Assembly (NCBI GenBank): GCA_964586885.1
Contig: CAZPID010000001.1
Span: forward strand, 24,080 to 82,117
From: an uncultured archaeon
Lineage (GTDB): Archaea; Aenigmatarchaeota; Aenigmatarchaeia; CG10238-14; SCSR01
Direction: 5' to 3'
Length of the DNA: 58,038 nucleotides
The notes beneath the pieces were generated by a model. That model worked only from the letters and a program-made list of their open reading frames with translations. It was not told where the DNA came from and did no database searches. A program made the translations under genes and the position numbers. Numbering within the stretch: the stretch's first letter is position 1; the number at the start of each line of letters is the position of its first letter. Shown piece after piece: positions 1-58,038 of the stretch.

Positions 1-48
1 CATAGCATTCCAATCTATCATTGAGTTCTTATCTCTCTTTCTTTTCAT
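1..48 (-). CDS. partial CDS (5' end only, runs off left edge)
   Basis: rc ATG at 48..46 opens MKRKRDKNSMIDWNAM with no stop before position 1; only 16 codons are visible. Confidence 0.2.
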   Translation of the reverse strand, partial: MKRKRDKNSMIDWNAM

Positions 49-55
49 AGCTTTA

Positions 56-364
56 TCACACTTTGTCGCTTCCGTTCCTTTCTGATCCTCCGAATATTTT
101 TCTTAAACCATAATTATCTAAAACTTGTATAGTTTTATCCGTTCCTTCTTTGTATGCTAATTGCAAATTATATGATGGAAATACTTCATCTTTATGGCCA
201 CACCAACACTTCAATGCTATCACTCTTGTATGGTGGCCATCTTTCAAAAATAATTTTGGTAATCGAATAATCTGTAAATCATGTTTGTGCGGGATTAACT
301 TTCTAAGAAAATTCAAGTTTAACTCCTTCTTCCTCTTGTCTGTTGTAAGAGTTGATAAAAACAA
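56..364 (-). CDS. hypothetical protein
   Basis: 102-aa track ORF, co-oriented with neighbours; no motif recognised; 46-nt overlap with the next ORF. Confidence 0.35.
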   Translation of the reverse strand: MFLSTLTTDKRKKELNLNFLRKLIPHKHDLQIIRLPKLFLKDGHHTRVIALKCWCGHKDEVFPSYNLQLAYKEGTDKTIQVLDNYGLRKIFGGSERNGSDKV

Positions 365-537
365 GAATCACAAAAAAATATCCATTTCATACCTATCTCA
401 ATTTTATGTAATTTATTAAAATAGATATGTTCACCCTTTTTACCATCCCAACCTATAACGAGTTCTGGATTATCACAAATAAGACATTTGTAGTGTCCTA
501 ATTGTAATGGATGATCAAACATTTCAATTTGACTCAT
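319..537 (-). CDS. small zinc-ribbon-like protein
   Basis: Track ORF 319..642 trimmed to the ATG at 537..535, which forms an ATGA junction with the stop of 534..743; two CxxC pairs (CLIC, CDSC). Confidence 0.35.
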   Translation of the reverse strand: MSQIEMFDHPLQLGHYKCLICDNPELVIGWDGKKGEHIYFNKLHKIEIGMKWIFFCDSCFYQLLQQTRGRRS

Positions 538-743
538 GATTTTTTTCCCCGCGCTTTGTTTTTTCGTCTTGCTCTGATTTTCAATCCTTTTTTGCTTTTC
601 TTTCCTGATGATGTTAGTTTTGGTACTCCCCTGGTAGGACATGCAAGAACATTGTATTGATGAATCAAATCTTCTAAAACCATTTTATCGTACTTGTCTA
701 ACATGTAGTCTTTTATTCTTATTGTCACTTGTTTTGCTTCCAT
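534..743 (-). CDS. hypothetical protein with basic C-terminal tail
   Basis: 69 aa; tail GKKSKKGLKIRARRKNKARGKKS. Confidence 0.45.
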   Translation of the reverse strand: MEAKQVTIRIKDYMLDKYDKMVLEDLIHQYNVLACPTRGVPKLTSSGKKSKKGLKIRARRKNKARGKKS

Positions 744-964
744 TAGAAATCATCATCCGTTAAATCGAAATAACAATTTCCGCACAAATACCCCTCGCCA
801 TGAAATTCAGAGTTTAACCACTCACGAAATTCGTCTTTAATTTTTTTGGGTGCGTATTTTAATTTTCTAAGTACACCCATTGACCAATTACTACGTCTTG
901 AATCGTTCTCTTGGACTCGGAATTCTTCTTTGCATCTACAACAAAATGGTATTTCTTCACTCAT
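743..964 (-). CDS. zinc-ribbon protein
   Basis: 73 aa; CCRC...CGNC pattern; stop/start coupled to neighbours. Confidence 0.5.
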   Translation of the reverse strand: MSEEIPFCCRCKEEFRVQENDSRRSNWSMGVLRKLKYAPKKIKDEFREWLNSEFHGEGYLCGNCYFDLTDDDF

Positions 965-1140
965 TTTTTTCTCCTAGACTTTCGTTTCAAATCTCTAAAT
1001 GTCACTACAAAATCATTAATAAGAGTCCACGATGTTGATTTTATCCCTTCATCAATGAGATGATTTGAATATTTTAAAACCTGATTTATTGTTTTAGTTT
1101 GTAGTTTCGCAAACTCTTTTTTTGTTAAACGTTTTGTCAA
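961..1140 (-). CDS. small HTH-like protein (TTG start, below the track cutoff)
   Basis: 59 codons open. TTG at 1140..1138 overlaps the upstream stop as TTGA, and the stop overlaps the downstream ATG as ATGA. Product LTKRLTKKEFAKLQTKTINQVLKYSNHLIDEG... looks helix-turn-helix-like. Confidence 0.4.
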   Translation of the reverse strand: MTKRLTKKEFAKLQTKTINQVLKYSNHLIDEGIKSTSWTLINDFVVTFRDLKRKSRRKK

Positions 1141-1415
1141 TTCTTCATCACCCTTATATCGAAATGTTTTGTACTCCGTCTTTTTGAATCAATGAATTTT
1201 CTTATAGCATCATTCCTATTTTGAATCGCTAGTTTGAAAAATCCGATAGTGTTTTCAAGAAATGGATACTTAGTTTTATCAAGCGATTCAAGGTTTCCTA
1301 CAGTCTTTGAATATTGCCCAATTTCATCAAGCGCGTTTCTAATCTGAATATCTAATCCTTTCCATCCTATTTTATGTAATTGGTATGCTTCAATCTGTTT
1401 TTCTATCTTCATCAT
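1137..1415 (-). CDS. hypothetical protein
   Basis: 92-aa track ORF, translationally coupled on both sides. Confidence 0.5.
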   Translation of the reverse strand: MMKIEKQIEAYQLHKIGWKGLDIQIRNALDEIGQYSKTVGNLESLDKTKYPFLENTIGFFKLAIQNRNDAIRKFIDSKRRSTKHFDIRVMKN

Positions 1416-1777
1416 GCGTATAATTTCCCTAATTCCTTAAATCCTTCTGAATCAACGATCAATACATCACCATCAATAACAACAAAGTCATTGATAGACA
1501 TTGATGTGTGTCCAACACCTGAACTCCTAATCTTTTGCTGACCTGCTGGTGTTCCAAGTGGATTTCCTTCTTCTGTTCCATCATTGTAGATTATGAATAA
1601 CTTTTCTGCGTATTCTCGTTTTGATTTTACAGATTTATCTTCATGTGTATCTACCATAACGAAACCTTTCAGTCCTTCTGATCTTAACAAGTCTTCTGTG
1701 TGGTGTGCATCAGTAAAGAACATGTGTGGATTTTCTAAGAAAGCATCTTTTGTGAAATAATAAATTACTGCTCTCAT
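1412..1777 (-). CDS. hypothetical protein
   Basis: 121-aa track ORF; no motif recognised. Confidence 0.55.
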   Translation of the reverse strand: MRAVIYYFTKDAFLENPHMFFTDAHHTEDLLRSEGLKGFVMVDTHEDKSVKSKREYAEKLFIIYNDGTEEGNPLGTPAGQQKIRSSGVGHTSMSINDFVVIDGDVLIVDSEGFKELGKLYA

Positions 1778-1817
1778 AACTCTTTACCATCCTTACAATA
1801 TATCTGTGGTATTGGCA

Positions 1818-1964
1818 TTAGTTTTTCACTTTTTTCCCATAATGTCTTGGATGTTTTTCTTTGACATGGCGTGATAATTGACCTAGTGTCCAGTAACCTT
1901 CATCACAGATTGGGCATACATAGAATGGATCTGCACAGGTTAAATCTGTCTTTGGTATTCTCAA
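1818..1964 (-). CDS. C2H2 zinc-finger protein (TTG start, below the track cutoff)
   Basis: 48 aa; TTG at 1964..1962 overlaps the upstream stop as TTGA; contains YVCPICDEGYWTLGQLSRHVKEKH (C-x2-C-x12-H-x4-H). Confidence 0.45.
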   Translation of the reverse strand: MRIPKTDLTCADPFYVCPICDEGYWTLGQLSRHVKEKHPRHYGKKVKN

Positions 1965-2218
1965 TTTTTACTCACCATTTGGTTATTCCGTCGTGAAATT
2001 CGATTACTTATAAAACAATCTTTGTGAACAACTATCAGAAATTTCATTGTTTCATTCTGTTCAATTGCATTTAAATCTAAACAGTCTGAACAAGTGAAAC
2101 TTTCTGTAGCACCAAGTTTTTTATTCTCTGGTACATACTCGTATTTTGCATTACCTTCTATAACATGCTTACAAGTTAGTACCATACTGTCAATCATTTT
2201 TTGCTCATTATCTTTCAT
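1961..2218 (-). CDS. Cys-rich small protein
   Basis: Track ORF 1961..2281 trimmed to the ATG at 2218..2216 (TAATG junction with the upstream stop); CKH...CSDC. Confidence 0.45.
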   Translation of the reverse strand: MKDNEQKMIDSMVLTCKHVIEGNAKYEYVPENKKLGATESFTCSDCLDLNAIEQNETMKFLIVVHKDCFISNRISRRNNQMVSKN

Positions 2219-2499
2219 TAGTTTTTCACCCTTGGAGTAATCGGTTGTGGAGTTTCCCAACTTTCCCCGCACTCTATGCAATAATGTTTGCCTTTATGAC
2301 CAGCCTTTCTCCAACAATCCTTATGTGAATCATCAGTTGGATGAGATTCACTGCATATATCCGAATCTAATGATAAAAAATCTTGTGATCTACTTTCATT
2401 ATCTATCATCTCATTAATTCTGTTTGATGTTTTTCTGTCTAAGGATTTAAGATGTTTTTCAAGTTTTTTATCAGAGAAATCTTTGGTACAACCTTTCAT
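2218..2499 (-). CDS. Cys/His-rich small protein
   Basis: 93 aa; HKDCWRKAGHKGKHYCIECG. Confidence 0.5.
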   Translation of the reverse strand: MKGCTKDFSDKKLEKHLKSLDRKTSNRINEMIDNESRSQDFLSLDSDICSESHPTDDSHKDCWRKAGHKGKHYCIECGESWETPQPITPRVKN

Positions 2500-2533
2500 A
2501 GTTTACTCACCGATACCTGAAATTGTTTTGTAC

Positions 2534-3676
2534 TCATATTGAAGTATCCTTTTCCATATAGTCTGACAGAGCGCTTTGAAATTCTATTGATGCCTCGTCC
2601 TGTTTAGTTAATTTCTTTCTGTGATCAATCTTTTGGTGATATGGCAGTTTAAGGGCGACAAAGATTTTCTTGTGTAGGTCTACTCTGGCTTGGAATTTTC
2701 TTTGTTCCACCACTGGATCTAGTGTACCATACTTTGCCTTAAAGATCATAGCAGATATATTTGACATCTTGACTGAACTAACATAGTCCTCTATGAGATG
2801 TTTTGGCACATCATATTTTCCAATCTTGACTGTTTCTTTAGTTGGTGTTGCCTTCTTTGGTGATTCAATATCATTTACTAACTTTGTCAGCATCGATGAT
2901 GCCCGACTTTCCATATTACGTCCACGTTCAACCATTGTAAACATTTGTTCGGCTGCAATTGCTGTACTAATTGCATCGTTTCTACAGTCACGAATTAACT
3001 TCATCATTTCTTTATCGTATAACGCCTGTGTATTTATTACATCAAGAATTGTTTCAACTTCTAATCCCTGCCTCCATTCTCTTGAACCGATATCATATTT
3101 TTTATCACGAGATATTCCGAACTCAGTATATAATGCCGACTTTGCAAATTCATAATTATCTAAGGCTTCAAGATAACTTTTGTTAAGTTTTGTTGAATGT
3201 AACCTTTCAAATTTATCTTCTAAATTATATCGAACCGCTTTTATTTTATCCCTAGTTGCTTTTGCCATAATTAAATCCAATACGATCCTTTTTGTTACTG
3301 GTAGATTATCATCAACGATAAAATAATTTTCTTTAAGATATTTTTGATGTACTGTTAATCTCTTTTGATATTTAACATCTGGTACATTTTCATATCTGAA
3401 ACCACCATCTTTTCTATATTTTTTACATTGCGTACAATCTGGATTATTACAAAGTGTGTTACCGAGAAACTGTGCTTTACCAATCAAAATATTACGTCTT
3501 TGTTCTGATGTTGGCTTTGGTTTCAAACTATCAAACATTTTATTCACTGAAATGAGATTATGTTCAATAAGGAAATTTTGTATTCGCTCTGTAAACCACC
3601 TACCCTCAATTATAAAATGAAGTGACATTGTTTTGCTCAAAGTTGTAGCACCACCTTTAGATGTCTTTTGAACCAA
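2534..3676 (-). CDS. hypothetical protein (380 aa)
   Basis: Long track ORF; no motif recognised; the start could instead be the internal ATG at 3628. Confidence 0.6.
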   Translation of the reverse strand: MVQKTSKGGATTLSKTMSLHFIIEGRWFTERIQNFLIEHNLISVNKMFDSLKPKPTSEQRRNILIGKAQFLGNTLCNNPDCTQCKKYRKDGGFRYENVPDVKYQKRLTVHQKYLKENYFIVDDNLPVTKRIVLDLIMAKATRDKIKAVRYNLEDKFERLHSTKLNKSYLEALDNYEFAKSALYTEFGISRDKKYDIGSREWRQGLEVETILDVINTQALYDKEMMKLIRDCRNDAISTAIAAEQMFTMVERGRNMESRASSMLTKLVNDIESPKKATPTKETVKIGKYDVPKHLIEDYVSSVKMSNISAMIFKAKYGTLDPVVEQRKFQARVDLHKKIFVALKLPYHQKIDHRKKLTKQDEASIEFQSALSDYMEKDTSI

Positions 3677-3870
3677 CCATACATTTGGTCTGGTGTAAGA
3701 TTTTCAACTATTACTGCTTCTTTACCAATCTCCCTAATTAGAATTAATGATACTAGTCCACTTATCGCACCTTGTCTTAAATGATAGCGTTTTTTTGTGA
3801 ATTGATTTAATAGTTGCTCAAAATGAAGTAACTTTAATTCAACTGGTTCTGTTTCTGTAATTGATTCCAA
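3637..3870 (-). CDS. hypothetical protein (TTG start)
   Basis: 77-aa track ORF; start codon is TTG (plus-strand caa at 3868..3870); preceded by AGGAGG and the conserved 18-mer at 3928..3945. Confidence 0.45.
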   Translation of the reverse strand: MESITETEPVELKLLHFEQLLNQFTKKRYHLRQGAISGLVSLILIREIGKEAVIVENLTPDQMYGWFKRHLKVVLQL

Positions 3871-3927
3871 TTTTAAGACCTCCTCCTATTTTTGGTTTTG
3901 TCCATGGTTTACCTACGTAAAGATATT

Positions 3928-3945
3928 TTATAAACTTTTATGTAT
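3928..3945 (-). promoter_or_regulatory. BRE/TATA-like promoter element ATACATAAAAGTTTATAA
   Basis: The reverse complement is an exact 18/18 match to 45865..45882 and a 16/18 match to 25048..25065; it sits upstream of the ORF starting at 3870. Confidence 0.45.
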
Positions 3946-3948
3946 AAT

Positions 3949-4089
3949 CTATTTGGTTGGCCCTGATAGATCAGGATTGTTTGCTATACAATTACCACAT
4001 GTCAATACATCAGGTTCATAACACATTCCAAAACCATCTTCTACTTCACAATCAAAATCTCTTTTACAGATAGGACAATGGTGTGGCAT
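3949..4089 (-). CDS. zinc-ribbon protein (46 aa, below the track cutoff)
   Basis: ATG at 4089..4087, TAG at 3951..3949; MPHHCPICKRDFDCEVEDGFGMCYEPDVLTCGNCIANNPDLSGPTK. Confidence 0.4.
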   Translation of the reverse strand: MPHHCPICKRDFDCEVEDGFGMCYEPDVLTCGNCIANNPDLSGPTK

Positions 4090-4128
4090 ATTTTTTTATC
4101 CTAATAATTGAATAAAAAACTGTTGAAT

Positions 4129-4365
4129 CTACCATTTTTTACAGACTTTTGCAAAAAGAACCCAAGAAAGAACTCCTGACCAAAAGATCAAGAAAGGAAT
4201 TATCACTGGTTCGATCCATTCTAAAACTGGAATCCATTCTATAACTGGAGTATGTTCAAACCCTAGAAAAATTCCTCCACCAATTATAAGACTTTTAATA
4301 CTCCAGATTAGCAATACCCAATAGGTAACTTTTTTCTTAAGACTTTGTAACATATTCCCGCACAA
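4129..4365 (-). CDS. small membrane protein
   Basis: 78 aa with two long hydrophobic segments (WVLLIWSIKSLIIGGGIFLGF; VIIPFLIFWSGVLSWVLF). Confidence 0.5.
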   Translation of the reverse strand: MCGNMLQSLKKKVTYWVLLIWSIKSLIIGGGIFLGFEHTPVIEWIPVLEWIEPVIIPFLIFWSGVLSWVLFAKVCKKW

Positions 4366-4993
4366 AATCGTAGATATTTTTAGCTATTTTTTTTCCAATT
4401 CCTTTAACTTTAATCATCTCTTCTATTTCAGCATTCACTAATTGTTGAATAGAACCAAACTTTTCTAATAATAGTTCAGCCTTTCTAGGTCCAATATTTG
4501 GAAAACTAGCAACTAGATATTTCATCCTTTGTGCTTTACTAAAATTTATCCTCTCCATTTCAGGAAGTCTAGGTTCATAATTTTCACATTTATCGTGGAA
4601 GTATTTTAAAAATATCGCAGTATCAAAAGGAGTTTCTGTAGAAACCATATTTATGATTCCTTGCTTACCATCTGGTGAACGTTTAAGTATTGTTCCAGCC
4701 ATACTAGAAAGATAAACTTCCTTCTTTAATCTTCTGTGCATCAAAGCCTCAGACATAAATCCCTCGATAATTATCGTTGAAACTTCAAAATTAAAACTCA
4801 TATTATACAGTTGGTTATTCAAATGTCCGCTTATTAGACTGCTAGCATAATCAGAAGCTTCCTTTCTTTCAAAAACCCAATTCCCGATCACGTAATCTCC
4901 AACTTCTAGCTTGGTAAATTCAATTGGCACATTCATATTTTCTAATTGTTTAGGAACGATGGATCTCTTTTCTCTATTATCAATTATTATCAA
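4337..4993 (-). CDS. xpf: XPF/ERCC4-family structure-specific nuclease (short archaeal form with HhH2)
   Basis: ERCC4 signature VGDYVI...VFERKEASDYASSL; C-terminal tandem helix-hairpin-helix FPNIGPRKAELLLEKFGS...VKGIGKKIAKNI. Confidence 0.8.
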   Translation of the reverse strand: MIIIDNREKRSIVPKQLENMNVPIEFTKLEVGDYVIGNWVFERKEASDYASSLISGHLNNQLYNMSFNFEVSTIIIEGFMSEALMHRRLKKEVYLSSMAGTILKRSPDGKQGIINMVSTETPFDTAIFLKYFHDKCENYEPRLPEMERINFSKAQRMKYLVASFPNIGPRKAELLLEKFGSIQQLVNAEIEEMIKVKGIGKKIAKNIYDFVREYVTKS

Positions 4994-5018
4994 CTTTTAT
5001 ACCTCTTTTTGATAATTT

Positions 5019-5819
5019 CTAAATCCATGCTTTTAGTGTACTTTTCGCCTTAACTATTTTTTCCCGAATTCTTTTCTCCGTATTCGGATTGATCTCATAA
5101 CCAACTAATTTCCTGTTCAAATTAATACAGGCTTGTAAAGTTGTACCACTACCAAGACATGGATCAATTATTAGACCATTAGGATTACTACATTTTTTTA
5201 CGATATCCTCAACGATTTGATAATTGGTTTCTGTTAGATTAGTATTTTTTCCTAAATTATAAGGTCTTCTAATACTCTTAGCATCTTCAACATATTCTCC
5301 TTTGGCATTCCAGATTCTATTATCTAAAGGAGGCTTAACAAAATAAAAAATATGTTGATGTGAAATTGTAAAAGTATTTGGAGAATAGACACCAAAAGTA
5401 TAGTCCCAGATTATTTCGCGTAATCTAATAAAGCCCGCATCATAAGCTGGATATAAAACTTGGTTTAATTTGTCTTGTGTATGTCCTTCTCCTTCAAATT
5501 GATTTTTCTTATTTACTACTAAATCCTTAGCATTGACACATGCACTCCACCAAAAACATGAACCTCCTGGCATTAATTTCTTATAAATTTCTCTCATTCG
5601 AATCTCGCACCATTCCTCGAATTCTTCATCTGGAACTTCTACATATCCTTCAATAGCATCATCCGTTCTGTTGTAATTGCTAGCTTCTCCTTTAAAATTA
5701 ATTCCAAAAGGAGGATCAATTATACATAATTCAACGGTACCATTTTCTAGTTCATCCATATTTTTATTATCGTGGAAGTAGACTTTGTAGTCTTCACCTT
5801 CTAATATCATTAGATCCAT
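5019..5819 (-). CDS. DNA methyltransferase (beta-class, probably N6-adenine or N4-cytosine)
   Basis: Catalytic motif IIDPPFGI precedes the AdoMet motif IIDPCLGSGTT; ends STLKAWI; alternative start at ATG 5810. Confidence 0.8.
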   Translation of the reverse strand: MDLMILEGEDYKVYFHDNKNMDELENGTVELCIIDPPFGINFKGEASNYNRTDDAIEGYVEVPDEEFEEWCEIRMREIYKKLMPGGSCFWWSACVNAKDLVVNKKNQFEGEGHTQDKLNQVLYPAYDAGFIRLREIIWDYTFGVYSPNTFTISHQHIFYFVKPPLDNRIWNAKGEYVEDAKSIRRPYNLGKNTNLTETNYQIVEDIVKKCSNPNGLIIDPCLGSGTTLQACINLNRKLVGYEINPNTEKRIREKIVKAKSTLKAWI

Positions 5820-8800
5820 CTCTCCAGAGAAGGAGTGCCCAAAACGTTAGCCCAGCTAATCCCATAATCTTCTAAGATATTTTCAAGTTTTGCCTTTAGA
5901 CTCACATCAATCATTTTTTCCCATGCTATTTCTAAAGTCTTAAAAGCCGTAGGATCCTCAAAAGCAATTACATCTGAAGTATGTCCATTATATTCTTTAA
6001 CGTAAAGATATTGAACCTGATCTCCTCCTTTAATATCAGTTCCCAGATTTAAATTTGCTAAGATCGCTGCTCTAACATGAGCTGGATAGACCTTATATGC
6101 ATCTAATGGTCTATCCATTCCTTTTTTTAATGCTATATCAACCAAGGGCTGTTCTCTAAAATTTCTGATTATCTTAGTAATTTTTTCCCTAACTTCGTCC
6201 TTGTCTAATTTTCTCCTTACAATCAATTCAAGTAGATATTCCTGCGTTTTTTTAGTATATTCACTTTGATCTCCTCTAATAGCATCATATCCCTTAATTT
6301 CTAAAAAGTCACAGTCTCTACCTTTCCAAACACAGTGGCCTGCGTATCTCTTCTTCTTGCCACTGTAAAGGATCGTCTTATAAAATTTTTCAAACTTTAA
6401 AGAAATAGAAACATCACCTAACTTGTATTCATTTTTAAACCATTCCTTCATTAATTGATCTATCTTTTTTCCTATTTCCGGAGCTTCTTCAAATGGAACA
6501 TCTACTTGCAGACCGTCAGTATTATGAACTAAAATATCATTTGCAAAGAAGCACTCCGTGCCTGGAACAGATAAGTCATAAACATAACCATTGTATTCTA
6601 TAGACTCTATCTTTTTCGGATATCTAATTTTTAAATTATTATAGAAAGTTTTCTTCTTATACGGTTGTAATCTCCTATTTTTTCTATCTTGAATAAAACC
6701 AATTTTCTTCTGAAAAGTCTCCCTGTCTAAAACGACCGCGGCATAGCTGTAGGTATTACTGAATTTACCTTTATAATAATTACCTCCTATATCTTTTTTA
6801 ATCCCGCATACTATTCCGACGGACAATAATAATTCCTTTACCTGTTCAACTAGTTTTAAATTAATAGAACCATAGCCGGTATCTCCACCTACAACAATAT
6901 CTCCGTCTGCTGAAAACATTCCACGCAATAATGCACATTTATTTTCTTCGGTTTCCTCGAATATCCAATTTGGAATCTCCTTAGTTTTACTGGTTCCAAC
7001 AAACCCTAATTCTTTCATTAGGCTTTTAAGCATTTTAGACGAAATACATGAATCTCCTTCCTTACCAATCGAATAACCTCTACACCATTTTTCTAATACT
7101 AGAGGTCTAAGTAATTTAACTCCTAACTCAATTGAATCTATGCCTAAACTTTGATAAATATAATATGGCTTATTATCATAAGATCCGTCGCCAATCCAAT
7201 AACCAAAGAATGACATTAACTTTGGACTATATCCTTTGGTTCTAACTGGATATGAAGGAATGTATCTAGGAGACAGCAAACTATGCACATCTGTAGGTCT
7301 TACCAACTGTATCTCAATCGGAGTTTCTGTACAAGGTCTAGGTTTAGTAGAAAATATAGAATGATCTTCTGTAACGTCAACATAATCCATATTTGTAAGA
7401 CTAATTCTATAGACCTTCTTATTGACCTTATGCCTAATAATTTCTATTGCATTTGAAGTCTTAATTTTGCCATTGGAAGTATCACATGTTAGAAGTGGAA
7501 TTCGACATTGTTTTCTTTCTTTACCAAATTTATCTTTAAAAATTGTAGAAGGAATCAAATTCCATAATTTTTCAATTTCAATTTGTCCTATTTTCGTCCT
7601 GATTTTAGTGTCCTTGGTAACACTATCTCCATAGAGTACTGTAAATCCCAAATTTTCAAATTCCTGCTTCATATGTAGAAGTCCTTCTCTACCATATCTT
7701 GTTACTTCACCTCCAACGGACTTCGTATGGAATCTATTGTATCTGGAACTAAGATATCCATAAATTATTTCTGTTAAAGTTTTAATGGCTTCCTTTTCTT
7801 TTTCTACAATTTCATATTCATCGGTTCCTGGAACTAGATGTTCCAGTTTCTCCTCCACCTTATCTCTTAAAAGGATATATTTTCTACAGACTTTGGGAAA
7901 TAATCTATGATTATCGGGGGATAAATTAAAACTAATTATAATATTTGGATAATATCTAGACATATCAAAAACACTTACATTTTCTGAAAGCCCCTTATGT
8001 TCCTGCTCTAAGACCAAGGCTCCTCTAAAAATTTCTTCGTCTTTAGATGTCATAGATCTTAATATCAATCCCTCCTTTTTAGCATCTCTTATCATATCCG
8101 TATCAATTAGAACTGAACCTGCGAATCCTTTCTCAATATGTTCTATCCCTACCATATCTTTTAACCTCCTAAAATAATCTGAAATCCAATAATACTTTTT
8201 ATCAATTTGTACGGTATACCAAACGTCTTTCATGTTATATTTGACTAATTCTTCCGGAGCATTTTCAAACATTTCTTTTACCTTAGCACCTTTGTATGCT
8301 TCGTCCTTTGTAGTCAATTTTTCCTTTAGTGCGATCCTCTTTAGTTTTGGATATCTTGATATCTTGTGGTATTTGGTATATCCTATCATTAAGTCAAATC
8401 TCTCTAATCCATCAAAATCTAGAGGAAGAGATAACTTCTTAGTCCTGTTTAATAAATAATCAAAGTCATATTCAATGTTCCAACCTACCATCATATCCGG
8501 CATAACCTCATAATAACATTTGATAAAATTCGTAAGAAGTTCATCTTCTGTTCTAAAAACAAAAACGTTATTTTTACTATCTGAGTTCAAAGTAGGATGA
8601 TATACAAAACAGAAATATTCTTCCTTATAGGTATCATAAACTGTAATCGCACAAATTGGTTCTTTGGCATCATCAGCATTTGTAAATTTGGATGCTAAAA
8701 CTTCTATGTCCAGATACCATTTCCTTAGAGGAATATCAACGGTGGTTGGATGAATATCTCTACATCTAACATTTTCTAAATCATCGGTATTTATTTCGAC

Positions 8801-9091
8801 TCCAGAAAGAATTTTTTGGTCAATCATAAATCTTCTGGTATAAGGAATATCTGCTTCAAAATGGATAGCATATTTCGATCTTCTCTTTGGAACATCACCG
8901 GGTTCACTAACAACTATTTTCTTTAATTTTTCGTCATAAACGGACTGGTAAATTCCTTCATCATCTTTTACGAAAAAATAAGGCTTGAAGTCTATGACAT
9001 TGAATTTTATTTTTTTATTATCTATTGTCCTCAAATATCCATAAATTAAACTACCATTCGCGTGTAATGAAGTAAGAATCCCACGAACCAT
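5810..9091 (-). CDS. polB: family-B DNA polymerase, interrupted by an intein
   Basis: Exo motifs YLDIEVL, NIEYDFDYL and YNMKDV; motif A DMSRYYPNII; motif B KTLTEIIYGYL; motif C is split as LYGD-[intein]-TDGL. 1093 aa, or 725 aa after splicing. Confidence 0.93.
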   Translation of the reverse strand: MVRGILTSLHANGSLIYGYLRTIDNKKIKFNVIDFKPYFFVKDDEGIYQSVYDEKLKKIVVSEPGDVPKRRSKYAIHFEADIPYTRRFMIDQKILSGVEINTDDLENVRCRDIHPTTVDIPLRKWYLDIEVLASKFTNADDAKEPICAITVYDTYKEEYFCFVYHPTLNSDSKNNVFVFRTEDELLTNFIKCYYEVMPDMMVGWNIEYDFDYLLNRTKKLSLPLDFDGLERFDLMIGYTKYHKISRYPKLKRIALKEKLTTKDEAYKGAKVKEMFENAPEELVKYNMKDVWYTVQIDKKYYWISDYFRRLKDMVGIEHIEKGFAGSVLIDTDMIRDAKKEGLILRSMTSKDEEIFRGALVLEQEHKGLSENVSVFDMSRYYPNIIISFNLSPDNHRLFPKVCRKYILLRDKVEEKLEHLVPGTDEYEIVEKEKEAIKTLTEIIYGYLSSRYNRFHTKSVGGEVTRYGREGLLHMKQEFENLGFTVLYGDSVTKDTKIRTKIGQIEIEKLWNLIPSTIFKDKFGKERKQCRIPLLTCDTSNGKIKTSNAIEIIRHKVNKKVYRISLTNMDYVDVTEDHSIFSTKPRPCTETPIEIQLVRPTDVHSLLSPRYIPSYPVRTKGYSPKLMSFFGYWIGDGSYDNKPYYIYQSLGIDSIELGVKLLRPLVLEKWCRGYSIGKEGDSCISSKMLKSLMKELGFVGTSKTKEIPNWIFEETEENKCALLRGMFSADGDIVVGGDTGYGSINLKLVEQVKELLLSVGIVCGIKKDIGGNYYKGKFSNTYSYAAVVLDRETFQKKIGFIQDRKNRRLQPYKKKTFYNNLKIRYPKKIESIEYNGYVYDLSVPGTECFFANDILVHNTDGLQVDVPFEEAPEIGKKIDQLMKEWFKNEYKLGDVSISLKFEKFYKTILYSGKKKRYAGHCVWKGRDCDFLEIKGYDAIRGDQSEYTKKTQEYLLELIVRRKLDKDEVREKITKIIRNFREQPLVDIALKKGMDRPLDAYKVYPAHVRAAILANLNLGTDIKGGDQVQYLYVKEYNGHTSDVIAFEDPTAFKTLEIAWEKMIDVSLKAKLENILEDYGISWANVLGTPSLERWI
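6521..7624 (-). mobile_element. PolB intein (368 aa) with LAGLIDADG homing endonuclease
   Basis: In-frame insert inside YGD/TDG. It starts SVTKDTKI, has block B TEDHS and two LAGLIDADG motifs (FFGYWIGDGSY, LLRGMFSADGDI), and ends FANDILVHN followed by a +1 Thr. Confidence 0.85.
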
Positions 9092-9093
9092 TT

Positions 9094-10200
9094 TTACAGC
9101 CAGTCCTGTAAATTAGGAGCTTCTCTATATCCTCCCCATGCATCTTCAAAACCTTTTTCTTTTGCTTTGTCATAAATTTCTACAGCTTCTTCAACCCTTG
9201 GATATTTTTTGATATATTTTTGGAATATATCATCGTTAAGTGCTAACCAATTGGCAAATTTTTCTAATTCAAATAACTTGTACAGATTATGCAGATATCC
9301 ATAAAGATAATGTAAAGTTTCACTAAACTTTGTAAATTGAATTCCTTTAGATTCTGCATCCTTACAAAATGGACATATACATGGAAAAATGGAATAGTCA
9401 ATATTTAGCTTATCTGCACTATCTCCAGCTGGCTGATCAGTGATAAAGGGTGTCAACATTATCTTTCCTCTACCAGCTAACATAGAGAAACTAGAAGTAT
9501 CAGAAGTCAATTTGTTAAAATCTTTACTGAAATATGCTCCAGAAATTAAACCTTTTTGTCCACTCATAGCAAAAATATGCACATTTTTGATTCCTTTTTC
9601 TCTTAGAAAAGATAAGTGTAGTGCTGCAGCAACACTATCATTTGGAGGCCGTGGAGAACATGCAATGCCATCGAATAAATCTAAATGAGGTTCTATAACA
9701 TTTTTCCACCAAAACTTTATCTCTCGATAACTAATTCCATGTAAAACTCCATAGAGTTTAACATCATGTTTTTGTGCTTCTGATTTTATCTCTCTGATAC
9801 TTTTTTCAGTAAATCTTGCACAATCTTGGAAATGGCCATCTGAAATCGTTTCCGCATGTAAGCCTCTTGGAGGAAGATCTAAAATGAAAGCGATATCACA
9901 ATTTTGTGCCTGCCAATTAAAAACTGTAGAAGGATTAAATCTCTCTCCCTGACTCCACTGAGAATAGCCACCTGAATCTCCATACACCATTACGTCTTTC
10001 GGAACTTCATAGACATCTCTCCAGTGATCAAAACCGTATTGATTTTTATTTTGATAACCATAAAAATAGGAAATAAGTAAACTCTTTCTCCTTATAGGAT
10101 GATTTTCTTTCCACCATCTCATATCTACGCTACCTTGGGCCCAAGACTGTTTACTTGCAAACGTAAGTGCACCGGAAATGGCGGGAATATATTCAATCAT
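9094..10200 (-). CDS. dpdA: DpdA-like (TGT-family) DNA-guanine transglycosylase
   Basis: TGT catalytic motif YGDSGGYSQW; zinc site CICPFC...H; SDTSS motif; sits in an operon with preQ0 synthesis genes; ends NLQDWL. Confidence 0.8.
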   Translation of the reverse strand: MIEYIPAISGALTFASKQSWAQGSVDMRWWKENHPIRRKSLLISYFYGYQNKNQYGFDHWRDVYEVPKDVMVYGDSGGYSQWSQGERFNPSTVFNWQAQNCDIAFILDLPPRGLHAETISDGHFQDCARFTEKSIREIKSEAQKHDVKLYGVLHGISYREIKFWWKNVIEPHLDLFDGIACSPRPPNDSVAAALHLSFLREKGIKNVHIFAMSGQKGLISGAYFSKDFNKLTSDTSSFSMLAGRGKIMLTPFITDQPAGDSADKLNIDYSIFPCICPFCKDAESKGIQFTKFSETLHYLYGYLHNLYKLFELEKFANWLALNDDIFQKYIKKYPRVEEAVEIYDKAKEKGFEDAWGGYREAPNLQDWL

Positions 10201-10981
10201 TTCGTTTTTCTCCTAAAAAGTCTTTAATTTTTTTTACTAATCGTTCTTGGTTTTCTAACTCATAGTCCCATATTACTAAAGTATCAAAATTATATTTTTT
10301 ATAGAACTTTACCTTCCTATCTATTTCTTCTTCAGTGTGCCAATAACTCCCACAAAGTTCAATTAATAATCTTTTATCTTTATTTATAAAATCTGGGCAT
10401 TTATCAACGATAATTACTTTGCCATCTCCAACATAATCAAAAGGTAAGCTAAATTTTTTCAATAAGTCTATAAGTCTTCTTTCTAAATTATTAGGTCTAT
10501 TTTTTCTAGACTGTAAGATTTTAGGTAGACTTTTTTGAATACTACTAACCGTATGCATTGCTACTATAGAATTTTTCATTTGATGATCTCTATATTCTTG
10601 ACCTTTCCATAATTCTTTAAGTTTGTTTGATATTCTCGATCTAACCTCTGAAGTAAAAACAACATCATAGTTTCTAGGTTTACCTAATCTCGCCAAACTC
10701 ATTTTTTTCTTAGTCTCAATAGAATGTTTCCTATCTCTCATTGGAGAAGATAGACCCAACATTCTGACTCTGTGATTATCTTTCTGTTCGTCTGTTAATT
10801 TATGTCCTTTCATTCCTGAAACTTTACCTCTATGACTATCTACCTGCATCTGACGATAAATTGGATCTAACCACAAACTTTTTACAGTTTTAGAAAGTTT
10901 TTTGCTAGTTTCTGGATTATTCATAACCTCTTTCATCTTTAATGACATATAATTTCTATATTTCAAACTATTCTTCTTCAT
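10193..10981 (-). CDS. free-standing homing-endonuclease-like protein (NUMOD-like repeats + PD-(D/E)XK/Vsr-like nuclease)
   Basis: C-terminal CPDFINKDKRLLIELCGSYWH...LVIWDYEL. Paralogous to 30883..31641, 43489..44250 and to the QueE intein core. Wedged between dpdA and the SDR gene with overlapping stop/start codons. Confidence 0.65.
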   Translation of the reverse strand: MKKNSLKYRNYMSLKMKEVMNNPETSKKLSKTVKSLWLDPIYRQMQVDSHRGKVSGMKGHKLTDEQKDNHRVRMLGLSSPMRDRKHSIETKKKMSLARLGKPRNYDVVFTSEVRSRISNKLKELWKGQEYRDHQMKNSIVAMHTVSSIQKSLPKILQSRKNRPNNLERRLIDLLKKFSLPFDYVGDGKVIIVDKCPDFINKDKRLLIELCGSYWHTEEEIDRKVKFYKKYNFDTLVIWDYELENQERLVKKIKDFLGEKRND

Positions 10982-11673
10982 AGACTTTTGCCACCATCGA
11001 TAATTATGTTTGTACCTGTCATGTAATCAAATTCACTCTTAGTTAAATTAAAAATTACTTTTGCTATTTCATAAGCACTAGCTTCTCTCTTTTGTGGTAT
11101 CATATCTAAAACATCTTGTGGAAGAGGTGCGTTTCCACACAAATTAGTTTTTACCAAACCGGGAGAAATACAATTAACTCTAAACTGAGGATATTTTTTT
11201 GCTAAACATTTTGTAAAATGGATTAATGCAGCTTTTGTTACAGCATAATTAATAATGAAATCCTCATTTTCTATCCCAGAAGTGCTTCCTACATTAATAA
11301 TTCTTGCTCCTTTATTTAAAAATGGAATGAGATTACGAGTTAATTCCATTGGAGCAACTAAATTGACATTTAACAGATTCCACATCATAGCTGTGCTATA
11401 GTCTTTAAAATCTACCAAGTTAAGCATTCCAGCATTATTCACTAGAAGATCATACTTTCCATTAGCATAAATTGGAAGTTTTTCTATTTTTTGGACATTT
11501 TCAAAATTAAAGGGTATTCCTTTAACCCTTTTGAAGAGAGGATCTTCTAAAAATACTTTGTCAGTATCTCTAGAAATCGGTACTACATTCCAATGATGTT
11601 TTACTAAGATCCTAGTTATTTCATAACCTATTCCATGAGTTGCTCCTGTTACGATCGCTCTTTTCTTTAACAT
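10978..11673 (-). CDS. short-chain dehydrogenase/reductase (SDR)
   Basis: AIVTGATHGIGYE (TGxxxGxG), NNAG, catalytic YAVTKAAL (YxxxK). Confidence 0.85.
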   Translation of the reverse strand: MLKKRAIVTGATHGIGYEITRILVKHHWNVVPISRDTDKVFLEDPLFKRVKGIPFNFENVQKIEKLPIYANGKYDLLVNNAGMLNLVDFKDYSTAMMWNLLNVNLVAPMELTRNLIPFLNKGARIINVGSTSGIENEDFIINYAVTKAALIHFTKCLAKKYPQFRVNCISPGLVKTNLCGNAPLPQDVLDMIPQKREASAYEIAKVIFNLTKSEFDYMTGTNIIIDGGKSL

Positions 11674-11969
11674 TATTTAACCTCCAATCTCGCATCAGTA
11701 TCAGGAGACTCGTCCTCCTTTGGATGAAAATCTTTATCTGCTTGAGGTTTAATTTCAGTTACGATTGTAGGAATCCGTTTTGCTGAATTTTCAAGATCAT
11801 ATTTTTTTATTAAGATTATAAAAGTAGGATGTAAAAGCCTTTTATTTCCTGGATCAGCTTTCAACCATGTATAACAAAATGAACGAACAAACGAACCTTC
11901 TGAATCATTATTGGAAGTAGTATATGCTAAAGTATCAAGTTCTTCTAAGGTAGGATTAAGCTGGAACAT
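11673..11969 (-). CDS. hypothetical protein
   Basis: 98-aa track ORF coupled to both neighbours within the modification operon. Confidence 0.5.
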   Translation of the reverse strand: MFQLNPTLEELDTLAYTTSNNDSEGSFVRSFCYTWLKADPGNKRLLHPTFIILIKKYDLENSAKRIPTIVTEIKPQADKDFHPKEDESPDTDARLEVK

Positions 11970-13062
11970 GAGTAGGATCCCTATATTCTGAATAATGACT
12001 TTGGAATTTTGCGTCTAAAATATTGTCTAAGCCATTCTTCTGCGCATAATGTTCTGCAAACCAAGCATAACTCCAAAAGCATCCTGGACATAATTGTTTA
12101 CCACCATAAATTTTATCTAGGATTTCCTTTCGACCGTCTTTCCAACCTAAGCGGAAGACTGAAATTCTCTCTTTCATATAGTTAGAATAAGAACAACTTC
12201 TTAAAGTTCCATCTGCTTCGATATCAATTATTAATCCTGAATTGCAGTGCCACAACATTTCTGGTGCTAGATCCACACCATGTTCAAAATATTCAATCGG
12301 ATTTTGTACCATTACTTCACCACTTTTTACCATATCGGCTATCTCATGCATTACGTTTTTTAAACTAACATGATCCTGCTCTCTAAACAGGAAACTAGGC
12401 ATAAGATCATCAGAAAAGAAATCATATTTTTCATCTTTTTTATGTTCAACGAAATTAAGTCCAGCCCAAATTTCTTTAGATGTCATATATCTCAGAAGTT
12501 CAGGAATCTTTTTATAATTTTGTCTATGAATTGTAATGGTCCCTTGGACATCTGGAACGCCATGATTCTTAAACCATTGTAATTGTTCTAGCCCCCAAAT
12601 ACTTTTCGTATCAATATCCTTATCTCCTGTTGTTCCCCCCATAATATCGATCCCGCAACTAATATTGTATAAGCCGGCTTCTACCATAGGTAATCTTAAT
12701 TTCTGATATTGTGGTTCAACAAAAGTAGAATACATTGCATACCTTCCAAAATATCCAAAATCTTTTAACGCTCTTATTAGTTCTATTATCCAAGGATAGA
12801 GCAATACTTCATTTCCTAAAATTAAGAAAAATTTTACTCCCATATCACTTAGAATATTAAAAGCTCGAATCCACTCCTGTGGTTTTAAAAGGCCTTCCTC
12901 AGGGACCACGTCTTTACTGCCACAATAACTACATTTGCGAGGACAATATCTTTGAATAAACAAGCATGCATATCTTGGATTATCTGCTCTCTTTATTTCA
13001 AATCTCTTGACATTTTCTCCAAGAACATTGATATCATTTTTATAAATACTACCCGATTGCAT
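11956..13062 (-). CDS. radical SAM enzyme with SPASM/twitch-like C-terminal domain
   Basis: CPRKCSYC (CX3CX2C), GGE-like ILGNEVLL, C-terminal HCNSGLIIDIEADGTLRSC and CPGC. Confidence 0.8.
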   Translation of the reverse strand: MQSGSIYKNDINVLGENVKRFEIKRADNPRYACLFIQRYCPRKCSYCGSKDVVPEEGLLKPQEWIRAFNILSDMGVKFFLILGNEVLLYPWIIELIRALKDFGYFGRYAMYSTFVEPQYQKLRLPMVEAGLYNISCGIDIMGGTTGDKDIDTKSIWGLEQLQWFKNHGVPDVQGTITIHRQNYKKIPELLRYMTSKEIWAGLNFVEHKKDEKYDFFSDDLMPSFLFREQDHVSLKNVMHEIADMVKSGEVMVQNPIEYFEHGVDLAPEMLWHCNSGLIIDIEADGTLRSCSYSNYMKERISVFRLGWKDGRKEILDKIYGGKQLCPGCFWSYAWFAEHYAQKNGLDNILDAKFQSHYSEYRDPTHVPA

Positions 13063-13900
13063 TCCTCATCAATTCCTCATAACTCCGATACCATAATTTA
13101 TTTCTAAGCTTACCTTTAAGTTCTTGTAAAGCTTCTGGAATAAATCTCTGTCTAAAATAAAGTGAATCGCCATATTTCTGTCCATCTTCAATTCCGTATT
13201 TTTCCTTTGCAATTAAATGCGCTAATCTTCTATTGCAACAGCAGCCACATTTTCCTTCAGTAGCCATTAAAGTTCTAAAATCGACTGGATTATCTTCAAT
13301 ATCAATCGGAGCTAAATCACAGGACCAAGTATAATTATAAATCCAACCAAATCCATTATCATGTCCCCATTTTAAGATTTGTGGTTTGTCCATCTCATTT
13401 TCTGGTGATATAACTTTCGGAATAAATTTGTTGCAACCGTATTCTAACATGTGACTAAATCTGTCTAAGAACTCCTTAGTATTGTCTTTGTAGCTCCACT
13501 CACTAGCATTGGTTCCTAATGTGATATATTCTGCTTCAATATGTTCTGCATAAGATGCTGCTAATGCTAAAAATACCACATTTCTAGCTGGAGTCCAAAT
13601 TTCATCAATCGTTGTTGCAGACTTCCTCAAGCTGTCCATTCCTTCTGGAACAGGAATATTCTCATTAGTTAAACATGAATCTTCTCCAAATACTGGAGTC
13701 TTTACAATTTCTAATTTAATTGGATAACCTTCTTCTTGTAATTTGCTAGCAATAAATCTACAGCTTGCTTTTTCTCCTCTCTCAGATCTTTGACCAATAG
13801 AAAAATGCATTAGATATACTTCATATCCTTTCTTAAGCATCATCAACGAATTGGTTATAGAATCCATTCCACCAGATGTTACACATACAGCTTTTTTCAT
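13049..13900 (-). CDS. queC: QueC-family PP-loop ATPase (7-cyano-7-deazaguanine synthase-like), paralogue 1
   Basis: VTSGGMDS PP-loop, TPARNVVFLALAA, C-terminal Cys cluster WSCD...GKCGCCCNRR; 283 aa. Confidence 0.75.
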   Translation of the reverse strand: MKKAVCVTSGGMDSITNSLMMLKKGYEVYLMHFSIGQRSERGEKASCRFIASKLQEEGYPIKLEIVKTPVFGEDSCLTNENIPVPEGMDSLRKSATTIDEIWTPARNVVFLALAASYAEHIEAEYITLGTNASEWSYKDNTKEFLDRFSHMLEYGCNKFIPKVISPENEMDKPQILKWGHDNGFGWIYNYTWSCDLAPIDIEDNPVDFRTLMATEGKCGCCCNRRLAHLIAKEKYGIEDGQKYGDSLYFRQRFIPEALQELKGKLRNKLWYRSYEELMRNAIG

Positions 13901-14052
13901 TTTTCTGATTCCTCCTGTACATAACTTGACATGATTTCATCAAATTCTTTGTCAGTTATTTTACATAATTTTTCATAGAATGCCTGAGCTGATTCTTTAC
14001 ATTCTGGATATCTTAAAACTATTGATCTAACTAAATAACTAACTCTCACCAT
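13897..14052 (-). CDS. small ORF (51 aa, below the track cutoff)
   Basis: ATG at 14052..14050 overlaps the queC-2 stop, and the TGA overlaps the queC-1 ATG (ATGA); MVRVSYLVRSIVLRYPECKESAQAFYEKLCKITDKEFDEIMSSYVQEESEK. Confidence 0.4.
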   Translation of the reverse strand: MVRVSYLVRSIVLRYPECKESAQAFYEKLCKITDKEFDEIMSSYVQEESEK

Positions 14053-14804
14053 ATAGCCACTCCATGTTTCTTTAATACTGCTTTCATCATATCTTCTCTG
14101 GCTCCTACATATTTTCCATCGTTGAGACCTCTTATGTATTGTGTTTTCATCAATCTACTTTTTAATGGATTCCTGACAAAAGAAATAGGACCATCTCCAT
14201 CTAGATTACTGGCTTCTAAAGCAAACCACATCCTTATACATGCTGCACATCTTCCACATGGATCTTTAGTACCACTAAAGCAAGAATAAGTACGTTTTAA
14301 TAATTCTATCCCGTTCTCGTGGTTAGACAAAACATAATCTACAATTCGTTCCTTAGTAATATTGGCAAAAGGAGAAATTATCGTAATATTTTTTTTATCA
14401 GCTTCACTTAAAGTCATTTGTAAAAGTCTATTAAATTTACTAGTCCTATCTCCAATATTTGATTCTCCTAACTGAACATTCTGCAAATAGATATTTCCTC
14501 CATCAGACAAATAATAACATGCTATACCTGCTAAAAATAAGTTTCTATAAGGAATGTGCGAATCCTTTTTTTCATATTCTCCTAAATCGACTCCTTTATG
14601 TATCTGAAAATCTACATCTAACTGTGATATTAATTTATGAACTGCCAATATCTCACGACTTTGATAACGACTACCTAGAGCAACATAAAGTGCTAAAACT
14701 TCTTCTTTTTTAAATTTCTTCAAAGCTATCAATAATGCTGCTAGGCTGTCAACTCCTCCTGATATCAGAACTATTGCTTTTTTAGACAAGACGTATTTCC
14801 CCAC
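14046..14804 (-). CDS. QueC-family PP-loop ATPase, paralogue 2
   Basis: LISGGVDS PP-loop, IPYRNLFLAGIA, YSCFSG...PCGRCAACIRM zinc motif, plus a roughly 50-aa C-terminal extension. Confidence 0.75.
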   Translation of the reverse strand: MGKYVLSKKAIVLISGGVDSLAALLIALKKFKKEEVLALYVALGSRYQSREILAVHKLISQLDVDFQIHKGVDLGEYEKKDSHIPYRNLFLAGIACYYLSDGGNIYLQNVQLGESNIGDRTSKFNRLLQMTLSEADKKNITIISPFANITKERIVDYVLSNHENGIELLKRTYSCFSGTKDPCGRCAACIRMWFALEASNLDGDGPISFVRNPLKSRLMKTQYIRGLNDGKYVGAREDMMKAVLKKHGVAIW

Positions 14805-15396
14805 TTCTGATCATTTGATAAGCTCTCATTTCTAATTCTCTGTCATCCCTGAACCTTTCTGAAGCTGAACTAATTTTAACTATTGTTTGTGGATCTTCTA
14901 TTCCTCTGAAGAACATACATGTATGCAGACCAACAGTATATATCAAACATGCATGAGGCCTTACATGCTTCATAAAAAGGTTTCTGGCTTTCGCTGCATA
15001 ATCTTCCTGCAACTGTGGAAATTTTCCTAGTTCTACCAAGAACCTAGGTATCTTTGAAAGCCCTACTACTTTCTTCTCCCCTTGCTGATCTGGAATAAAT
15101 ATTAACCATACCTTTATAATCGCAGGAAGAAAATGGTGTGGGCACAACATCTTAACGGTCACAGGACCTACACATTCCATAGCGTCTGATATTGTTGGAA
15201 ACATTGTTCCCAAGTGTTTAACGGCATCTTTTTCATTATATGGATTAGTAAACTCTTTAAGCCAATTAGATATCCTGCCTGGAGAATCTTTAAAGTTTGG
15301 ATCATTTAAATCAATATTTAAAGACTTTAATAATTCCAATGATTTGTCATGGATCTTATCTCCATCTCCATATTCTATGTTCTCTTTTATTTCCAT
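14782..15396 (-). CDS. folE: GTP cyclohydrolase I
   Basis: MLCPHHFLP, VVGLSKIPRFLVELGKFPQLQED, HTCMFFRG. Confidence 0.8.
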   Translation of the reverse strand: MEIKENIEYGDGDKIHDKSLELLKSLNIDLNDPNFKDSPGRISNWLKEFTNPYNEKDAVKHLGTMFPTISDAMECVGPVTVKMLCPHHFLPAIIKVWLIFIPDQQGEKKVVGLSKIPRFLVELGKFPQLQEDYAAKARNLFMKHVRPHACLIYTVGLHTCMFFRGIEDPQTIVKISSASERFRDDRELEMRAYQMIRSGEIRLV

Positions 15397-17160
15397 CTAT
15401 GTTCCTCTTTCATTGCCATAAAGCATGATCTGTAACCTTGGACTATATCTGATTCCATATTTTTTACATTCTTCAACTAGCCAAATACTATTTCTAGTAA
15501 TCGTCTTAGCATCTATACCCAAAGGCATGAAATAGGTCTTACTTGTCGGTATTTGAAATGGTTGGAGAAAGTCGTCAAAAACTTCCTTGATATCTTCTTT
15601 ACGACCAATAACAAACTTAAATTTAGTTCTGCTGTTCCTATTAAACCATTTTAGAGCAGGTGCAATAATCCTTTTATCTCTTGGCATTTTAGAATTAGAA
15701 AGTTTTGGACTTACGTCATAATATATTGGAAATGGCTCCTGTTCAAAAATTATCGTACCATTAGTTTCAATTTCATAACTTCTTATCCAAGGAAATTCCT
15801 CCTTAACTTGTATGAGCAGTTCTGCCAAACCTTCTTGAACTAAAGGTTCTCCTCCAGTAAAAATCACATGTGCATTTGCAAAGGCCTGAATCCTTTTCAT
15901 AATATCTTCAGAGTTCATTGGTACAAATTCAGTAGGTAAATTTCTCATCTTAATTAACTCTGGTACTGCATATGGAGTATCACAATTATGAGCTAAAATA
16001 CCATTTGCATAATAGTTATGATTTGAAGTCCTAAAATTGTAAACTGTAAGTTGGTAGCATTCTGGATAGTGTTTAAAACCTTCATTATGTCTACAATTCT
16101 TGATTCTTCTAGCTCCCATTCTGACTAATTGTTTAGGATTTGAAACTTTAGAAATAGATGTTACCCTTGTTCCATTGGTAATAAATCTATTAACTCTATC
16201 AATCATATTATTTCTACCATTATTATTTTTTTGGTATATTCTTCCGTTAACATCAAGCATTAAACACTCCCATCCAAAATTTTTGAAAAATATTTTTCTT
16301 TCCTCCGACCATCTTTCATCTCTATCCATATAAGTAGGATCATAAAGTTCAATAATTTTTTTCTGTCCTATGACTTTAAAGTCTGGATTTCTAAATTTTT
16401 TTATTTTGTTACCTATCCATAATTTAGCATTTCCTACATATTCTATCGGTAAATTATTCATTTCGAATTCATTAATTGCAATTTTTTCTAATCCGCTTGG
16501 TCTATGTTTATGAGACTTCATATTTTTTACCACTATTTCAGGATCGAACATTGGATTATGAATTTTTTTACAATTACTCTGATTTTTTCTCCATTCTTCT
16601 GTACGCAAATATGGTTTAATTTTTCCACTACCATATCCTTTCCTAACAGAATCTGCTACCTTTTTAACTATATTTTTATCTTTCATTGGATTATAATTTT
16701 TCATCTTCCAAGAAAGATAAGTTTCTCTAGGTAATCTATCTATTAATTCATCTATCTGTAATTCTTTTGCTCTTACATATTGTCCTCGATCTATAGAATA
16801 AATTGGATGCTCTTTAGTTACAAACAATGAAATGCCATGATCAAATGTTATCTTAATTATTTCAAGACCAGATACTTCTCTTCTGAAAATATCTTGTACG
16901 ACCTGTAATTCTAATTCACCTTTACTACCTTTGCCTAAAATTCTCTCTCCAATTTTAATATCTTTAGCCTTTTTAGTTCCGTTTTCACTATAGATTCTAG
17001 TATTTGGTATTAAACAATACCCACAAAATAAGTTACACCCATAGAACCTGATAAAAGTTGTTGGTTCACCAACAAAATAACCTTCTCCTTGTATTGAAGA
17101 AAATATCTCTGAGATTGCATATTTTAGATCTTTCCTTAAATTTATTTTTTGCGTCTCCAT
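15397..17160 (-). CDS. queE: 7-carboxy-7-deazaguanine synthase (radical SAM), interrupted by an intein
   Basis: [33 protein letters not shown]-[intein]-CDTPYA; 587 aa, or 243 aa after splicing. Confidence 0.85.
15985..17016 (-). mobile_element. QueE intein (344 aa) with PD-(D/E)XK/Vsr-like endonuclease core
   Basis: Starts CLIPNTRIY, block B VTKEHPIY, ends [11 protein letters not shown] with a +1 Cys. The core ([35 protein letters not shown]) resembles the free-standing HEG at 10193..10981. Confidence 0.8.
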
Positions 17161-17549
17161 CCCTTTACCTCGATTCCATATTTAGAAGTTTCTTGTATAT
17201 CGATACCAATTCCAGCAGCTTTTGGAAATGCCTTAAATAATGAAGATAGCATATTTTTCGTAATCGTTTCTGTATCTGCTTCTCCTATATTTCCTCTATA
17301 CGAGTCTAAAATTGGTTCTATTAACTGCTTCATTGTTTTATAATCTATCCAATCGCTTTGTAATAGTTCAACTTTAATTTTAACATTTTCGTGTCCATGC
17401 GTATCACAACATTTTTTATCTGTCAATTCAGATCTATCAGAAATATAATGAGTAAAAGAAATGGTTCCTGTATAATGCCTTACTTGCAGAAATTCTACAT
17501 CTGTATGCTCTTTTAATTTTTGATAAACCGTCTGATCAAAAACGGACAT
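17142..17549 (-). CDS. queD: 6-carboxytetrahydropterin synthase (PTPS/QueD family)
   Basis: 135 aa; [16 protein letters not shown] (Cys + HGH zinc/catalytic motif); operon context. Confidence 0.65.
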
Positions 17550-18052
17550 TATGTTTCCTCCGTTTTAATTACTCTTAAAACTTTATTTTTTTCTTTTATC
17601 CCGACCACACTAAATCCTTCTAAGGCTGGCTGGTTTCCTTTTTCAATAGCTACCTTCATCTGATCTCCTAACGTTCTTCCATCTGCTGTTGTTACAATAT
17701 GAGGCATAAATATTTCCTCTATTGTAGAAATCTCAGCCTCCTTTGCTGTTAAAAGAGATTTGAGATAATGAAATAAAATTCGATAAGATCTTTTTTCGTC
17801 ATAATAACTTTTTCGACCTCGCTTTCCTTCTTCAATATATGGTACAGTAATTTTAATGAGAAATGCCAACTCATCAGTTTTCCTGATAATAAATTCTACA
17901 AAACTTTGTTCTGGACCAGCTTCAGTCCACCGCTTTTCATTGATCCTGAATTTTTTGAGCATTCTATTAATATCTTCTTTAGATTTTTCCACTGATACTG
18001 ATGTATAACGGTAGATATCTGTACTAAGTTTTACCAACATGAACCTCCTCAT
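17549..18052 (-). CDS. hypothetical protein
   Basis: 167-aa track ORF between primase and queD; no motif recognised. Confidence 0.55.
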   Translation of the reverse strand: MRRFMLVKLSTDIYRYTSVSVEKSKEDINRMLKKFRINEKRWTEAGPEQSFVEFIIRKTDELAFLIKITVPYIEEGKRGRKSYYDEKRSYRILFHYLKSLLTAKEAEISTIEEIFMPHIVTTADGRTLGDQMKVAIEKGNQPALEGFSVVGIKEKNKVLRVIKTEET

Positions 18053-19004
18053 ACCACCAGTTTGTCCAGTTGCAGTTACAATCTATCAATTCATGTAATC
18101 GTTTTGTACTCATTGGAAATAATTTTTTCTTCAATATTTGTTTAGTATGATAACGGGTAACTTTTTCATCAAAATCACTCCAATTTAATTTTTTACAGAT
18201 ATCTACAATTTTATCCTCCTTATAACCTAACCAACCTAATTCTGCTACAAATGTAGTTCTAATAGAATGTGGAGGTTCTCTATCTTGTTCTAAAATTGAA
18301 ACAATACAAGGACGAATCAAACTCTTAAGCATTGTGAGAACATCTTCTGGAATACTATGGGATTGAGCTTGAAAAATATATTCATGCATGCCTGTCGCTC
18401 TATACATTAAATTAAAATCGACGATTTCATTCAATTTATACCTAGGTTTTGATCCGCCTATAAAAAATTTTGAACTAAATTGTGCTACTTCCTGAGCACT
18501 CCAATTTATAAAATCATCTGGCAAATAAGTACAATATTTTCCAGTCTTAGGGTGAATACTACCCGGAACCCTTACAAGTCTATTAATATCGCCTCTGATT
18601 TGCTGATCAAGATGTTCGATTCCTTCCGTCAACTGCTGAAACGCTTGCATTAACAAAACTTTACCCGTTTCAATATTTGGAGGGATATAGTCTTCAACCA
18701 ATATATAAAAATGAAAACCCTTTGATCCAGAAAAAATAACATGGAAATCTAATCCCTTATCTTTTAATTGCTTATACAGTTTTTTTGCAGAGTGCAATGA
18801 TTCTTCTAAATTCTTGGCATCAATGTCAAACCATAATTTATCAATGATCTTTGCATCATCATATAGACTAACAAATACGTCTGTAAATCCATTTTGCATC
18901 TCTACGAAGTTCTTAAATTCTTTAAAGTTTTTGACTCTTGTCCTGAAGGGATTTCCAACATCTCTAGGAGTCTTACTAAAAAGAATGGTGGTAATTGAAT
19001 CCAT
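18024..19004 (-). CDS. archaeo-eukaryotic primase (AEP, PriS-like)
   Basis: Motif I LWFDIDA, motif II SGSKGFHFYIL, motif III LVRVPGSIHPKTG. Confidence 0.75.
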   Translation of the reverse strand: MDSITTILFSKTPRDVGNPFRTRVKNFKEFKNFVEMQNGFTDVFVSLYDDAKIIDKLWFDIDAKNLEESLHSAKKLYKQLKDKGLDFHVIFSGSKGFHFYILVEDYIPPNIETGKVLLMQAFQQLTEGIEHLDQQIRGDINRLVRVPGSIHPKTGKYCTYLPDDFINWSAQEVAQFSSKFFIGGSKPRYKLNEIVDFNLMYRATGMHEYIFQAQSHSIPEDVLTMLKSLIRPCIVSILEQDREPPHSIRTTFVAELGWLGYKEDKIVDICKKLNWSDFDEKVTRYHTKQILKKKLFPMSTKRLHELIDCNCNWTNWWYEEVHVGKT

Positions 19005-19005
19005 T

Positions 19006-19734
19006 TTACATCCCCTTTATTGGTGCTATTATGTAAGTTATTTCTAAGTCTTCACCTAAGTAAGAAATGGAAACTGGCTCCTGGGTCAAAACTAGCCATA
19101 CTGGACCTGCCAATAATTCTACCACCCTTTGAAGTTTTTCTACATCTAAAATTACCTCTCCTTCAGCGGATTGTGACTTTTGTGTATATTCTAACTTCCT
19201 GACATAAGAAGAAACTGCACTTTTTGCTTCTGCTTTAATCTCGCTATCTGAGTAATTCAGTCTGATTCTATCCGTTCCAATATTGTCTAATTGCGTTATC
19301 TCTAGTTTGTATGCAACTGCTATATCAGCTTTCTCGGTGATATATCCATATTGTGTCCTCTTCACTGTATCAAAAGGTAATGACGTTTCAACTTTCTCTA
19401 AACCTTTCTCCTCATAGACCTCGTTTTTACCAGTCAATGTCACTTTGCCATCCTTAAAGATTAATTCTATTGTCTTATCTCCTTTGAAAGATTTAGAAAG
19501 TCTATTCAACATGTCATTCGCTCTTAATTTAACTTCTCCAATCGGATCATAAGATTCAAAATAATCTTTCTTAAACATTCCAAAGGCTAACATCGTAATT
19601 CCAGCGTCTCTATTTGCTACATAAACACCGTCATCTTTAAAATCTAAAAGCAGTTCTTCAATTTTAGACTTTCCTCCTTTTGAAATACTTGCCAATTCTA
19701 ATAACCGTTGTAACTTAGTTGGTTCTATTCTCAT
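19006..19734 (-). CDS. PCNA-like sliding clamp
   Basis: 242 aa. PCNA-like pattern DGVYVANRDAGITMLAFGMFKKDYFESY and C-terminal VSISYLGEDLEITYIIAPIK (cf. the canonical ...yLAPr ending). Next to the primase, and RFC is encoded in the same window. Confidence 0.7.
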   Translation of the reverse strand: MRIEPTKLQRLLELASISKGGKSKIEELLLDFKDDGVYVANRDAGITMLAFGMFKKDYFESYDPIGEVKLRANDMLNRLSKSFKGDKTIELIFKDGKVTLTGKNEVYEEKGLEKVETSLPFDTVKRTQYGYITEKADIAVAYKLEITQLDNIGTDRIRLNYSDSEIKAEAKSAVSSYVRKLEYTQKSQSAEGEVILDVEKLQRVVELLAGPVWLVLTQEPVSISYLGEDLEITYIIAPIKGM

Positions 19735-19857
19735 GCGCTCATTATCACCTCCTTTTTAGGTCCGCCGACCTCCTCTCCATTTGTGGTACTCGCTGTACCA
19801 AATTGTTTTTCCAATCCTGGTTTCTCCAAGTGCATAATATCTCTTATCTCATCAAAG

Positions 19858-20907
19858 TCAATTAGCATTCTTTGCTACCTCCTCTTTTACATCCCAAAAC
19901 TTTTTGCCAGTTATATCAAACCTAACTCCAGTTTTTAATACTCTGGGATCTTTACTAGTTACAATGACCGCATAATGCTTCTTAGATTCTAAATCATGTT
20001 CCGCTTTGATTACATAATCAGTTTCCGTCATTATAACATCAATCCATTTTGGAACTTTTTTTGTTGTAATAATTTCTCCTTGAATTACCAATTCATCTTT
20101 TTCTGAGAACAATGTATAGATCACACCTTTTTTGGCTATTTCCATCGCCTTATTATGTACTTGTCTTAACAAGGTTTTTCTTTCCTTCCAGAGATTAAAA
20201 TTTGCAATTCCTGCATAAGCTTCTAAGCCATTATTATAACGCATTTTCCATTCACATACCTGATGTAAATATTCTACTGCATCAAATATAATCCAATCAG
20301 GATTAATTGCTCGTGAATAGTCTAAAATTGCTAAAACATAATCATAGGTTATTGATGCTGATTTTACGGTGGCTGACTGATTGTGATAGTCCATATATTT
20401 CATTCCATTAAAAACATGAATTTCGTTTGCATTATCATATCTAGTTTCCTTAATGATTGCAGTCTTATTATCCATACTTATTGCGACCTTTTCGCCTGGA
20501 AAACTTAGTGCGATAGTAGTCTTTCCTTCTCCTTTATCACTATGGATAGTGTAGATAGATTTAGCTCCTGGTAAATCCTCTTTAATCTCTCCAAATTCAT
20601 GTTTTTCTGTACCTTTTGGCTTTTGTTCTTCTACTACACTAAATATTTCTGGAGGCTTTGGAACTTCGGTCGTCGATACGACTTCTGCAGCCTGTGTTGG
20701 TTCAGTCCGTACCTTTTTAGTCGTTTTAACTTTGAACATATCTTCTTCTTCAGTTGTTTCCTGAGGTTTTTCCTCTTCGATCTTTACTTCTTCAGATTTT
20801 TTCTCTTGAGGTTTCTCTTCTTCGACCACCTGCTTTGGTTCTTCCTTTTTGGGCGGAGTAGCCTCCTTTAAGGAATTAAACAGATTGTCTAAATCTTCTT
20901 CGCCCAA
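19858..20907 (-). CDS. RecA-fold P-loop ATPase (AAA_24/Sak4-like) with E/K-rich N-terminus
   Basis: Walker A HSDKGEGKTT, Walker B-like WIIFDAVEYL; low-complexity EEKPQE repeats at the N-terminus. Confidence 0.55.
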   Translation of the reverse strand: MGEEDLDNLFNSLKEATPPKKEEPKQVVEEEKPQEKKSEEVKIEEEKPQETTEEEDMFKVKTTKKVRTEPTQAAEVVSTTEVPKPPEIFSVVEEQKPKGTEKHEFGEIKEDLPGAKSIYTIHSDKGEGKTTIALSFPGEKVAISMDNKTAIIKETRYDNANEIHVFNGMKYMDYHNQSATVKSASITYDYVLAILDYSRAINPDWIIFDAVEYLHQVCEWKMRYNNGLEAYAGIANFNLWKERKTLLRQVHNKAMEIAKKGVIYTLFSEKDELVIQGEIITTKKVPKWIDVIMTETDYVIKAEHDLESKKHYAVIVTSKDPRVLKTGVRFDITGKKFWDVKEEVAKNAN

Positions 20908-21789
20908 TTAATCACCTCCTATTGGAATAGCATGAATTGGAATAATATTAATAACCTGCATCTGAGCCTCTTCATCTTCATTTAGATATAAAGTTCCAAT
21001 AAAATAGCATTCACTTTCATTTTCAAAAACCATAAGATGCGAAGGAGTCCAAGCCGTCATCTCAGTTTGTAATAATTTTCCGTCTGATGTTGTTACATCC
21101 TCTTTAACGGTACCGTCACAAATGGTATAAACTCCCCATTCACTCGAATCTTCTCTAACTCCCTGATTATGTCTACAAATTACAGCCTTTATCATTTTTA
21201 GATCCATTTCATCAACATATTTTGTACCTATTTTTAATTTACTTAAATTATATGGAACCTCACTTTGAGTAATCTGTTTAACTCCCACATCTTTTATGTA
21301 AAAATCATAAGGTTTAGCAGCATATGACTGCCCGCCAACAAACTCAGTTTCCTCCGTAGCAAAAAATAGATCTTTACCTGGACCCAATTTAGTAACATAT
21401 CCATGGAGAACATTAACTTTGGTTACTAGATCAGCCTTTCTATCACTGCACATTATTGGGCATTTCTTCCATTCTCTTGTACTAGTTTTAGGTTTTATTA
21501 GAGCATAAATTTTACTATAAAGTTTTTTACTGGATTTTTTCTCCCTAATATCAGATGTTCCGAATGGAACAACGACGCATTCTTCTGTCTTAGGCCTTGA
21601 TGCAAATTTTACCCAAATTACATTTGCAGCATAATCATGTTTATCTTGATCTGATTTAAATGTAGCATCATTTTGGATGAAATCCGAATTAAAAACCTGA
21701 TCATACCTTTGAACTACTTCTTGTCTAGGAACTTGGAGAGTATCAATAATCCTCTTAAAAACTTCTTCAACATTTTCTGGATACATCAA
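20908..21789 (-). CDS. hypothetical protein
   Basis: 293-aa track ORF abutting the ATPase gene; no motif recognised. Confidence 0.55.
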   Translation of the reverse strand: MMYPENVEEVFKRIIDTLQVPRQEVVQRYDQVFNSDFIQNDATFKSDQDKHDYAANVIWVKFASRPKTEECVVVPFGTSDIREKKSSKKLYSKIYALIKPKTSTREWKKCPIMCSDRKADLVTKVNVLHGYVTKLGPGKDLFFATEETEFVGGQSYAAKPYDFYIKDVGVKQITQSEVPYNLSKLKIGTKYVDEMDLKMIKAVICRHNQGVREDSSEWGVYTICDGTVKEDVTTSDGKLLQTEMTAWTPSHLMVFENESECYFIGTLYLNEDEEAQMQVINIIPIHAIPIGGD

Positions 21790-22127
21790 TTCAATACCTT
21801 CATATCCGGAAAACTCCAGATTCTATATTGCTTTGAAGTGGTATCATAGATTATCAATTGAACCTCGTCAAAATATTTCAATGCTAACTGTAAAGTACAC
21901 GAAGTAACTAACGGATTTCCAATAGAAACAATACGAGCTACCGATTCATTGACAATCTGTTTAGCATGATTTAAGGCCCTATCAATATCGAGTGTCCATA
22001 AAGAACTTTTCAAATCTACAAATTCTTTATCTAATAAAACAATAAAATTTATTTCACCATTATAGATTTTGTTTAAAGGTCCTCTAACATTGTGGTGTGT
22101 TAGGAGTGGAAGCATTACATGTACCAT
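21786..22127 (-). CDS. hypothetical protein
   Basis: 113-aa track ORF, coupled to neighbours. Confidence 0.5.
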   Translation of the reverse strand: MVHVMLPLLTHHNVRGPLNKIYNGEINFIVLLDKEFVDLKSSLWTLDIDRALNHAKQIVNESVARIVSIGNPLVTSCTLQLALKYFDEVQLIIYDTTSKQYRIWSFPDMKVLN

Positions 22128-23914
22128 TATCTCACCTTTAAATATTGAACTACTTGCCTTCTAAAATGAGAAGTCATTATATGGGCTGCTTGTTCCATAT
22201 CTGTAGCAGTAGTAAATCCTGAACCAAAAATCGTTTCCATATATCCGTCCGACGCACCGCCAGTATAAATGCTTAAAAGTGTGATTCCTGATTTCTTACA
22301 ATCTCTTACAGCTTTCCTAGCCAAAGAGGTTAACCAATCTCGGTTAACTTCTCTATATTGTGTAGACATTTGTGGAGAACCATCAGTCACAACTATTAAC
22401 AATTTTTTGGCCGCCTTTTTATTGTTTAAAATATGTTGAGCGTATTGAATGGCCAGATGGGTTGGCGTATATGGATAACCACGTACTCCAGTCAATCGTC
22501 CTATATCTTCTAGCCTATTAATATCGACTACGGCAAGCGCATAAAATCTCTCTGGAGCTGAAAAACCTATTACAGATAACTCTATATTGTCTATCTTCTT
22601 GAGACTATAGAATAAGGTTGCCGAAATATTCCTTGCAATATCTAATGGTACTCCAGACATAGAACCACTACAATCTACCAAAATGGTAACAGCTAGACCA
22701 TTATCAATTTTCTCATCTTCAAAAATATTTCCCTGCTTCCTCACCTTGAACTGAATATACTCGTCTAAATCAATTTGAGTTCCATCTTCATCAATATCTT
22801 CAGCATATTTTCCTTTTATAGTTCTAAAAAGCCTATTTAATTGATGTGCTAATCCATAATCTACCTGAACATCTGATACTGGTCTGTCTATCCACATAAC
22901 TCTTCCTTCTACAGTAGGAATTACATTAGGATCAATATGTTTCTGAGACTGGACTTCATCCAATCTTCTCTTTAGTTTTTCTAAAACTTCTTCTTCCTCC
23001 TTTTGTGATTCCTCTAAAGCCTTCTCAAATTCTTCGTCATTTTCGGTAACATCTATATCTAATTCCAATGGTTCCGCTTCCTTAAAATCATCATGATCTC
23101 CATCAAATTGATCTGCATTTGCTAAAGATTGATCTAATCTTACTTGGTTTTTAGTATAGTTCGAATCTCGATCTTCTTCGTTTCCCTTTCCAGAATCTTT
23201 ATCTCGTCCTTGTTCGCCAGTTTTACCATCTTTTTGCTCACCTGTTTCTGAACCAGATAAATTTAACATTTCTGTTTCTGGAGGAATAACCTGCGATAAA
23301 AACCAAGGTTTAACTAAGGATTCAAAATATTTTTTAGTTAAAAGTACTCCCGCACTTCTTCCTTTAAACTCAACCTTCTTAATGTATTCAATCGCTTCTG
23401 GCCATTTACTATCCTTTACTAGATCACCTCTATCAAATCTAGCAGCAAAAATGGCATCTATTGGATTATCAATATTATTCACATTAGACTTACCAACGAG
23501 TTTCCTAAATTCTACTCTTCTTTTAGCAAATCCTGGATGTAATTTACCATAATTTGAATCAACCCGTGTATCTTCAATAATATTGTAAATGGACTTTATA
23601 ATTCGTTTTCCTCGCTCTCGATATTTTTCTGGGAGATCCTTTGCCAAGGCCTTACAGACTTCTGCTATAAATTTAACTGGAGTATCATCTATATAATGGC
23701 TAATTTCATGTTCAAAAGTTGAATAAGGCTTACAGAATTTAGAATTTTCATCGATAGTAATTTCGTAGCACGGATTAGGTCCTCGCTTAAAAAAAATATG
23801 GGAACCTCCGCCGGAACTAAATCTTAAATAGATTTTTTCTTTTCCGCGGAGGTTTTCAAAAATACTTTTGGTCTTGTAAAAGACATCCTTTTGGGCTAAA
23901 ACTAGTCGTGGCAT
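22127..23914 (-). CDS. vWA-domain protein (CobT-like) with N-terminal HExxH motif
   Basis: MIDAS motif LVDCSGSMSG, LLIVVTDGSP; N-terminal FEHEISHYID; acidic linker. Confidence 0.75.
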   Translation of the reverse strand: MPRLVLAQKDVFYKTKSIFENLRGKEKIYLRFSSGGGSHIFFKRGPNPCYEITIDENSKFCKPYSTFEHEISHYIDDTPVKFIAEVCKALAKDLPEKYRERGKRIIKSIYNIIEDTRVDSNYGKLHPGFAKRRVEFRKLVGKSNVNNIDNPIDAIFAARFDRGDLVKDSKWPEAIEYIKKVEFKGRSAGVLLTKKYFESLVKPWFLSQVIPPETEMLNLSGSETGEQKDGKTGEQGRDKDSGKGNEEDRDSNYTKNQVRLDQSLANADQFDGDHDDFKEAEPLELDIDVTENDEEFEKALEESQKEEEEVLEKLKRRLDEVQSQKHIDPNVIPTVEGRVMWIDRPVSDVQVDYGLAHQLNRLFRTIKGKYAEDIDEDGTQIDLDEYIQFKVRKQGNIFEDEKIDNGLAVTILVDCSGSMSGVPLDIARNISATLFYSLKKIDNIELSVIGFSAPERFYALAVVDINRLEDIGRLTGVRGYPYTPTHLAIQYAQHILNNKKAAKKLLIVVTDGSPQMSTQYREVNRDWLTSLARKAVRDCKKSGITLLSIYTGGASDGYMETIFGSGFTTATDMEQAAHIMTSHFRRQVVQYLKVR

Positions 23915-25024
23915 TTAGACCTTACTCCCAAGGTCTACTGCAAATGTACTGGAGATTCTAGCTTTAACTGCTTCCACATGCTTATCTACCTCATACAGAC
24001 CCAAGACTGCAACCGTAAGAGCTTTTTCAAGGGCTTCCGGTTCCGTCATTCCTGAAGTTTGGAATTCTTTATAAATCCGCAAGAACTTAACTTCATCTCT
24101 TGGACTCAGTGCATATTCCAATGTATTGTCTGCAACTGCAGCTCTTAACTCTTTAGACAACATCAATAGATGGTCTACGTTTTCTTTTGGAACATCTGCT
24201 GTTGCTATAATTTTCTTTTCTTGTACTGTATTTGGATAATCCCATCTCCAAACGGTAAATCTACTAAGTAGATCCTCATTTAATTCATGTACTCCTCCAT
24301 AGTATGAAGGATTCTGAGTTGCACAAATTAGAAGTTTTGCACCTTCTGCTAATTTGTAGATCTTTCCAATTTCTGGAATATGTATATGACGTCTCCAATC
24401 AAGTAATTGATTTAGGATCTTCTGTATTTGAGGAGTTAACGCATTCAGTTCCTCTAGTACAAGTATCGCCGTTCCACATTGATTTGCTACTTCAATTGCT
24501 CTTGGTAAGAATCCCAAATCAAAAACAACTTGTTCTCCTTGTAGTCTAAAACGACCTATCAAATCCGTTCTCTTAGTATTTTCCGAACAGTCCGTCTGTA
24601 GGATTGGAATTTTTTTCTTTTTTGCGTAACTTGCTATGGCTAAGGTTTTTCCAATTCCTTTTGGTCCTGAAACCAAAATTGGAATTTCCGCATTTAGATG
24701 TGACTCAAATACAATCTCTTCTGCGTTAAAAGGAAAATATTCTGGACAATCATCCAACATATATTCCCGATAGTCAATAGGAGTAATAGGAACTCCATTC
24801 ACTATTTCTAAAGGTTCCAATCTTTTCTCAGTAGGAATTACACTTGTCTGAGTAGATTCAAGTCCACCATTTGTAAAAAAGTCAACAAGTATTTTTTTCC
24901 TAAATTCTTGTCCGTCCTTTGTAAAAGGTTTGCCACCTTTACCTTTCTCCAAGTATACTTGGATTTGTTCTCGTACCTGTTTTGATAGATTTTTATTCTG
25001 CGATTTTTGGTTTTGTGAATTCAT
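23915..25024 (-). CDS. MoxR/CobS-like AAA+ ATPase
   Basis: Walker A ILVSGPKGIGKT, Walker B AILVLEELNAL; paired with the downstream vWA protein. Confidence 0.8.
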   Translation of the reverse strand: MNSQNQKSQNKNLSKQVREQIQVYLEKGKGGKPFTKDGQEFRKKILVDFFTNGGLESTQTSVIPTEKRLEPLEIVNGVPITPIDYREYMLDDCPEYFPFNAEEIVFESHLNAEIPILVSGPKGIGKTLAIASYAKKKKIPILQTDCSENTKRTDLIGRFRLQGEQVVFDLGFLPRAIEVANQCGTAILVLEELNALTPQIQKILNQLLDWRRHIHIPEIGKIYKLAEGAKLLICATQNPSYYGGVHELNEDLLSRFTVWRWDYPNTVQEKKIIATADVPKENVDHLLMLSKELRAAVADNTLEYALSPRDEVKFLRIYKEFQTSGMTEPEALEKALTVAVLGLYEVDKHVEAVKARISSTFAVDLGSKV

Positions 25025-25047
25025 TATTTGTTAATTCTGTGTATGTA

Positions 25048-25065
25048 ATATAAAGTTTTATGTAT
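25048..25065 (-). promoter_or_regulatory. BRE/TATA-like promoter element (variant ATACATAAAACTTTATAT)
   Basis: 16/18 match to the 18-mer at 45865..45882 and 3928..3945; ends 23 nt upstream of the ATG at 25024, consistent with a leaderless or short-leader transcript. Confidence 0.45.
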
Positions 25066-25136
25066 ATTGCTTATAAAATATTTCTTCTCGTTTCACAGAA
25101 ACATAAGTTAAAATAACAAAAAAAGTATATTTTTTT

Positions 25137-25283
25137 ATGTATATGAAACCAGTCGGTTTAGACGAAGAATCCTATGGGATCTTAAAAAAGGTAAGGAATA
25201 CCCTAAAGAAAAAGGGAATTAATGGCGTAACATTTAGCGATGCTGTTAAAAAACTTGCTGAAAATCATTCATTGGTAAAATAA
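25137..25283 (+). CDS. ribbon-helix-helix-like small protein (48 aa, below the track cutoff)
   Basis: MYMKPVGLDEESYGILKKVRNTLKKKGINGVTFSDAVKKLAENHSLVK shows a beta-strand plus two helices pattern; it is the only plus-strand ORF inside the minus block. Confidence 0.4.
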   Translation: MYMKPVGLDEESYGILKKVRNTLKKKGINGVTFSDAVKKLAENHSLVK

Positions 25284-25337
25284 ATACCATACCAAAACCC
25301 AAATCAATTACACAAAGATAAAAAGTATTATCTTCAA

Positions 25338-26651
25338 TTATCTGTTTAAGTTGGTCCACATCATTGCTGTATCAATGGACATTGCTTTATCTCCATACTG
25401 TATTGCTTTAGCTTCATGCTTTTTATCAAATAATCTCGAACCTCTAGTGCCTTTCTTTTTAATAATAATTATTCTTTCAGTTTCTAACAATGTATGCAAC
25501 ACATTTTTTAGTTGAGATTTTGGCCACATTAATTTCTTATATACCTCGCTCCATGGAATGCCATCTTCTTTTGCTTTTTTGATATGACTGAACATAATAT
25601 CTGCTTGAGGTGCCAATGTTGTAATAGGTATTGTGGTTGTCATGCTGCTCCATTGGCCTAACATCATCTGGAAATGCTTATGATGATTTCCTACTTTATT
25701 AATTCCCCAAACCATACTTTCTTCACTGATCGGAAATTCTGAAGCTGGAAATTGAGGAAGAGTTTCTATCAATTTACTAAGCTCATAAAGTCCGGCCAAC
25801 TTTAAAGCAAACTCTGGTAAACGTGTAAGATAGGAATAATGAATATCTAAGAAATCATTGGCATATATCCTAAAAGCTTTATCAAAACATTTCTTCCTAA
25901 ATTCAACCCACATTGCTGCAGCTTCAGGATTTGGCATTAATACTTGAATAGGATTTTCTGCCACATGCGTTAACATTTCTGCAAATTCATGCATCTTATC
26001 TTCCATCTCCATAGATCTCTTAATGTTAAGAAAAACGTCTTCTACGGACAGAATATTAGAACGCGTAGTTTCATGAATTATATACATGAACCTGTTACCT
26101 GTTCCCTGCAAGAAAAATTCAGGTTTCATTATTCTATACAAATATGGAGTCGTAGCTCCTAAGAATGTGATATAGGTATCTTGGGCTTCTTCCAGTTTTG
26201 CTTTCCTTGTATATCTTTTTTGCGCGATTCCATCATAAAGTTCAGAAAGAAATTCTATCATATCTGCCAGATATTCCTTGTTTGCGTCTTTAAACAGACT
26301 GCTTGCTTCATCCCTAATAATACATCCCCAAGGATGATCTTTGCTTAGCCATTCAATAAATCCTTCCACACTGAATCTATTTGGCATGATTACTGGATAG
26401 TTTATCTTTTGTGTTATTTCTGCCAATATTGGAAAGACCATAGAAGTTAAAGGAGTAGTTTTTGCCGCTAATCCACTCGGCCCAATCATCATAAACCAAG
26501 TATTTAAATGAAGACGACCTAAACTGGTTCTAATATATTTGTCCCTTGTTACCATTGTAGAAATCATAGTGGTAGCAATGCTCTCGGCCCAGAGTTCTGA
26601 AGTCGGAATATTTTCTAAGATAAAATCTTTAAAGTCCTCAATAAAGTGCAA
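25338..26651 (-). CDS. P-loop NTPase, putative replicative helicase-like protein (TTG start)
   Basis: 437 aa; Walker A-like MMIGPSGLAAKTT, Walker B-like CIIRDEASSLF; family assignment (DUF3987-like) is tentative. Confidence 0.45.
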   Translation of the reverse strand: MHFIEDFKDFILENIPTSELWAESIATTMISTMVTRDKYIRTSLGRLHLNTWFMMIGPSGLAAKTTPLTSMVFPILAEITQKINYPVIMPNRFSVEGFIEWLSKDHPWGCIIRDEASSLFKDANKEYLADMIEFLSELYDGIAQKRYTRKAKLEEAQDTYITFLGATTPYLYRIMKPEFFLQGTGNRFMYIIHETTRSNILSVEDVFLNIKRSMEMEDKMHEFAEMLTHVAENPIQVLMPNPEAAAMWVEFRKKCFDKAFRIYANDFLDIHYSYLTRLPEFALKLAGLYELSKLIETLPQFPASEFPISEESMVWGINKVGNHHKHFQMMLGQWSSMTTTIPITTLAPQADIMFSHIKKAKEDGIPWSEVYKKLMWPKSQLKNVLHTLLETERIIIIKKKGTRGSRLFDKKHEAKAIQYGDKAMSIDTAMMWTNLNR

Positions 26652-26818
26652 ATCACAATCCTCGTAGTTTTTGTAATTGTATTAGACCGTTAAAAAATTT
26701 TTGTTATTTTTCCAAATGCACAATCCAACCACACTCATTGACATTCTATCTCTTGCCATAGTATTTTCTAGTGATAAGGTTATTTATTCTTGTTTTTTCT
26801 CAGTATGATCGAATAATA

Positions 26819-26843
26819 AACTCAGTACAGATAGTGTACTGAG
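26819..26843. repeat. perfect 9-bp inverted repeat (hairpin/operator) in a divergent intergenic region
   Basis: ACTCAGTAC-agatagt-GTACTGAGT; a related CTCAGTATGA lies just upstream. Confidence 0.6.
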
Positions 26844-26886
26844 TATGAAAACAATACTTTTTATTTTTTAAAAAAATAGAGTAATT

Positions 26887-27354
26887 ATGAATCATAACGA
26901 AACGACATTCTATCAGAATACCATTGGAATGGGATTTCAAACCTTCCATAGTGGCCTTCCAGATTTCCTACTTATTGTAGGAAATAAAATTTTATATGTT
27001 GAAATTAAAAGTTCAGAAAATACCCAAATTCCTTATAGACAATATATCGCTCTCAAAGCTCTGCATGATGCTGGAATAATAGTAGGAATCTGTTTCGATG
27101 GTGATATTAACTCAATATTCCGTTTCAATCCTAAATTTAAAAGGAATCTCCAACTTTATCTTATAGAAAAAAATTTACCAAAAATAAGTTTAGGCCAGAT
27201 TATGGGACTTTACCACAAAGAAAAAGAATTAGCCCTTCCAATAAAAGAACAGAGTTTTGAAAGAAAACTAGAAACCTTAGCTGATAAAAAAGGTAAGAAA
27301 CCTGAAGAACTAACTGCAGAAGAAATCTTCCCAGTAAAGCAGGACCTATCGTAG
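26887..27354 (+). CDS. VRR-NUC / PD-(D/E)XK nuclease (resolvase-like)
   Basis: GLPDFLLIVGNKILYVEIKS (D...ExK) followed by IPYRQYIALKALHDAGIIVGI. Confidence 0.55.
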   Translation: MNHNETTFYQNTIGMGFQTFHSGLPDFLLIVGNKILYVEIKSSENTQIPYRQYIALKALHDAGIIVGICFDGDINSIFRFNPKFKRNLQLYLIEKNLPKISLGQIMGLYHKEKELALPIKEQSFERKLETLADKKGKKPEELTAEEIFPVKQDLS

Positions 27355-27722
27355 AGAATGTTTGGTATTCAGTATAGTATTATATCTATACTTTTACTAA
27401 TAGATCTACGATACCCATAGAATAGCAACGATACCCACTATGTTATATATAGTAGTCGTTGATATCGTAGATCTAGAACCTGTAGTTTTACGACAAATGT
27501 CGACCTATCGTAGAGAACGTAGAGGAATACCAGCTTGGGATCTACGATAGTATACTACCTTCAACATTCTCTATTTGCTTCTATTTTTGCATTCTATAAG
27601 GTTGACAACTAGATAGTAACTACTAAAGAAGGAAATACAAATACCAGAACATTTCAAACAAAATACTAAATAACTTACATAGAATAAGCTATTCGTAGAT
27701 GAGGTGGAGCAAAAAGTCTACG
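27343..27722. repeat. iteron array (8 copies of CGTAGA/TCTACG core; candidate origin or protein-binding array)
   Basis: ATCGTAGA at 27348, 27464 and 27507; CGTAGA at 27518 and 27694; TCTACGAT at 27405 and 27541; TCTACG at 27717. 16-bp direct repeat GACCTATCGTAGAGAA at 27343 and 27502. 13-bp inverted repeat TAGATCTACGATA (27401..27413) / TATCGTAGATCTA (27463..27475). ACGATACCCA occurs twice (27408, 27428). Confidence 0.7.
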
Positions 27723-28059
27723 GATTCATCAGAAAATTTCATAATTGACTCCACCAATAAAGTTGTTTAATGATTCAAATCTTTATTAAATGATGGTTCA
27801 ATAACCAAGGAAATACGTTAAATACCTAGATGAGAAAATAATTTTAGTCTATACATTTTCTAGATGGTCCTGGAATGTTGTAGACTGCGTAACAAGCGCA
27901 ACTCCAATCCTGGTTGGTGGCATGACTTTTATGTCACTAACCACTTTTATTTAAAAAAGTGATATGTTCAGAAAGTTTATGGTTAGGCAAACGTCAGTAC
28001 GAAGACACGCATAAAAAAACTTCAGAACATACCACAAAAATACTTTCTGCTACAAGTAA

Positions 28060-29385
28060 TTAGGTTTTTTGTACTGAAATACCATATTGAGTAGACAGCC
28101 ATTCGATCCAGATATTCCATGTTAGTGAGCCAAACCCAATTTGATTATTTTTCTTTTTACCTAATTGTTCCATCATATCCATTATTTCTCCTAGTGTTAA
28201 ATCATCACCAACTAACTTTCTTTTAGATTCTGCCATTAGAGCGATCAGACCTGAAGAATGTGGAGTGGCCATTGACGTGCCAGAGATAGCTCCATAACGT
28301 TGAATTAACTTATCAGTTAAATCTAAAACTCCAACTAAGGGTGCATCTATATTGACTCCTGGTGCTACAATATCTGGTTTTATTCTCCCGTCTTTGGTAG
28401 GGCCTCGACCACTAAAATTTGGTACTTTTCCATCAAAGGTACTAAATGCTCCAACAGTTAAAACATTTGGTAACCAACCAGGAGTTGAAACAGATCCAGG
28501 TTCTGGCCCCGAATTTCCAGAAGCGATAACTGGAATAAGTCCTTGTTCTTCAGCTTTGATCATGGCTTCGAAATAGACATCCTCTTCAGGTTTTTGCATT
28601 TCCTCGGGAACATCTCCACCTAAACTCATTGATAAAACTTTAGATCCATTCTCTAAGGCTATTTCAATGCCACCTAAAATACTTCCATCAGTTCCTATAC
28701 CAATTCCAAATCCCAATGACTTAACTGAAGTAAGTTCAACTTCTGGGGCCATTCCTTCAGTAGGTATTCTTTCACCTACCAGTCTTGAAGTGACATCGTC
28801 TATAGTTAATTTCCCTCCTACACAGGCAGTTGTCCACGTTCCGTGACCGTTTTCATCTCTCAGTTGAGGTAGAGTTCTTTTAAATTCCACTCTGTCGAGT
28901 AAGGCTTCATGTGTTCTGGAAGCTCCAGTATCTACAATCGTTACCCTAATCCCCCTCCCTAGGAATCCCGCATTGTTCGCTATGTCGGCTCCTATAACTT
29001 TTTTACTAAAAAATGTAGAAGTAATTATTTTTCCTTTAAAATTAAAGGTTCCTGGAGGCGATTCACTGAAAGCAAATTTTTCTTCATCGGGGAAGATCTT
29101 TTCAACATCGGGATCTTCAGCTAAGTCAAAAATATCTTCTCTGCCAATGAAGGCAGAGATCATATTTAGCTTAATAAAGGACTGACCTAATGTTTCTGGA
29201 ACAGGTACTTTTTCTCGAAATCTGGGCAAAATTCTATCCTCTTGAATAAATTTAGAAAGATCTAAATTTTTTACAGTTTCTATTAGTGGTCCAAGTCTAC
29301 CTGGTTTTGCTAATATGATGACTGGAGTCGCAACTCTTGATTGCGCTCTTATTTCAGCAAGCCTAGTCAGTGAACTATTGATCAC
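28060..29385 (-). CDS. subtilisin-like serine protease (peptidase S8)
   Basis: Catalytic triad motifs VTIVDTGAS (Asp), NGHGTWTTA (His) and SGTSMATPHSSG (Ser). Confidence 0.9.
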   Translation of the reverse strand: MINSSLTRLAEIRAQSRVATPVIILAKPGRLGPLIETVKNLDLSKFIQEDRILPRFREKVPVPETLGQSFIKLNMISAFIGREDIFDLAEDPDVEKIFPDEEKFAFSESPPGTFNFKGKIITSTFFSKKVIGADIANNAGFLGRGIRVTIVDTGASRTHEALLDRVEFKRTLPQLRDENGHGTWTTACVGGKLTIDDVTSRLVGERIPTEGMAPEVELTSVKSLGFGIGIGTDGSILGGIEIALENGSKVLSMSLGGDVPEEMQKPEEDVYFEAMIKAEEQGLIPVIASGNSGPEPGSVSTPGWLPNVLTVGAFSTFDGKVPNFSGRGPTKDGRIKPDIVAPGVNIDAPLVGVLDLTDKLIQRYGAISGTSMATPHSSGLIALMAESKRKLVGDDLTLGEIMDMMEQLGKKKNNQIGFGSLTWNIWIEWLSTQYGISVQKT

Positions 29386-29436
29386 AATTTATAATAAGTA
29401 GTACCACTTAAAAAAACTTATAAAGGTAATACCAAG

Positions 29437-30198
29437 ATGTCAAGTAATTTAGACGAAAATGTAAGTGAATCAGAACAACATCAACAAGTTGAGTCAAGTG
29501 AAGAAGAAGCCCAGGCTTTAACCTTCACATGTCCTAAATGTGAAAAGCCACAAGATTATTTTATTTTACCGAGTGATTCACCACGTACGCCAACTGTAAT
29601 TTGTCCTGAATGTAGAGGACAGATTGGTACAACTAAAATTCCTAAAGAGTTTCATCGACTAGAAATGAAAAAACCTAAGAAGATAACATCAACCGAAACT
29701 AAAACAGATTCAGAAGGAATTTTACCAGAGACTTCTACTACGGCTGAAACTCAGTCAGAATCAGAATCAGAATCAGTAAATTTGTATGATGTAATTAGAG
29801 AGCCTTGGCAAGTTTTACAGGACGCTCTTAAAAATGCTCAACTAAGACCTAATGCTAAAGAATTTTTAATTAACAAGTGTAAAACCAGAATACTTCAACC
29901 ACACGAATTAGCTGAGAAATTGCAAAGTTTCAATAAGGATGTCTGGACCTTGCAAGGTATTCCTACGAGTGAATTTATTGATGATATAGTGGTAGATTAT
30001 GACGCCGGATTAAAGCAAGAAGATGCAAAAGCAAAAGAAAAAGGTTCTCGCTATGTTTCAGGTTACGCTGACTATAGTAAACGGGATCCAGGTTCTAGAT
30101 ATGAAAGTCCAACTTCAAGGAAATATACTGAATCTCTGTCCAAATTAGGATCAGGAGGATATCCTAAATATGTACCTCGTTATGGAGAAACAGGATAA
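29437..30198 (+). CDS. hypothetical zinc-ribbon protein
   Basis: 253 aa; CPKCEKP...CPECRG followed by an S/T/E-rich linker. Confidence 0.55.
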   Translation: MSSNLDENVSESEQHQQVESSEEEAQALTFTCPKCEKPQDYFILPSDSPRTPTVICPECRGQIGTTKIPKEFHRLEMKKPKKITSTETKTDSEGILPETSTTAETQSESESESVNLYDVIREPWQVLQDALKNAQLRPNAKEFLINKCKTRILQPHELAEKLQSFNKDVWTLQGIPTSEFIDDIVVDYDAGLKQEDAKAKEKGSRYVSGYADYSKRDPGSRYESPTSRKYTESLSKLGSGGYPKYVPRYGETG

Positions 30199-30225
30199 TC
30201 ATTAACTATTGAAGATGTAGATAGA

Positions 30226-30876
30226 ATGTGGGCAGAGAAGGAAAGAGAAAAAGAAGAAAGAGAAAAGTGGGATAAATCTCTTGAAATTATGAAGAAATTA
30301 GAAACTGAAACAGACGAGAAAATTGATAACGCGATAGAGGATGTTAGACAGGATATGGATGAAAAACATAAAGAAGTTTTAGAGGCTATTAAAGGAGACA
30401 AAGGCACAGAAGGAAAGGAATCCGTAGCGGAACTTAAAGCACTCATAGAGAAGCAGACTGTTAATTTTGAGAACAAATTAGATATGCAGAAAAAGGATCA
30501 GGTTTTAGATGAGTTGAAAAAATCTCAGAAGGAGTTGATAGATAGAATAGACGACATGGTCAAGAATCCAAGTAGGCCAACATCAGACAAATATAATGAT
30601 GACTTCTACAGATTTGTGGCTGATGGAATGGATAAGATAGCAGTGGTCGCTGGGCAGAAGTCAGTAGCAAAAGATGTTGGTTTAATGCTAGTTGCACTTG
30701 GTGATCCTAAATTACGTGAAGGTCTAAGGAAGGCCATGCCACAGATCTTGGCAAGTTCTAGCGGAGGTTCATTAGGTAGTAAAGCAAAAGAACCTCCGAA
30801 GGATTTAAGAGAAACTCAAGAGGCTAAAATGGAATCTTCAACATTGGAGCAATTAGATCCAAAATATATGGAGTAG
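30226..30876 (+). CDS. E/K-rich coiled-coil protein (scaffold-like?)
   Basis: 216 aa. Same reading frame as 29437..30198, separated only by the TAA at 30196..30198 and 9 sense codons. Confidence 0.55.
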   Translation: MWAEKEREKEEREKWDKSLEIMKKLETETDEKIDNAIEDVRQDMDEKHKEVLEAIKGDKGTEGKESVAELKALIEKQTVNFENKLDMQKKDQVLDELKKSQKELIDRIDDMVKNPSRPTSDKYNDDFYRFVADGMDKIAVVAGQKSVAKDVGLMLVALGDPKLREGLRKAMPQILASSSGGSLGSKAKEPPKDLRETQEAKMESSTLEQLDPKYME

Positions 30877-30882
30877 AAAAAA

Positions 30883-31641
30883 ATGAAAGCAATAACTATT
30901 TCTATTAAACTATGTGAGCAATGTGGAAAGGAAGAAATACCTGTTGTTAGGAAATTTTGTGGGGTAAAATGTAGAGACGATTGGAGCGCACTAAGAGCTA
31001 AAAATAAAACATTTATCGGTAAAAAAGGAAGGAGTGGAAGATATGTTAGAACTCAAAAATACAAAGATAGTATATCTGCATTCTGGAAGAAGAAATTTAA
31101 AGAAGGATTCGTCAATCCTCGTAAAGGAGTTAAACTTTCTCAGGAGACCAAAGATCGAGTTAGAAAAGCGATCAAGAAATTATATGTTGAAGATCCTGAC
31201 TACAGAAAAAGGGTCAGTATTGCTACAAAGAAAGGAATGACTGAAGAAGTTAAAAAACAGTTAAGTATTATGAAGAAAGAACTTTACAAAACTTCTAGAG
31301 GTTTAAAGATTCTGAGAAAGTGGTCTAAAAGCAATGGTTTAAGGCCTACCATACCAGAGAAGAAGATGCAAGAGATTTTAGATCAGACTTGTCCAGGAAT
31401 TTATATTTATTCAGGAGCTTATGTAAGGAAGATGGTAGATGGTTTGATTCCAGATTTTATTAGTGAAACTAAGAAAAAAATTATAGAAGTTTATGGTAAT
31501 TATTGGCATAGAGGCGAAGATACTAGTATTAGAATAAACAGATACAGAAGATTTGGTTACCAAACTCTAATAGTTTGGGAGGAAGATCTTAAAGACATCG
31601 AAAAAGTAATACAGGAGGTGAAGGCATTCACAAGCCAGTGA
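30883..31641 (+). CDS. free-standing homing-endonuclease-like protein (paralogue 2)
   Basis: N-terminal CEQCG...CGVKC zinc ribbon; NUMOD-like basic repeats; C-terminal LIPDFISETKKKIIEVYGNYWH...LIVWEEDL. Confidence 0.65.
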   Translation: MKAITISIKLCEQCGKEEIPVVRKFCGVKCRDDWSALRAKNKTFIGKKGRSGRYVRTQKYKDSISAFWKKKFKEGFVNPRKGVKLSQETKDRVRKAIKKLYVEDPDYRKRVSIATKKGMTEEVKKQLSIMKKELYKTSRGLKILRKWSKSNGLRPTIPEKKMQEILDQTCPGIYIYSGAYVRKMVDGLIPDFISETKKKIIEVYGNYWHRGEDTSIRINRYRRFGYQTLIVWEEDLKDIEKVIQEVKAFTSQ

Positions 31642-31642
31642 T

Positions 31643-32894
31643 ATGAAAGTAGTCGCTGTCATCTCTCTAAACGGCTGATAAAGTCGGGAGCTAAGGTGGC
31701 ACGGGAAAAACTTTATGCGCTATAAACATCGCGCATTATCTGAAAAAAAAGTATAAAGCAACAGTTGGTCTTATAGATGCGGATTTAGATTCTAGTAATT
31801 TTGCTGATATGGTAAATTTAAAAGATAAGGTTAAGATCACAGAAGACAAAAAGTTTTCTCTTCCTCAATGGGATGGAATTAAGGTCTTTAGTATGTCTCT
31901 AATGATAGACAAAAAACAGAGTATCAGTATGACAGCTGACAGATATGTGCAGATGCTAAATGATGTAATCGAACAAACGCAGTGGGACGTAGATTATATG
32001 ATCTTAGATATGCCAGCAGGAAATAGTGATGTATACAAAGCATACTTAGCTTTCTTTGATCGTCAGATAATTGGTGACATAGTTATTATTCAGCCTGCAG
32101 CTATTTCAGACGCTTACAGAATAATAGATACTCATAAAAGATTTGAAGTGCCTATTTTGGGACTAATAGAAAATATGTCAGGATTTCAATGTGTTGAATG
32201 TAAGAAGAAAGAAGATCTATTTGGTCCAACAATCGTGGATAAACTTGCTAAGGAATTTAAGTTGGAATCACTAGGAAAAATTCCACTAACTGGAGAAATT
32301 ACTGCAGGAGTAAAAAGAGGAAATCCAGTTCTTTCTCCAAAATTAAACAAACCAATTCTGGTAGCATGTGAAAGAATTGTCAAAGCTCCAATACGAACTA
32401 CTAGTTTCTTGGAAAGGTTAAAAGATAGAGTTGGTACTATTTCTAGAAATTTGGTAGAAAAAGTAATGCTGGAATTTATAGTTTCTGCTAATGAGCATTT
32501 AAATTTAGGACATATTCAGTCCGAGACCGGTTTTACTGAATCTAGACCGTTTGATTTAGTCATAATTAATCAACAGGAACAGGAGGTGATAAAACGTATT
32601 CCGCTAAGATTTGTTGATGGAATGATGAAAGTTGCAAAGACTGAAAGGACTCCAGATTTTGAGCTACATACTAGTTTCCAAACTTTAGCTAGAATATTTA
32701 TGGGAAAAATGAAAGTAGGAAATGGAAAGATTGATTATGATCCTCTAGGAGCTTGGCTTAATGGTGATATTACAGTTTACGGTATGGCTCATTCTCCTTG
32801 GGCTTTTAGTGTTTTACAGGAGATCTTTGGTAATGAAAAAGTAATACACGAGGTCAGAAGCAAATTTGGAAACTTGCTCGAGAGATTTATTTGA
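31643..32894 (+). pseudogene. Mrp/ApbC/NBP35-type Fe-S cluster carrier ATPase fused to an SCP2-like domain; 5' end disrupted
   Basis: ATG at 31643 gives MKVVAVISLNG, then TGA TAA (31676..31681). The P-loop GGTGKT (31695..31712) lies in the frame of track ORF 31809..32894 but is cut off by the TAA at 31692..31694. Downstream motifs are ILDMPAGNSD and ENMSGFQCVECKKKEDLFG. Confidence 0.55.
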
Positions 32895-32908
32895 TGAGGT
32901 AGTTTTAT

Positions 32909-33241
32909 TTGGGTAGGAAAGAAAGGAGAGCAAAGAGAAAAAAGGAAAAATTAGGAACAACGAAAAAAGTAGAGAAGATAGTTCGGCTTAAGCAGATATT
33001 AGGAGACGAAGATATTGAATTTGATAAGATGTCTATGGAGGATATTGAAAAACTTCTACAATTAATTCTTAAACCAATATGGATTCGCAATCTTCCAGAA
33101 GAAAATAAGAAGGAACTATTGGTAGAATTTGGAAAGAGTTTTGCTGAGAAAGCATTTAGTAATTGGGAAGGACCTATTTTAAAGATGATAAGAGCGACTA
33201 TGGAGGGCAAGGGCGGTTTAGCGAGCAAGCTTTTATCATAG
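32909..33241 (+). CDS. hypothetical K/E-rich protein (TTG start in track)
   Basis: 110-aa track ORF; basic N-terminus GRKERRAKRKKEK; start uncertain. Confidence 0.4.
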   Translation: MGRKERRAKRKKEKLGTTKKVEKIVRLKQILGDEDIEFDKMSMEDIEKLLQLILKPIWIRNLPEENKKELLVEFGKSFAEKAFSNWEGPILKMIRATMEGKGGLASKLLS

Positions 33242-33291
33242 TATTTTTAGAAAATAATTAAGTTTTAATACCGAGTGACGGAAGTTAAATT

Positions 33292-33486
33292 ATGCCACAC
33301 GGTATTATGGGAATACTTAATACGAGGATGCAAGGAATTCAAAATCAGGTTAGAAATTTACAGACTATAGCAACTACTCCAAAAGGAATTTTTGAAAGTG
33401 CAGATATGATCGTCAAAGATTTCAGGAGTGCAAACAAAGCTACCATTAGGTCTACTGGTATAGGGAAGATGTTGCATGTCAGCTGA
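33292..33486 (+). CDS. hypothetical protein
   Basis: 64-aa track ORF preceded by an AT-rich spacer. Confidence 0.4.
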   Translation: MPHGIMGILNTRMQGIQNQVRNLQTIATTPKGIFESADMIVKDFRSANKATIRSTGIGKMLHVS

Positions 33487-33919
33487 AGCTCCAGGAACTC
33501 AAGTATTAGATCGTCTCAGAAAAATAATTGATAGACTTAGAGGTGGCGGAGATGGTGGATTACCAGGTGGGTTACCAGGTTTAGGAAACATAAAAATATT
33601 ACAAGACCGACCAAAAATTTTTCAGGACGGAAAAATAAAAATTCTAGAAGGTGGCATGTTAAAAGGACTTCGAGGAAAGTCTCCAATGAAAGGAGCTGGA
33701 CTTATTGGTAATCTACAAACTGGGAAAATTATGGCCAGTGTGCAGTCTAAAATTGCTAGTAGTCAAATTAGAGTTAAAGAAGTGAGAGATAGAATAGCAC
33801 CTTTAGCTAAAGATCAAGGTTCTGTCATTAAAATTGGCGGTGGAAAGAAAGGTTTAGACCTTCCGACAGAAGAAGGTACGATCACTGATACAGATACTCC
33901 ACTGGCTATTGGCGATTAG
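33476..33919 (+). CDS. hypothetical Gly-rich protein
   Basis: 147 aa; GGGDGGLPGGLPGLG. Confidence 0.5.
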   Translation: MSAEAPGTQVLDRLRKIIDRLRGGGDGGLPGGLPGLGNIKILQDRPKIFQDGKIKILEGGMLKGLRGKSPMKGAGLIGNLQTGKIMASVQSKIASSQIRVKEVRDRIAPLAKDQGSVIKIGGGKKGLDLPTEEGTITDTDTPLAIGD

Positions 33920-34281
33920 GTAAAAACGACTCCTTCTGGTATTAATTTCATTTCAACTAGACCACGTCTAAAAATTTCACTATAGACATATTCAATCCTG
34001 AGATTTTTTTCGTTGGCATATTTTTTGGCAATATCTACTAGTTCGGTTGGTAACCAGATCTGTTTTTTAAGTTGTTTTTTCTTTAGTCCTAATTTAACTA
34101 ATATCCAATCAGAAAGATTGGTATTTACAATTTCTAAATGTAGTTTGTTGCCATTTTTTTCTGCATATACGTCAATCCTTCCTTCTTCCGTCTGATATTC
34201 AGTTTGTACCTTATAACCTTTTTTCTTTAAGGCCTTCGCTACTTCAAGTTTGATGAATTTATGTAATTCACTTTCAGTCAT
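33916..34281 (-). CDS. restriction-endonuclease-fold-like protein with RHH-like C-terminus (degenerate)
   Basis: GYKVQTEYQTEEGRIDVYAEKNGNKLHLEIV resembles the PD-(D/E)XK core but lacks the Lys; C-terminal IWLPTELVDIAKKYANEKN. Confidence 0.35.
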   Translation of the reverse strand: MTESELHKFIKLEVAKALKKKGYKVQTEYQTEEGRIDVYAEKNGNKLHLEIVNTNLSDWILVKLGLKKKQLKKQIWLPTELVDIAKKYANEKNLRIEYVYSEIFRRGLVEMKLIPEGVVFT

Positions 34282-34365
34282 ATACCATCATACAGGTTAT
34301 CGGAGGAGCCTGGAACACTACCATTAATTAACTAATCGAGAACTTATACTTTAAGGCAGATAAAA

Positions 34366-35040
34366 ATGGTAGATGAAAGTCAAATAAATGTCATAAGCAA
34401 AATAGACGCAATCTCAATACTGAACAGCAAGATTGGCATTGGCGATATTACAGAAATGAATGTCGTTGAAAATGCTATCAGACTAGCTCGAACGAAAATG
34501 ATCGGGGATCGTATGGTTGAATTTTCAGGCATAACGAGGAATAAAGACTTCTTAATCAAGGCAGTTGCAGAATTCAAAAAGAATGTTGCATCCAACAGGC
34601 CAATTAGTTTAGCAAGCAAAACTAGCGTTAATTCTATTGGCATAGAATCTTTAGACAGACCGCAAATCTTTGGTCTCACAACCTTTAGACAAACTGGACT
34701 TACTGCTAATACTGTGATCAACGTTATTCCAACAGGCGCAGGTACCTTTGATTTAACTATAGATGAGGAAAGGATTATTATCACTGACCTTGTTGAAATT
34801 GATCCAGCAGCTGGAGTAGAAGCAATTACACTGATTGACGACGGAGACAGTAACAGACAGCCAGAGAGTCTGGGATTAGATTTCCGTATGGATGGTGCAA
34901 TAAGAGTCAAAGAACTAGATCAGCCACGTATCATTGACAGCAGTTTGAACCTCGATGCTAGACTTGTAGAAGGTACCACATTGGAAATAATTCCAGTAGG
35001 AATACACATGTTCATTGGTACTTCTCAGGATGCACTATAG
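34366..35040 (+). CDS. hypothetical protein (possible virion protein)
   Basis: 224-aa track ORF with balanced composition; its 176-aa antisense ORF is judged a shadow. Confidence 0.5.
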   Translation: MVDESQINVISKIDAISILNSKIGIGDITEMNVVENAIRLARTKMIGDRMVEFSGITRNKDFLIKAVAEFKKNVASNRPISLASKTSVNSIGIESLDRPQIFGLTTFRQTGLTANTVINVIPTGAGTFDLTIDEERIIITDLVEIDPAAGVEAITLIDDGDSNRQPESLGLDFRMDGAIRVKELDQPRIIDSSLNLDARLVEGTTLEIIPVGIHMFIGTSQDAL

Positions 35041-35050
35041 GTGATCAAAG

Positions 35051-35335
35051 ATGGGATTCAAAGTAGCAAGTGATTCAGCATTGGGGCCGACTTCGTATGC
35101 AACAGCGACAAAACCGACAATAACGGTTGAAGGAGTTAGTGCTATTAACTCTTTAGATGACGTACTAGGAGTTTGGTTGACTGGAGGATTTACAGCCGTA
35201 GCAACTGCAGTTTCTGGCAATGCTGTAACTATTGAGATTAGACGAACAGGCGCAATAAATGTAGCTGAGGAAGAAGTTCCTGATACAACCAATATTTCTG
35301 CAGAGACAATTCATGTTTCAGTAAGAGGGTATTAG
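35051..35335 (+). CDS. hypothetical beta-rich small protein
   Basis: 94 aa, A/T/V/G-rich; SD-like GAGGTGA upstream. Confidence 0.5.
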   Translation: MGFKVASDSALGPTSYATATKPTITVEGVSAINSLDDVLGVWLTGGFTAVATAVSGNAVTIEIRRTGAINVAEEEVPDTTNISAETIHVSVRGY

Positions 35336-35336
35336 G

Positions 35337-35579
35337 ATGTCTAGCAAAAGTTCAAAAAAGTCGGAAGGAACTAAAGAATCAAAAGAGCCTACTATTTACT
35401 TTGTTCCAGTTTTAGATGGAAACTTGGTAGTAGATTCTAAAGTTCTTAATAAGGAATTAGAAACCAACTTTTCAGCTTATGTCTGTCATCATTCCGGACA
35501 TGAAATACACGCAACCAAAAAGATAGAATGCTTAGAGACAAAAAAAGCCAAAGATAATGGGGTTCAAATAAGGACTTAA
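35337..35579 (+). CDS. hypothetical protein
   Basis: 80-aa track ORF abutting the previous stop. Confidence 0.45.
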   Translation: MSSKSSKKSEGTKESKEPTIYFVPVLDGNLVVDSKVLNKELETNFSAYVCHHSGHEIHATKKIECLETKKAKDNGVQIRT

Positions 35580-35591
35580 ACTCCAAAATCC

Positions 35592-35605
35592 TTTTTCTTT
35601 TTTTT
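35592..35605 (+). terminator. oligo-T tract (archaeal-type terminator candidate)
   Basis: TTTTTCTTTTTTTT 13 nt after the stop at 35579; a second T7 run at 35615..35621. Confidence 0.35.
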
Positions 35606-35643
35606 AAGTAAACGTTTTTTTAGTTCCAACACAAAATTTAATT

Positions 35644-36426
35644 ATGCCAACTTTAAATTCTAACCTGAAGTCTATTTACGAAAAATTAATTCCAGACGGA
35701 GATGTGCTAGTCTTATTGTTTCCAACAGCAGAACAAATTAAAGGACAGGGAGCAAAGATTCTAGCGGAATTTTTCAGAATAGCTAGAAGCAATCCAATTT
35801 TTGTAAGAGCAGCAGATCCTACGTCTTTGGGCAATAATGCAACTAGAGGACCAGACATATTAAGAACAACTGGTATTCAGGGAACAGGAGATGAAGTGCA
35901 TGAGATTAGAGCTGAAAAACCTTTTACGATTTATCATACAGCGATTCGATCTAATCAAAATAATGCCAACTTTAAATTAGGAATTCAAAATCCAGCCGCT
36001 CACATCTTAACAGGGATTCAACATGACTCTCAACCAAATGAGGATCTGTCGGATACCTTTGGTTGGTATCCAGATACACTAGCACAGATTGAAAACGTTC
36101 CTACTGAACTTACTGAGCAGATCTATATCCACGATATTACTGCACATTTTGCTGTTAGAAATGAAACTGGTGGAGCAATCGCAACTCATGAAATAGAGGT
36201 ACATGGCAAGGCTTATGATTTGGTGCAGATAATAGATAAGGTATTAATTGACCAAATTCTCAGGGGAGAAACTATTGGACCTAAGGTTCATTATAAAACG
36301 TTTGGCGCATTATTGCCATTTCAATTTAAAGTTCCACAAGAGTGGGAACCACCAATTCCAATATCTCCAGAACAATTTAACAAACTTGCTCGAGCTCCAT
36401 TCGCTCCTCTTGGAACTAGAGTTTAA
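35644..36426 (+). CDS. hypothetical protein (possible major virion protein)
   Basis: 260-aa track ORF with its own AT-rich upstream spacer; no motif recognised. Confidence 0.55.
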   Translation: MPTLNSNLKSIYEKLIPDGDVLVLLFPTAEQIKGQGAKILAEFFRIARSNPIFVRAADPTSLGNNATRGPDILRTTGIQGTGDEVHEIRAEKPFTIYHTAIRSNQNNANFKLGIQNPAAHILTGIQHDSQPNEDLSDTFGWYPDTLAQIENVPTELTEQIYIHDITAHFAVRNETGGAIATHEIEVHGKAYDLVQIIDKVLIDQILRGETIGPKVHYKTFGALLPFQFKVPQEWEPPIPISPEQFNKLARAPFAPLGTRV

Positions 36427-36824
36427 TGGTAGACGAAGAAGATAAATATGGTCAGTTTGATTTTATGTCAAGACATATTTTGCCAGGTATTCCAGAATTA
36501 GGAGATCTGGGAAAATTAAAATTGATAAAAAAATTTAGGCAGAATGGAATCTTTCCAGACATTCCTGGATTAGATGATATTACTGAGATTGGTAAAGGAG
36601 AATTAATAAGCAAATTTCTAAAAAGACAGAGACTACCAAAAACGGTAGAAGAAGCAAATAAAACTACCTTCGTCTTAAAAGGTTTTTTGTATGGTTCTAA
36701 TGTAATCAAAGTTTTTGCTAAAAGTAATTTAGGGAATAATCTTATCAAAACTATACCAATCATGGTAAAAGGGAGACCTACTCCAATCGTTTCACAGTTG
36801 AGAAGAGTTAAGGTAAATGGTTAG
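36426..36824 (+). CDS. hypothetical protein
   Basis: 132-aa track ORF, start overlaps the previous stop. Confidence 0.5.
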   Translation: MVDEEDKYGQFDFMSRHILPGIPELGDLGKLKLIKKFRQNGIFPDIPGLDDITEIGKGELISKFLKRQRLPKTVEEANKTTFVLKGFLYGSNVIKVFAKSNLGNNLIKTIPIMVKGRPTPIVSQLRRVKVNG

Positions 36825-37191
36825 TCTTCCTAAAAGTATTGAAGACAAAATTGGCACAATAATAGTAGATACGACTGAAGAAAAATTTACGAAGGATCAG
36901 ACTTTCTATGTTGATAAGACGAAGTTTGGATTAGTACCATGTAAAGATTGTAATTACTTTCTGGAGAATGAAGAAGATCCTAGTAAATCTAAATGTGAAA
37001 AAGTTTCAGAGTCAGGTGGAAGTAATTATATTATGGCAGGAGGAACTTGTACAATTTGGAATGGTACAACCGCTAGAATAAAAATAATTGCAAAGATCCA
37101 TGGAAGAGGAGAGAAGAAAGGAATATTGCCAGGAAAAATTAGAGAGAAAATTTTATCACAAGCACGTGAAATTCTTTATCCTACCATGTAA
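36817..37191 (+). CDS. hypothetical protein
   Basis: 124-aa track ORF. Confidence 0.5.
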   Translation: MVSLPKSIEDKIGTIIVDTTEEKFTKDQTFYVDKTKFGLVPCKDCNYFLENEEDPSKSKCEKVSESGGSNYIMAGGTCTIWNGTTARIKIIAKIHGRGEKKGILPGKIREKILSQAREILYPTM

Positions 37192-37225
37192 AAGAGTTTT
37201 TTTATCGCTAAAAACAATATAGACT

Positions 37226-37780
37226 ATGCCACATATTTTGTCTTCGTCCGCTTTAGATTTATTATATAAATTGGAAGTGGATGGGAGAGCTATACCAATA
37301 ATTGATAATTTTGATACTGAGATTCCCGCTGGTGCTTCACGAACCATAACATTTGATAGGAAAACCTTAGGAAAAGATCACGCAATACCAGATAATGCTG
37401 TCTTCTTTATGGTTCTACAGGAAATAATTAACGATCCTCTTTTAGCAACCATTGAATCAACTTTTGAGTTTCTTCCTCCTGTACCACGTTTGAAAATTAC
37501 TAGAACATCAAGAGGACAAACGACTACTCTTCCTACTGTTTTCCTTCCTCAAACCAAAGCCACTCTTATTTTAACTGCTCCTGCCGGGATTAGTGTGGGG
37601 GTTACAGTAACGACAATTATAGATGTAATTGCTCAAGAAGATGTACAACTTTTTGTTTTGTTAGGCCAGAGACTTTTACAACAGTTAGAAGAGATTAGAG
37701 CAACTGGACTAACTCCAACAGTCGTTGAACCCCGAGAAAGTATTGTAGGTTCAGAATTGTTGTCGGTGAAGGAGACTTGA
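37226..37780 (+). CDS. hypothetical protein
   Basis: 184-aa track ORF. Confidence 0.5.
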   Translation: MPHILSSSALDLLYKLEVDGRAIPIIDNFDTEIPAGASRTITFDRKTLGKDHAIPDNAVFFMVLQEIINDPLLATIESTFEFLPPVPRLKITRTSRGQTTTLPTVFLPQTKATLILTAPAGISVGVTVTTIIDVIAQEDVQLFVLLGQRLLQQLEEIRATGLTPTVVEPRESIVGSELLSVKET

Positions 37781-37784
37781 TTAT

Positions 37785-38165
37785 ATGTCATTAGTTGCGT
37801 TTACCAGTATAGGAATAGGTCCAAGAGAAATGCAAAGGAGATTACAAGATATGACCTTACCAGTCCAGATTTCGACGGCAGTTGCTTTAGGGGCGAGTGC
37901 AAGTTTTACCAGTGCTTTTTTTACTGCAATTGATGCTACTTCTATTATAGGATTAATTATTGGAGATCAGACTGGAACCTTTGTGATTCAGTGGTCTAGT
38001 GATGGAGTAGCCGTAGAAGGAGAAGATGGTCCCTTTACTCATAATGCCAACGATTTAACTGCTTTTGAAAGGCCACAGTTTGCTGAATTTTATAGAGTTG
38101 TTTATACCAACGGAACTACGCCACAGACTTCCTTTAAGTTGACAGCGTCTAAAAGGAAGCACTAA
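37785..38165 (+). CDS. hypothetical protein
   Basis: 126-aa track ORF. Confidence 0.5.
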   Translation: MSLVAFTSIGIGPREMQRRLQDMTLPVQISTAVALGASASFTSAFFTAIDATSIIGLIIGDQTGTFVIQWSSDGVAVEGEDGPFTHNANDLTAFERPQFAEFYRVVYTNGTTPQTSFKLTASKRKH

Positions 38166-38470
38166 TGGCACAAACAGTTACCAAATTTAGATGTCCTACT
38201 TGTAACAAAGTCTTCGATGAAAAGCCAGAATATTGTGATCAATGTGGAACAGTTACCATATTGGAACAAGTCTTTAGAACATATAACTGTAAAAAATGTG
38301 GTAATAAATTTGAAAGTTCGATGTATCATGATTCATGTCCAAAATGTGGAGCCACTTTATTTGATGATGAATGTACCATTTGTGGTAGGAAAATTATTCC
38401 AGGAAAAGAAAGTTATATTACTGACGGAAAAGGAAAGGCTATGCATCAGATATGCGTTGAGAAGAAATAA
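38165..38470 (+). CDS. tandem zinc-ribbon protein
   Basis: 101 aa with CPTC, CDQC, CKKC, CPKC and CTIC. Confidence 0.55.
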   Translation: MAQTVTKFRCPTCNKVFDEKPEYCDQCGTVTILEQVFRTYNCKKCGNKFESSMYHDSCPKCGATLFDDECTICGRKIIPGKESYITDGKGKAMHQICVEKK

Positions 38471-38631
38471 TATTATTACTTAAAATTTTTTAATAATTAT
38501 TGATGGATTTTCAAAAAAAGGACTTAGATTTAAAAGGACAAATTTTAGATATTTTTCAACAATATAAAGAAAAGCTTAAAAAGTCATAGCATTAGAAAAA
38601 AGTATTAAGACTTGACAAAACAAGTTAAAGT

Positions 38632-39000
38632 ATGCCGTCAATCACCAAAGCAACCAATGTGACCGTTAGTGCTAATATATCTCTTGCAGCATCTGATACC
38701 AGGATTCGTCCTATGGACGATGGTAGTGTGGTTGTTACGGTAGATTTAGGAACCGTAAGAGCTGCTTTAACTTCTATTGTTCCGGGAGGTTTTACGAATA
38801 TTAGAGAGGTTGGAATTTTAGATGAATCAACTCTTGCAGTCTTTTCAATGAGGATAGTTATGCCTCAAGAAGATGCAGATGTCGATGATACTCTAGTTCA
38901 GCCAGGAGATACTTTTAGTGGTCTGATAAATGATATTCAAATTTCTAATGCATCTCTGCCGGGAGAAAGTGTAACATTGATATTATTTAGGAGATCATAA
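38632..39000 (+). CDS. hypothetical beta-rich protein
   Basis: 122-aa track ORF. Confidence 0.5.
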   Translation: MPSITKATNVTVSANISLAASDTRIRPMDDGSVVVTVDLGTVRAALTSIVPGGFTNIREVGILDESTLAVFSMRIVMPQEDADVDDTLVQPGDTFSGLINDIQISNASLPGESVTLILFRRS

Positions 39001-39002
39001 AT

Positions 39003-39146
39003 TTGGTTGAAGAGAAATGTGTGGTCTGTAAGAAAAAGGTTAAGGAAGATGATCAGAAAACCGTTTTGGTTACAGATAAGCCACATTGGATTCACTTAGT
39101 TTGTAGAAATACTTGGTTCAAGAAAAAGCATAGGTCTCGGAAATAG
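39003..39146 (+). CDS. small Cys/His protein (TTG start, below the track cutoff)
   Basis: 47 aa: (M)VEEKCVVCKKKVKEDDQKTVLVTDKPHWIHLVCRNTWFKKKHRSRK. Confidence 0.3.
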   Translation: MVEEKCVVCKKKVKEDDQKTVLVTDKPHWIHLVCRNTWFKKKHRSRK

Positions 39147-39189
39147 AGCAGTGATTGGAGATAAATACCTTTAAATCTCGAATATATGT

Positions 39190-39615
39190 TTGAAAATTAT
39201 GCTAAATACTAAATCGCCAAAAAGAACTTCCTATATGCTTTCAGCAACATTAATACTGATTTCGGTATTTACTGTTTCAGCCATAGGATTAGTTTATGGA
39301 CTTGAGGAGACCGAGGAACCAGAAATCGTCTTTTCTGAGTTTCAGTTTGCTATAATTGGTATAGGTGGCTTTGCTGGTTTAGTGACTGCATATAATGGAT
39401 ATGTAAAGAACAAACGCCAACAAGGGGAAAAATTTGTCTTCGATAGAACAAAATTCTTGGATAGACTTTTCATGGCTGTTATTTGGTCCATCCCACTAGC
39501 AATAGCAGAATCGGCTAATATAGTAGTGCTAGATCTGTTTGGTGCTTGGTTGATCTTTGGAACAGCACTTGGAATGGCAGAGCTAACAATGGAAGTTCGA
39601 GGAAGAAGAGGCTAA
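39190..39615 (+). CDS. membrane protein (about 4 TM helices)
   Basis: 141 aa with four hydrophobic stretches, e.g. MLSATLILISVFTVSAIGLVYGL and VVLDLFGAWLIFGTALGMA. Confidence 0.55.
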   Translation: MKIMLNTKSPKRTSYMLSATLILISVFTVSAIGLVYGLEETEEPEIVFSEFQFAIIGIGGFAGLVTAYNGYVKNKRQQGEKFVFDRTKFLDRLFMAVIWSIPLAIAESANIVVLDLFGAWLIFGTALGMAELTMEVRGRRG

Positions 39616-39630
39616 TAATCTTCCCTTTAA

Positions 39631-39638
39631 TTTTTTTT
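39631..39638 (+). terminator. oligo-T tract
   Basis: T8 run 16 nt after the stop at 39615. Confidence 0.3.
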
Positions 39639-39655
39639 ACGGAAATTCTATATTG

Positions 39656-39687
39656 AGGTAGAAATTATCTCAAATATAATTTCTCCT
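39656..39687. repeat. inverted repeat / hairpin
   Basis: AGAAATTAT-ctcaaat-ATAATTTCT (39660..39684), extendable by AGG/CCT with one bulged T. Confidence 0.5.
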
Positions 39688-39721
39688 TATTGGTTATACA
39701 ACAATACAATAAATTTTTTTA

Positions 39722-41710
39722 GTGAGTTTAAGTAGAAAAATAGAGATGTCGTCTAAAATTCATTTCGATCCAAGAGATCCAAGATCGGATATACAGAAAC
39801 AATTTCGTAAAGATCGAAGGATTAAAGCAAAGACTAGATTATTAAATAGTACTCCTCCTCGCATTAAAGCATTTCCAGGGGCGGATATTTCTATACAGTT
39901 ATCTCCATCTCAGCCTAGTTTTAAAAAGGACTTTACTGTTTCAGGGACTGTAACAGTTTTTGCATTTCCTATTCCTGGAACAGAAGTTAGTTTACTTATG
40001 AATGGTGAAGTTGTTCAAAGGGGTAAAACTGACCTACTTGGTAATTATGATCTTAGAAGTACTATCGGCCAATTTGGAAAGTTTACTTTTCAGACACATG
40101 CAGCAGTTACAATTTTAGAAGCAGTAAGTGATATTATAGAAATTGAAATCCTTCCGAAAGTTATCCTTAAATTCGATCCTCGTAGTCCTTCAGTTGGTGA
40201 TTCGGTCCAAGGTTCGATCAGTATTACTGATGGTACCGGAATTCCTGTTTCTATACCATATGAGATAGATATTATAGATCCTGATAATTTAGAAGCTAAG
40301 CAACTTGGAGTAACAGACAGGAATGGGCATGATACTTTTGCTTTTAATGCAATCAAGTCTGGCATTTGGAGATTTATAACAAAAGTAGATTTGGCAGTAC
40401 AAGAATTTAGGTTAGATGTTGCAGAAGAAGAAAGAGTAACTCCAAAAGTAAGTATTTCATTTAGTCCTTCTAATCCAGTATTTGGTGATAATGTTAGAGC
40501 TACTATTGTTATATCCGATCTAGATACAGGAGGTCCGCTGGCTGGAATGAATTATGCTTACGAAGTCTTTGATCCCGACAATAATTTAACCATTAATGGC
40601 GTTGGGCAGACAGACGCTTCTGGAACTGACGATTTTACTTTTCAGGTCCCTCGTTCTGGAACATGGAATGTTAGAATTATAGTATTAGGAACAGAATTTG
40701 TTAGGAGTTTATTTGTTAGTTCCGCTCCTCCTGTAGACGGACCTCCTCCTCCTCCTCCTCCCCCCCCTCCTTCCCCAGTAGAGCCTCCACCTCCAACTAC
40801 CGATCCATTAGAGGTAAGTAGTTTTACTGCTCAGCCAATGCAGGGAGAGATTCCATTTAATGTAAAATTTAATATAGCAGTTTTAGGAGGAGTACCTCCT
40901 TTTGCTTATGCTATCTCTTATGGCGATGGAAGGAGTGACTTGAAAGAAAATATATCTGCTAGATCGACGGACTTTATACATCCATATGAAAAGCAAGGAA
41001 TACATAAAGCATCTGCTACTATAATAGACGCTAGTGGTAGTGCTAGATCTACTCAAGAAATATTTATACAGGCAGAAGCAGCAGGTATAGCGGGCCCACC
41101 GCAGGATGGAGATGTCAGGATAAAAGTTTTAAGTTTGGTCGGCGGTGCAGGTAGTTTTCAAGCAGATGTTGAATATATTAATACTCGGAAAGATATTGCG
41201 ATTGATGGTTTTAGATATCTTTCAGTTTTTAGAGATGGAGAAAATATTGGATGGGATAAAAAGGCTATTTTAATTCCTGAAAGTAGTGTCGTAGGTATCA
41301 CCTACAAAGCACAAAATCTACCTCCAGGCACTTATACTCTCTTTTTTAATCACTCAGATAAGGAACTCGAAGCGTGGGCGGCACAGGTGGAAGTTTCAGT
41401 AACAATAGCGGGCCCACCGCCAACTACCGTTCCATTAGGAACACTTAATTTTAGTGGTCAGCCTCCTCTTGAAGGCGAGGCTCCATTATATATTACATTT
41501 ACTATGGGAGTTGATACAGGTATCTCTCCTTATACTTTTGTTATTAGTTTTGGTGATGGAAAGAGTGACATCAAACATGATGAAGAAGGAGTATTGGTAG
41601 GATTTGTACATGTGTATGAAAAACCAGGAATATATAAAGCATCTGCTACTGTAACAGACGGTGGTGGTAGGACTAGTTCTAGTCGAGAAGAAATTATACA
41701 GGCAAAGTAG
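39722..41710 (+). CDS. large surface/adhesin-like protein: Ig-like repeats, poly-Pro hinge, two PKD-like domains
   Basis: 662 aa. Tandem Ig-like repeats (KVILKFDPRSPSVGDSVQG... / KVSISFSPSNPVFGDNVRA...), a PPPPPPPPPPSPVEPPPP hinge, and two PKD-like domains (ISYGDGRSD...HPYEKQGIHKASATIIDASG / ISFGDGKSD...HVYEKPGIYKASATVTDGGG). The true start may be the ATG at 39746. Confidence 0.75.
   Translation: MSLSRKIEMSSKIHFDPRDPRSDIQKQFRKDRRIKAKTRLLNSTPPRIKAFPGADISIQLSPSQPSFKKDFTVSGTVTVFAFPIPGTEVSLLMNGEVVQRGKTDLLGNYDLRSTIGQFGKFTFQTHAAVTILEAVSDIIEIEILPKVILKFDPRSPSVGDSVQGSISITDGTGIPVSIPYEIDIIDPDNLEAKQLGVTDRNGHDTFAFNAIKSGIWRFITKVDLAVQEFRLDVAEEERVTPKVSISFSPSNPVFGDNVRATIVISDLDTGGPLAGMNYAYEVFDPDNNLTINGVGQTDASGTDDFTFQVPRSGTWNVRIIVLGTEFVRSLFVSSAPPVDGPPPPPPPPPPSPVEPPPPTTDPLEVSSFTAQPMQGEIPFNVKFNIAVLGGVPPFAYAISYGDGRSDLKENISARSTDFIHPYEKQGIHKASATIIDASGSARSTQEIFIQAEAAGIAGPPQDGDVRIKVLSLVGGAGSFQADVEYINTRKDIAIDGFRYLSVFRDGENIGWDKKAILIPESSVVGITYKAQNLPPGTYTLFFNHSDKELEAWAAQVEVSVTIAGPPPTTVPLGTLNFSGQPPLEGEAPLYITFTMGVDTGISPYTFVISFGDGKSDIKHDEEGVLVGFVHVYEKPGIYKASATVTDGGGRTSSSREEIIQAK
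40742..40776 (+). repeat. 35-nt all-pyrimidine tract: (CCT)6 + C8
   Basis: cctcctcctcctcctcctcccccccctccttcccc encodes the poly-Pro hinge and stands out in an AT-rich genome. Confidence 0.9.
41087..41102 (+). repeat. 16-nt exact direct repeat ATAGCGGGCCCACCGC (copy 1; copy 2 at 41405..41420)
   Basis: Both copies encode IAGPP at module boundaries of the PKD protein, 318 nt apart. Confidence 0.9.
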
Positions 41711-41728
41711 GAGGTATTAAATAAAAAA

Positions 41729-41962
41729 TTATTTAGATTCTAATAATTTTAGTTCTTTAATTATATTCTGTAGAATAATGCCATGGGCCCTCATTTCTTT
41801 TGCCAAATTGTCCTGTGATTTAGATACTTTTTCGAAGGATTTTTCTACAGAATCTGCGGCATCATCTAACGCTTCCATAAGATTTTCTTGAGCATTAAAT
41901 AATCTTTCTGTTTGTTGTCGCATCTGCTTTCTAATTATTGAATCAAGAATTCCTATACCCAC
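41729..41962 (-). CDS. hypothetical helical protein
   Basis: 77-aa track ORF, a lone minus-strand ORF between plus-strand genes. Confidence 0.4.
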   Translation of the reverse strand: MGIGILDSIIRKQMRQQTERLFNAQENLMEALDDAADSVEKSFEKVSKSQDNLAKEMRAHGIILQNIIKELKLLESK

Positions 41963-41998
41963 AAGCCTTTTTATAACTAGTAAAGTAAAAAGTTTTAA

Positions 41999-42349
41999 AT
42001 GGCCTTCATCCCTACTGGGCAGATTATCAAAGGTGGCGTTGATGCAATTGATGTTAGTGTAGAAAAAGATTTTACAATTTACACACTATTAGTGTCTGCT
42101 CCACTTGAAAAGATGGCTATCCTTAGGACGAAGTTATGGGGTTTAGCATTTTTTCCTCCAAGAAATTTAGAAATAGTTTCTATAGAAAATATTGTAGATA
42201 ATCCAATTTTTAAGCAATGGAAAGTTATGGCGAAAACTCCAAGAAAGAGAGGCATTAAGGAAGGCGAAGAACCCGATGAGGAGGAACCAGATGATGAAGA
42301 AGAAGAAGAAGATGAAGAAGAAGATAAAGATGAGGAAGAAAAGAAATGA
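41999..42349 (+). CDS. hypothetical protein with poly-acidic C-terminal tail
   Basis: 116 aa; tail EGEEPDEEEPDDEEEEEDEEEDKDEEEKK; TATA-like TTTTATAA about 25 nt upstream. Confidence 0.5.
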   Translation: MAFIPTGQIIKGGVDAIDVSVEKDFTIYTLLVSAPLEKMAILRTKLWGLAFFPPRNLEIVSIENIVDNPIFKQWKVMAKTPRKRGIKEGEEPDEEEPDDEEEEEDEEEDKDEEEKK

Positions 42350-42606
42350 GCATGCCAAAAGAAAGTGATGAAATGAAGCAAGTCAGGACGTTGATCCGTA
42401 GAGATCCATTTTTTCTTAATGTATTACTTGAAACAAAACCGTTATTAATTGACTTCCCATTTAGAAAAAATGTGTTAGTAAGAATGCGAGACATTGCAGC
42501 AATTGTTAGAGATCCTGGATATCAAAATTTCTCTGCGGCTGGAATTTTAGTAAGTTTACTTGTTAAATCTTTTAGACCTGTAATGGGTTTGCAGGAGGCG
42601 ACTTAG
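42346..42606 (+). CDS. hypothetical protein
   Basis: 86-aa track ORF with an ATGA junction. Confidence 0.45.
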   Translation: MSMPKESDEMKQVRTLIRRDPFFLNVLLETKPLLIDFPFRKNVLVRMRDIAAIVRDPGYQNFSAAGILVSLLVKSFRPVMGLQEAT

Positions 42607-43017
42607 ATGATCGGTGATAATGTAGTCAAGGCTCTTAACCAAGCAAGATCAGGAACAGGAATTCGTGGACAAGTAGTAAAAAGAATTGAACACCTTCCAG
42701 GAAATATAGGAATAGGAAGTACTATACAAGACCTGATAAGCAAGGGGCCATTATCACTTCTTACAGGTACAGGATTACTTGGTGGACAAAGAAGTGGCAG
42801 GAAACTGTTAAAAAGTTCTACTAAGACAAAAACTAGACGAACTAAAACTGTTAAGTATTCAACCACAAAAAAAAGAAGAAGGAAACAAAAAAAGAAACAA
42901 ATAGAAACTTCTGGACAAAGGACAAAAACAAGTCGTCATCCAAAACGTCGCTCAGCTCCTAAAAAGAGAAGAAAGTCTACTCGGCGTAAGAGTACTAGAA
43001 AACGTCGGAAAAGGTAG
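42607..43017 (+). CDS. protein with protamine-like basic C-terminal tail
   Basis: 136 aa; about 38 of the last 72 residues are K/R; ends RKSTRRKSTRKRRKR. Confidence 0.55.
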   Translation: MIGDNVVKALNQARSGTGIRGQVVKRIEHLPGNIGIGSTIQDLISKGPLSLLTGTGLLGGQRSGRKLLKSSTKTKTRRTKTVKYSTTKKRRRKQKKKQIETSGQRTKTSRHPKRRSAPKKRRKSTRRKSTRKRRKR

Positions 43018-43100
43018 TTCAAAATGATTGGGGACAGCTCAATCATTAGAAATATTCAACGAATAGATTCTTTTACTATAATTACGGACCAAGAATTATA

Positions 43101-43424
43101 ATGAATTTTGTAGTTTTCCAAGCCGTTATATCGAGATTAGAACAAATGCAGAAAAATTTACAAAGGAATAGAATGATGGGTCAGAAAGAACCGAGGTTTA
43201 CAAAGCCTACAGGTATACAGTCATTAATTTTTGACAAGAAGAAATTCACAGTTAAACAGGCAAAGAAGTGGGCTAAAGATCGTAATTTTCAATTTGGCAA
43301 AGTTGACGAAAAACCTGATACCATTCGTTTAAGACAGTTTGATCCTAAGAAATGTCAGAAGGGAACATTTAGAACAATCGATATGACTAATGGGGTTAAA
43401 GCTGTAATTTGCGTAAAAAAATAA
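43101..43424 (+). CDS. hypothetical protein
   Basis: 107-aa track ORF. Confidence 0.5.
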   Translation: MNFVVFQAVISRLEQMQKNLQRNRMMGQKEPRFTKPTGIQSLIFDKKKFTVKQAKKWAKDRNFQFGKVDEKPDTIRLRQFDPKKCQKGTFRTIDMTNGVKAVICVKK

Positions 43425-43488
43425 AATGTTCGTTCAGGGATTTTAGGCAAAGAACTTAATTAACCATAATGATATCAATTATTTAAGG

Positions 43489-44250
43489 ATGACCCAAATT
43501 CGATCTCATATGGTAGATAAAAAAGTGGATTATTTAGGAACTGGAAATCCTAATTGGAAAGGAGGAAGGCAGAATACGAATTGTATTATTTGTGGCAGGA
43601 TAGTCTATATTGGTCCTAAATATAAAAATAAGAGGATTCATTGTTCTAGAATATGCTGGGGTATAACTAGAAAGAATGAAATGTTGAATGGACAATTTAA
43701 GATTCCCATGTATAAAGTTCATCCTAGAGGGATGCTGGGTAAGTCTCATTCTAAATATACTAGGAAATTGATTTCGAAGAAACTTAAAGGCAGGAGGCCA
43801 CATAATAAATATCACCTTATTGGTAGGTATGGTAACGATAATCCAGCAACTAGACCAGAGGTAAGAGAAAAGATTAGGATAGCTAGGTTAAAACAAAAAA
43901 TGCCTACTAAAGATACTAATATTGAAAAAATAATTAAACACAAATTAGAAATTTATCATATCAAATATCAACAGAATTCTCCAATCGAAAATCTGTGTCA
44001 ACCAGACTTTGTAATAGAAAGTAGAAAAGTAGCAATCTTTGCCGATGGATGTTATTGGCATGGATGTCCAATTCATTGTCCTGATAGGGCAGAAAGGAGG
44101 TTGAGAGATCAAAATCTTACTAATTTATTAGTTTCAAAAGGGTGGATGGTCCTACGATTTTGGGAACATGACATTTTAGATAATCTAGAATATATTGAAG
44201 ATATTCTACAGAGGACCCTAGGAATGGAAAGATATGTCAAAAATTCCTAG
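43489..44250 (+). CDS. free-standing homing-endonuclease-like protein (paralogue 3, Vsr-like)
   Basis: CIICG...CSRIC zinc ribbon; basic NUMOD-like repeats; Vsr hallmark QPDFVIESRKVAIFADGCYWHGCPIHCP...VLRFWEHD. Confidence 0.7.
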   Translation: MTQIRSHMVDKKVDYLGTGNPNWKGGRQNTNCIICGRIVYIGPKYKNKRIHCSRICWGITRKNEMLNGQFKIPMYKVHPRGMLGKSHSKYTRKLISKKLKGRRPHNKYHLIGRYGNDNPATRPEVREKIRIARLKQKMPTKDTNIEKIIKHKLEIYHIKYQQNSPIENLCQPDFVIESRKVAIFADGCYWHGCPIHCPDRAERRLRDQNLTNLLVSKGWMVLRFWEHDILDNLEYIEDILQRTLGMERYVKNS

Positions 44251-45184
44251 ATATTATGGTATCAAGAAAAGATATCCTCGACTTCCTGGTGATAAATGGA
44301 AGGCATATTTACAAATGATTAGACCTTTTACCGTTTTTGCTGCTGGATTGGCTGGAATATTTTTAGGAATTACCTTTACTTTACTTTCAGGTGGTACTTT
44401 TGGTGATGGAAAGGTTATCTTATTAGGATTAACTTTAGGACTTTTACAGGCTGGTGGGCAATGCTTTAATTTAAGTTATCCAAAAGAAATTGAAATTGAT
44501 AAAATCAATAAGCCTTATCGTCCTACAGTTACAGGTCTAGTTACTACCAAATCAGGATTTATTTTATCATTTATTTTATTTGGTATTGGAAATTCTACTG
44601 CTTTTTTGCTAGGATTAGAAGCTGGAATAGTATCATTAGTCATAACATTGTTCGCAATTTTCTATACAGCATCTCCAATTAGAGCCAAGGAAAGATTTAT
44701 GGTTGGTAATATATATCAAGGAATAGCCAGAGGACTTTTACCACCAATATTCGCGAGTATGATCTTTGGTTTTTATGAATTCGCCATAGTCTACGGCATC
44801 GCTATAGCGTTATGGATTACAGGTTTCCAATCAACTAAAGACTTTGATGATATAGAAGGAGATAGACAGTTCGGAATTAAAACTTTACCAGTTGTTTTAG
44901 GAAGACGAGGTACTATATCAGCGATGATGGTAATGCTAATAGCGTCTTCCGTGCCTCTTTATTTAGGTTTTGCATTAGGAATTATTCCAAACGAGCCAAT
45001 ATGGTTCTTAATATTTGCTCCATTGATCATATCAATTAAGATTCTGACGACTTTAAAGAAGGATGTGAAGATGGTACGTATGGAAAATTCTCTCAGTTGG
45101 GTCTATTTTTATTTGACATTAATGTTCTGGTTTATGATTCCAATGGCAATAGTAGGAATAAAATATGTCAATTCAGTCTTATGA
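44234..45184 (+). CDS. UbiA-family prenyltransferase (DGGGP-synthase-like)
   Basis: 316 aa, multi-TM; EIEIDKINKPYRPTVTG and KDFDDIEGDRQFGIKTLPVVLG. Confidence 0.8.
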   Translation: MSKIPRYYGIKKRYPRLPGDKWKAYLQMIRPFTVFAAGLAGIFLGITFTLLSGGTFGDGKVILLGLTLGLLQAGGQCFNLSYPKEIEIDKINKPYRPTVTGLVTTKSGFILSFILFGIGNSTAFLLGLEAGIVSLVITLFAIFYTASPIRAKERFMVGNIYQGIARGLLPPIFASMIFGFYEFAIVYGIAIALWITGFQSTKDFDDIEGDRQFGIKTLPVVLGRRGTISAMMVMLIASSVPLYLGFALGIIPNEPIWFLIFAPLIISIKILTTLKKDVKMVRMENSLSWVYFYLTLMFWFMIPMAIVGIKYVNSVL

Positions 45185-45371
45185 AAATACTAGATCGGCG
45201 GGACTAGCAATTATTTTCCTATTTGGTCCAATTGTAGGAAGTTTTGGCATGTTATTAAGAATGGATGAACTTTATCAATTCGGAATTTTGATAACCGTGG
45301 CAATTAGCATTGTGTTAGGAATTATAATGTTGCTTTCTATTCAAACTAAGCCTCTGCAAAAGTTTAAGTAA
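45165..45371 (+). CDS. small membrane protein
   Basis: 68 aa with two hydrophobic helices. Confidence 0.45.
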   Translation: MSIQSYENTRSAGLAIIFLFGPIVGSFGMLLRMDELYQFGILITVAISIVLGIIMLLSIQTKPLQKFK

Positions 45372-45391
45372 TTATTTAACAAATTTAGAAT

Positions 45392-45709
45392 ATGCTTAGA
45401 AGGAGAATTTTTAGAGATGAAACTTTAGAACAGAAATCTCAAGTCGTTTCTGCTGATTATGGATTTGATATATTTGCCGAAAATTTTAGGAAAGGTCTAT
45501 CTAAGATCTGTGGATTTTCGGAAGAAAATATTAAATTAAATAATTTAAAAAATTTCCTAAAAACTATAATGTATCAGTCTACATCAGATAGTATGAGGAA
45601 TATATCTCTTCAAATTCCGAGTCCATCTCAACAAGAACTTTTAGGTAAACAATTTGGCAGGATCCTCAAAGATGTTATTAAAAAGGAGAAGGCAATAAAT
45701 TTTCGTTAA
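45392..45709 (+). CDS. hypothetical protein with MLRRRIF N-terminal tag
   Basis: 105 aa; the first 20 nt are identical to those of the ORF starting at 57146. Confidence 0.45.
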   Translation: MLRRRIFRDETLEQKSQVVSADYGFDIFAENFRKGLSKICGFSEENIKLNNLKNFLKTIMYQSTSDSMRNISLQIPSPSQQELLGKQFGRILKDVIKKEKAINFR

Positions 45710-45864
45710 CTTCTCAAGAACAGAAACTATTTACTGGTCAACCAGCCATGTTCGCTAATTTTTGTATTGAAATGTCAAAAGCTACAGGATTGACATTATC
45801 TAAAATAATCAAATCTGTTCCAGCGAAAAATTATAAAAAGAAATTACTGGGAAGAGTGTGATTT

Positions 45865-45882
45865 ATACATAAAAGTTTATAA
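45865..45882 (+). promoter_or_regulatory. BRE/TATA-like promoter element ATACATAAAAGTTTATAA
   Basis: Exact 18-mer is also found (rc) at 3928..3945; the TATA-like TTTATAAT ends 21 nt before the ATG at 45905. Confidence 0.5.
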
Positions 45883-45904
45883 TACTTTAACTATATCTTA
45901 TTTT

Positions 45905-46162
45905 ATGGGAGGAATAATCCAAACCATTCTAAATGCCGTATCTAATCCAAAAGATGTTAAATCACGAGGAGATAATTTTATCAGCCTTGTGGTGCAAAAT
46001 AGGAAAGAACGTCTGAAATTAATCAGAGAAGTTGGTCCTAAAATTGTGACACAAGCAACTAGAACGGCGACACAAATTAAGAAAAATATTGAGTCCCAAA
46101 CCAAAACCCAGACAAAGACCAAAACAGAAGAATCGGAGTCTAAAACTAAAGGGAAGGGATAA
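45905..46162 (+). CDS. hypothetical basic protein
   Basis: 85 aa, preferred over the antisense ORF 45898..46176 because of composition, the upstream promoter element and the downstream T10 run. Confidence 0.45.
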   Translation: MGGIIQTILNAVSNPKDVKSRGDNFISLVVQNRKERLKLIREVGPKIVTQATRTATQIKKNIESQTKTQTKTKTEESESKTKGKG

Positions 46163-46177
46163 GATTTTCTTATCACC

Positions 46178-46187
46178 TTTTTTTTTT
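46178..46187 (+). terminator. oligo-T tract (T10)
   Basis: T10 run 16 nt after the stop at 46162. Confidence 0.35.
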
Positions 46188-46198
46188 GGAATTAAGAA

Positions 46199-47155
46199 AT
46201 GTTAGTAGAAAAATATAGACCTCAAACATTTGATGAAATCTTAGGTCAAGATAAAATTAAAGGAGGACTAAAAAATTTAATCAATAGAACTAAACATGGT
46301 GAAAAATTACCGCACATGCTCTTCTCAGGTCCTCCGGGATGTGGTAAGACCGCTATGGCAGCAGTTTTAGCAAAAGCTTTGGAAATAGATTTTGTAGAAT
46401 ATAATGCCAGTGATAATAGAAGGATAGAGTTTGTGAGAGAAGAACTTAAAAGTTTAGCAATTGTTACTGGCAGGAGGATAGTTTTGTTGGACGAAGCTGA
46501 TGCAGTAACGCATGATGCACAACATGCACTAAGAAGAATTATTGAAAAAGCAACATGTACTTTTATCTTAACATGTAATGAAGATTGGAAGATCATAGAT
46601 CCGATAAAGTCCAGATGCATTAACTTTCGTTTTGAAAGGCTGTCAAGGAAAAATTTATTGGAATTAATAACCAAGGTTTTAAAGTCTGAAGGAGTGATAA
46701 TAGAGAAGACCGAAGATGCTAAAAAAGCATTTGAATTATTGTTGGAATATTGTAATGGAGACGCCAGAAAGATTTTAAATATGATTGAAGGTCTGATTAA
46801 CGAAAATAAAGAATTTACACCTGGAAATATTCAATTGTTGATGCCAACCAATTTTGCTCAGGAAATACTAGATCTGGCTCTACAAGGTAATTTTACAGAA
46901 GCCTTAAAAAAACTTGAAGATACCTATATTTACAATCAATTAGATGCTAATCTGACAATTAAAAATCTGTATAGCGCTTTAAAGGATTTACCAGCAGAGA
47001 ATATAATAAAATTCAAGCTATTTGATAAATTGTCTGACATTGAAAGGAATATCAAAATAGGATGCCATCCATTAATACAGTTTGCTTCATTTCTGTCAGT
47101 AGTCTATATGTCACCACAAATGATCAAAGCGGAGGTAAGCGAGAATGTCAATTAA
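46199..47155 (+). CDS. rfcS: replication factor C small subunit
   Basis: VEKYRPQTFDEILGQ, SGPPGCGKT, VLLDEADAVT, KSRC. Confidence 0.9.
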   Translation: MLVEKYRPQTFDEILGQDKIKGGLKNLINRTKHGEKLPHMLFSGPPGCGKTAMAAVLAKALEIDFVEYNASDNRRIEFVREELKSLAIVTGRRIVLLDEADAVTHDAQHALRRIIEKATCTFILTCNEDWKIIDPIKSRCINFRFERLSRKNLLELITKVLKSEGVIIEKTEDAKKAFELLLEYCNGDARKILNMIEGLINENKEFTPGNIQLLMPTNFAQEILDLALQGNFTEALKKLEDTYIYNQLDANLTIKNLYSALKDLPAENIIKFKLFDKLSDIERNIKIGCHPLIQFASFLSVVYMSPQMIKAEVSENVN

Positions 47156-47324
47156 AATTTTAGATTTTTTCATAAATTATTATAATAAATGGAATGATTT
47201 GAAATTATTAAAGAAAACGTTGATAAAAAACGAAGACGAATATAAAAATATGAAGCAGGATTCTAGGGATAAAAAACAGGAAATTAGAGCCTTAAAGAAG
47301 GTTATTGCCTGGAAAGAGAAATGA
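47145..47324 (+). CDS. small coiled-coil ORF (59 aa, below the track cutoff)
   Basis: The ATG overlaps the rfcS end, and the stop forms an ATGA junction with the next ORF. Preferred over the minus-strand ORF 47180..47374. Confidence 0.35.
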   Translation: MSIKILDFFINYYNKWNDLKLLKKTLIKNEDEYKNMKQDSRDKKQEIRALKKVIAWKEK

Positions 47325-47473
47325 GTCAGAGCGGATGTAATATGATATATGTATTTCAAAAGAACTACAGACACAAAGAACTTCTCCGAAAAAGATGTTT
47401 AGCATGCTATGAAGGATTACATTTCTGTCATTATCAGTTTGGATATTGTAAATGTCCGGAGTGTTCCACTTGA
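47321..47473 (+). CDS. small Cys-rich ORF (50 aa, below the track cutoff)
   Basis: MSQSGCNMIYVFQKNYRHKELLRKRCLACYEGLHFCHYQFGYCKCPECST. Confidence 0.35.
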   Translation: MSQSGCNMIYVFQKNYRHKELLRKRCLACYEGLHFCHYQFGYCKCPECST

Positions 47474-47829
47474 GTCAGAAGAAAGTATTACCTAAAAAAC
47501 TTTATCTTACAATGATACCATGTATTGGATCTAAAAAGGAAGGAATTCCCGGACATTATGCTTTAAATATTGACAGTGATTTTAATCCACATCTTCTGAT
47601 ATGTCAGGAACATGCATGTGATGTTCTGTACTATGATTCCATAGAAAAGAAATGGTACATGAAACCTGGATTCAAGCCAGAAGCCACAAGGACTGAAAAA
47701 GATGAACCAGAAAAAAATTTAGAGATAACAAAGAAGATGGAACATTGTTCTTGTAAAAATTTAAAAAGATACGTCGATGATAACGGACTCGAGAGATGTA
47801 GAACGTGTGGAGGTTTGATATGCAAGTAG
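47452..47829 (+). CDS. hypothetical Cys-rich protein
   Basis: 125-aa track ORF; C-terminal CSC...CRTCGGLIC; the start may be the internal ATG at 47512. Confidence 0.45.
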   Translation: MSGVFHLSQKKVLPKKLYLTMIPCIGSKKEGIPGHYALNIDSDFNPHLLICQEHACDVLYYDSIEKKWYMKPGFKPEATRTEKDEPEKNLEITKKMEHCSCKNLKRYVDDNGLERCRTCGGLICK

Positions 47830-48014
47830 AAAAGATCATCAGAAGAAAAATTTCAGAGCAGAAAATTAACTGGAGAGATACAGCGACTATTCGTTGTAAT
47901 AGGTGTAATCATAAGTTAAAGTATCCAATCTATATAAATCAGAGGAATTATGGAAAAACATGTGCGAAGAAAATACAAATGGATTTGAAATATAATTTGA
48001 GGGAATGGATATGA
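47805..48014 (+). CDS. small zinc-ribbon protein ending in NLREWI
   Basis: 69 aa; CNRCNHKL...; the C-terminus matches the LxxW[IL] ending of PolB, the MTase and DpdA. Confidence 0.45.
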   Translation: MWRFDMQVEKIIRRKISEQKINWRDTATIRCNRCNHKLKYPIYINQRNYGKTCAKKIQMDLKYNLREWI

Positions 48015-48724
48015 AGAAATTATCACCAACAGCTATGGCGACTTATATGGCATGTCCCAAAAAATTTGATTATACTTATAATAGACAAATAACTCCTTTA
48101 GAATCCAGATGGAAGGAATCTTTAGATTTTGGTAGATTGATACATGATGTTGTAGCAAATTATTATCGGCATGTTACCTCTGAACTAACACCTAATTTAA
48201 TCAAGTTGAATATCTATGCAGAGGCTAAAAAAATAATTGATTTTAATGGTCTTACCAAAGAAGATAGAGAGAAGGTAGATAGACATTTGAAAGTTTTTTG
48301 TGAATTCGAGGTCGAGAGGATAAGGTCGGGAGTAATTTCAAAACCATTGGCAGTTGAAAAAGATATTGAAAGAGCTGGAGTTCATGCTATTGTGGATGCA
48401 CTTTTTAAGCATAAAGATGGTAGATTGATATTATACGACTGGAAAACTCTATACGGTTGGTATCCTCAATTAAATGATGGAATGATGATACAAGGAGCAA
48501 TTCAAAAATTTGTTACAGGAGCAGATGAAATGAATTTTGTGTTTTTGCAGAGCGGTACCGTCTTGCCACTGCCAGAAGATGTGAACATGCTCCTGGTAAA
48601 ACCAATTTATTATGGAATTAAGAATAAACATTTTGATAGGCAGAAGGGCGAACAATGTCTTTCTTGTCCATTCAATATCATTTGTAGATTAGAGGAGATG
48701 CAGGTTGCAACAGAACATATCTAA
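48005..48724 (+). CDS. Cas4/RecB-like PD-(D/E)XK exonuclease with Cys cluster
   Basis: N-terminal Cys (YMACPKKF), IVDALFKHKDGRLILYDWKT (D...DxK), C-terminal CLSCPFNIIC. Confidence 0.7.
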   Translation: MDMKKLSPTAMATYMACPKKFDYTYNRQITPLESRWKESLDFGRLIHDVVANYYRHVTSELTPNLIKLNIYAEAKKIIDFNGLTKEDREKVDRHLKVFCEFEVERIRSGVISKPLAVEKDIERAGVHAIVDALFKHKDGRLILYDWKTLYGWYPQLNDGMMIQGAIQKFVTGADEMNFVFLQSGTVLPLPEDVNMLLVKPIYYGIKNKHFDRQKGEQCLSCPFNIICRLEEMQVATEHI

Positions 48725-49145
48725 CCAGCCAATCAATATGCTATCTTGGCAAGACATCGAATACAGGATACAGGATTTAAAAAATATTTTTGATAGGTAT
48801 CAGTTAGACAAAGAAATCACTAAATTATATGCTGTGCCGTTAGGCGGCATTATTCCTGGAGTTTTATTAAAGAAAGAGATATCTCTAGCAATTGAATTTA
48901 AAGTTCTAGGTAAAGAGGATAGTTCTCATGATGTCGTTTTGATTATAGACGACATAGTTGATTCTGGTAAAACTTTTACTAGGATTTTTAATAGTTTTCC
49001 AAATGCTTATTTTTTCTCTTTATACGCTAAAGAAGGATTTAACAAAATTAAGCGGTTAATTGGAAATAAATATGAGACTGCAAAAATCTTTCCTAATCGG
49101 TGGCATGTATTTCCGTGGGAAGATAAAGAAGAGGGGAAGATATGA
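48705..49145 (+). CDS. type I phosphoribosyltransferase (gpt/XGPRT-like)
   Basis: PRPP loop VVLIIDDIVDSGKTF; YAVPLGGIIPGVLL; C-terminal WHVFPWE, resembling E. coli Gpt (W..QPW). Confidence 0.7.
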   Translation: MQQNISNQPINMLSWQDIEYRIQDLKNIFDRYQLDKEITKLYAVPLGGIIPGVLLKKEISLAIEFKVLGKEDSSHDVVLIIDDIVDSGKTFTRIFNSFPNAYFFSLYAKEGFNKIKRLIGNKYETAKIFPNRWHVFPWEDKEEGKI

Positions 49146-49939
49146 CAATAAAGTACATGAAGAAGGAACTTCTACAATTGAAAGACTGGATTAAAAATTG
49201 GAAAGATCAGGAGAAGAGAACGTGTATTCTTTTTGGTAAACCTGGGATTGGTAAGTCTGAATCAGTATATGAAATCTGTAAGGATTTAGGATTTACCATA
49301 GCGGAATTTAATACTAGTGATCATAGAGGACAAGAATTTATGGCTAGATTATATAGAGATGTTAGGAATGAAAGTCTGATGCCAGTAGTCTATCTTTTAG
49401 ACGAATTTGATGGCATGGATGCGTATGATAATTTTAATCAAGTGGTAGCAGTAACCAGACATCCAATCGTTATGACCTGCAATGCTATATATAAAATTCC
49501 ACAGCCTATTATAGATTCTAGTTTCGTCATTTCTTATTATATGAAAACAGGACAGTCGTTACGGATAGCCAAATATGACGGTCTTGACAGTAATTTTGAA
49601 TCAGTTTCGGGAGATGTCAGACAATCATTATTAGCAAAGTTGGGGAGTCAAGGTTATACTGTAAATAAAACACAATCTGTAAGATTGGAAGAATTTTTAA
49701 AGAGTGGCAATGCTGATAATTTGAAAGGTTCTGACTACATAGTTCTCTTAGATAATTCATCAAAACTGTTTTATGGTTATTTTCTTTATTCTTTCGTTCA
49801 ATCTCTACAATTAGCAAACAAATGTAAAAACAATGCGCCATTAGAAAAATATATGTCTAATGCTAAATTAGGATCTTCATATTTCTATGAAAAAAGGAGA
49901 GTAGGACAAGATGGGAGTACAAAAATCAGGTGGCAGTAG
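49142..49939 (+). CDS. RFC large-subunit-like AAA+ clamp-loader protein
   Basis: ILFGKPGIGKSE, EFNTSDHRG, VYLLDEFDGMD, PIVMTCN. Confidence 0.65.
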   Translation: MTIKYMKKELLQLKDWIKNWKDQEKRTCILFGKPGIGKSESVYEICKDLGFTIAEFNTSDHRGQEFMARLYRDVRNESLMPVVYLLDEFDGMDAYDNFNQVVAVTRHPIVMTCNAIYKIPQPIIDSSFVISYYMKTGQSLRIAKYDGLDSNFESVSGDVRQSLLAKLGSQGYTVNKTQSVRLEEFLKSGNADNLKGSDYIVLLDNSSKLFYGYFLYSFVQSLQLANKCKNNAPLEKYMSNAKLGSSYFYEKRRVGQDGSTKIRWQ

Positions 49940-50108
49940 ATACACAGGAAAAAGGATATTTATTGATATGAATGCCTATGAAATACTTTCTACAGTAAAG
50001 AAACATATCAAGGAGAAAAAAGTAGGAACAAAGAAAAGACCTTCTCTTGCAGATGCTATTAGATATTTAAAAGATAATGGTTCGCAAGGAATCAAATTTA
50101 AGAAATGA
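49911..50108 (+). CDS. RHH-like small protein
   Basis: 65 aa; KRIFIDMNAYEILSTVKKHI...SLADAIRYL. Confidence 0.35.
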   Translation: MGVQKSGGSRYTGKRIFIDMNAYEILSTVKKHIKEKKVGTKKRPSLADAIRYLKDNGSQGIKFKK

Positions 50109-51052
50109 ATGAACAAATAACTATCACTCCTGAAATTCATGAAACGTTAAAGGTCATTCTAAAATATGAAAATAAGGAAGGAAAGAAAAAAAACTATCTT
50201 GGTTTCAAGTGGATTGATATTGCAGTCAAACCTCAAATTCTCCACAAGTTACTTTATGCAGGCCTGTTAAAGAAAGGATATTATAGTTCCAAACATAAAT
50301 TCTTTAGGATCAAATCTAAGGTGGGAATTAAAAAATTGATCAGGCAATATGAAGATGATCAGAAACGTCAGAAAATCAAGGAACCTTTAGAGATGATACC
50401 TAAAATCAGGATCCCAGAGGATCTTTTTAAACCAATTGTTGGCTATGATGATATCAAGAAACTATTTTTGACCTCCATTAAATCTAAAGAACCTGTTCAT
50501 GTGTTATTACAAGGACCTCCAGCTAGTGCAAAAACAGTATTCCTTTTAGAAGTAGCCAGATTGATAGGTTCTTACTATGCTCTTGGCGGCTATTCCTCAA
50601 AGGTCGGACTAGTGGAGCAATTGGTTGCTTTAAAACCAAAATACTTGCTAATTGATGAATTTGAGAAGATGGATAAAAAAGACATGACAGTTTTACTTGG
50701 TTTATGTGAGAATGGTCTCATTAAAGCAGATATACATGGAAAGCACATAGAATTGAGACTAAAAACTAGGGTCTATGCAGCATGCAATAATTTTAGCAAA
50801 GTACCTCCAGAAATCCTAAGTAGATTTATGAAATTAAAACTACAAAAATATTATAGGAAAGATTTTGTAAAAATTGCGACTCAGGTTTTAAAAATTAGAG
50901 AAGGAATTGGCATCAAACTGTCAAGTTTTATAGCAGAAAAACTAGCAGATCTTGAGGTTTATGATGTTAGAGATGCTGTCAGAATCGCTCGACTTTCAAA
51001 GGATGAGAATCAAGTTAATGATTGGATAGATTTATTGATAAAATATGGATAG
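50105..51052 (+). CDS. MCM-related AAA+ ATPase (mini-MCM-like) with N-terminal winged-helix-like region
   Basis: IVGYDDIKK, VLLQGPPASAKT (Walker A), YLLIDEFEKMD (Walker B), RVYAACNN (sensor 1), LSRF (Arg finger). Confidence 0.55.
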   Translation: MNEQITITPEIHETLKVILKYENKEGKKKNYLGFKWIDIAVKPQILHKLLYAGLLKKGYYSSKHKFFRIKSKVGIKKLIRQYEDDQKRQKIKEPLEMIPKIRIPEDLFKPIVGYDDIKKLFLTSIKSKEPVHVLLQGPPASAKTVFLLEVARLIGSYYALGGYSSKVGLVEQLVALKPKYLLIDEFEKMDKKDMTVLLGLCENGLIKADIHGKHIELRLKTRVYAACNNFSKVPPEILSRFMKLKLQKYYRKDFVKIATQVLKIREGIGIKLSSFIAEKLADLEVYDVRDAVRIARLSKDENQVNDWIDLLIKYG

Positions 51053-51109
51053 GGAATTAGACGGTAAAAAATTTTTATTTACTTGCTGAGACAAGGAACA
51101 ATGTAGATA

Positions 51110-52264
51110 TTGAAACAAAAGTATGACTGTATTATCGTGGGGGCCTCGTTTTCTGGCGTGATGGCAGCACGACAATTAAATCATAGGGATGATCTAGAAA
51201 TTCTGATAGTTGAACAAGGTAATGGTTTAGGAAGACCTTTTCATACTACAGGAGGAGTAGCAAAATTTTGGTTAGAAGATATGGGCGTAGTACCCCCCGA
51301 TGAATGTTATGCTAGCCGTTTGACAGGAATGCGTTTAAAAAGTGACGAGAACGAACATACTTGGAGGTTCGGAAGGACCATTGGATATACTTTACATCCT
51401 GATAAATATATGGAATGGTTAGGTAAGGATCTAAATTGTGATATAGTTTTTAGTAAAAGGGTTACAAAAGCAGAAATTATCGAAAATGGCAAGAAAGAAG
51501 TCGAAGTTACTGCTGGAAACAATAAGATTAGGACCAAATACTTGATCGCTGCAGATGGACCAAACAGTATCGTTGCTAGAAGTTGTGGACTTTATCAAAG
51601 GCTAAAACCGGACAGTGAACATATTGGTATGGAATATTCTATTCCTTACCGTGAAGAAGTGAATGAAAAAGAGATAGTAACCTTACATTTTTCTAGGACT
51701 TATGCTCCACATGGTTATGTTTGGAGATTTCCGGCAGGAGATCAGATCAAGGTAGGATTGGGAATACCGACTAGTGCACACAAAAGGCCTAAAGAAAGAT
51801 TAGATAGTTACTTTAGAGAGATACTTAAAATTAAGCCTGAAGTCATTACAGCGCATGGAGGAATTATTCCAACTTCTTACCCATTAACAAGGCCAGTATT
51901 TAAGGATAGGATTTTCTTTACTGGAGATGCCGCTAGATTTTGTTCGCCATTGCATGGGGGAGGAATTCTACAAGCACTAGTCACTGGAAAAATTATAGGA
52001 GAAGCGATTAATAAAAATTTTTTACATCCTAAAGATATTAGACGAGAATACATGACGAAGATTAGTTGGACATTAAAAACTTTGAAGATGCACTACAGGA
52101 TGAAAAAGCTAATTTACAGTATGTCGGATCATGACTTTACACAATTGATAGATATTTTAAAATCCTATAAGATTAGTAATTTTGATCCAAATGCCGAGAT
52201 CAGGAAATTAGGATGGTATATCTTAAGGCATAAGCCACAATGGTTTCTCAAAACTCTTTTCTAG
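51110..52264 (+). CDS. FAD-dependent geranylgeranyl reductase family protein (TTG start)
   Basis: YDCIIVGASFSGVMAA dinucleotide-binding motif, LIAADGPNS, FTGDAARFCSPLHGGGI. Confidence 0.8.
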   Translation: MKQKYDCIIVGASFSGVMAARQLNHRDDLEILIVEQGNGLGRPFHTTGGVAKFWLEDMGVVPPDECYASRLTGMRLKSDENEHTWRFGRTIGYTLHPDKYMEWLGKDLNCDIVFSKRVTKAEIIENGKKEVEVTAGNNKIRTKYLIAADGPNSIVARSCGLYQRLKPDSEHIGMEYSIPYREEVNEKEIVTLHFSRTYAPHGYVWRFPAGDQIKVGLGIPTSAHKRPKERLDSYFREILKIKPEVITAHGGIIPTSYPLTRPVFKDRIFFTGDAARFCSPLHGGGILQALVTGKIIGEAINKNFLHPKDIRREYMTKISWTLKTLKMHYRMKKLIYSMSDHDFTQLIDILKSYKISNFDPNAEIRKLGWYILRHKPQWFLKTLF

Positions 52265-52269
52265 AAATT

Positions 52270-52806
52270 TTATCTTTTACGTCTTGTTGAACGTTTTCTG
52301 TGTGAGGTTCTGCGTGTTGTTTTGTGTTTAGTTTTTTTTACCTTAGCAGTTGATTTACTAGTTTGTGTTCTTTTTTTTCGAGATTTCCTACGTTTCATTT
52401 TTCCGCCAGGTTTTGGAATTATATCTCGAAGTTTTGGACGCTTTGGACCTCTTCCCTTACCTTTACGTCTTCTTCGACGTCTTATGATTCTACGAATAGG
52501 TCCCTGGATAGCTTGAGTTGAAAATGCCGTTGTCATTCCTTTTGCCCAAGTTTGGCCTTTCGCTGAATTTTTTATACCGCTAATAAATTGTGGTAAGAAT
52601 TTTTCTGCATTCTGCTGAAATATTTTAAAGTTGGATACAGGTAGACTTCTTGAAACAATAGAACGATTAAGTCCTAAAAATTTAGATACGCCATCTACGA
52701 AGTTAGACTGAGTACCGGCACTTTTAATTTGTTTTAGCCAAAATCCTTTTTTGGCTAAGGTATTATTCAGCCATTTCTCCTGAGCAATCTGTAATCGTGT
52801 TGTCAC
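52270..52806 (-). CDS. protein with protamine-like basic C-terminal tail (GTG start)
   Basis: 178 aa; about 40 of the last 75 residues are K/R (RRIIRRRRRRKGKGRGPKRPK...HRKRSTRRKR). Confidence 0.5.
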   Translation of the reverse strand: MTTRLQIAQEKWLNNTLAKKGFWLKQIKSAGTQSNFVDGVSKFLGLNRSIVSRSLPVSNFKIFQQNAEKFLPQFISGIKNSAKGQTWAKGMTTAFSTQAIQGPIRRIIRRRRRRKGKGRGPKRPKLRDIIPKPGGKMKRRKSRKKRTQTSKSTAKVKKTKHKTTRRTSHRKRSTRRKR

Positions 52807-52812
52807 AATTTA

Positions 52813-53208
52813 ATGAAACAGAATCAATTATTTAACGATGTATATCATGGTAATACGGAGAATGTATTACAAATCGTGAACTTTAATATCTACTCCTCGA
52901 AAGAAAATATAACATTGAAAGAGATTATGACTGAGGTCCTCATTGTTAGATTAGATAAAGACCGGATGGCTGTGATTAATTCCCTCGTTGAAGTTATGAA
53001 AGTAGGTAAAAGTGAAGCGGCTAGGAGATGTATAGATTTTATGGAAATAATTGGAAATAGAAAAGCCACCTTACAAGAACTGGTTGACTTTGATAGGCTT
53101 AGAGGAGAAGGTCTGGGAAAAGATGATATTTTTGAAATTGCTTTTATGGATATAATTAGGCCAATTGAAGAGATTAGAAAAGAATGGGGTTTGGTTCACG
53201 TCTCTTAA
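52813..53208 (+). CDS. hypothetical protein, RHH-like segment
   Basis: 131 aa; EVLIVRLDKDRMAVINSLVEVMKVGKSEAARRCIDF; only 6 nt from the divergent ORF at 52806. Confidence 0.4.
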   Translation: MKQNQLFNDVYHGNTENVLQIVNFNIYSSKENITLKEIMTEVLIVRLDKDRMAVINSLVEVMKVGKSEAARRCIDFMEIIGNRKATLQELVDFDRLRGEGLGKDDIFEIAFMDIIRPIEEIRKEWGLVHVS

Positions 53209-54166
53209 TAAGTTTCCAATTTGGATAAAAACATGTAGAATTCATACAGCAGCATTGACAATGCCGATTCTGGTTATCGGTTATTTGATGGCAGGTGGAG
53301 AGATATGGAGTCTGGAGACCTTGTGGTGGGCCATGTTTGGTCTACTCTGGCATGCGATCGGCTTCCTTCAAAACAACATTTTTGACCTAAATGCAGACAA
53401 AAATGATCCTAACAAGCAGCATTTTCCATTAGTACGAGGAGACATAAATGTTTATCATGCTAACCTAGTTCAGCAGATAGGATTGGTAGTTATTGCATTA
53501 TTAGGTATAGCGTTGATGAACGGAAATATTGTCGCTTGGATAATTATGTTAGCAGCTATGGGAGCTGGTACCCTTTACAATAAAGTCTCTAAGACTTCTC
53601 TGACTTCTACTTTTTGGATTTGTCTTACTTTTAGTCCATTATTCCTGTTTAGTTATTTATCAACTGGAGGAGAAATGGATCAAATAGCATGGCTAATATT
53701 TTTCTTTATCAATCTACAAATAGCATTTCAAATTGGATATAGTGGATATCTTAAAGAGATTGGCTCTCTAGAACAAATAAATCTTCTGAGAAAAATGGGA
53801 GCCCGTGTTAAGGATGGAATTTTTGAACCTAAATATGCTCTTATCTTTGGCAGTTTACTAAGAGGGGCAACAATAATCCTACTGGTATTAATTGCTAGTG
53901 AATTAATTGAATGGATTCTGGTCCTGAGTTTCTTTGCAGTTTCTCAAGTATTTGTTTTCATGATTATGAAAAGAAGAAAATGGGAAAGAGATAAAGATTT
54001 GAAAAGAATGTCATTAGTGGAAGCTTTGACATATTTTACTTTACCTGTAGCAATTGGTTCTATAATTGGTTGGGATGCTGTTGCTTTCTTAATCATTTTT
54101 CCGTTGATATGGTTCGTTATGTGGAATCGTCTGATCTGGGGTACCAAGTTCACTCCGAAAGTTTAG
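53165..54166 (+). CDS. UbiA-family prenyltransferase, paralogue 2 (TTG start)
   Basis: 333 aa, multi-TM; first Asp-rich motif LQNNIFDLNADKNDPNK..FPLVRG; no clear second Asp-rich motif seen. Confidence 0.6.
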   Translation: MKRLEKNGVWFTSLNKFPIWIKTCRIHTAALTMPILVIGYLMAGGEIWSLETLWWAMFGLLWHAIGFLQNNIFDLNADKNDPNKQHFPLVRGDINVYHANLVQQIGLVVIALLGIALMNGNIVAWIIMLAAMGAGTLYNKVSKTSLTSTFWICLTFSPLFLFSYLSTGGEMDQIAWLIFFFINLQIAFQIGYSGYLKEIGSLEQINLLRKMGARVKDGIFEPKYALIFGSLLRGATIILLVLIASELIEWILVLSFFAVSQVFVFMIMKRRKWERDKDLKRMSLVEALTYFTLPVAIGSIIGWDAVAFLIIFPLIWFVMWNRLIWGTKFTPKV

Positions 54167-54215
54167 GTATTACCGTAGACAATAAATTTTAGAACTCGAC
54201 AAAAAAAACTATACT

Positions 54216-55148
54216 ATGGAACTTCTTAGTCTGATTGGTACTGCCGGTATCTTACAGAGGATCGGAATCAATACTGAAATTGTAAAGAGAAGGGCAGGAT
54301 TAGATAAAGCTGAAGTAGATATAGAAATCAAGGTTTTTGATCGTGCAACTAATGAAGGAATTAAATTTGCTCCCGTTTCTGTTTTCTTAAATGGATTTTT
54401 TATTCTGAGAGGTCTCACAGGAGAGAATGGTATAATTAGAAATTCAATAAATTTATTTGAAGTTGGCAACAATCGTATTACTGGAGTTTTTACAAGAGAA
54501 ATTGATTTTGAAAAATTAGGTATTAGAACCCCACAAAGTTCTGATGATATCGAAGTTAGAACATTAGAAGTTAAAACTACAAATGAAGATAAACAAGAAC
54601 TTTTAGATATTCCAGTGAGAGTTTCTCCTCTAGATACAGATGTATTGAAAGAACCAATCTCAATAAGAAACCGACAGAAATTATTTGTTCCCCTTATCCA
54701 AAGTGAAAGATTCCGCATAGACTTTCCGATAGAGTCCGCAGATGGAGAATTTGGCCTTTTTCAACTAGAAGATAGGATTGAAGTTGATCTGACCGACAAT
54801 CTTCAAATTTTAGGAAAGTACATGCCTTTTAAACGGTTAGTTTTCCTAAGTGAATTATGTCCTACAGAAATTAGAGGACCAGTTATGTCTAGATTGAGAA
54901 GGGAAACTGAAATAAAGTTAAAGGCCTTGAAGACTAGCGTTTTGGAATTGGATGCTTTAGGTCCTCCTGTAATTTTTAGTCCTGATCAGACTTTTGGAGA
55001 TGGCTGGAAAATTGACGGAAAGGAAATATTAGAAAAATTGATAACGTTAGAGTTATTTGATGATACTAATCTAGAGCCAGTCTGTTTTGAATGGGTAAGT
55101 AAATTTCAACGGTTGGCTGGTATTAGTTCCTGGGCAGTCAAGAATTAG
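54216..55148 (+). CDS. hypothetical protein
   Basis: 310-aa track ORF; its 169-aa antisense ORF is judged a shadow. Confidence 0.5.
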   Translation: MELLSLIGTAGILQRIGINTEIVKRRAGLDKAEVDIEIKVFDRATNEGIKFAPVSVFLNGFFILRGLTGENGIIRNSINLFEVGNNRITGVFTREIDFEKLGIRTPQSSDDIEVRTLEVKTTNEDKQELLDIPVRVSPLDTDVLKEPISIRNRQKLFVPLIQSERFRIDFPIESADGEFGLFQLEDRIEVDLTDNLQILGKYMPFKRLVFLSELCPTEIRGPVMSRLRRETEIKLKALKTSVLELDALGPPVIFSPDQTFGDGWKIDGKEILEKLITLELFDDTNLEPVCFEWVSKFQRLAGISSWAVKN

Positions 55149-55621
55149 GATTTAATCTTTCCATGTCCAGAGTTTTTCTGGTGTACAGTTAATTCTTCTT
55201 CAGTTTTAAACATTCCTTTACATATTCCACACATTGCAGATACGGTCCGCCAAGATTTGGAATCTCTTTCACTTCTTTTAACGCATTTATTAGGATCACA
55301 ATGACAACAATGATCAGGATCTATTTCATGGGTAATACAAGTACATTCTGACTCACCAGAACAATGTTTTGGTAAAGGAATATTTGCATGTTTATAGGCC
55401 ATTTCTAGCCAATCGTCGCTTTTATCTAAATGTTCCTTTGCAAACATAACTTTTATCATTTCTTTAGCTAAATCATATCTCCTGCCCCTACATTCTTTGC
55501 ATGATTCTACATGTTCCCTGATCTTTGAGTCTAAGGTTAGACTTAATTGTTGTTCTACCAATGTTATCATTTCTATTTTCATCTCTTTAAGATCATCTGG
55601 AGTAAGATCTCGATAAAGCAT
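55145..55621 (-). CDS. Cys/His-rich protein with C2H2-like finger
   Basis: 158 aa; CGICKGMFKTEEELTVHQKNSGH plus CKECRG and CHCDPNKC. Confidence 0.5.
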   Translation of the reverse strand: MLYRDLTPDDLKEMKIEMITLVEQQLSLTLDSKIREHVESCKECRGRRYDLAKEMIKVMFAKEHLDKSDDWLEMAYKHANIPLPKHCSGESECTCITHEIDPDHCCHCDPNKCVKRSERDSKSWRTVSAMCGICKGMFKTEEELTVHQKNSGHGKIKS

Positions 55622-55827
55622 TATACTACCTTAACATCAGATTGTAAGACATGAACTTTTTCTAACATTTCGTTTCTTAATTCTCTGGCAATCCTTCTAA
55701 CGGCTGGACGTGGAATCCCTAGCTCTTCCACTACCTTAGAAAAAATCTCTTGTTTTCTTGTCATTCCTTGATCTAAACAGTTATTTATTTTTTCTTTAAC
55801 AATGGGAGTTAGATTGGTTTTATTCAA
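55621..55827 (-). CDS. small HTH DNA-binding protein
   Basis: 68 aa; MTRKQEIFSKVVEELGIPRPAVRRIARELRNE. Confidence 0.55.
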   Translation of the reverse strand: MNKTNLTPIVKEKINNCLDQGMTRKQEIFSKVVEELGIPRPAVRRIARELRNEMLEKVHVLQSDVKVV

Positions 55828-55864
55828 TGTTCAGTGTAATTAAAAGAAATTTTTAAAGTTATTG

Positions 55865-56179
55865 CTATGGTCTAATAATCAGGACTCTGGTTTCATCAGT
55901 TTGCCGTTCTTCTATTTGCACAGGATTATCAAACTGAATTTCTATGGTATCTGAGTTAATTCCTATTTTATTCAATGTTACTGGAACATCTGGTAGATTT
56001 GAAATATCATCTTCTGCAATAAAGGTTGTAGAACCTTTTATTTGCCAAGCGATCACTTTCATTTTTCCGTCAGATAGAAAGGTAATTTCTAAATCAGTTA
56101 CATCTTTGGTAATTTCTCCTTCTATAGGTTCTTCTCCGTCTTGACTTTTTAATCTGTTCTTTATAAGTTTCCTAAACAT
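55865..56179 (-). CDS. hypothetical protein (MFRKLIKNRL N-terminus)
   Basis: 104-aa track ORF. Confidence 0.5.
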   Translation of the reverse strand: MFRKLIKNRLKSQDGEEPIEGEITKDVTDLEITFLSDGKMKVIAWQIKGSTTFIAEDDISNLPDVPVTLNKIGINSDTIEIQFDNPVQIEERQTDETRVLIIRP

Positions 56180-56181
56180 TC

Positions 56182-56616
56182 TTAAGGTATTTTCGGTATT
56201 TCGAACTCTGGTACTTCAGGTTCTTCTGGCGCTTCTGGTGGTTCTGGTTCTTCTGGTTCTTTTTCTTCTAGATCAAATCTCTTAACAACCAAAGTAATTT
56301 CACCTTCATCACCAGTAATCTCAATATCTACAGGTTCGAAGAAAGTAATAGTTAAATCTTCAAAGGGATGTGGTTTATTCATAGCTGTAAGAAGATCGAC
56401 TTCTAACTGAAAAGTTCTATCTTCATTGTCAATATACTTAACAATTTCCCAAGACCCAACATCCTTACCTTCACTCCAAACGGTCGCTGTTAGTATATTT
56501 TCTACAAGTTCTAATTGAACTTTGTCAATATTTTCAACTTTTTCTGCATCGACTTGAAACCTAGTTTTAATAAATTTCCTAATCATTTTCACTCTCTTCC
56601 CAATTACTTCTATCAC
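56182..56616 (-). CDS. hypothetical protein with PE-rich tail
   Basis: 144-aa track ORF; the likely start is the internal MIRKFIKTRF (ATG at 56586); tail EPEEPEPPEAPEEPEVPE. Confidence 0.5.
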   Translation of the reverse strand: MIEVIGKRVKMIRKFIKTRFQVDAEKVENIDKVQLELVENILTATVWSEGKDVGSWEIVKYIDNEDRTFQLEVDLLTAMNKPHPFEDLTITFFEPVDIEITGDEGEITLVVKRFDLEEKEPEEPEPPEAPEEPEVPEFEIPKIP

Positions 56617-56884
56617 TTAATGCTCGATCTAAAAATTTCTGTGTTTGCACATTGGAGGAAATAGCAATCTGATTCAATTCAATAGCTCCATCTAAAAATC
56701 CTTCTTCGCCTGTTTGTCTCTTTCCTAGTTCAGGGCTACGAAAACTTTCATTTTTTAAATTGCTTATTTGGTTCAGTAGTTTCTTTAAATCTCCATCAAT
56801 TTGTTCAGCCAAACTAATCGCCATCTCGTATGATTCTGCGGTTTTTTCATCGACTTCTCTAGAGAAAAGCTTTCGTCTAAGCAT
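56579..56884 (-). CDS. hypothetical protein with MLRRKLF N-terminal tag
   Basis: 101-aa track ORF. Confidence 0.5.
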   Translation of the reverse strand: MLRRKLFSREVDEKTAESYEMAISLAEQIDGDLKKLLNQISNLKNESFRSPELGKRQTGEEGFLDGAIELNQIAISSNVQTQKFLDRALSDRSNWEESEND

Positions 56885-57146
56885 TATTTTCCTCCTTTTC
56901 CTTTTGGTCCATCCTTACTGCGATAGAAGTTGCATTCTGTATTTCAGTTATGATATTTCGAATAATACCAAATAATCTATCAGTAATACTAGCAACGTCT
57001 ACTGCATTCTGAGAATCTAAACCTTCGAGAAGTTCTCTTAATTCCCTACGAACCTTTTCCGTTTCATTATCATAATCTGCTAAAAGTGGTCCTATCTTTT
57101 GTATGTCTTCATCACTAATTTCTCCTAAAATTCTCCTTCTAAGCAT
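56877..57146 (-). CDS. hypothetical protein with MLRRRIL N-terminal tag
   Basis: 89-aa track ORF; its first 20 nt are identical to 45392..45411. Confidence 0.5.
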   Translation of the reverse strand: MLRRRILGEISDEDIQKIGPLLADYDNETEKVRRELRELLEGLDSQNAVDVASITDRLFGIIRNIITEIQNATSIAVRMDQKEKEENNA

Positions 57147-57239
57147 ATTTATACTAATATTGTTTCAACTCTAAAACTTTTTGTATTTGGTAATATAAGA
57201 AGAATTAAGTTTTTTACCGCCACAATGAACTAAATTTTC

Positions 57240-57617
57240 GTGGGCGCAACTGAAATAATTCCCAAGTTCTTTATAGGAGATATGAACGACGCCCTATCTT
57301 TTGAAGGATTTATTATTTGTGTATTAGAAAGTAAACCTACTAACGAACCATTAAATGCTACTTGGATTCCAATATTAGTCCAAGGTCCAAAAGGCATGCT
57401 TGCAGATCCGAAACAATTAGACGCCGTTACTTTTGCTATTGATCGATGTCTAAAGAGAGGAGAACCATGTCTGATCCACTGTGGCGCAGGTATAGAAAGA
57501 TCTCCTTTGGCGGCAGCAAAATACCTTGAAAAGTATCACAAAATGACCTTAGACAATGCGTATAATTTAATAATCAAGAAAAGACCACAAGTACAGGACA
57601 GGAGATTATGGCTGTAA
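57240..57617 (+). CDS. Cys-based dual-specificity/protein-tyrosine phosphatase (GTG start)
   Basis: Active-site loop LIHCGAGIERSP (HCx5R[ST]). Confidence 0.8.
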   Translation: MGATEIIPKFFIGDMNDALSFEGFIICVLESKPTNEPLNATWIPILVQGPKGMLADPKQLDAVTFAIDRCLKRGEPCLIHCGAGIERSPLAAAKYLEKYHKMTLDNAYNLIIKKRPQVQDRRLWL

Positions 57618-57721
57618 ATATCGTAAAGAAAAAACCGTGTAGACGTTGTGGATCAGAAATAGATCCTGATCAAATTACATGTGCAGAATGCAGAGCAGAC
57701 ATATTGAGTCCTTATGGATAA
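57608..57721 (+). CDS. small zinc-ribbon ORF (37 aa, below the track cutoff)
   Basis: MAVNIVKKKPCRRCGSEIDPDQITCAECRADILSPYG; the ATG overlaps the end of the phosphatase gene. Confidence 0.35.
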   Translation: MAVNIVKKKPCRRCGSEIDPDQITCAECRADILSPYG

Positions 57722-57738
57722 TCTTAATTATTAGAGCA

Positions 57739-58029
57739 TCAAATTCCCTCCTTTGGTTTAGCTGAATCACTTTGAAATAAGACTTCGTTTTTACATATAT
57801 TAAAATGGGTTCCACAATCATGTCTAACGGAGGGAGTTACCGTCACAGTAACATCGTCAATCCAATCTATTACATGATCTATCAATATACACTCTTCTCC
57901 ACAGACTGGACATGCCATAGTTAAAGATTTTTCCTTTCCTGATTTCCACAGATAGCATGCTTGTCCAATAGACAACGATAATGGTTTTCCATTATCATAA
58001 GGCCTTTTCTTTAATATTATAATTCTCAA
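57739..58029 (-). CDS. hypothetical zinc-binding protein
   Basis: 96 aa; CPVCGEEC...H..C. Confidence 0.45.
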   Translation of the reverse strand: MRIIILKKRPYDNGKPLSLSIGQACYLWKSGKEKSLTMACPVCGEECILIDHVIDWIDDVTVTVTPSVRHDCGTHFNICKNEVLFQSDSAKPKEGI

Positions 58030-58038
58030 TTAGATATC

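Follow-up and report, generated by a model that had tools for sequence, protein, structure and literature searches.

Gene content of the locus

The window, by which we mean the whole 58,038-nucleotide stretch of DNA analysed here, derives from an uncultured archaeal-type virus whose enzymes chemically disguise viral DNA. On its minus strand lie a DpdA-like putative DNA 7-deazaguanine transglycosylase of the TGT fold (9094..10200), a family-B DNA polymerase (PolB, 5810..9091) and an open reading frame for an N6/N4 DNA methyltransferase (PF01555, 5019..5819). PolB passes the Pfam thresholds, with DNA_pol_B, exonuclease and intein domains and a LAGLIDADG intein inside the gene. The methyltransferase, translation of which probably begins with the ATG at 5810 that overlaps the PolB stop as TAATG, matches Pfam N6_N4_Mtase with 90.6 bits over residues 29-248 of 266, so that its tail falls outside the domain.

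By sequence thresholds the DpdA-like enzyme lies outside every described DpdA subfamily, and no Pfam model passed, including TGT (PF01702) and DUF6610 (that is, DpdA4). Its AF2 model is a high-confidence TGT fold (pLDDT 93.6) with which Foldseek matched ArcTGT, bacterial TGT and the DpdA structure 7UI4, at an identity to these structural neighbours of only 11-17%; CxCxxC...H and DSGG are conserved. The fold and the CxCxxC...H zinc site are common to the known DpdA DNA transglycosylases (bDpdA, DpdA1-4; PMC6884629, PMC10516641; 7UI4), which likewise have FolE/QueC/QueE-type genes adjoining them in viral genomes. The window enzyme is of the TGT fold, and DpdA-like by context.

That context is a 7-deazaguanine precursor gene set with Pfam matches (10978..17160, minus strand), directly upstream of the gene for the DpdA-like enzyme. 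Its members, all on the same strand, are an SDR (10978..11673), a 98-aa ORF with no family match (11673..11969), a radical SAM protein (11956..13062), QueC (13049..13900), a 51-aa ORF (13897..14052), a QueC-like PP-loop protein (14046..14804), GTP cyclohydrolase I (14782..15396) and an intein-bearing radical SAM protein that we take as QueE-like from its place in the cluster (15397..17160). The gene order FolE-QueC-(PTPS, QueE)-DpdA-PolB recurs in the related contigs L001, L003 and L009.

Further along, at 19006..19734 (minus strand), lies the proposed docking partner, a PCNA-like sliding clamp. This protein has no Pfam match and its single-sequence AF2 model reaches a pLDDT of 32. When a profile of four relatives (A2) was compared with the PDB, however, 24 of the 25 listed matches were PCNAs, the exception being a plant metal-binding protein at E 0.14; the best match, S. 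solfataricus PCNA3 (E 7e-7), aligns end to end (24-237 versus 21-242). The NCBIfam sliding-clamp model gives E 0.0016, and homologues occur in L001, L002, L006 and L008. The virus-encoded PCNA that the earlier note placed here is thus PCNA-like by profile. An RFC-like clamp-loader subunit (46199..47155, plus strand; Pfam AAA, Rep_fac_C, DNA_pol3_delta2, Rad17) and a second AAA+ protein (49142..49939) are also encoded, and RFC-like genes are found in L002, L006 and L007.

A C-terminal peptide common to polymerase and DNA-modifying enzymes

Three enzymes of the minus-strand array end alike: the DpdA-like enzyme in ...APNLQDWL (N-L-Q-D-W-L, 9097..9114), PolB in ...GTPSLERWI (S-L-E-R-W-I, 5813..5830) and the methyltransferase in ...KSTLKAWI (T-L-K-A-W-I, 5022..5039). 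A putative 69-aa ORF (47805..48014, plus strand), which has replication genes as neighbours, being flanked by the RFC-like gene and one for a PD-(D/E)XK nuclease, ends in ...YNLREWI (N-L-R-E-W-I, 47994..48011). To gauge how exceptional this is, we took 93 ORFs of the window, chosen greedily without overlap (18,286 residues, tryptophan frequency 0.0125). L-x-x-W-[IL] forms the exact C-terminus of these four proteins, against 0.017 expected by chance (Poisson P = 3.8e-9), and composition-preserving resampling returned more than two such endings in none of 20,000 trials. The same 5-mer occurs only six more times at internal positions (ten in all, versus 3.3 expected anywhere), so that the enrichment is specific to C-termini. 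The earlier note had read these endings, and that of an Mrp-like ATPase, at the positions where our translations place them, and had judged their recurrence unlikely to be accidental, as the figures for the four W-type endings confirm. It had also called the 69-aa ORF a zinc ribbon; the ending holds, but the label is weak, given three Cys, one His and no significant family match, and we found no orthologue.

Look-alikes do occur on proteins without a DNA role. The Mrp/NUBPL-like P-loop ATPase (31809..32894, plus strand; Pfam ParA/NUBPL over residues 1-192) ends in ...NLLERFI (L-L-E-R-F-I, 32874..32891), that is, L-x-x-F-I, and the geranylgeranyl reductase (GGR) in ...QWFLKTLF. XPF ends in ...KNIYDFVREYVTKS. 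Orthologues lend none of the three any support; for the ATPase none were retrieved, its surroundings are not DNA-related, and its ending probably does not belong with the others.

Conservation sets the DpdA-like and PolB tails apart. Six relatives of the DpdA-like enzyme were detectable (26-76% identity), and every one carries a C-terminal motif of the W type, [LM]xxW[IL] or ..RWW, with endings such as NLQEWL, DLKRWI, DMKEWL, NLGEWI and LYKRWW, and at 26-33% identity the motif is kept while adjoining tail residues vary. Absence from orthologues, which the earlier note had named as counting against its proposal, is therefore not what we see for this enzyme. For the methyltransferase the picture is mixed: the motif is retained at 91% (KSTLKAWI) and 59% identity (KSTLKEWLK) but missing from a 44%-identity relative whose gene context differs and adjoins a terminase. 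In the AF2 model of the DpdA-like enzyme the last eight or so residues, one helical turn near pLDDT 54, follow a confident globular fold, as would be expected of a short linear motif.

Across the window and eight related contigs, counting full-length DpdA-like proteins, the motif ends 10/10 members of the DpdA-like group and 7/7 of the PolB group, but no member of the remaining shared families (QueC, FolE, RFC, XPF, primase, Vut_1 and others). Outside the shared families it appears on DNA-modification enzymes particular to a lineage and on a handful of small ORFs. Moreover, its form follows the lineage. L001 has NLTRWL on PolB, DLKRWI on DpdA and DLRKWL on a 172-aa ORF; L006 has GLDKWF on both a PolB-group protein and a 164-aa ORF, and QKGLF[DE]F on two DpdA paralogues; L002 has SRSWW on PolB and KRWW on DpdA. 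In L007, PolB (SRVWW), DpdA (KRWW) and a glycosyltransferase-like protein (VGWW) are joined by a Dam-type methyltransferase that is unrelated to the window methyltransferase, yet ends in its own lineage's ..RRWW. PolB and the modification enzymes of one lineage have hence switched together from L-x-x-W-[IL] to R-x-W-W, a parallel change that a shared docking partner predicts.

We then surveyed 153 members of the DpdA-like family (148 of them representatives of 50%-identity clusters), with internal cuts as controls. Tryptophan at position -2 is found in 45 members (15-fold enrichment), leucine at -5 is enriched 2.9-fold and glutamine at -7/-8 4-4.7-fold. An aromatic residue falls within the last three positions in 121 of the 153, against 51 in controls, and PIP/clamp-type patterns are matched by 85, against 7.4. 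None of the patterns matched in about 44% of the members examined, and jumbo-phage relatives have Lys-rich tails instead. Because the members behind the query profile have no glutamine, its enrichment is independent of that profile; the family-wide consensus reconstructs Q-x-x-L-x-x-W-h, the PIP box.

The probable docking partner and competing explanations

What might these tails bind? In archaea, PIP motifs usually sit at the extreme C-terminus (PMC3504372, PMC4929162), and the PolB tail is a PCNA-binding element in cellular archaea (PMC3504372). P. furiosus PolB, crystallised with PCNA (3A2F), contains QVGLTSWL, and shares with window PolB the L-x-x-W-L/I hydrophobic core on a short tail that follows the thumb domain. 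Window PolB differs in having no conserved glutamine, and in ending on the last motif residue, where the Pfu protein has five further residues. We put the probability at roughly 0.65 that the ...[S/T/N]-L-x-x-W-[I/L]-COOH tails are Gln-less PIP-box-type peptides that dock on PCNA, with modification at or behind the fork. Sequence comparison thus supports the docking interpretation of the earlier note. The partner, we infer, is PCNA, be it the viral clamp, the host clamp or both.

The missing glutamine of the window motifs argues against PCNA, and would sit comfortably with a genuine shared motif that engages some other hub, such as the RFC-like loader, primase, an MCM-like helicase, a Sak4/AAA_24-like ATPase or a virus-specific scaffold. 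What points to a common partner does not say which protein it is, R-x-W-W departs from the textbook PIP, and the window's classical PCNA clients (RFC-like proteins, XPF and the PD-(D/E)XK nuclease) have no motif ending. Even so, the motif is on PolB in every lineage, and it is this tail that binds PCNA in cellular archaea (3A2F; PMC3504372); the family consensus gives Q-x-x-L-x-x-W-h, and these genomes carry PCNA-like genes. We consider a different hub unlikely. Docking might alternatively be aimed at the host clamp, competing for it or blocking it so that host PCNA is sequestered or host enzymes are kept off, rather than at making modification processive. Thermococcales do have small PCNA inhibitors (TIP, PMC4929162), and the motif is found on small ORFs in the window (69 aa), L001 (172 aa) and L006 (164 aa). 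At best, however, blocking accounts for those ORFs and not for family-wide tail conservation on catalytic DNA-modifying enzymes, which makes it quite improbable.

Two further explanations dispense with a shared partner. If proteins generally preferred hydrophobic-aromatic C-termini, only the PolB tail need be a true PIP, and the Mrp-like and GGR look-alikes and the methyltransferase relative without the motif would be unsurprising. A Poisson P of about 4e-9, conservation at 26-33% identity amid unconserved neighbours, the split between the two orthologue groups and all others, and a lineage-specific switch across unrelated enzymes leave this very improbable; for DpdA and PolB chance is refuted statistically. 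Constraint might instead act on nucleotides, with packed gene 3' ends overlapping the next ribosome-binding site or start and favouring G-rich TGG codons. DpdA, PolB and methyltransferase are indeed translationally coupled: 2 nt separate the DpdA stop from the PolB ATG that follows, the PolB stop and methyltransferase start share TAATG, and GGAG-like strings fall within the PolB tail. But motif codons vary by gene (TTA/CTG/CTA/TTG for leucine, CTG/ATC/ATT/ATA for the last residue), and the methyltransferase motif is separated from the XPF ORF (start 4993) by a spacer of about 25 nt with its own AGAGG-type ribosome-binding string. Nor can Shine-Dalgarno pairing explain Leu at -5, Q at -7/-8 or F-for-W variants (QKGLFDF, QGTIFDF), and other tightly coupled genes of the same array have no motif. 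With the peptide conserved while synonymous codons vary, this explanation is largely refuted and scarcely credible.

Proposed clamp-linked DNA modification

DNMT1, a eukaryotic C5 cytosine methyltransferase, has a PIP in its N-terminal region, and PCNA couples maintenance methylation to the fork. The likeness is a DNA methyltransferase brought to new DNA by a clamp-binding PIP-type peptide, here a predicted one; the PF01555 N6/N4 methyltransferase of the window and the L007 Dam-type enzyme are, by contrast, viral, bear the motif at the extreme C-terminus and are evolutionarily unrelated to DNMT1. Among archaeal base-excision enzymes, the glycosylase UDG binds PCNA. NucS and NreA are non-core PIP clients (PMC4929162). 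Base-flipping or repair enzymes held on PCNA by a terminal PIP, all three widen the clamp "tool-belt", but they remove or repair bases, whereas the DpdA-like enzyme would put a modified base in place of a normal one as an anti-restriction measure. Phage T4 gp43, gp33 and gp55 have C-terminal clamp-binding tails. Phage Mu MuC likewise uses the sliding clamp beyond replication (bioRxiv 10.1101/2025.01.04.631326). Here too one short clamp-binding peptide is common to functionally different viral proteins, although those clients are the polymerase and factors for late transcription, acting with gp45 or beta clamps, rather than DNA-modification enzymes predicted to dock on PCNA.

The docking principle is known, and the predicted class of clients is new. 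Against the proposal, the literature views insertion of 7-deazaguanine as post-replicative, and coupling to replication is not mentioned (PMC10516641). A clamp-binding tail or replication coupling is not described for any known DpdA, whereas the window enzyme has a predicted tail; in keeping with the earlier note, we found no paper that ties DpdA to a clamp.

In this virus and its relatives, PolB and the DNA-modifying enzymes share the ending by which archaeal polymerases attach to the sliding clamp, so that viral DNA probably receives its modifications close behind the replication fork. Viral RFC-like proteins would load the PCNA clamp, and clamps left on newly made duplex would recruit the DpdA-like transglycosylase, which would swap G for a 7-deazaguanine supplied by the adjacent FolE/QueC/QueE-type genes, as well as the N6/N4 methyltransferase. 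Modification would then occur at the fork or follow it closely, instead of coming later by free diffusion. If this is true, nascent viral DNA would spend a shorter period unprotected, and the base-exchange enzyme would gain one-dimensional access to DNA.

C-terminal tails in the window

The earlier note had proposed that PolB, a DNA methyltransferase and a DpdA-like enzyme dock on PCNA through C-terminal ends of the form L-x-x-W-[IL], and translation confirms every C-terminus it quoted. PolB (5810..9091, minus strand) ends in TPSLERWI, the methyltransferase (5019..5819, minus strand) in KSTLKAWI, the DpdA-like protein (9094..10200, minus strand) in APNLQDWL, a 69-aa ORF (47805..48014, plus strand) in YNLREWI and the Mrp-like ATPase (31809..32894, plus strand) in NLLERFI. 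In a greedy set of 93 ORFs, four proteins end in L-x-x-W-[IL] against 0.017 expected (Poisson P 3.8e-9), and none of 20,000 resamplings gave more than two such ends. The motif is not generally common, occurring anywhere in the window's proteins 10 times against 3.3 expected, so that the excess is a C-terminal phenomenon. In the methyltransferase and PolB the Pfam domains stop 18-19 residues before the C-terminus, which places the tails outside the folded domain. Three further resemblances raised earlier, the Mrp-like ATPase, a near-terminal KNIYDFV in XPF and QWFLKTLF in a geranylgeranyl reductase, gained no support and are treated here as look-alikes; KNIYDFV is not conserved in the related contigs L002 and L007, and no relatives of the Mrp-like protein were found among IMG/VR viral contigs.

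The window is AT-rich (33-37% GC). Its minus-strand genes form one long gapless array between ~25.0 kb and 4.3 kb, and a plus-strand array begins at 29.4 kb. Pfam thresholds are passed by PolB, which has a LAGLIDADG intein inside, by the PF01555 N6/N4 DNA methyltransferase (90.6 bits against a cut-off of 26.7, E 1.8e-25) and by XPF/ERCC4 just downstream. Upstream of the DpdA-like gene come an SDR gene, a radical-SAM gene, QueC, a gene for a QueC-like PP-loop protein, one for GTP cyclohydrolase I and an intein-containing radical-SAM gene (15397..17160), whose position suggests that it is QueE-like; farther on follow an archaeo-eukaryotic primase and a PCNA-like ORF (19006..19734, minus strand). 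On the plus strand lie genes for an RFC-like and a second AAA+ protein, for an MCM-like protein and for a PD-(D/E)XK nuclease, with the 69-aa ORF among them. A PHROGs search found no function for this ORF, for a tail-bearing 172-aa ORF of contig L001 or for presumed structural genes.

Several other features of this layout deserve mention. The minus-strand array contains two inteins, the LAGLIDADG element of PolB and a Hint/intein element in the QueE-like radical-SAM protein, and an intein also lies within PolB of related contig L003 (1..3459). The array is headed by a MoxR-type AAA+ ATPase and a VWA-domain protein (22127..25024), a CobS/CobT-like pair kept in L001. Cumulative GC skew reaches its minimum at ~26.7-29.4 kb, where genes switch from the minus to the plus strand, and 27355..28059 holds no ORF of at least 50 aa; the region may serve as a replication origin or hold divergent promoters. 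The window has no tRNAs and no notable tandem repeats. Three ORFs with DUF559/Vsr-like endonuclease domains (10193..10981, 30883..31641 and 43489..44250), one with a NUMOD3 motif and one lying between the SDR and the DpdA-like gene, probably encode nucleases of a homing or restriction-like kind, which could be linked to telling modified from unmodified DNA. Two UbiA prenyltransferases and one geranylgeranyl reductase, of archaeal-lipid-type metabolism, are encoded at 44234..45184, 51110..52264 and 53165..54166. The nearest cellular relatives of the reductase (~25% identity) come mostly from Poseidoniales MAGs, which might hint, as a weak guess, at the host.

Identity of the DpdA-like and PCNA-like proteins

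Since Pfam supports neither label, we tested "DpdA" and "PCNA" separately. The DpdA-like protein has no Pfam match even at E <= 1, whether to TGT (PF01702) or to DUF6610/DpdA4, and reaches only E 0.0065 and 15 bits with NCBIfam TgtA, whose cut-off is 350; its relatives reach E 2e-5, still under the gathering score. A profile of five DpdA-like sequences nevertheless matches archaeosine tRNA-guanine transglycosylase in the PDB (E 6e-4) across the CxCxxC...H zinc site. An AlphaFold2 model built on a 99-sequence alignment has a pLDDT of 93.6 and retrieves with Foldseek ArcTGT 1J2B (E 1.9e-8, TMq 0.64), bacterial TGTs and the DNA preQ0 insertase DpdA 7UI4 (E 1.4e-7), together with phage TGT-like proteins in BFVD, including one from Cellulophaga phage phiST. 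Across the 99 sequences the zinc-site residues C274, C276 and C279 are at least 90% conserved, and H304, D75 (in DSGG), D108 and D234 are invariant; catalytic roles for these residues are presumptive. Adjoining the gene are FolE, two copies of QueC and the radical-SAM protein that is QueE-like by position, and DpdA-like genes are likewise associated with preQ0 genes in L001, L003 and L009 and in two further contigs, L027 and L028. The label thus stands on TGT fold, zinc site and preQ0-gene context and fails on curated models: the protein is a DpdA-like, TGT-fold enzyme outside the curated subfamilies and not a DUF6610/DpdA4 member.

Confidence in the model exceeds 90 to about residue 350, falls to 85 for residues 351-360 and is ~54 over the last eight residues, so that the confidently modelled globular part is followed by a tail of low confidence that makes one helical turn, as would be expected of a short linear motif.

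For the PCNA-like protein, Pfam PCNA_N and PCNA_C give no match at E <= 0.01, and profile homology upholds the label. PCNAs make up 24 of the 25 PDB matches listed for the four-sequence profile A2, the best of them (E 6.9e-7) aligning end to end (24-237 against 21-242), and the homology takes in both clamp domains over about 245 aa. An NCBIfam sliding-clamp subfamily scores E 0.0016 and 18 bits, below its cut-off of 284. On the predicted ring fold and the hydrophobic client pocket under its interdomain connector loop, the single-sequence AlphaFold2 model is too poor to use (pLDDT 32). Two homologues could be drawn from the database, and the PCNA alignment found no relatives among IMG/VR viral contigs.

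Tail variants in related contigs and in the wider family

The earlier note had staked the docking idea on orthologues keeping the motif. Close relatives of the DpdA-like protein are few in the database, and all that were found keep the tail: NLQEWL at 76% identity, NLYKRWW at 33%, DLKRWI at 29%, DMKEWL at 28% and, in a sixth sequence from the one short contig that a metagenome scan returned, NLGEWI at 26%. Because the residues just ahead of the motif are conserved in neither length nor sequence, the motif is under selection of its own. Orthologues of the methyltransferase at 91% and 59% identity retain KSTLKAWI and KSTLKEWLK; a 44% relative beside a terminase gene is without the motif. No relatives of the DpdA-like protein or of its five-sequence alignment were found among IMG/VR viral contigs, and a genome-collection scan for the family found nothing.

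The relatives' contigs are syntenic with the window, their common gene order being MoxR-VWA, AAA_24, PCNA-like, primase, QueE/PTPS/FolE/QueC, DpdA, PolB, XPF and MCM; PCNA-like genes occur in the window, L001, L002, L006 and L008, and RFC-like genes in the window, L002, L006 and L007. When all ORFs of the window and eight related contigs were clustered, the motif was present in 10 of 10 full-length DpdA-group and 7 of 7 PolB-group members and in none of any other shared group (QueC, FolE, RFC, XPF, primase, Vut_1, AAA_24 and others). Its form varies by lineage. Three adjacent genes of L001 end in DLKRWI (DpdA), DLRKWL (the 172-aa ORF) and NLTRWL (PolB), while in L003 an intein-containing PolB ends in KLEDWF and DpdA in DMKEWL. 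In L002 the ends are SRSWW (PolB) and KRWW (DpdA); the related L007 has SRVWW and KRWW on the same two proteins, RRWW on a Dam-type (PF02086) methyltransferase and VGWW on a 402-aa glycosyltransferase-like protein, and in L008 DpdA ends in LYKWW and a 229-aa ORF of the same modification cluster in NTWW. L006 (24% GC), where the PCNA-like gene sits beside the RFC-like gene, has DpdA paralogues ending in QKGLFDF and QKGLFEF and a PolB-group protein and a 164-aa ORF both ending in GLDKWF; in L009 DpdA ends in QGTIFDF and a PolB-like protein in NLGSFL. The strongest argument that the tails may share one partner is the parallel change of variant in unrelated enzymes of one lineage, and equally strong is the independent gain of a lineage's motif by two unrelated methyltransferase families.

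These contigs offer some observations of separate interest. DpdA-like paralogues stand in tandem in L006 (10001..12323), where their QKGLF[DE]F tails are near-identical, and in L005 (215..2102). PIG-L-like proteins in the modification clusters of the WW lineage (L007 5528..6334 and L008 7376..8191) both end in YGDPLW, a further conserved Trp-terminal tail of another format. Between its DpdA-like gene and QueC the window encodes a reductase of the SDR family and one more radical-SAM enzyme, of 368 aa (10978..13062); L002 has a homologue of the latter together with a methyltransferase and a QueF-like gene, and genes for glycosyltransferases, PIG-L-like proteins and SPASM radical-SAM enzymes occur in L007 and L008. 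These additional genes suggest undescribed 7-deazaguanine derivatives.

Searching 1.8 billion cluster representatives with a profile yielded 1,467 members of the DpdA-like family. We examined 153 tails, from the best 150 of these (50%-identity cluster representatives) and three close relatives from the first search, counting positions back from the last residue (-1). W stands at -2 in 45 of the 153 (15-fold enrichment), F or W dominates -1, L is enriched 2.9-fold at -5 and Q 4-4.7-fold at -7/-8. An aromatic residue falls within the last three positions in 121 tails, compared with 51 in internal-truncation controls, and a union of PIP (PCNA-interacting peptide) and clamp-type patterns in 85, compared with 7.4. 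Two classes can be discerned. The first, [DNSG]-L-x-x-W-[LFI] and mostly without Q (n = 34), has L at -5 and W at -2 in 26 members each, L, F or I at -1 in 29 and Q at -8 in only 2; the second, Q-x-x-[LI]-F-x-F, has the Q in 9 of 13. One member, P0077, has a QVGLSSWL-type tail, and another, P0029, is motif-less; their contigs are not long enough to reveal a polymerase or clamp gene. The Q enrichment cannot stem from the query profile, whose members are without Q, and the Q, L and W enrichments together mean that the very ends of these proteins rebuild Q-x-x-h-x-x-a-a, the PIP consensus of the textbooks. The GenBank phage collection holds no near match to the window, only remote TGT-like matches in jumbo phages (GR7B, L030 1102..2718; Illi-2, L031 1357..2727; Motura, L032 1318..2739). 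In these isolated bacteriophages the TGT-like proteins end in long Lys/Arg-rich tails, such as KAKDTKKVTTNAKAKSTKK, not clamp motifs; the Lys-rich tails may be an alternative means of holding the enzyme on DNA.

Probable clamp docking, its alternatives and its meaning

We consider it highly likely (probability about 0.85) that these ends function as a docking motif common to the proteins bearing them. A chance origin of the PolB and DpdA tails is excluded. One might still suppose a cause at the nucleotide level, in which the tail codons are constrained by overlap with the next gene's ribosome-binding site (a Shine-Dalgarno sequence or gene overlap). This explanation is rejected: codons vary synonymously among the motif genes, a ~25-nt spacer separates the methyltransferase stop from the XPF ORF, and the F-type variants would be left unexplained.

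As to what the docking motif binds, PCNA is the probable partner, and fork-proximal modification the probable consequence. In archaeal PCNA clients the PIP usually lies at the extreme C-terminus, its hydrophobic residues plugging the clamp pocket (PMC3504372, PMC4929162). LERWI, LKAWI, LQDWL and LREWI all conform to the PIP core [LIM]-x-x-[FWY]-[FWYLI]; the Gln of Q-x-x-h is absent, the window proteins having K/T/A/K at -8, and Q-less PIPs are known, for example in Dpo4 (PMC3504372). P. furiosus PolB, as present in its complex with PCNA (3A2F), ends in QVGLTSWLNIKKS, with the same L-x-x-W-L core, and the alignment to S. solfataricus PolB1 runs up to TPSLER of the window PolB. That some hub other than PCNA binds all the tails is unlikely in our judgement. 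The Q-x-x-L-F tails could also be read as bacterial beta-clamp motifs, but L006, the one long contig bearing them, encodes PCNA-like and RFC-like proteins, which makes PCNA the simpler reading. The small ORFs that bear the motif could compete for the clamp rather than act as enzymes.

The docking principle itself is already known from archaeal PolB, Fen1, RFC, NucS and NreA. PIP docking also occurs in eukaryotic DNMT1 and archaeal UDG, and the window tails would make a viral counterpart of DNMT1-PCNA coupling. The novelty seems to lie in the class of client, viral TGT-fold DNA base-exchange enzymes and other viral DNA-modification enzymes, which would extend PCNA's tool-belt. Full-text literature searches returned no paper tying DpdA to PCNA or a clamp; viral 7-deazaguanine insertion is described as post-replicative, by free DpdA enzymes, with mention of neither clamp nor replication coupling (PMC10516641). 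The clamp-type tail lends indirect support to the idea that these divergent TGT-fold proteins may act on DNA rather than tRNA.

The extent of viral 7-deazaguanine modification ranges from <0.1% to 100% of G, a spread whose cause is unexplained. A clamp-docking tail on a transglycosylase would provide a concrete, testable mechanism for extensive modification, one supported by the same tail on unrelated methyltransferases and a glycosyltransferase-like protein of the same genomes. Such a tail would allow fast, extensive modification of nascent viral DNA, and modification near the fork would close the period during which new viral DNA is exposed to restriction.

A wider reading is more tentative, and we would give it somewhat less than even odds as a whole. 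About half of the best 150 of the 1,467 profile matches have PIP-type tails, and clamp tethering may be a general, hitherto unnoticed trait of a large viral TGT-fold base-exchange family, extending to other hypermodification enzymes (two unrelated methyltransferase families and the glycosyltransferase-like protein). In that case viruses that encode PCNA would hypermodify their DNA as it is replicated. The parallel switch of tail variant across proteins offers a natural system for the evolution of clamp-client specificity: the L-x-x-W-[IL], R-x-W-W and Q-x-x-L-F-x-F dialects may reflect co-evolution with each virus's divergent PCNA, in which case a private clamp-client code would set the viral replisome apart from that of the host.

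Follow-up and report, generated by a model that had tools for sequence, protein, structure and literature searches.

Organization of the QueE locus

The window, i.e. the whole stretch of 58,038 nucleotides that was analysed, carries on its minus strand a single open reading frame (15397..17160; 587 aa plus stop codon) that matches both the Radical_SAM and the Intein_splicing families of Pfam and is organized as N-extein, intein and C-extein. The N-extein (17017..17160, minus strand; aa 1-48) ends in C42-N-L-F-C46-G-Y48 (codons 17017..17037), which includes cysteines one and two of the radical-SAM motif. It is followed by an insert of 344 aa (residues 49-392; 15985..17016, minus strand), which separates Tyr48 from the third cysteine of the CX3CX2C motif and comprises three parts, all on the minus strand: an N-terminal HINT part with blocks A and B (16741..17016; aa 49-140), a putative homing-endonuclease insert (16186..16740; aa 141-325) and a C-terminal HINT part with blocks F and G (15985..16185; aa 326-392). 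The C-extein (15400..15984, minus strand; aa 393-587) starts with Cys+1 (C393), followed by D394-T395, and contains the QueE motifs GGEP and IETNGT. The codons that define the junctions are those of Cys1 (17014..17016), Asn392 (15985..15987) and Cys+1 (15982..15984); the intein opens with CLIPNTRIY and the C-extein with CDTPYA. When the insert is deleted in silico, a 243-aa QueE with a restored CX3CX2C-DT motif is obtained; a first-pass annotation of the same DNA had proposed a 344-aa insert at 15985-17016 whose removal leaves 243 aa, and translation confirms these boundaries to the base. The GC content of the intein is 28.2%, compared to 34.0% for the window. An AF2 model of the precursor has a mean pLDDT of 85.1.

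The QueE gene is associated with FolE, QueD-like and QueC-like genes. The gene for GTP cyclohydrolase I (FolE; 14782..15396, minus strand) is located directly downstream in the same operon and is supported by Pfam PF01227 (E 3.2e-28) and by the NCBIfam FolE models. On the other side, a probable QueD (6-carboxytetrahydropterin synthase-like; 17142..17549, minus strand), which matches TIGR03367 weakly (E 0.0028, 18 bits), overlaps with its stop the QueE start by 19 nt; a PTPS (QueD-type) gene also adjoins the QueE-intein gene of one homologue. Two QueC-like genes (13049..13900 and 14046..14804, both minus strand) match Pfam QueC (E 7.5e-36 and 2.9e-23) and stay below the cut-off of NCBIfam TIGR00364, and a tgt-like open reading frame at 9094..10200 is indicated by a weak match. 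PADLOC and PHROGs searches found no DpdA among the neighbouring genes and recovered QueC, clamp-loader and protease families. A PolB intein is present in the same window, where it is located in YGDTD. Nucleotide comparison (blastn) of positions 13000-20000 with GenBank phages gave no match, and a single-protein query for related loci returned no relatives in viral_contigs or genome_contigs.

Identity of the exteins

The spliced extein sequence resembles QueE at the level of both sequence and structure. Compared to the PDB, it matches 6nhl (E 2.5e-16), 5tgs (7.1e-12) and 4njg (9.2e-8), and its CX3CX2C [4Fe-4S]/SAM motif, which follows the QGEG segment, is paired in the alignments with CPVGCAWCDT of E. 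coli QueE (6nhl) and CDYSCSWCDS of B. subtilis QueE (5tgs). Foldseek, started from the precursor model, retrieves B. subtilis QueE (5th5; E 1.3e-6, TM 0.59-0.62). In database searches, the spliced sequence has 7628 homologues, mostly uninterrupted proteins of 210-316 aa that represent empty-site alleles, and the 243-aa product aligns to such QueE proteins over 93-99% of its length; the motif CX3CX2C-D-[T/S/A] is contiguous in 113 of the 120 best uninterrupted homologues. The scores remain below the cut-offs of the NCBIfam QueE equivalogs (the best, TIGR03963, yields 93.5 bits against a cut-off of 260.1, and the other QueE models are likewise below theirs). The extein is thus QueE-like but divergent, and its assignment is based on homology and genomic context.

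A class-1 intein in the cluster loop

Its sequence marks the insert as a canonical class-1 intein, probably one competent to splice. In an alignment of 40 homologous sequences, eight residues are invariant: C42, C46, C49, H118, H391, N392, C393 and D394. These include Cys1 of block A (C49), the histidine of block B (T115-K-E-H118, in which T115 is at least 90% conserved and whose aligned counterpart in the NrdJ-1 intein is TPDHP) and the end of block G (ILAH391-N392) together with the following C393. In class-1 inteins, the corresponding position of block F is usually Asp; here it is Asn (VYNF), as in most relatives, whereas NrdJ-1 has Asp (TYDIQ).

Profile searches give a mixed picture: the NCBIfam models for the N-terminal (TIGR01445; 28.9 bits, cut-off 24.5) and C-terminal (TIGR01443; 18.9 bits, cut-off 15.6) intein regions are matched above their cut-offs, while Pfam Intein_splicing (PF14890; 30.3 bits) falls below its gathering cut-off of 35.8, and the matches to PT-HINT and Hint are also below their gathering scores. 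The NrdJ-1 intein (8ubs) aligns across blocks B, F and G with an E-value of 7.8e-5. In Foldseek comparisons, the predicted precursor structure matches the gp41-1 (6qaz, E 6.9e-7), NrdJ-1, NpuDnaB, Ssp DnaB and Mtu RecA inteins as well as the hedgehog HINT domain, with E-values of 7e-7 to 1e-4 and TM-scores of about 0.55-0.61. The first-pass annotation had regarded the insert as an intein at the third cysteine of the QueE motif, with the +1 nucleophile as third ligand. This view is upheld by conserved splicing residues, by scores above the cut-offs of the NCBIfam N- and C-terminal models, by structural matches of the predicted precursor to solved inteins and solved QueE, and by a full-length alignment of the exteins with uninterrupted QueE. 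An ordinary domain insertion that lacks blocks A, B, F and G is at odds with the alignment, in which every residue needed for class-1 splicing is retained and conserved.

The putative endonuclease domain and its free-standing paralogue

The middle domain of the intein is, as judged from its predicted fold, probably a Vsr-like/PD-(D/E)xK homing endonuclease with fold-level similarity to I-Bth0305I and a presumed nuclease activity. Helical ‘NPM’ repeat modules come first, and behind them lies a putative nuclease core of the Vsr-like/PD-(D/E)xK type, in which E225, D260, K268 and E271 are invariant. In Foldseek, the best named match to the model of this domain (AF2; pLDDT 87.9) is the catalytic domain of I-Bth0305I (3r3p), with a probability of 0.99 but an E-value of only 0.02 and TM-scores of 0.34 (query) and 0.58 (98-residue target); the other matches are PD-(D/E)xK nucleases. 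The isolated domain matches no Pfam family at E-values up to 10. Profile matches to SET-domain and dehydroquinase entries of the PDB were considered spurious (E 0.1 or worse, unrelated folds).

A free-standing paralogue of the endonuclease domain (262 aa; 10193..10981, minus strand), situated between the tgt-like gene and an SDR gene, was detected in the window by hhalign (probability 97.8, E 1.1e-12). It matches NCBIfam Vsr (TIGR00632) weakly and below cut-off (E 3.7e-4), and further free-standing homologues of the domain are present in databases. The histidine of the WH motif is kept in this paralogue but missing from the intein endonuclease, which may be inactive for this reason.

Distribution of the intein allele

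The first-pass annotation knew of no QueE intein allele. As to its occurrence, the allele proves not to be rare: inteins of the form C-x-x|C...HN|C-D-T are found at the same site in at least 134 database cluster representatives, mostly from phage-like contigs. As to its description, the impression stands, as searches of the literature for QueE, deazaguanine, queuosine and radical-SAM inteins yielded no publication describing a QueE intein; a paper on the Campylobacter phage IBB_35, which deals with inteins and a radical-SAM gene, was set aside, the inteins being located in other genes, and an Asgard-virus preprint in which both MoaA and an intein appear had no bearing on the question. Cys is the first residue in 134 of 134 same-site inserts, as demanded by the search pattern, and Cys at position -7 is found in 112 of them. 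The set includes mini-inteins of 136-194 aa and versions with HNH or LAGLIDADG endonucleases, a mixture that is the expected pattern for a long-lived mobile intein allele. Related inteins number roughly 800. In GenBank phages, tblastn with the precursor retrieved 62 records, none covering at least 80% of the query. A candidate intein remnant in Campylobacter phages, where matches begin at aa 386, was rejected; the CP220 gene encodes only 264 aa and contains no intein.

Proposed mechanism and alternative explanations

The reading we favour, with a probability of roughly 85%, is that a canonical class-1 intein with a Vsr-like homing endonuclease occupies the third cysteine of QueE, most simply as a selfish mobile element. 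It draws on the anatomy and conservation of the sequence, on its fold, on homologues and on alleles with an empty site, and it would entail splicing competence, endonuclease activity and homing. Maturation could proceed in the following manner: Cys49 would initiate an N-S acyl shift, the resulting thioester would be attacked by Cys393 (+1), and cyclization of Asn392 would release the intein. In the ligated 243-aa QueE, the loop would read C42-NLF-C46-GY-C393-DT, such that the +1 nucleophile becomes the third ligand of the [4Fe-4S] cluster. Mature QueE, together with the products of the neighbouring FolE, QueD-like and QueC-like genes, would then provide 7-deazaguanine precursors, which would probably serve to modify the DNA of this virus-like element, whose replication genes are of archaeal type. 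Homing, initiated by endonuclease cleavage of QueE alleles that lack the intein, would spread it, and we propose that the intein persists because the essential catalytic loop is regained only when the intein is excised precisely from the protein.

Two functional claims of the first-pass annotation require qualification. The precursor was thought to be unable to assemble the cluster; since the intein Cys1 fills the position of the third cysteine, a contiguous C42-x3-C46-x2-C49 is still present before splicing. This precursor motif could bind a metal or form a disulfide, which would gate splicing, and a precursor devoid of a cluster is thus a supposition. Dependence of the whole pathway on splicing, in turn, assumes that no QueE is supplied by the host.

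The most serious alternative, tentative and in our opinion rather unlikely, is that splicing is conditional: a disulfide between C46 and C49, or Fe-S/Zn ligation of Cys1, would hold the nucleophile inactive under oxidizing or cofactor-poor conditions. QueE, which is oxygen-labile, would then reach its mature form only where the cell is reducing and replete in iron, and the intein would be more than a parasite, acting as a post-translational switch of deazaguanine synthesis. The co-occurrence of Cys at -3 with Cys1 fits this idea, as does the invariance of C42, C46 and C49 together with the frequent Cys at -7; the conservation of C42 and C46 is, however, fully accounted for by their role in mature QueE and is uninformative on regulation. 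Likewise, several radical-SAM families that are unrelated to one another have inteins in their cluster loop, but inteins in general occupy the most conserved catalytic motifs for selfish reasons, as does the PolB intein in YGDTD. A precedent is provided by the Pyrococcus abyssi (Pab) MoaA intein, in which, according to two reports (PMC3922620; PMC10663303, citing Callahan et al. 2011), a native Cys-3/Cys1 disulfide acts as a ‘redox trap’ that blocks splicing in an oxygen-sensitive enzyme; the occurrence of diverse endonuclease types and mini-inteins at the QueE site, on the other hand, points to mobility rather than to a host-selected switch. A generalization of conditional splicing, which we regard as more doubtful still, is that the radical-SAM cluster loop is a recurrent and possibly functional docking site for inteins in viral auxiliary enzymes, where occupancy of the motif by Fe-S, metal or a disulfide would directly gate the first step of splicing. 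If so, QueE maturation and deazaguanine hypermodification of viral DNA would depend on redox conditions and iron status in the infected cell, and a natural cofactor-gated intein switch would extend from the single case of Pab MoaA to a large viral family.

Less probable than either is that the insertion has decayed, i.e. that the HINT domain has lost its ability to splice, leaving an inactive QueE of 587 aa, and that the element uses the host QueE or no QueE at all. The Asn in block F, where NrdJ-1 has Asp, might suggest as much, but it is the consensus of the family and not a private mutation; similarly, the Intein_splicing score below the gathering cut-off contrasts with nucleophiles, TxxH and HN residues that are all preserved without change in relatives of 27-37% identity. 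Comparison with independent assemblies, in which the same 587-aa gene is found (Logan SRR12068623, 99.9% nt identity; ENA ERZ23500257, 97.6% nt identity), gives dN/dS values, estimated from only 42 substitutions, of 0.21 overall, 0.37 for the intein and 0.11 for the C-extein; dS is lower in the intein (0.042) than in the C-extein (0.12). The higher value for the intein and the four non-synonymous versus one synonymous changes in the N-terminal HINT part would be compatible with decay, whereas the strong purifying selection on the C-extein is unexpected for a dead product, and the open reading frame is uninterrupted in all three assemblies. An assembly or gene-calling artefact, in which a chimeric contig fuses a QueE gene to an unrelated HINT gene, was considered in view of the metagenome-like nature of the window; nothing speaks for it, and it is effectively refuted by the same in-frame architecture in SRR12068623 and ERZ23500257, by synonymous differences in the latter that are distributed along the gene, and by the recurrence of the architecture in more than 130 diverged homologues.

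Significance

Inteins in catalytic motifs are common, and an intein at the third cysteine of a radical-SAM motif already has a curated NCBI family and apparently a further example in Pab MoaA; the general picture of inteins is left unchanged by the selfish intein favoured here. QueE is, however, documented as an intein host, with more than 130 diverged database representatives that share a common site, and in several radical-SAM families the loop that binds the Fe-S cluster emerges as an intein hot spot in viral DNA. Because Cys1 and the +1 cysteine are both prospective cluster ligands, the QueE intein is a compact natural system well suited to examining whether splicing depends on redox state or cofactors. 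A further addition is a poorly characterized, putative Vsr-like homing endonuclease, of which the same genome encodes a free-standing paralogue. At a practical level, annotation pipelines mislabel such genes, e.g. as ‘LAGLIDADG family homing endonuclease’ or ‘organic radical activating enzyme’, and mislabelled QueE-intein genes can hide the deazaguanine pathways of viral genomes.

Comparison with known inteins and homing endonucleases

Among solved inteins, NrdJ-1 is closest to the QueE intein by sequence (the TxxHP and THN(F/Y)(F/Y)AN..L.HN blocks align) and gp41-1 is closest by fold. NrdJ-1 and gp41-1 are split or mini inteins of genes for replication or nucleotide metabolism, and their solved entries are chains of 128-151 residues without an endonuclease domain; the QueE intein, in contrast, is contiguous, bears a predicted endonuclease and is located in a cofactor-binding motif.

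For the endonuclease, the nearest counterpart is the I-Bth0305I or ‘EDxHD’ family, Vsr-like homing endonucleases reportedly described by Dassa et al. in 2009 and Taylor et al. in 2011. As in that family, the QueE-intein endonuclease occurs within inteins as well as in free-standing form in phage-like DNA. It differs in that no sequence similarity is detectable in Pfam or in profile searches of the PDB, and in that its motif is S-x-L-E...P-D-F...K-x-I-E, with no conserved His.

Two curated NCBIfam families comprise intein-interrupted radical-SAM proteins: NF038136 (intein-containing Rv2578c family radical SAM protein) and NF045703 (intein-containing tetraether lipid synthase Tes); no model for an intein-containing QueE was among the matches. 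The QueE intein aligns to profile positions 76-334 of NF038136 (E 2.8e-6), but the precursor is not a member of this family (26.5 bits against a cut-off of 700), the extein of which is of the Rv2578c type. The database member P0345, which does match NF038136 (E 3.5e-27), carries its intein at CAYNCIY|C...VHN|C, i.e. at the same third-cysteine site.

The closest studied analogue of the QueE intein is the Pab MoaA intein. Both reside in a radical-SAM host, an oxygen-labile [4Fe-4S] enzyme, and both combine Cys1 with an extein Cys at -3, an arrangement (C-x-x-C1) that is represented in QueE by C46-G-Y-C49. From the term ‘Cys-3/Cys1’ and the known MoaA motif, the Pab MoaA intein apparently also occupies the third cysteine of CX3CX2C. 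The two inteins differ in their hosts, MoaA on a hyperthermophilic archaeal chromosome in one case and QueE on a virus-like element in the other. In Pab MoaA, the native Cys-3/Cys1 disulfide is reported to block the first splicing step until it is reduced (PMC3922620, PMC10663303).

Insertion in a QueE-like gene

The QueE gene (15397..17160, minus strand) encodes a 587-aa precursor that reads ...IRFYGC42NLFC46GY48/C49LIPNTRIY...[10 protein letters not shown]391N392/C393DTPYA..., in which residues 49-392 (344 aa; window 15985..17016) constitute an insert. On the minus strand, the codon of Cys1 (C49) lies at 17014..17016, that of Asn392 at 15985..15987 and that of Cys+1 (C393) at 15982..15984. 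Deletion of the insert yields a 243-aa protein with [10 protein letters not shown]; the first-pass annotation, which had placed a 344-aa intein at exactly these coordinates and expected a 243-aa QueE after its removal, is thus reproduced by the translation. The GC content of the intein is 28.2%, versus 34.0% for the window.

By sequence comparison, the spliced exteins are a divergent QueE-like protein: solved QueE structures from E. coli (6nhl, E 2.5e-16), B. subtilis (5tgs/5th5, E 7.1e-12) and B. multivorans (4njg, E 9.2e-8) are matched, the QGEG...CX3CX2C-D-T/S segment being aligned across the splice junction. All QueE NCBIfam models are matched well under their equivalog cut-offs (best 93.5 bits vs 260.1). 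The spliced sequence had 7628 database matches. The best 120 are uninterrupted (210-316 aa, 35-46% identity); many of these are named QueE and stem from Nitrososphaerales, Thermoproteota or Bathyarchaeia MAGs or from bacteria. Since 113 of these 120 carry a contiguous CX3CX2C-D-[T/S/A], empty-site QueE alleles are the rule.

Splicing domain and proposed mechanism

The insert is very probably (roughly 85%) a splicing-competent class-1 intein, the +1 nucleophile of which ends as the third cluster ligand. The earlier intein call is supported by family models, block alignment, invariant residues and structural matches. The NCBIfam intein N-terminal (28.9 bits, cut-off 24.5) and C-terminal (18.9 bits, cut-off 15.6) models score over their cut-offs; Pfam Intein_splicing, PT-HINT and Hint are matched, all under gathering scores. 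Among solved structures, the NrdJ-1 intein (8ubs, E 7.8e-5) is nearest in sequence and aligns with the insert in block B (T-x-x-H-P) and blocks F/G (...T-S-x-H-N-[FY]-[FY]-A-N-x-I-L-x-H). When 40 full-length homologues (26-37% identity) are aligned, C42, C46, C49 (Cys1), H118 (block B), H391, N392, C393 (+1) and D394 are among the invariant positions, and T115 is conserved in at least 90%. One block F position is Asp in the NrdJ-1 intein (TYDIQ), whereas it is Asn in the QueE intein (VYNF); the Asn is the family consensus (VYNLE) in the same alignment and no private mutation. The AlphaFold2 model of the whole precursor (mean pLDDT 85.1) matches the solved inteins gp41-1 (6.9e-7), NrdJ-1, NpuDnaB, Ssp DnaB and Mtu RecA as well as the hedgehog HINT domain and, in the same search, solved QueE (5th5, 1.3e-6; 6nhl).

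In the proposed reaction, a thioester formed by Cys49 would be attacked by Cys393, followed by cyclisation of Asn392; the ligated enzyme would contain C42-x3-C46-x2-C393, so that the +1 nucleophile would become the third cluster ligand. That cluster assembly is impossible in the precursor, as the first-pass annotation held, is not established: Cys49 occupies the third-cysteine position, which leaves the precursor with a linear CX3CX2C. Gating of splicing by redox, metal or cluster is thus conceivable. Such gating nevertheless appears unlikely: in the mature enzyme C42 and C46 already have a role that explains their conservation, the site hosts diverse endonucleases as well as mini-inteins, a sign of ordinary selfish mobility, and the window holds a second intein, inside YGDTD of the PolB gene. 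This 368-aa Ser1/Thr+1 intein with a LAGLIDADG endonuclease (about 6521..7624, minus strand; Pfam Intein_splicing 5.9e-14, LAGLIDADG_3 4.4e-10) interrupts motif C (YGD/S490...VHN857/TD), a classical PolB insertion point, of a 1093-aa family-B DNA polymerase (5810..9091, minus strand).

Distribution and allele comparison

With the precursor as query, a word-indexed search gave 133 matches, mostly radical-SAM proteins of 400-660 aa with precomputed Pfam HINT/intein domains and, in some, also HNH, HNH_3, LAGLIDADG or Hom_end. When 1.84 billion cluster representatives were searched exhaustively by phmmer with the intein alone, 817 matched at E <=1e-3 and 152 at E <=1e-10. Pattern analysis of both match sets, answering the earlier call for a search for QueE intein alleles, identified C(-3)-x-x/C1...H-N/C(+1)-D-[T/S/A] in 134 representatives, 112 of which also have Cys at -7. 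Their inserts range from 136 to 412 aa; mini-inteins and endonuclease-bearing forms therefore occur at one site. Two inspected homologues both lie on phage-like contigs, one with DnaB, PolA, RecA and a QueD-type (PTPS) gene adjoining the QueE-intein gene, the other of 210 kb. Among 50,697 GenBank phage records, none has a place covering at least 80% of the precursor; the one suspicious match, in a Campylobacter phage, turned out to be a plain QueE of 264 aa. The QueE intein is abundant in metagenomic viral DNA yet undescribed in the literature searched.

In five matched database proteins (P0021, P0076, P0330, P0343, P0361), the called protein starts inside the endonuclease domain and runs through HN/CDT into the QueE C-extein; these may reflect truncated contigs or gene-calling artefacts, and split-gene or internal-start arrangements are also conceivable.

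An assembly artefact is ruled out as the source of the interrupted gene, because independent assemblies (Logan SRR12068623, 99.9% nt identity; ENA ERZ23500257, 97.6%) show the identical architecture. Comparison with a 97.6%-identical allele (locus L006) gave dN/dS 0.11 for the C-extein (dS 0.12, 13 synonymous differences), 0.37 for the whole intein (dS 0.042, 8) and 0.29 for the endonuclease domain (dS 0.053, 5), ratios that fit a functional enzyme with an intein under weaker constraint but not in decay. Homogenisation by homing or gene conversion may underlie the lower dS of the intein, the counts being too small to decide.

Predicted endonuclease domain

Precursor residues 141-325, inside the intein (16186..16740, minus strand), have no Pfam match and no sequence-level PDB match. 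Fifteen homologues share S-x-L-E...P-D-F...K-x-I-E, with E225, D260, K268 and E271 (precursor numbering) invariant. In structure searches with the confident domain model (pLDDT 87.9), the best named match is the I-Bth0305I catalytic domain (3r3p; prob 0.99, E 0.02, TM 0.58 on target); next come other PD-(D/E)xK nucleases, namely FAN1/VRR-NUC, PvuRts1I and R2 retrotransposon proteins (9dou, 9nl2), the endonuclease of which is of this type. The central portion of the intein is predicted to be a Vsr-like/PD-(D/E)xK homing endonuclease, poorly characterised so far.

This domain also has a free-standing paralogue (262 aa; 10193..10981, minus strand; hhalign prob 97.8, E 1.1e-12), flanked by a tgt-like ORF and an SDR gene. 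The paralogue retains an ...IELCGSYWH motif, the His of which is missing from the intein copy, which may be inactive. The free-standing copy has a weak NCBIfam Vsr match (E 3.7e-4) and N-terminal 'NPE/SPM' helical repeats resembling the 'NPM' repeats of the intein, and is possibly a free-standing homing endonuclease.

Genomic context

The QueE gene belongs to a same-strand block of deazaguanine genes: FolE (14782..15396, minus) abuts it, a weakly matched QueD-like ORF (17142..17549, minus) overlaps the start of QueE, and the block includes two QueC-like genes (13049..13900 and 14046..14804, both minus). The neighbourhood further comprises a 368-aa radical-SAM protein with weak MoaA/PqqE-like matches (11956..13062, minus), the SDR gene (10978..11673) and the 368-aa tgt-like ORF (9094..10200, minus), which has only a faint match to TgtA (archaeosine tgt) and could be a DpdA-like DNA transglycosylase. 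Gene content suggests a putative DNA 7-deazaguanine modification pathway.

Besides PolB, replication/repair genes of seemingly archaeal or eukaryotic type (4337..4993, 18024..19734, 46199..47155, 50105..51052) include an XPF/ERCC4-HhH nuclease, a primase small-subunit/prim-pol, a PCNA-like ORF (weak match) and two RFC-like clamp-loader genes. These gene types, a GC content of 34% and the fact that the best QueE relatives belong to Nitrososphaerales/Thermoproteota MAGs suggest that the window may represent an archaeal virus or element; scans of GenBank phage, IMG/VR and GTDB genomes found no close DNA or protein relative.

Relation to known inteins

QueC-like proteins and DegT-type aminotransferases likewise have related inteins or endonuclease domains. 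Significant matches to the QueE intein include four QueC-like metagenome proteins (P0283, P0305, P0370, P0381), which therefore contain HINT or endonuclease segments related to it. The deazaguanine pathway thus has at least two enzymes that host this mobile-element family. Third-cysteine inteins are found in other radical-SAM families, in P0345 (Rv2578c family), the B12-binding P0340, P0255, P0267 and P0331. The B12-binding radical-SAM protein P0333 apparently has its intein at the second cysteine, not the third (GCPFQ/C...SHN/CSFC), and P0368 has the same C-terminal junction (...SHN/CSFC); from these junctions, the whole radical-SAM cluster loop, not a single codon, seems to be the hot spot.

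A literature search, including deazaguanine, queuosine and radical-SAM contexts, found no paper describing a QueE intein. A Tes model with an intein and NF038136, 'intein-containing Rv2578c family radical SAM protein', are already among the NCBI-curated families. MoaA, a radical-SAM enzyme whose N-terminus bears a CX3CX2C, hosts the nearest studied case in the accessible literature, the intein of P. abyssi MoaA. According to two reports, splicing of this intein is stopped under oxidising conditions by a native disulfide that links Cys-3 of the extein to Cys1, which is interpreted as protection of an oxygen-labile enzyme (PMC3922620, PMC10663303). Judging from the designation 'Cys-3/Cys1' and the CX3CX2C of MoaA, its insertion point would be identical to that in QueE. 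QueE is a new intein host allele, of a kind, the intein at a radical-SAM cluster cysteine, that is already known.

Follow-up and report, generated by a model that had tools for sequence, protein, structure and literature searches.

To our knowledge, the origins of archaeal viruses and plasmids have almost never been mapped, and the locus described here raises the question of whether a dense cluster of short repeats between two convergent genes might be one of them or whether it serves another purpose. The window, by which we mean the whole stretch of 58,038 bp that was analysed, carries this cluster in the left part of a 705-bp gap that is the largest non-coding gap it contains. All genes from position 1 to 26651 lie on the minus strand, in a module that includes a family-B DNA polymerase (PolB) with an intein, a PriS-like primase, genes for 7-deazaguanine synthesis, a MoxR-like ATPase, a VWA protein and the DUF3987 gene. 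To the right of 29437 nearly all genes are on the plus strand, and this second module includes a ParA/NUBPL-like ATPase, RFC-like proteins, an MCM-AAA-like protein and the UbiA and GGR lipid genes. Both of these large modules are transcribed outward from the region at 26.7-29.4 kb. Of the replication set that a preliminary description of this DNA had assigned to the element, the MCM-like protein, the primase, the RFC-like proteins and PolB were all found, but PCNA was not confirmed. Protease and helicase homologues are present in metagenome-assembled genomes of archaea (Bathyarchaeota, Archaeoglobi, Thermoplasmata, Heimdallarchaeota and Conexivisphaerales), which identifies the element as an archaeal virus or plasmid; essentially no close relatives of it were found in IMG/VR or in a phage database.

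The preliminary description had counted eight copies of the hexamer CGTAGA/TCTACG in the cluster and had held this number to be far above chance, and counting over the whole window bears it out. There are 20 copies in all, eight of them within 27350-27722 and the remaining 12 dispersed singly, so that the background amounts to 0.08 copies per 380 bp and the Poisson probability of finding at least eight in 380 bp is 3.5e-14. The array exists and is non-random. Extending the hexamer revealed that the true unit of the array is a 9-mer, (C/T)TATCGTAGA(G/T). Perfect copies of TATCGTAGA number five, all of them in 27347-27549 and in both orientations, with none elsewhere in the window, whereas about 0.7 copies would be expected in the whole window and 0.003 in the 203 bp concerned. 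This word forms the top 9-mer cluster of the window, and 60 Markov-chain simulations produced at most 3 copies per 250 bp. The unit recurs in two subtypes, CTATCGTAGAGAA and TATCGTAGATCTA, and the hexamer copies at 27518, 27694 and 27717 are degenerate, matching 6-7 of the nine bases. The perfect sites are widely and unevenly spaced, at 58, 58, 43 and 35 bp. The search for other arrays covered some 62 kb of a contig that is at least 82 kb long, including 4.3 kb added to the right of the window; no copy of the 9-mer was found in these additional 4.3 kb, and no terminal repeats were found for the window itself.

Superimposed on the sites are a 16-bp direct repeat, GACCTATCGTAGAGAA, which starts at 27343 and 27502 and is common to sites 1 and 4, and the 13-bp inverted repeat and 10-bp pair given in Table 1. 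All three were found exactly where they had been placed before, and the same is true of the array as a whole, which had been described as lying between convergent genes with its first repeat in the last codons of the nuclease ORF.

Table 1. Coordinates of the array, its component sites and the neighbouring genes (positions within the window).
Feature	Position	Strand	Remarks
RHH-like small protein, 48 aa	25137-25283		3' side of helicase gene
DUF3987 / SF6 MCM-like helicase gene, candidate initiator	25338..26651	-	~0.7 kb from array
Hypervariable, recombinant cassette	~26,700-27,650	.	Promoter gap, nuclease ORF and core array; 45-76% identical to allele B
Small PD-(D/E)XK nuclease ORF, 155 aa	26887..27354	+	Weak VRR-NUC and Hjc-like matches; clear PD...E-x-K motif
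CGTAGA/TCTACG hexamers in array	27350, 27405, 27466, 27509, 27518, 27541, 27694, 27717		
Site 1, cTATCGTAGAg	27347..27355	+	Holds TAG stop codon of upstream nuclease-like ORF
AT-rich block 1, candidate DNA-unwinding element	27361..27400	.	20% GC; partly kept in allele B
Site 2, TATCGTAGAtcta on minus strand	27405..27413	-	Arm of perfect 13-bp inverted repeat 27401-27413 / 27463-27475
ACGATACCCA 10-bp pair, 20 bp apart (27408, 27428)	27408..27437	+	One copy, inside ACGATACCCATAGAATA, kept in allele B
AT-rich block 2	27438..27455	.	22% GC; TATATATAGTA kept in allele B
Site 3, TATCGTAGAtcta	27463..27471	+	Second arm of 13-bp inverted repeat; allele B site here flipped
Site 4, cTATCGTAGAgaa	27506..27514	+	Inside 16-bp direct repeat
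Degenerate site 5, AACGTAGAG	27515..27523	+	
Site 6, cTATCGTAGAtcc on minus strand	27541..27549	-	Sole site positionally homologous and unchanged in allele B
Distal weak inverted pair, tTCGTAGA ... TCTACGg	27693..27723	.	17 bp between hexamers
Subtilase (protease) gene	28060-29385	-	Right border of 705-bp gap
ParA/NUBPL-like ATPase	31809-32894		~4 kb from array, four genes between

The arrangement of the sites relative to base composition is as first described, with inverted sites bracketing two AT-rich stretches: 27347 (+) and 27405 (-) lie on either side of block 1, and 27405 (-) and 27463 (+) on either side of block 2. The core of block 1 (27373-27402) has a GC content of 13% and is the seventh least stable 30-mer of the window, which places it in the top 0.05% though not first. 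Two other compositional signals were considered and set aside. Cumulative GC/AT skew, taken as a test for an origin, reaches its minimum at about 29-30 kb, but the coding strand has a skew averaging +0.20 regardless of the position or direction of the gene; because it follows the coding strand even in genes that run the "wrong" way, the minimum marks only the switch in gene orientation. Clustering of GATC of the Dam type was likewise rejected, GATC being neither depleted genome-wide nor especially clustered at the array.

The most informative evidence on what the sites do comes from a second haplotype of the same element. This alternative, which we call allele B, is represented in contigs from several samples (L108/L113, L111, L112 and L114) and is 96-100% identical to the window over 15 kb, a span that covers the DUF3987 gene from end to end as well as the right-hand portion of the gap (27650-28060). 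Within these near-identical flanks lies the diverged cassette of Table 1, in which the allele B homologue of the nuclease ORF retains 60% amino-acid identity. A weak 19-nt inverted repeat, AT-rich and 79% complementary, is found near both borders of the cassette, and several metagenome contigs end near the array region. The preliminary description had suggested looking for the array in related contigs, and allele B does keep it: its diverged block holds four perfect copies of TATCGTAGA, against 0.004 expected. The individual sites have nevertheless turned over. Only the counterpart of 27541 is positionally homologous, the site opposite 27463 is flipped, the one opposite 27506 is shifted, those at 27347 and 27405 have only partial counterparts, and one extra copy is present; the AT-rich blocks and ACGATACCCATAGAATA survive as well. 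Where a word persists but its copies come and go, the signature is that of duplex sites bound by a conserved protein acting in trans, and the pattern fits protein-binding sites under selection. The distal pair lies in a segment that is 99-100% conserved, so the comparison of alleles is uninformative on that pair. The array is very probably a cluster of protein-binding sites.

A candidate for the protein that reads these sites is encoded next to them. The gene at 25338-26651 specifies a protein of 437 aa with a DUF3987 domain, which has Walker A-like and Walker B-like motifs and aligns to the helicase half of phage primase-helicase fusions. In an AlphaFold model of this protein made with 32 homologues (mean pLDDT 89.3), the best PDB fold matches are all MCM subunits, with E values down to 2e-7 and a probability of 1.0, and residues 346-409 form a winged helix of the helix-helix-helix-strand-strand type; the DUF3987 family profile also weakly matches winged-helix proteins at the C-terminal region. 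According to the model, then, the product of this gene is an MCM-like helicase fold with a C-terminal winged helix. DUF3987 proteins have been described as SF6 helicases, distant kin of MCM with a C-terminal wHTH, and proposed as replicative helicases (PMC4889955), and one member is a demonstrated 5'-3' helicase that partners a primase-polymerase (PMC11724360). Orc1/Cdc6 had no match among the roughly 50 ORFs scanned, which were the larger ones of the window; the AAA+ proteins found there were RFC-like, MCM-like and MoxR-like.

Related helicase genes were examined for arrays of their own. We collected 80 metagenome loci with helicase homologues of 25-47% identity and called an array wherever the first 400 bp past the stop codon of the helicase gene contained four or more copies of an 8-mer, counting both strands. 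Such arrays follow the helicase in 9 of 57 metagenome loci as compared with 4 of 719 background windows (Fisher p = 1.9e-8), the former figure being an undercount because period-4 motifs such as GTTAGTTA (L037, L078) were filtered out, and they occur in none of the 63 windows made up of the 400 bp upstream of helicase homologues. In an independent replicate on seven loci from GTDB genomes, the k-mer cluster that ranked first over the full length of the locus began 0-115 bp past the stop codon of the helicase gene in six. Arrays of this kind accompany the DUF3987 helicase gene family. Those of the relatives lie in non-coding DNA, and their word differs from lineage to lineage (TAACGCTA, GTTAGTTA, ATACGAAA in 10 copies, GAATTATC, CTCTAAAA, AAATTATG and GTAATTAC), and they typically consist of inverted copies around a low-GC centre; the long-range clusters that we inspected, four in number at four loci, all proved to be protein-coding repeats with one orientation only. 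Homologues of PolB and of the primase are also present in the helicase loci. Pairs of helicases that share a motif have winged helices that are 47-72% identical, and one pair with 54-58% identity has different motifs.

The array of the window differs from those of the relatives in its position, being separated from the 5' end of the helicase gene by 0.7 kb that include the nuclease ORF, whereas theirs lie directly 3' of the gene. Because of this difference (5' versus 3'), we infer the equivalence of the two rather than observe it. The relative L025/L109 (61-70% identity) is uninformative: its contig breaks off 31 bp short of the helicase gene, and no array follows its protease gene. Scans of genome and viral collections with a three-site pattern returned no match, and in the papers found to mention DUF3987 there was no prior description of a rule by which lineage-specific inverted iterons with an AT-rich centre lie beside the helicase gene.

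The preliminary description had proposed the array as a candidate origin or protein-binding array, and this proposal gains support from allele B, from the MCM-like neighbour and from the arrays of the relatives. The locus combines features by which an iteron-type origin can be recognized, namely at least three clustered non-coding copies of a word, an adjacent AT-rich segment, a cis-linked helicase gene and retention of the word amid divergence. Our preferred interpretation, which we hold with moderate confidence, is that the array is probably the iteron-type origin from which an archaeal virus or plasmid replicates. We infer which protein binds the sites, that the AT-rich blocks melt and that replication starts at the array. 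According to this scheme, the five perfect and three weaker copies of (C/T)TATCGTAGA(G/T), in their two orientations, would be binding sites for an initiator encoded by the element. The most plausible reader of the 9-mers would be the winged helix at the C-terminus of the MCM-like SF6 (DUF3987) helicase, which is identical in both alleles. Assembled on the inverted sites, the initiator would bracket the AT-rich blocks at 27361-27400 and 27438-27455, where the duplex would open and helicase rings would be loaded. The primase, family-B polymerase and RFC-type clamp-loader proteins of the element would then copy the DNA outward in both directions, and such outward copying matches the two gene modules transcribed away from the region. 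Several features of the locus weaken this interpretation: the array shares its diverged cassette with the nuclease ORF and may be linked to that nuclease, the unwinding element is a modest one, the sites are irregularly spaced, and the array is not on the side of the helicase gene where the relatives have theirs.

Several other functions can be imagined for a cluster of binding sites, and the repressor-site, partition and packaging alternatives are all weakened by the data. The one that survives best, unlikely as we consider it, is that the repeats are operator or copy-control sites through which a small regulator such as the 48-aa RHH-like protein controls transcription or the frequency of replication, without the array being the start site. 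Short sites in both orientations are typical for dimeric regulators, the motif is kept across alleles, and the small RHH-like ORF is conserved beside the helicase gene, also in L025. The array is found, however, between convergent gene ends, after a stop codon, and not at a promoter, and the promoter gaps at 25025-25136 and 26652-26886 contain no copy of TATCGTAGA. The arrays of the relatives also sit after the helicase stop codon, often between convergent genes, and the AT-rich centres would be unnecessary for operators.

Somewhat less probable still is a parS partition site, recognized by an adaptor that would act together with the ParA/NUBPL-like ATPase. Short direct and inverted repeats often form clusters at the centromeres of plasmids, and a ParA-family ATPase is indeed encoded 4 kb away. 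Its gene is not adjacent to the array, however, since four others lie between them, and the model that the protein matches, PF10609, is of the Mrp/NBP35 type and not specific to partition. Moreover, ParA-like homologues are absent from the fetched flanks of array-carrying helicase loci; the gene travels with the protease gene instead, as in L110.

We assign a similarly low likelihood to the idea that the array is a target at which the adjacent PD-(D/E)XK nuclease cuts or recombines DNA, either for resolution or as part of a mobile cassette, or that it is a pac/cos packaging site. That the nuclease ORF and the array form one diverged cassette in near-identical flanks would make sense on such grounds, as would the overlap of the first site with the nuclease stop codon, the border inverted repeat and the contig ends nearby. 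The stop-codon overlap is absent from allele B, however, the border repeat is weakly complementary and AT-rich, and breaks in the contigs are to be expected at this place because the two haplotypes diverge in assembly. Neither a terminase nor an integrase was found among the roughly 50 ORFs scanned, an attP site was likewise considered and rejected, and in the relatives the arrays follow the helicase gene whether or not a nuclease gene is nearby. Finally, a folded RNA or single-stranded DNA structure in place of duplex binding sites is very improbable: the array region does fold better as single-stranded DNA than shuffled versions of itself (z = -4.5), but inverted repeats are bound to produce such a result, allele B retains the word and alters the possible pairings with no compensatory pattern, where a folded structure would keep the pairings and not the word, and the region contains no tRNA that we could find and matches no Rfam covariance model at the gathering score or even at E = 1.

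Returning to the interpretation of the array as a replication origin, one attractive if rather doubtful possibility extends it to the whole helicase family. In archaeal viruses and plasmids, the DUF3987 helicases may act as initiator-helicases that load themselves, each lineage reading its own iteron through a fast-evolving winged helix and opening an AT-rich element without Orc1/Cdc6, and the cassette of nuclease and array may be an exchangeable origin module. If this were true, archaea would have in these proteins an equivalent of SV40 large T antigen with a motor of the MCM type, and should the helicase bind the sites itself, an MCM-type helicase would be loaded independently of Orc1. The locus provides a concrete pair with which to approach the idea, the 9-bp word TATCGTAGA and its candidate reader, the DUF3987 winged helix, and a family-wide rule could predict origins in uncultivated archaeal mobile elements.

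Among known systems, the origins of archaeal chromosomes are an obvious point of comparison. In these, an AT-rich unwinding element lies between ORB and mini-ORB elements to which Orc1/Cdc6 binds. The array resembles them in its inverted repeats around AT-rich DNA, in its place beside the gene of an AAA+ protein of replication initiation, and in the MCM-type helicase that would be the presumed cargo. It differs in that no Orc1/Cdc6 was identified among the ORFs scanned and in the length of the sites, which is 9 bp as opposed to about 20-35 bp, and TATCGTAGA presumably lacks ORB features such as the dyad and the G-string. The array is probably not a member of the ORB/Orc1 class. The term "ORB-like" used in the preliminary description therefore holds for the layout, with inverted sites flanking AT-rich DNA, and only for that, since no Orc1/Cdc6 gene was found among the ORFs scanned.

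Another parallel is the core origin of SV40 and other polyomaviruses, which is served by large T antigen (PMC1779811). There, too, short words are arranged as inverted pairs next to AT-rich DNA, and the reader that we propose for the array would likewise be a DNA-binding domain of a self-loading helicase. The SV40 helicase belongs to SF3, however, and has an unrelated origin-binding domain, and its pentamers are tightly packed, whereas the sites of the window are 26-58 bp apart.

The very same word recurs in an unrelated phage contig of IMG/VR, L022 (IMGVR_UViG_3300033153_003077), which carries seven identical copies of TATCGTAGA around a pure A/T stretch beside a primase-helicase gene. This contig differs from the window in having 43% GC, a DUF5906 helicase of SF3 and no protein in common with it. 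A DNA-binding protein shared by the two was considered as an explanation and discarded, no similarity having been found, and because the contig was retrieved by searching for the motif itself, the identity of the 9-mers is probably a coincidence. As a functional analogue, L022 is nevertheless a good one.

Origins that lie beside the gene of their own helicase are also known from smaller replicons, and in function the array resembles these, as in layout it resembles the ORB origins and that of SV40. In the satellite phage P4, ori and crr, together with the alpha protein, constitute an iteron-type origin located by the gene of a primase-helicase that acts as an initiator-helicase. The parallel that has been defined by experiment is plasmid pRN1, whose minimal replicon needs 166 bp downstream of orf904, its helicase-primase gene (PMC4234260, PMC3869888). 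The helicase of the window differs from those of P4 and pRN1 in being SF6 and MCM-like (DUF3987) and not SF3, and in having no primase fused to it; its array is found 5' of the helicase gene, with the nuclease ORF in between, and pRN1 uses a stem-loop and not multi-copy iterons. What the locus shares with both systems is short repeated sites in non-coding DNA next to the gene of a replicative helicase that has a C-terminal DNA-binding domain, and with pRN1 the likeness extends to the relatives of the element, whose arrays come directly after the helicase stop codon.

The comparison of the two haplotypes points to an exchangeable module that includes the core of the array. A block of about 950 bp (26700-27650), which contains the promoter gap, the small PD-(D/E)XK nuclease ORF and the core of the array, is 45-76% identical between the window and the alternative haplotype, whereas elsewhere the two are 96-100% identical. 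This local drop in identity suggests that the block has been exchanged by recombination. Near both of its borders lie the arms of a weak 19-nt inverted repeat (26779-26797 / 27656-27674; 79% complementary).

In the gap beyond the array, the portion that is 99-100% conserved between the haplotypes contains a predicted hairpin (see table). Together with its T-run, the hairpin looks like a terminator, and transcripts crossing the array could stop there. The protease gene (28060-29385) is polymorphic for the presence of an intein, at about 28274 in the window, such that its product is 441 aa long without the intein in the window and 749 aa long with it in the alternative haplotype (L108 386-2635). 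Inteins elsewhere in the window are included in the table.

Hairpin and inteins of the window
Feature	Position	Strand	Details
Hairpin	27911-27943, within 27855-27955	+	15-bp stem, then T-run; RNA fold z = -4.56
Intein	PolB gene, 5810-9091		
Intein	radical-SAM gene, 15397-17160		

The arrays of relatives are found directly 3' of the DUF3987 helicase gene. In the window this position (25025-25337) is taken up by a 48-aa RHH-like ORF and has no iterons; it includes, at 25046, a 100-bp stretch that ranks among the least stable in the window.

The element also carries a cluster of genes for 7-deazaguanine synthesis of the queuosine/archaeosine type (11956-17160), made up of GTP cyclohydrolase I, two QueC-like and radical-SAM genes, and the cluster suggests that the element modifies its DNA. 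Archaeal lipid genes are likewise aboard this mobile element, namely those for two UbiA prenyltransferases and one geranylgeranyl reductase (44234-45184, 51110-52264 and 53165-54166).

Further repeat clusters were seen both within the window and outside it. Where the ERCC4 and methylase genes meet, a stretch of 250 bp (4976-5224) contains ATTATCAA four times; because there are 10 copies in the whole window, this clustering may be due to chance. At L047, a metagenome locus with a helicase homologue, a 10-copy ATACGAAA array is followed by a second family of GTAAACGA-like repeats in both orientations (3220-3330). Finally, no proteins common to the window and the unrelated phage contig IMGVR_UViG_3300033153_003077 were found; this contig has, at 6995-7283, seven copies of the 9-mer TATCGTAGA, identical to that of the window, around a pure A/T stretch, and the cluster directly adjoins a DUF5906 primase-helicase gene.

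Follow-up and report, generated by a model that had tools for sequence, protein, structure and literature searches.

A portable gene module with a proposed role in prenyl-lipid synthesis, two UbiA-type prenyltransferases and a geranylgeranyl reductase paralogue, co-inherited on archaeal mobile elements

The stretch of archaeal DNA analysed here (the window, 58,038 nucleotides) carries two genes for UbiA-superfamily prenyltransferases and one for a paralogue of geranylgeranyl reductase (GGR). The genes to which we refer are the following, with L numbers denoting related loci.

28060..29385, minus strand: S8 subtilase (PF00082, 134 bits), the commonest companion of the three genes in related elements
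31809..32894, plus strand: ParA/Mrp-like ATPase, a companion gene with homologues in L010, L015, L019 and L022
44234..45184, plus strand: UbiA-1, prenyltransferase of the DGGGPS/ChlG branch, in a separate clade that occurs chiefly on mobile elements (PF01040, 114.5 bits)
46199..47155: RFC-like gene
48005..48724: PD-(D/E)XK/Cas4-like gene
48705..49145: "PRTase", a sub-threshold Pfam match (E 0.005)
50105..51052, plus strand: MCM-like AAA+ ATPase, a companion gene (PF00493, 34.7 bits)
51110..52264, plus strand: GGR paralogue, predicted FAD-dependent prenyl reductase of a Cys-less clade (GGR_cat PF22578, 40.7 bits)
52270..52806, minus strand: basic-tailed protein between GGR and UbiA-2, position kept in L005 and L006
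52813..53208, plus strand: 131-aa protein just upstream of UbiA-2 and overlapping it, conserved in L005 and L006
53165..54166, plus strand: UbiA-2, of a divergent, unnamed UbiA family in which a C-terminal P-x-V is invariant (PF01040, 59 bits)

The three enzyme genes had been proposed in a first-pass annotation, and their coordinates and strands all check out. The strings quoted for UbiA-1 (EIEIDKINKPYRPTVTG and KDFDDIEGDRQFGIKTLPV) and for the reductase (VGASFSG, AADGPNS and GDAARFCSPLHGGGI) are present in the respective translations, and the superfamily assignments (UbiA, GGR and UbiA) are correct. The trio was also said to be interleaved with RFC, MCM-like, Cas4-like and PRTase genes, which is true of the first three neighbours; the last is a sub-threshold match only. 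Conservation of an N-terminal segment (W-I-K-x-x-R-I-H-T-A-A-L-T) in relatives supports the TTG start of UbiA-2 at 53165; automatic gene calls (301 aa) lose this segment.

UbiA-1 scores far above the Pfam cut-off (34.2 bits for PF01040). With the family profile, its nearest solved structure is the archaeal digeranylgeranylglyceryl-phosphate synthase of M. jannaschii (MjDGGGPS, MJ0279, 6M31; E 1.7e-34), followed by the chlorophyll synthase ChlG (9e-29). UbiA-1 and MjDGGGPS are both multi-helix membrane enzymes, and the functional residues N62, D66 (as E), D70, Y..K, D180, D183 and D187 of the latter have equivalents in N79, E85, D89, Y144..K152, D203, D206 and D210, so that N62, motifs 1 and 2 and each of the three aspartates of motif 3 are kept. 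UbiA-1 differs by a two-residue insertion and the D66-to-E exchange in motif 1, and by a ChlG-like motif 2 (Y-x7-K). UbiA-1 has both Asp-rich motifs (1 and 3) as well as the Y..K of motif 2, and K202-D203-x2-D206-x3-D210 is invariant in its family. The close resemblance to DGGGP synthases claimed earlier thus holds for the nearest solved relative and the functional residues, but not for clade membership: in the tree, UbiA-1 forms a clade of its own (SH-aLRT 97) outside the canonical DGGGPS clade (99), which contains 6M31 and the DGGGPS-like gene of the genome bin (C52), and its scores fall far short of the NCBIfam equivalog cut-offs (PRK12882, 81.5 bits against 296; PRK12883, 80.7 against 353). 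The top-scoring models for its orthologues are ChlG, PRK12884, DGGGPS and HPT, with ChlG first for the orthologue on L010. Judged from its sequence, UbiA-1 falls within the UbiA superfamily in the DGGGPS/chlorophyll-synthase branch, whose enzymes transfer C20 groups. Since UbiA enzymes group by acceptor (Hemmi 2004, as cited in PMC9385802) and UbiA-1 lies outside the DGGGPS clade, a different acceptor is quite possible.

UbiA-2 belongs to the UbiA superfamily both by its Pfam score and by its fold (AF2 model, pLDDT 92.5). Its top Foldseek match is also 6M31 (E 4e-7, TM 0.61/0.71), and the target-normalised TM scores for 6M31, 4OD4 and 4TQ4 are 0.68-0.74; by sequence, it scores best with generic models, "UbiA-like polyprenyltransferase" (TIGR01475). 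MjDGGGPS is its best fold relative, yet UbiA-2 has no equivalent of D183. Instead of a complete third motif, the family shows a single invariant acidic position (D/E198), a variable D183 position (Q/S/T/V) and acidic residues at 203/204 that are common without being invariant. This unnamed family comprises at least 328 clusters at E<=1e-30. UbiA-2 can stand as the second prenyltransferase of the first reading with respect to superfamily and fold, but it is no orthologue of a housekeeping enzyme.

The reductase is, by its motifs, a true GGR-fold flavoprotein, with YxWxFP (GYVWRFP) and GGG (PLHGGGI) intact and a score above the PF22578 cut-off (27 bits). Its profile best matches the lipid GGR of T. 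acidophilum (TaGGR, 3OZ2; E 8.5e-56), and it shares with this enzyme and with that of S. acidocaldarius (SaGGR, 3ATQ/4OPx) the fold, the domain order and the FAD-binding GxGxxG, besides the two motifs above. Unlike these enzymes, it falls short of the TIGR02032 cut-off (131.5 bits against 158.8), carries Thr in place of Cys47 (HTTGG) and has a clade-specific Cys just before GGG (FCSPLHGGG). Cys47 is reported to be a residue that SaGGR cannot do without and that every archaeal GGR shares (PMC10821996); the flavin-side Cys is present in the bin's own GGR (C116), in TaGGR, SaGGR and distant GGRs, and the entire Nitrososphaerota-like GGR clade has S/T-T-G at this place. Loss of this Cys could mean that the paralogue is catalytically dead or not a reductase, and that the trio is not a biosynthetic pathway. 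We consider this improbable: the clade without the Cys is large and conserved, purifying selection acts on it, none of the FAD-binding, YxWxFP and GGG motifs is lost, and an almost invariant Cys has been gained beside GGG. Moreover, the canonical Cys is found in the corresponding GGRs of L017 and L019, and the module overall is thus compatible with a reductase role. Purifying selection is evident from dN/dS values of 0.19 for GGR (against L005) and 0.09 for UbiA-2, which argues for retained function of both.

In phylogenies of the kind suggested as a check in the first-pass annotation, UbiA-1 branches apart from canonical DGGGPS, and the Cys-less GGRs form the sister group of the characterised lipid enzymes from Thermoplasma and Sulfolobus. 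The family was rightly named for the reductase, whose nearest solved relative by profile is a lipid GGR, but it is not a housekeeping orthologue. Indeed, on present sequence comparisons no member of the trio is, all NCBIfam equivalog scores lying far below cut-off.

A feature missed in the earlier annotation is that the three genes are inherited together, as a conserved module that recurs on many related elements. The GGR, UbiA-1 and UbiA-2 families are found jointly on at least six distinct archaeal contigs besides this one, from Nitrososphaerota MAGs, Thermoplasmatota MAGs and metagenomes. The usual arrangement is a contiguous operon in the order GGR-UbiA1-UbiA2 (L010-12, L021, L022 and L024); in L017 and L019 the genes are adjacent or interspersed. 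The window's own gene order is kept in L005 (96% identity) and L006 (50-61%), in both of which homologues of the 52270..52806 gene occupy the same relative position (phmmer, E 4e-100 and 2e-34, respectively). Neighbours of the module in relatives are homologues of the S8 gene (L010, L013, L015, L019 and L022), of the ParA-like gene (with Pfam CbiA/ParA on those of L010 and L015) or of the MCM-like gene (L005, L021 and L024), or an integrase. No GGPP synthase travels with the module, nor does a GGGP synthase or CDP-archaeol synthase accompany the module loci.

The trio could still be ordinary host lipid genes, either flanking a provirus or lying on a mis-assembled or mis-binned host contig. In keeping with this, the contig was placed in a prokaryotic MAG bin, a scaffolded 24-kb piece bears a tyrosine recombinase/integrase, and some contigs that carry relatives of the module have been assigned to MAGs of Nitrososphaerota and Thermoplasmatota. 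However, the 86 kb made up of C1 and the overlapping C53 contain no housekeeping genes, and RFC, nuclease, AAA+ and MCM-like genes are interspersed among the trio in the same arrangement as in L005. The bin also has DGGGPS-like and GGR genes of its own, the former canonical and the latter Cys-bearing, and none of 40 relatives of the bin (tiny genomes of 0.3-1.2 Mb) has UbiA-2 or the module. Among about 185,000 species-representative genomes, UbiA-2 occurs in a single one. We give a host origin of this kind hardly any weight. The refuting case named in the first-pass annotation, host chromosome beside a provirus, does not apply here, since the trio sits among replication genes of a mobile element. 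Its proposal that these are auxiliary metabolic genes is borne out for a mobile element, with element genes on both sides and the linkage conserved in relatives.

The element encodes a PolB with an intein, primases, RFC, an MCM-like protein and 7-deazaguanine genes. PolB is nearest to haloarchaeal tailed viruses (about 26%), and C53 has a Gly-rich fibre-like ORF. Capsid, portal and terminase genes, which the name "virus" given to it earlier would lead one to expect, were not detectable with PHROG and Pfam, in which 30 ORFs outside the replication and modification genes have no match. The survey of viral contigs proposed at the time likewise found no relatives in any deposited virus genome or IMG/VR contig. 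From its gene content we regard the element as a virus-like archaeal mobile element, for which the label "virus" is unproven.

We tentatively favour, at a little under an even chance, the view that the trio is one functional unit, a portable prenyl-lipid module co-inherited in a lineage of archaeal mobile elements; the strongest argument that the three enzymes act together is their co-inheritance as a conserved module. The element would probably make a saturated isoprenoid membrane compound of its own. As the module has no GGPP synthase, C20 prenyl diphosphate would be drawn from the host pool. UbiA-1 may transfer a geranylgeranyl or phytyl group to an oxygen atom of a lipid-like molecule, with a GGGP-like prenyl-glycerol phosphate as the likeliest acceptor, to give an archaeol-type diether. 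UbiA-2, whose third motif is altered and which is a putative Mg2+-dependent intramembrane prenyltransferase, may carry out a further or alternative prenyl transfer, and the GGR paralogue would saturate the chains. The resulting compound, under control of the element, might serve to remodel the host membrane or to envelop a virion or vesicle. Ether lipid, quinone and glycan carrier are all candidate products. Points that count against the favoured view are the position of UbiA-1 outside the DGGGPS clade, the missing SaGGR-essential Cys and D183 equivalent, the generic nature of the best sequence models for UbiA-2, closest cellular GGRs that are not found with core-lipid genes, the lack of GGGP synthase and CDP-archaeol synthase with the module, and that no envelope or capsid protein was found.

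Some of the gene neighbourhoods point to glycans. The closest cellular relatives of the window GGR lie in three independent chromosomal settings in Nitrososphaerota, each with a UbiA gene and an ABC-2 permease behind the GGR gene, which distinguishes the window GGR from the T. acidophilum and S. acidocaldarius enzymes; GT2, GT4, GT-C (PMT_2), phosphodiesterase and ABC ATPase genes surround these cassettes. On L013-L015, the neighbourhood of the UbiA-1 relatives includes MptE-like (Maf-type), GT2, B12-radical-SAM and sugar-oxidoreductase genes, and GGR paralogues saturate dolichol phosphate in Haloferax (Naparstek 2012, as cited in PMC6309074). GGR might accordingly saturate a polyprenyl (dolichol-type) phosphate, with one or both UbiA proteins building a lipid-linked donor or anchor that modifies surface glycoconjugates of the host or virion; superinfection exclusion and virion glycosylation are uses one could name. 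This is conceivable but unlikely: the only known sugar-phosphate-transferring UbiA, of the Rv3806c type (8J8J), is the weakest UbiA match to both UbiA-1 and UbiA-2 in sequence and fold, the UbiA of the chromosomal cassettes is a third type unrelated to either, the PRTase-like gene of the window is not kept with the module in relatives, and window positions 44-54 kb hold no glycosyltransferase genes.

A quinone would require that UbiA-2, UbiA-1 or both prenylate an aromatic head group and that GGR saturate the side chain, altering host respiration. Saturated menaquinones of Thaumarchaeota and the menaquinone-specific prenyl reductase of A. fulgidus are the analogues. Menaquinone reduction is known among GGR-family enzymes; the UbiA-2 family scores highest with TIGR01475 ("ubiA_other") and with some MqnP and 4-HB prenyltransferase models, and its motif-1 region aligns best with an A. 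pernix UbiA homologue. However, all matches to quinone prenyltransferase models fall far short of cut-off, UbiA-1 is of the DGGGPS/ChlG branch, and the head-group genes UbiC, UbiE, Men and Mqn are absent from the window and about 15 related loci, which makes a quinone rather improbable. A comparable gene set, which speaks for a quinone, is known from integrative-conjugative elements of the thaumarchaeon Ca. Nitrosocaldus cavascurensis, where the Fig. 8 legend of Abby et al. (2018, PMC5797428) gives CHLP, GGPS, UbiC, UbiA and UbiE. There, too, GGR-family and UbiA-family genes are cargo of a mobile element, in that case of a Nitrososphaerota archaeon; those elements are conjugative (VirB4/VirD4), and the additional GGPS, UbiC and UbiE make theirs a quinone-like set. 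A recurrent three-gene module is not part of that description.

The preferred reading, a prenyl-lipid module, has parallels elsewhere. ChlG or homogentisate phytyltransferase (HPT) of phototrophs, together with ChlP (a GGR), likewise couples a C20-prenyl-transferring enzyme of the UbiA branch to a saturating GGR, whereas here the genes lie on archaeal mobile elements outside any tetrapyrrole or tocopherol context and score far below the cut-offs of those systems. Cyanophages carry host-like membrane-lipid enzymes in the form of desaturases (Roitman 2018, as cited in PMC6563490). These are single bacterial-type fatty-acid genes of confirmed phages; here, a three-enzyme isoprenoid set is found on an archaeal mobile element. 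A saturated isoprenoid membrane compound made by the element itself has not yet been described for archaeal viruses or plasmids.

A more speculative and, in our view, unlikely extension is that viruses or vesicle-forming plasmids of hosts with tetraether (GDGT) monolayers encode a minimal pathway to a bilayer-forming, archaeol-like diether or novel prenyl lipid for envelope building or budding. Nitrososphaerota and Thermoplasmatota would be the hosts, and two intramembrane prenyltransferases with a Cys-less prenyl reductase the pathway. If true, synthesis of an archaeal membrane lipid would for the first time be encoded by a mobile element, and the UbiA superfamily would gain two new acceptor specificities.

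The three lipid-type genes of the window come from three uncharacterised enzyme clades and are carried by a mobile element as metabolic cargo. All three open reading frames of the first-pass annotation, together with every motif quoted for them, were found in place, and Pfam bore out its superfamily calls above the cut-offs: both prenyltransferase ORFs match the UbiA family (UbiA-1, 114.5 bits; UbiA-2, 59 bits; cut-off 34.2), and the reductase matches the geranylgeranyl reductase (GGR) catalytic-domain family (40.7 bits; cut-off 27). The TTG start of UbiA-2 is backed by an N-terminal segment that is conserved in its relatives and that automatic gene calls (301 aa) cut off. The interleaving described earlier is also real, since Pfam finds an RFC-like clamp loader, a PD-(D/E)XK nuclease, a weak PRTase-like ORF, an AAA+ ATPase and an MCM-like ATPase between the genes of the trio.

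Genes discussed here (window positions)
44234-45184, + strand: UbiA-1, prenyltransferase
48705-49145: PRTase-like gene
51110-52264, + strand: GGR paralogue
53165-54166, + strand: UbiA-2, prenyltransferase

Scaffold C1 of an archaeal bin (G000; 818 kb, 182 contigs) has the window as its second piece; a 100-N gap directly before the window (G000:C1:23980-24079) divides it from a 24-kb piece. At the right end of C1 the last 55 bases (window 57984-58038) are identical to the end of a further contig, C53; through this exact 55-mer overlap, C53 lengthens the element by 4.5 kb, which contain small ORFs and the gene of a fibre-like protein rich in Gly. The resulting ~86 kb encode a family-B polymerase with an intein, primases and a CobS/CobT-like pair; an intein-bearing QueE, other 7-deazaguanine genes and a DNA methylase; an S8 protease, a ParA/Mrp-like ATPase, a PKD-repeat protein and fibre-like Gly-rich proteins; and a tyrosine recombinase, besides long runs of small ORFs. 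No housekeeping gene was found across the whole stretch. Judging from this gene content and the absence of housekeeping genes, the stretch is a mobile element of viral type, and it is very improbable that the trio are ordinary host genes on a chromosome flanking a provirus, the case that had been named as fatal to the annotation. The annotation had called the element a virus: its viral type stood, but PHROGs and Pfam recognised no capsid, portal or terminase in 30 ORFs, and a virus is therefore something that we infer. The PolB of the element is closest to those of haloarchaeal tailed viruses, with an identity of only about 26%. The proposed survey of related viral contigs yielded no relatives among IMG/VR contigs when searched with UbiA-1, GGR and an alignment of UbiA-2, and no tblastn match of the three proteins among 50,697 deposited genomes of phages and viruses. 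A 5.4-kb stretch (G000:C1:1600-7000) holds only small ORFs (45-110 aa), mostly on one strand, with no Rfam match and no repeats, an arrangement typical of the early regions of archaeal viruses or plasmids.

The bin must not be treated as the host of the element. A true UbiA-2 homologue occurs in none of its 40 nearest relatives (genomes of 0.3-1.2 Mb, a DPANN-like size). No other contig of the bin comes within a factor of 4.5 of the length of C1, which is also slightly off the tetranucleotide profile of the bin. A search for CRISPR-spacer or att matches between C1 and the remaining contigs gave none, and the sole match was the assembly overlap of 55 bp with C53. Despite the DPANN-like genome sizes among its relatives, the bin encodes its own canonical DGGGPS-like gene (digeranylgeranylglyceryl-phosphate synthase; contig C52, motif NDYFDFRID) and its own Cys-bearing, bacterial-type GGR (contig C116). 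Directly downstream of UbiA-2 lies a 310-aa ORF (54216-55148) with a 452-aa paralogue on the 24-kb piece (G000:C1:19070-20428, - strand); the two share 72% amino-acid and 83% nucleotide identity over the first ~300 aa, and reflect either a duplicated variable gene or a scaffold that joins two related strains.

UbiA-1 had been said to resemble DGGGPS closely. Its nearest solved relative is indeed the M. jannaschii enzyme MjDGGGPS (PDB 6M31; family profile, E 1.7e-34), followed by chlorophyll synthase (9e-29). The top NCBIfam models (PRK12884, ChlG, DGGGPS and HPT), however, all score far below their cut-offs, and the UbiA-1 family forms a supported clade (SH-aLRT 97) separate from the canonical DGGGPS clade that holds 6M31 and the C52 gene (99), in trees that are quick searches with SH-aLRT support only. 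Characterised enzymes entered these comparisons as the sequence stretches given by PDB search. Mutation of N62, D66, D70, D180, D183 and D187, as well as of Y125..K130, cripples MjDGGGPS (PMC9385802). All these functional positions are kept in UbiA-1 (N79, E85, D89, D203, D206, D210 and Y144..K152), whose motif 1 carries a 2-residue insertion.

UbiA-2 belongs to an unnamed family that matches only generic 'UbiA-like' models, comprises at least 328 clusters at E<=1e-30 in an exhaustive profile search, and, of about 185,000 species-representative genomes, occurs in just one. Across 156 members, H63, N70-x3-D74-x3-D78-x2-D81-x2-K84, Y138-N139-x3-K143, G194-x2-K197-[D/E]198, N206, E286 and N321 are invariant, and motif 3 lacks an equivalent of D183. 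The window protein and its 155 relatives end exactly in P-x-V (P 100%, V 98%), an ending unusual for polytopic membrane enzymes, and a hint that the C-terminal tail is functional. The AlphaFold model, which is confident (pLDDT 92.5), has MjDGGGPS as its best structural match (E 4e-7, TM 0.61/0.71); the A. pernix and A. fulgidus UbiA homologues, an Rv3806c-type phosphoribosyltransferase and UBIAD1 follow lower. We rejected a DPPR-synthase-like UbiA supplied with PRPP by the PRTase-like gene: the Rv3806c-type structure 8J8J is the weakest UbiA match, and outside the window the gene is kept by the near-identical locus L005 alone and does not go with the module. One metagenomic contig (L018 240-10960) carries four UbiA-2-family paralogues and a UbiA-1 fragment, a local expansion of the family.

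The profile of the GGR paralogue matches the T. acidophilum digeranylgeranylglycerophospholipid reductase (3OZ2, E 8.5e-56) and the S. acidocaldarius GGR (2e-42). In the tree, the characterised lipid GGRs are the sister group of its clade, whose remaining members come from Nitrososphaerota. A Thr replaces the flavin-side Cys47 in the window protein and in this whole clade, chromosomal Nitrososphaerota genes (L007, L038, L039) included. Cys47 has been reported as universally conserved in archaeal GGRs and essential (PMC10821996), a universality that this clade challenges. A dead reductase is nevertheless improbable: YxWxFP (as GYVWRFP) and GGG (as PLHGGGI) are intact, and the clade carries a new, almost invariant Cys in F-C-S-P-L-H-G-G-G, two residues before P-L-H-G-G-G, which may be a relocated redox cysteine.

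On three independent long Nitrososphaerota contigs, the Cys-less GGR is followed by a UbiA of a third type (338-356 aa) and an ABC-2 permease, with genes for an ABC ATPase, GT2, GT4, GT-C (PMT_2) and a phosphodiesterase around them.

Chromosomal GGR-UbiA-ABC-2 cassettes
L007: 10001-13188
L038: 6001-9138
L039: 6001-9395

We found no description of the function of this cassette in the literature. Its UbiA matches no PDB sequence and has a generic prenyltransferase model as its best NCBIfam match, so that a phosphoribosyltransferase was discarded. Together with glycan genes near UbiA-1 relatives, the cassette suggests a lipid-carrier or surface-glycan role of the trio, which we consider a minor possibility.

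Co-occurrence was scored with HMMs of the three families on every locus recovered through homologues.

Arrangement of the trio in related loci
L010-12: GGR-UbiA1-UbiA2 contiguous; Nitrososphaerota MAG contigs, adjoining a phage-type integrase
L021, L022, L024: GGR-UbiA1-UbiA2 contiguous
L017: trio adjacent; Thermoplasmatota MAG
L019: trio interspersed with S8 and ParA genes
L015, L018, L023: partial sets

In these loci the trio is accompanied by homologues of the window S8 protease, ParA-like ATPase and MCM-like ATPase, and of a small HExxH (HETWH) protein of 143 aa encoded on the 24-kb piece (G000:C1:17513-17944, - strand). The HExxH gene adjoins the S8 gene in L010, L013, L019 and L022, and this protease pair gives a marker of the element family. 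A DUF2061 membrane domain, fused or separate, is a variable fourth component in related loci and is absent from the element of the window. With jackhmmer, no counterparts were found in the window of a pair of ~300-aa genes placed between S8 and UbiA-1 in L013 and L015. The order found in the window, GGR, basic-tailed ORF, 131-aa ORF, UbiA-2, is kept in L005 (96% identity) and L006 (50-61%). When the window is compared with L005, GGR has a dN/dS of 0.19 and UbiA-2 one of 0.09. No GGPP synthase, GGGP synthase, CDP-archaeol synthase or quinone head-group genes accompany the trio in related loci. Because of this co-occurrence, the low dN/dS and the lack of precursor or head-group genes alongside, the trio forms a self-contained functional unit under selection, with precursors drawn from the host. 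A quinone role, which the weak affinities of UbiA-2 to sequence models suggest, is a further minor possibility, slightly less likely than the lipid-carrier or surface-glycan role.

To our knowledge, every known member of UbiA-1's branch (DGGGPS, ChlG/BchG, HPT) moves a C20 geranylgeranyl or phytyl group, and all work in pathways that include a GGR. For this reason, and because DGGGPS is the nearest solved relative of both UbiA proteins, we tentatively favour a prenyl-ether product. The module would draw on host GGPP and make a saturated, archaeol-like membrane compound, which might serve in membrane remodelling or in envelope or vesicle formation. Enveloped viruses of archaea are thought to acquire their lipids from the host, and the way in which curved-membrane particles arise in hosts whose tetraether monolayers are rigid has yet to be explained. 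If our reading is true, this conserved, selected trio would be the first sign of archaeal mobile elements making or tailoring membrane isoprenoids. The DGGGPS-like clade, the UbiA-2 family and the Cys-less GGR clade are also marked out for cloning and for a clear assay in a heterologous host.

We found no description of such a module in the literature, and a survey of thaumarchaeal iMGEs does not mention its genes. Closest to it in published work are jumbo Methanoperedens elements, for which a single DGGR is listed, and, as far as a figure legend tells, ICEs of Ca. Nitrosocaldus cavascurensis with CHLP, GGPS, UbiC, UbiA and UbiE (PMC5797428), a cargo list that would also suit the quinone role. 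Finally, between positions 48005-54166 of the window and L005, dS is 0.22-0.26 for GGR and UbiA-2 but lies at 0-0.06 in the nuclease, AAA+ and MCM-like genes beside them, a mosaic that suggests recombination swapping the lipid-gene segment between close relatives.
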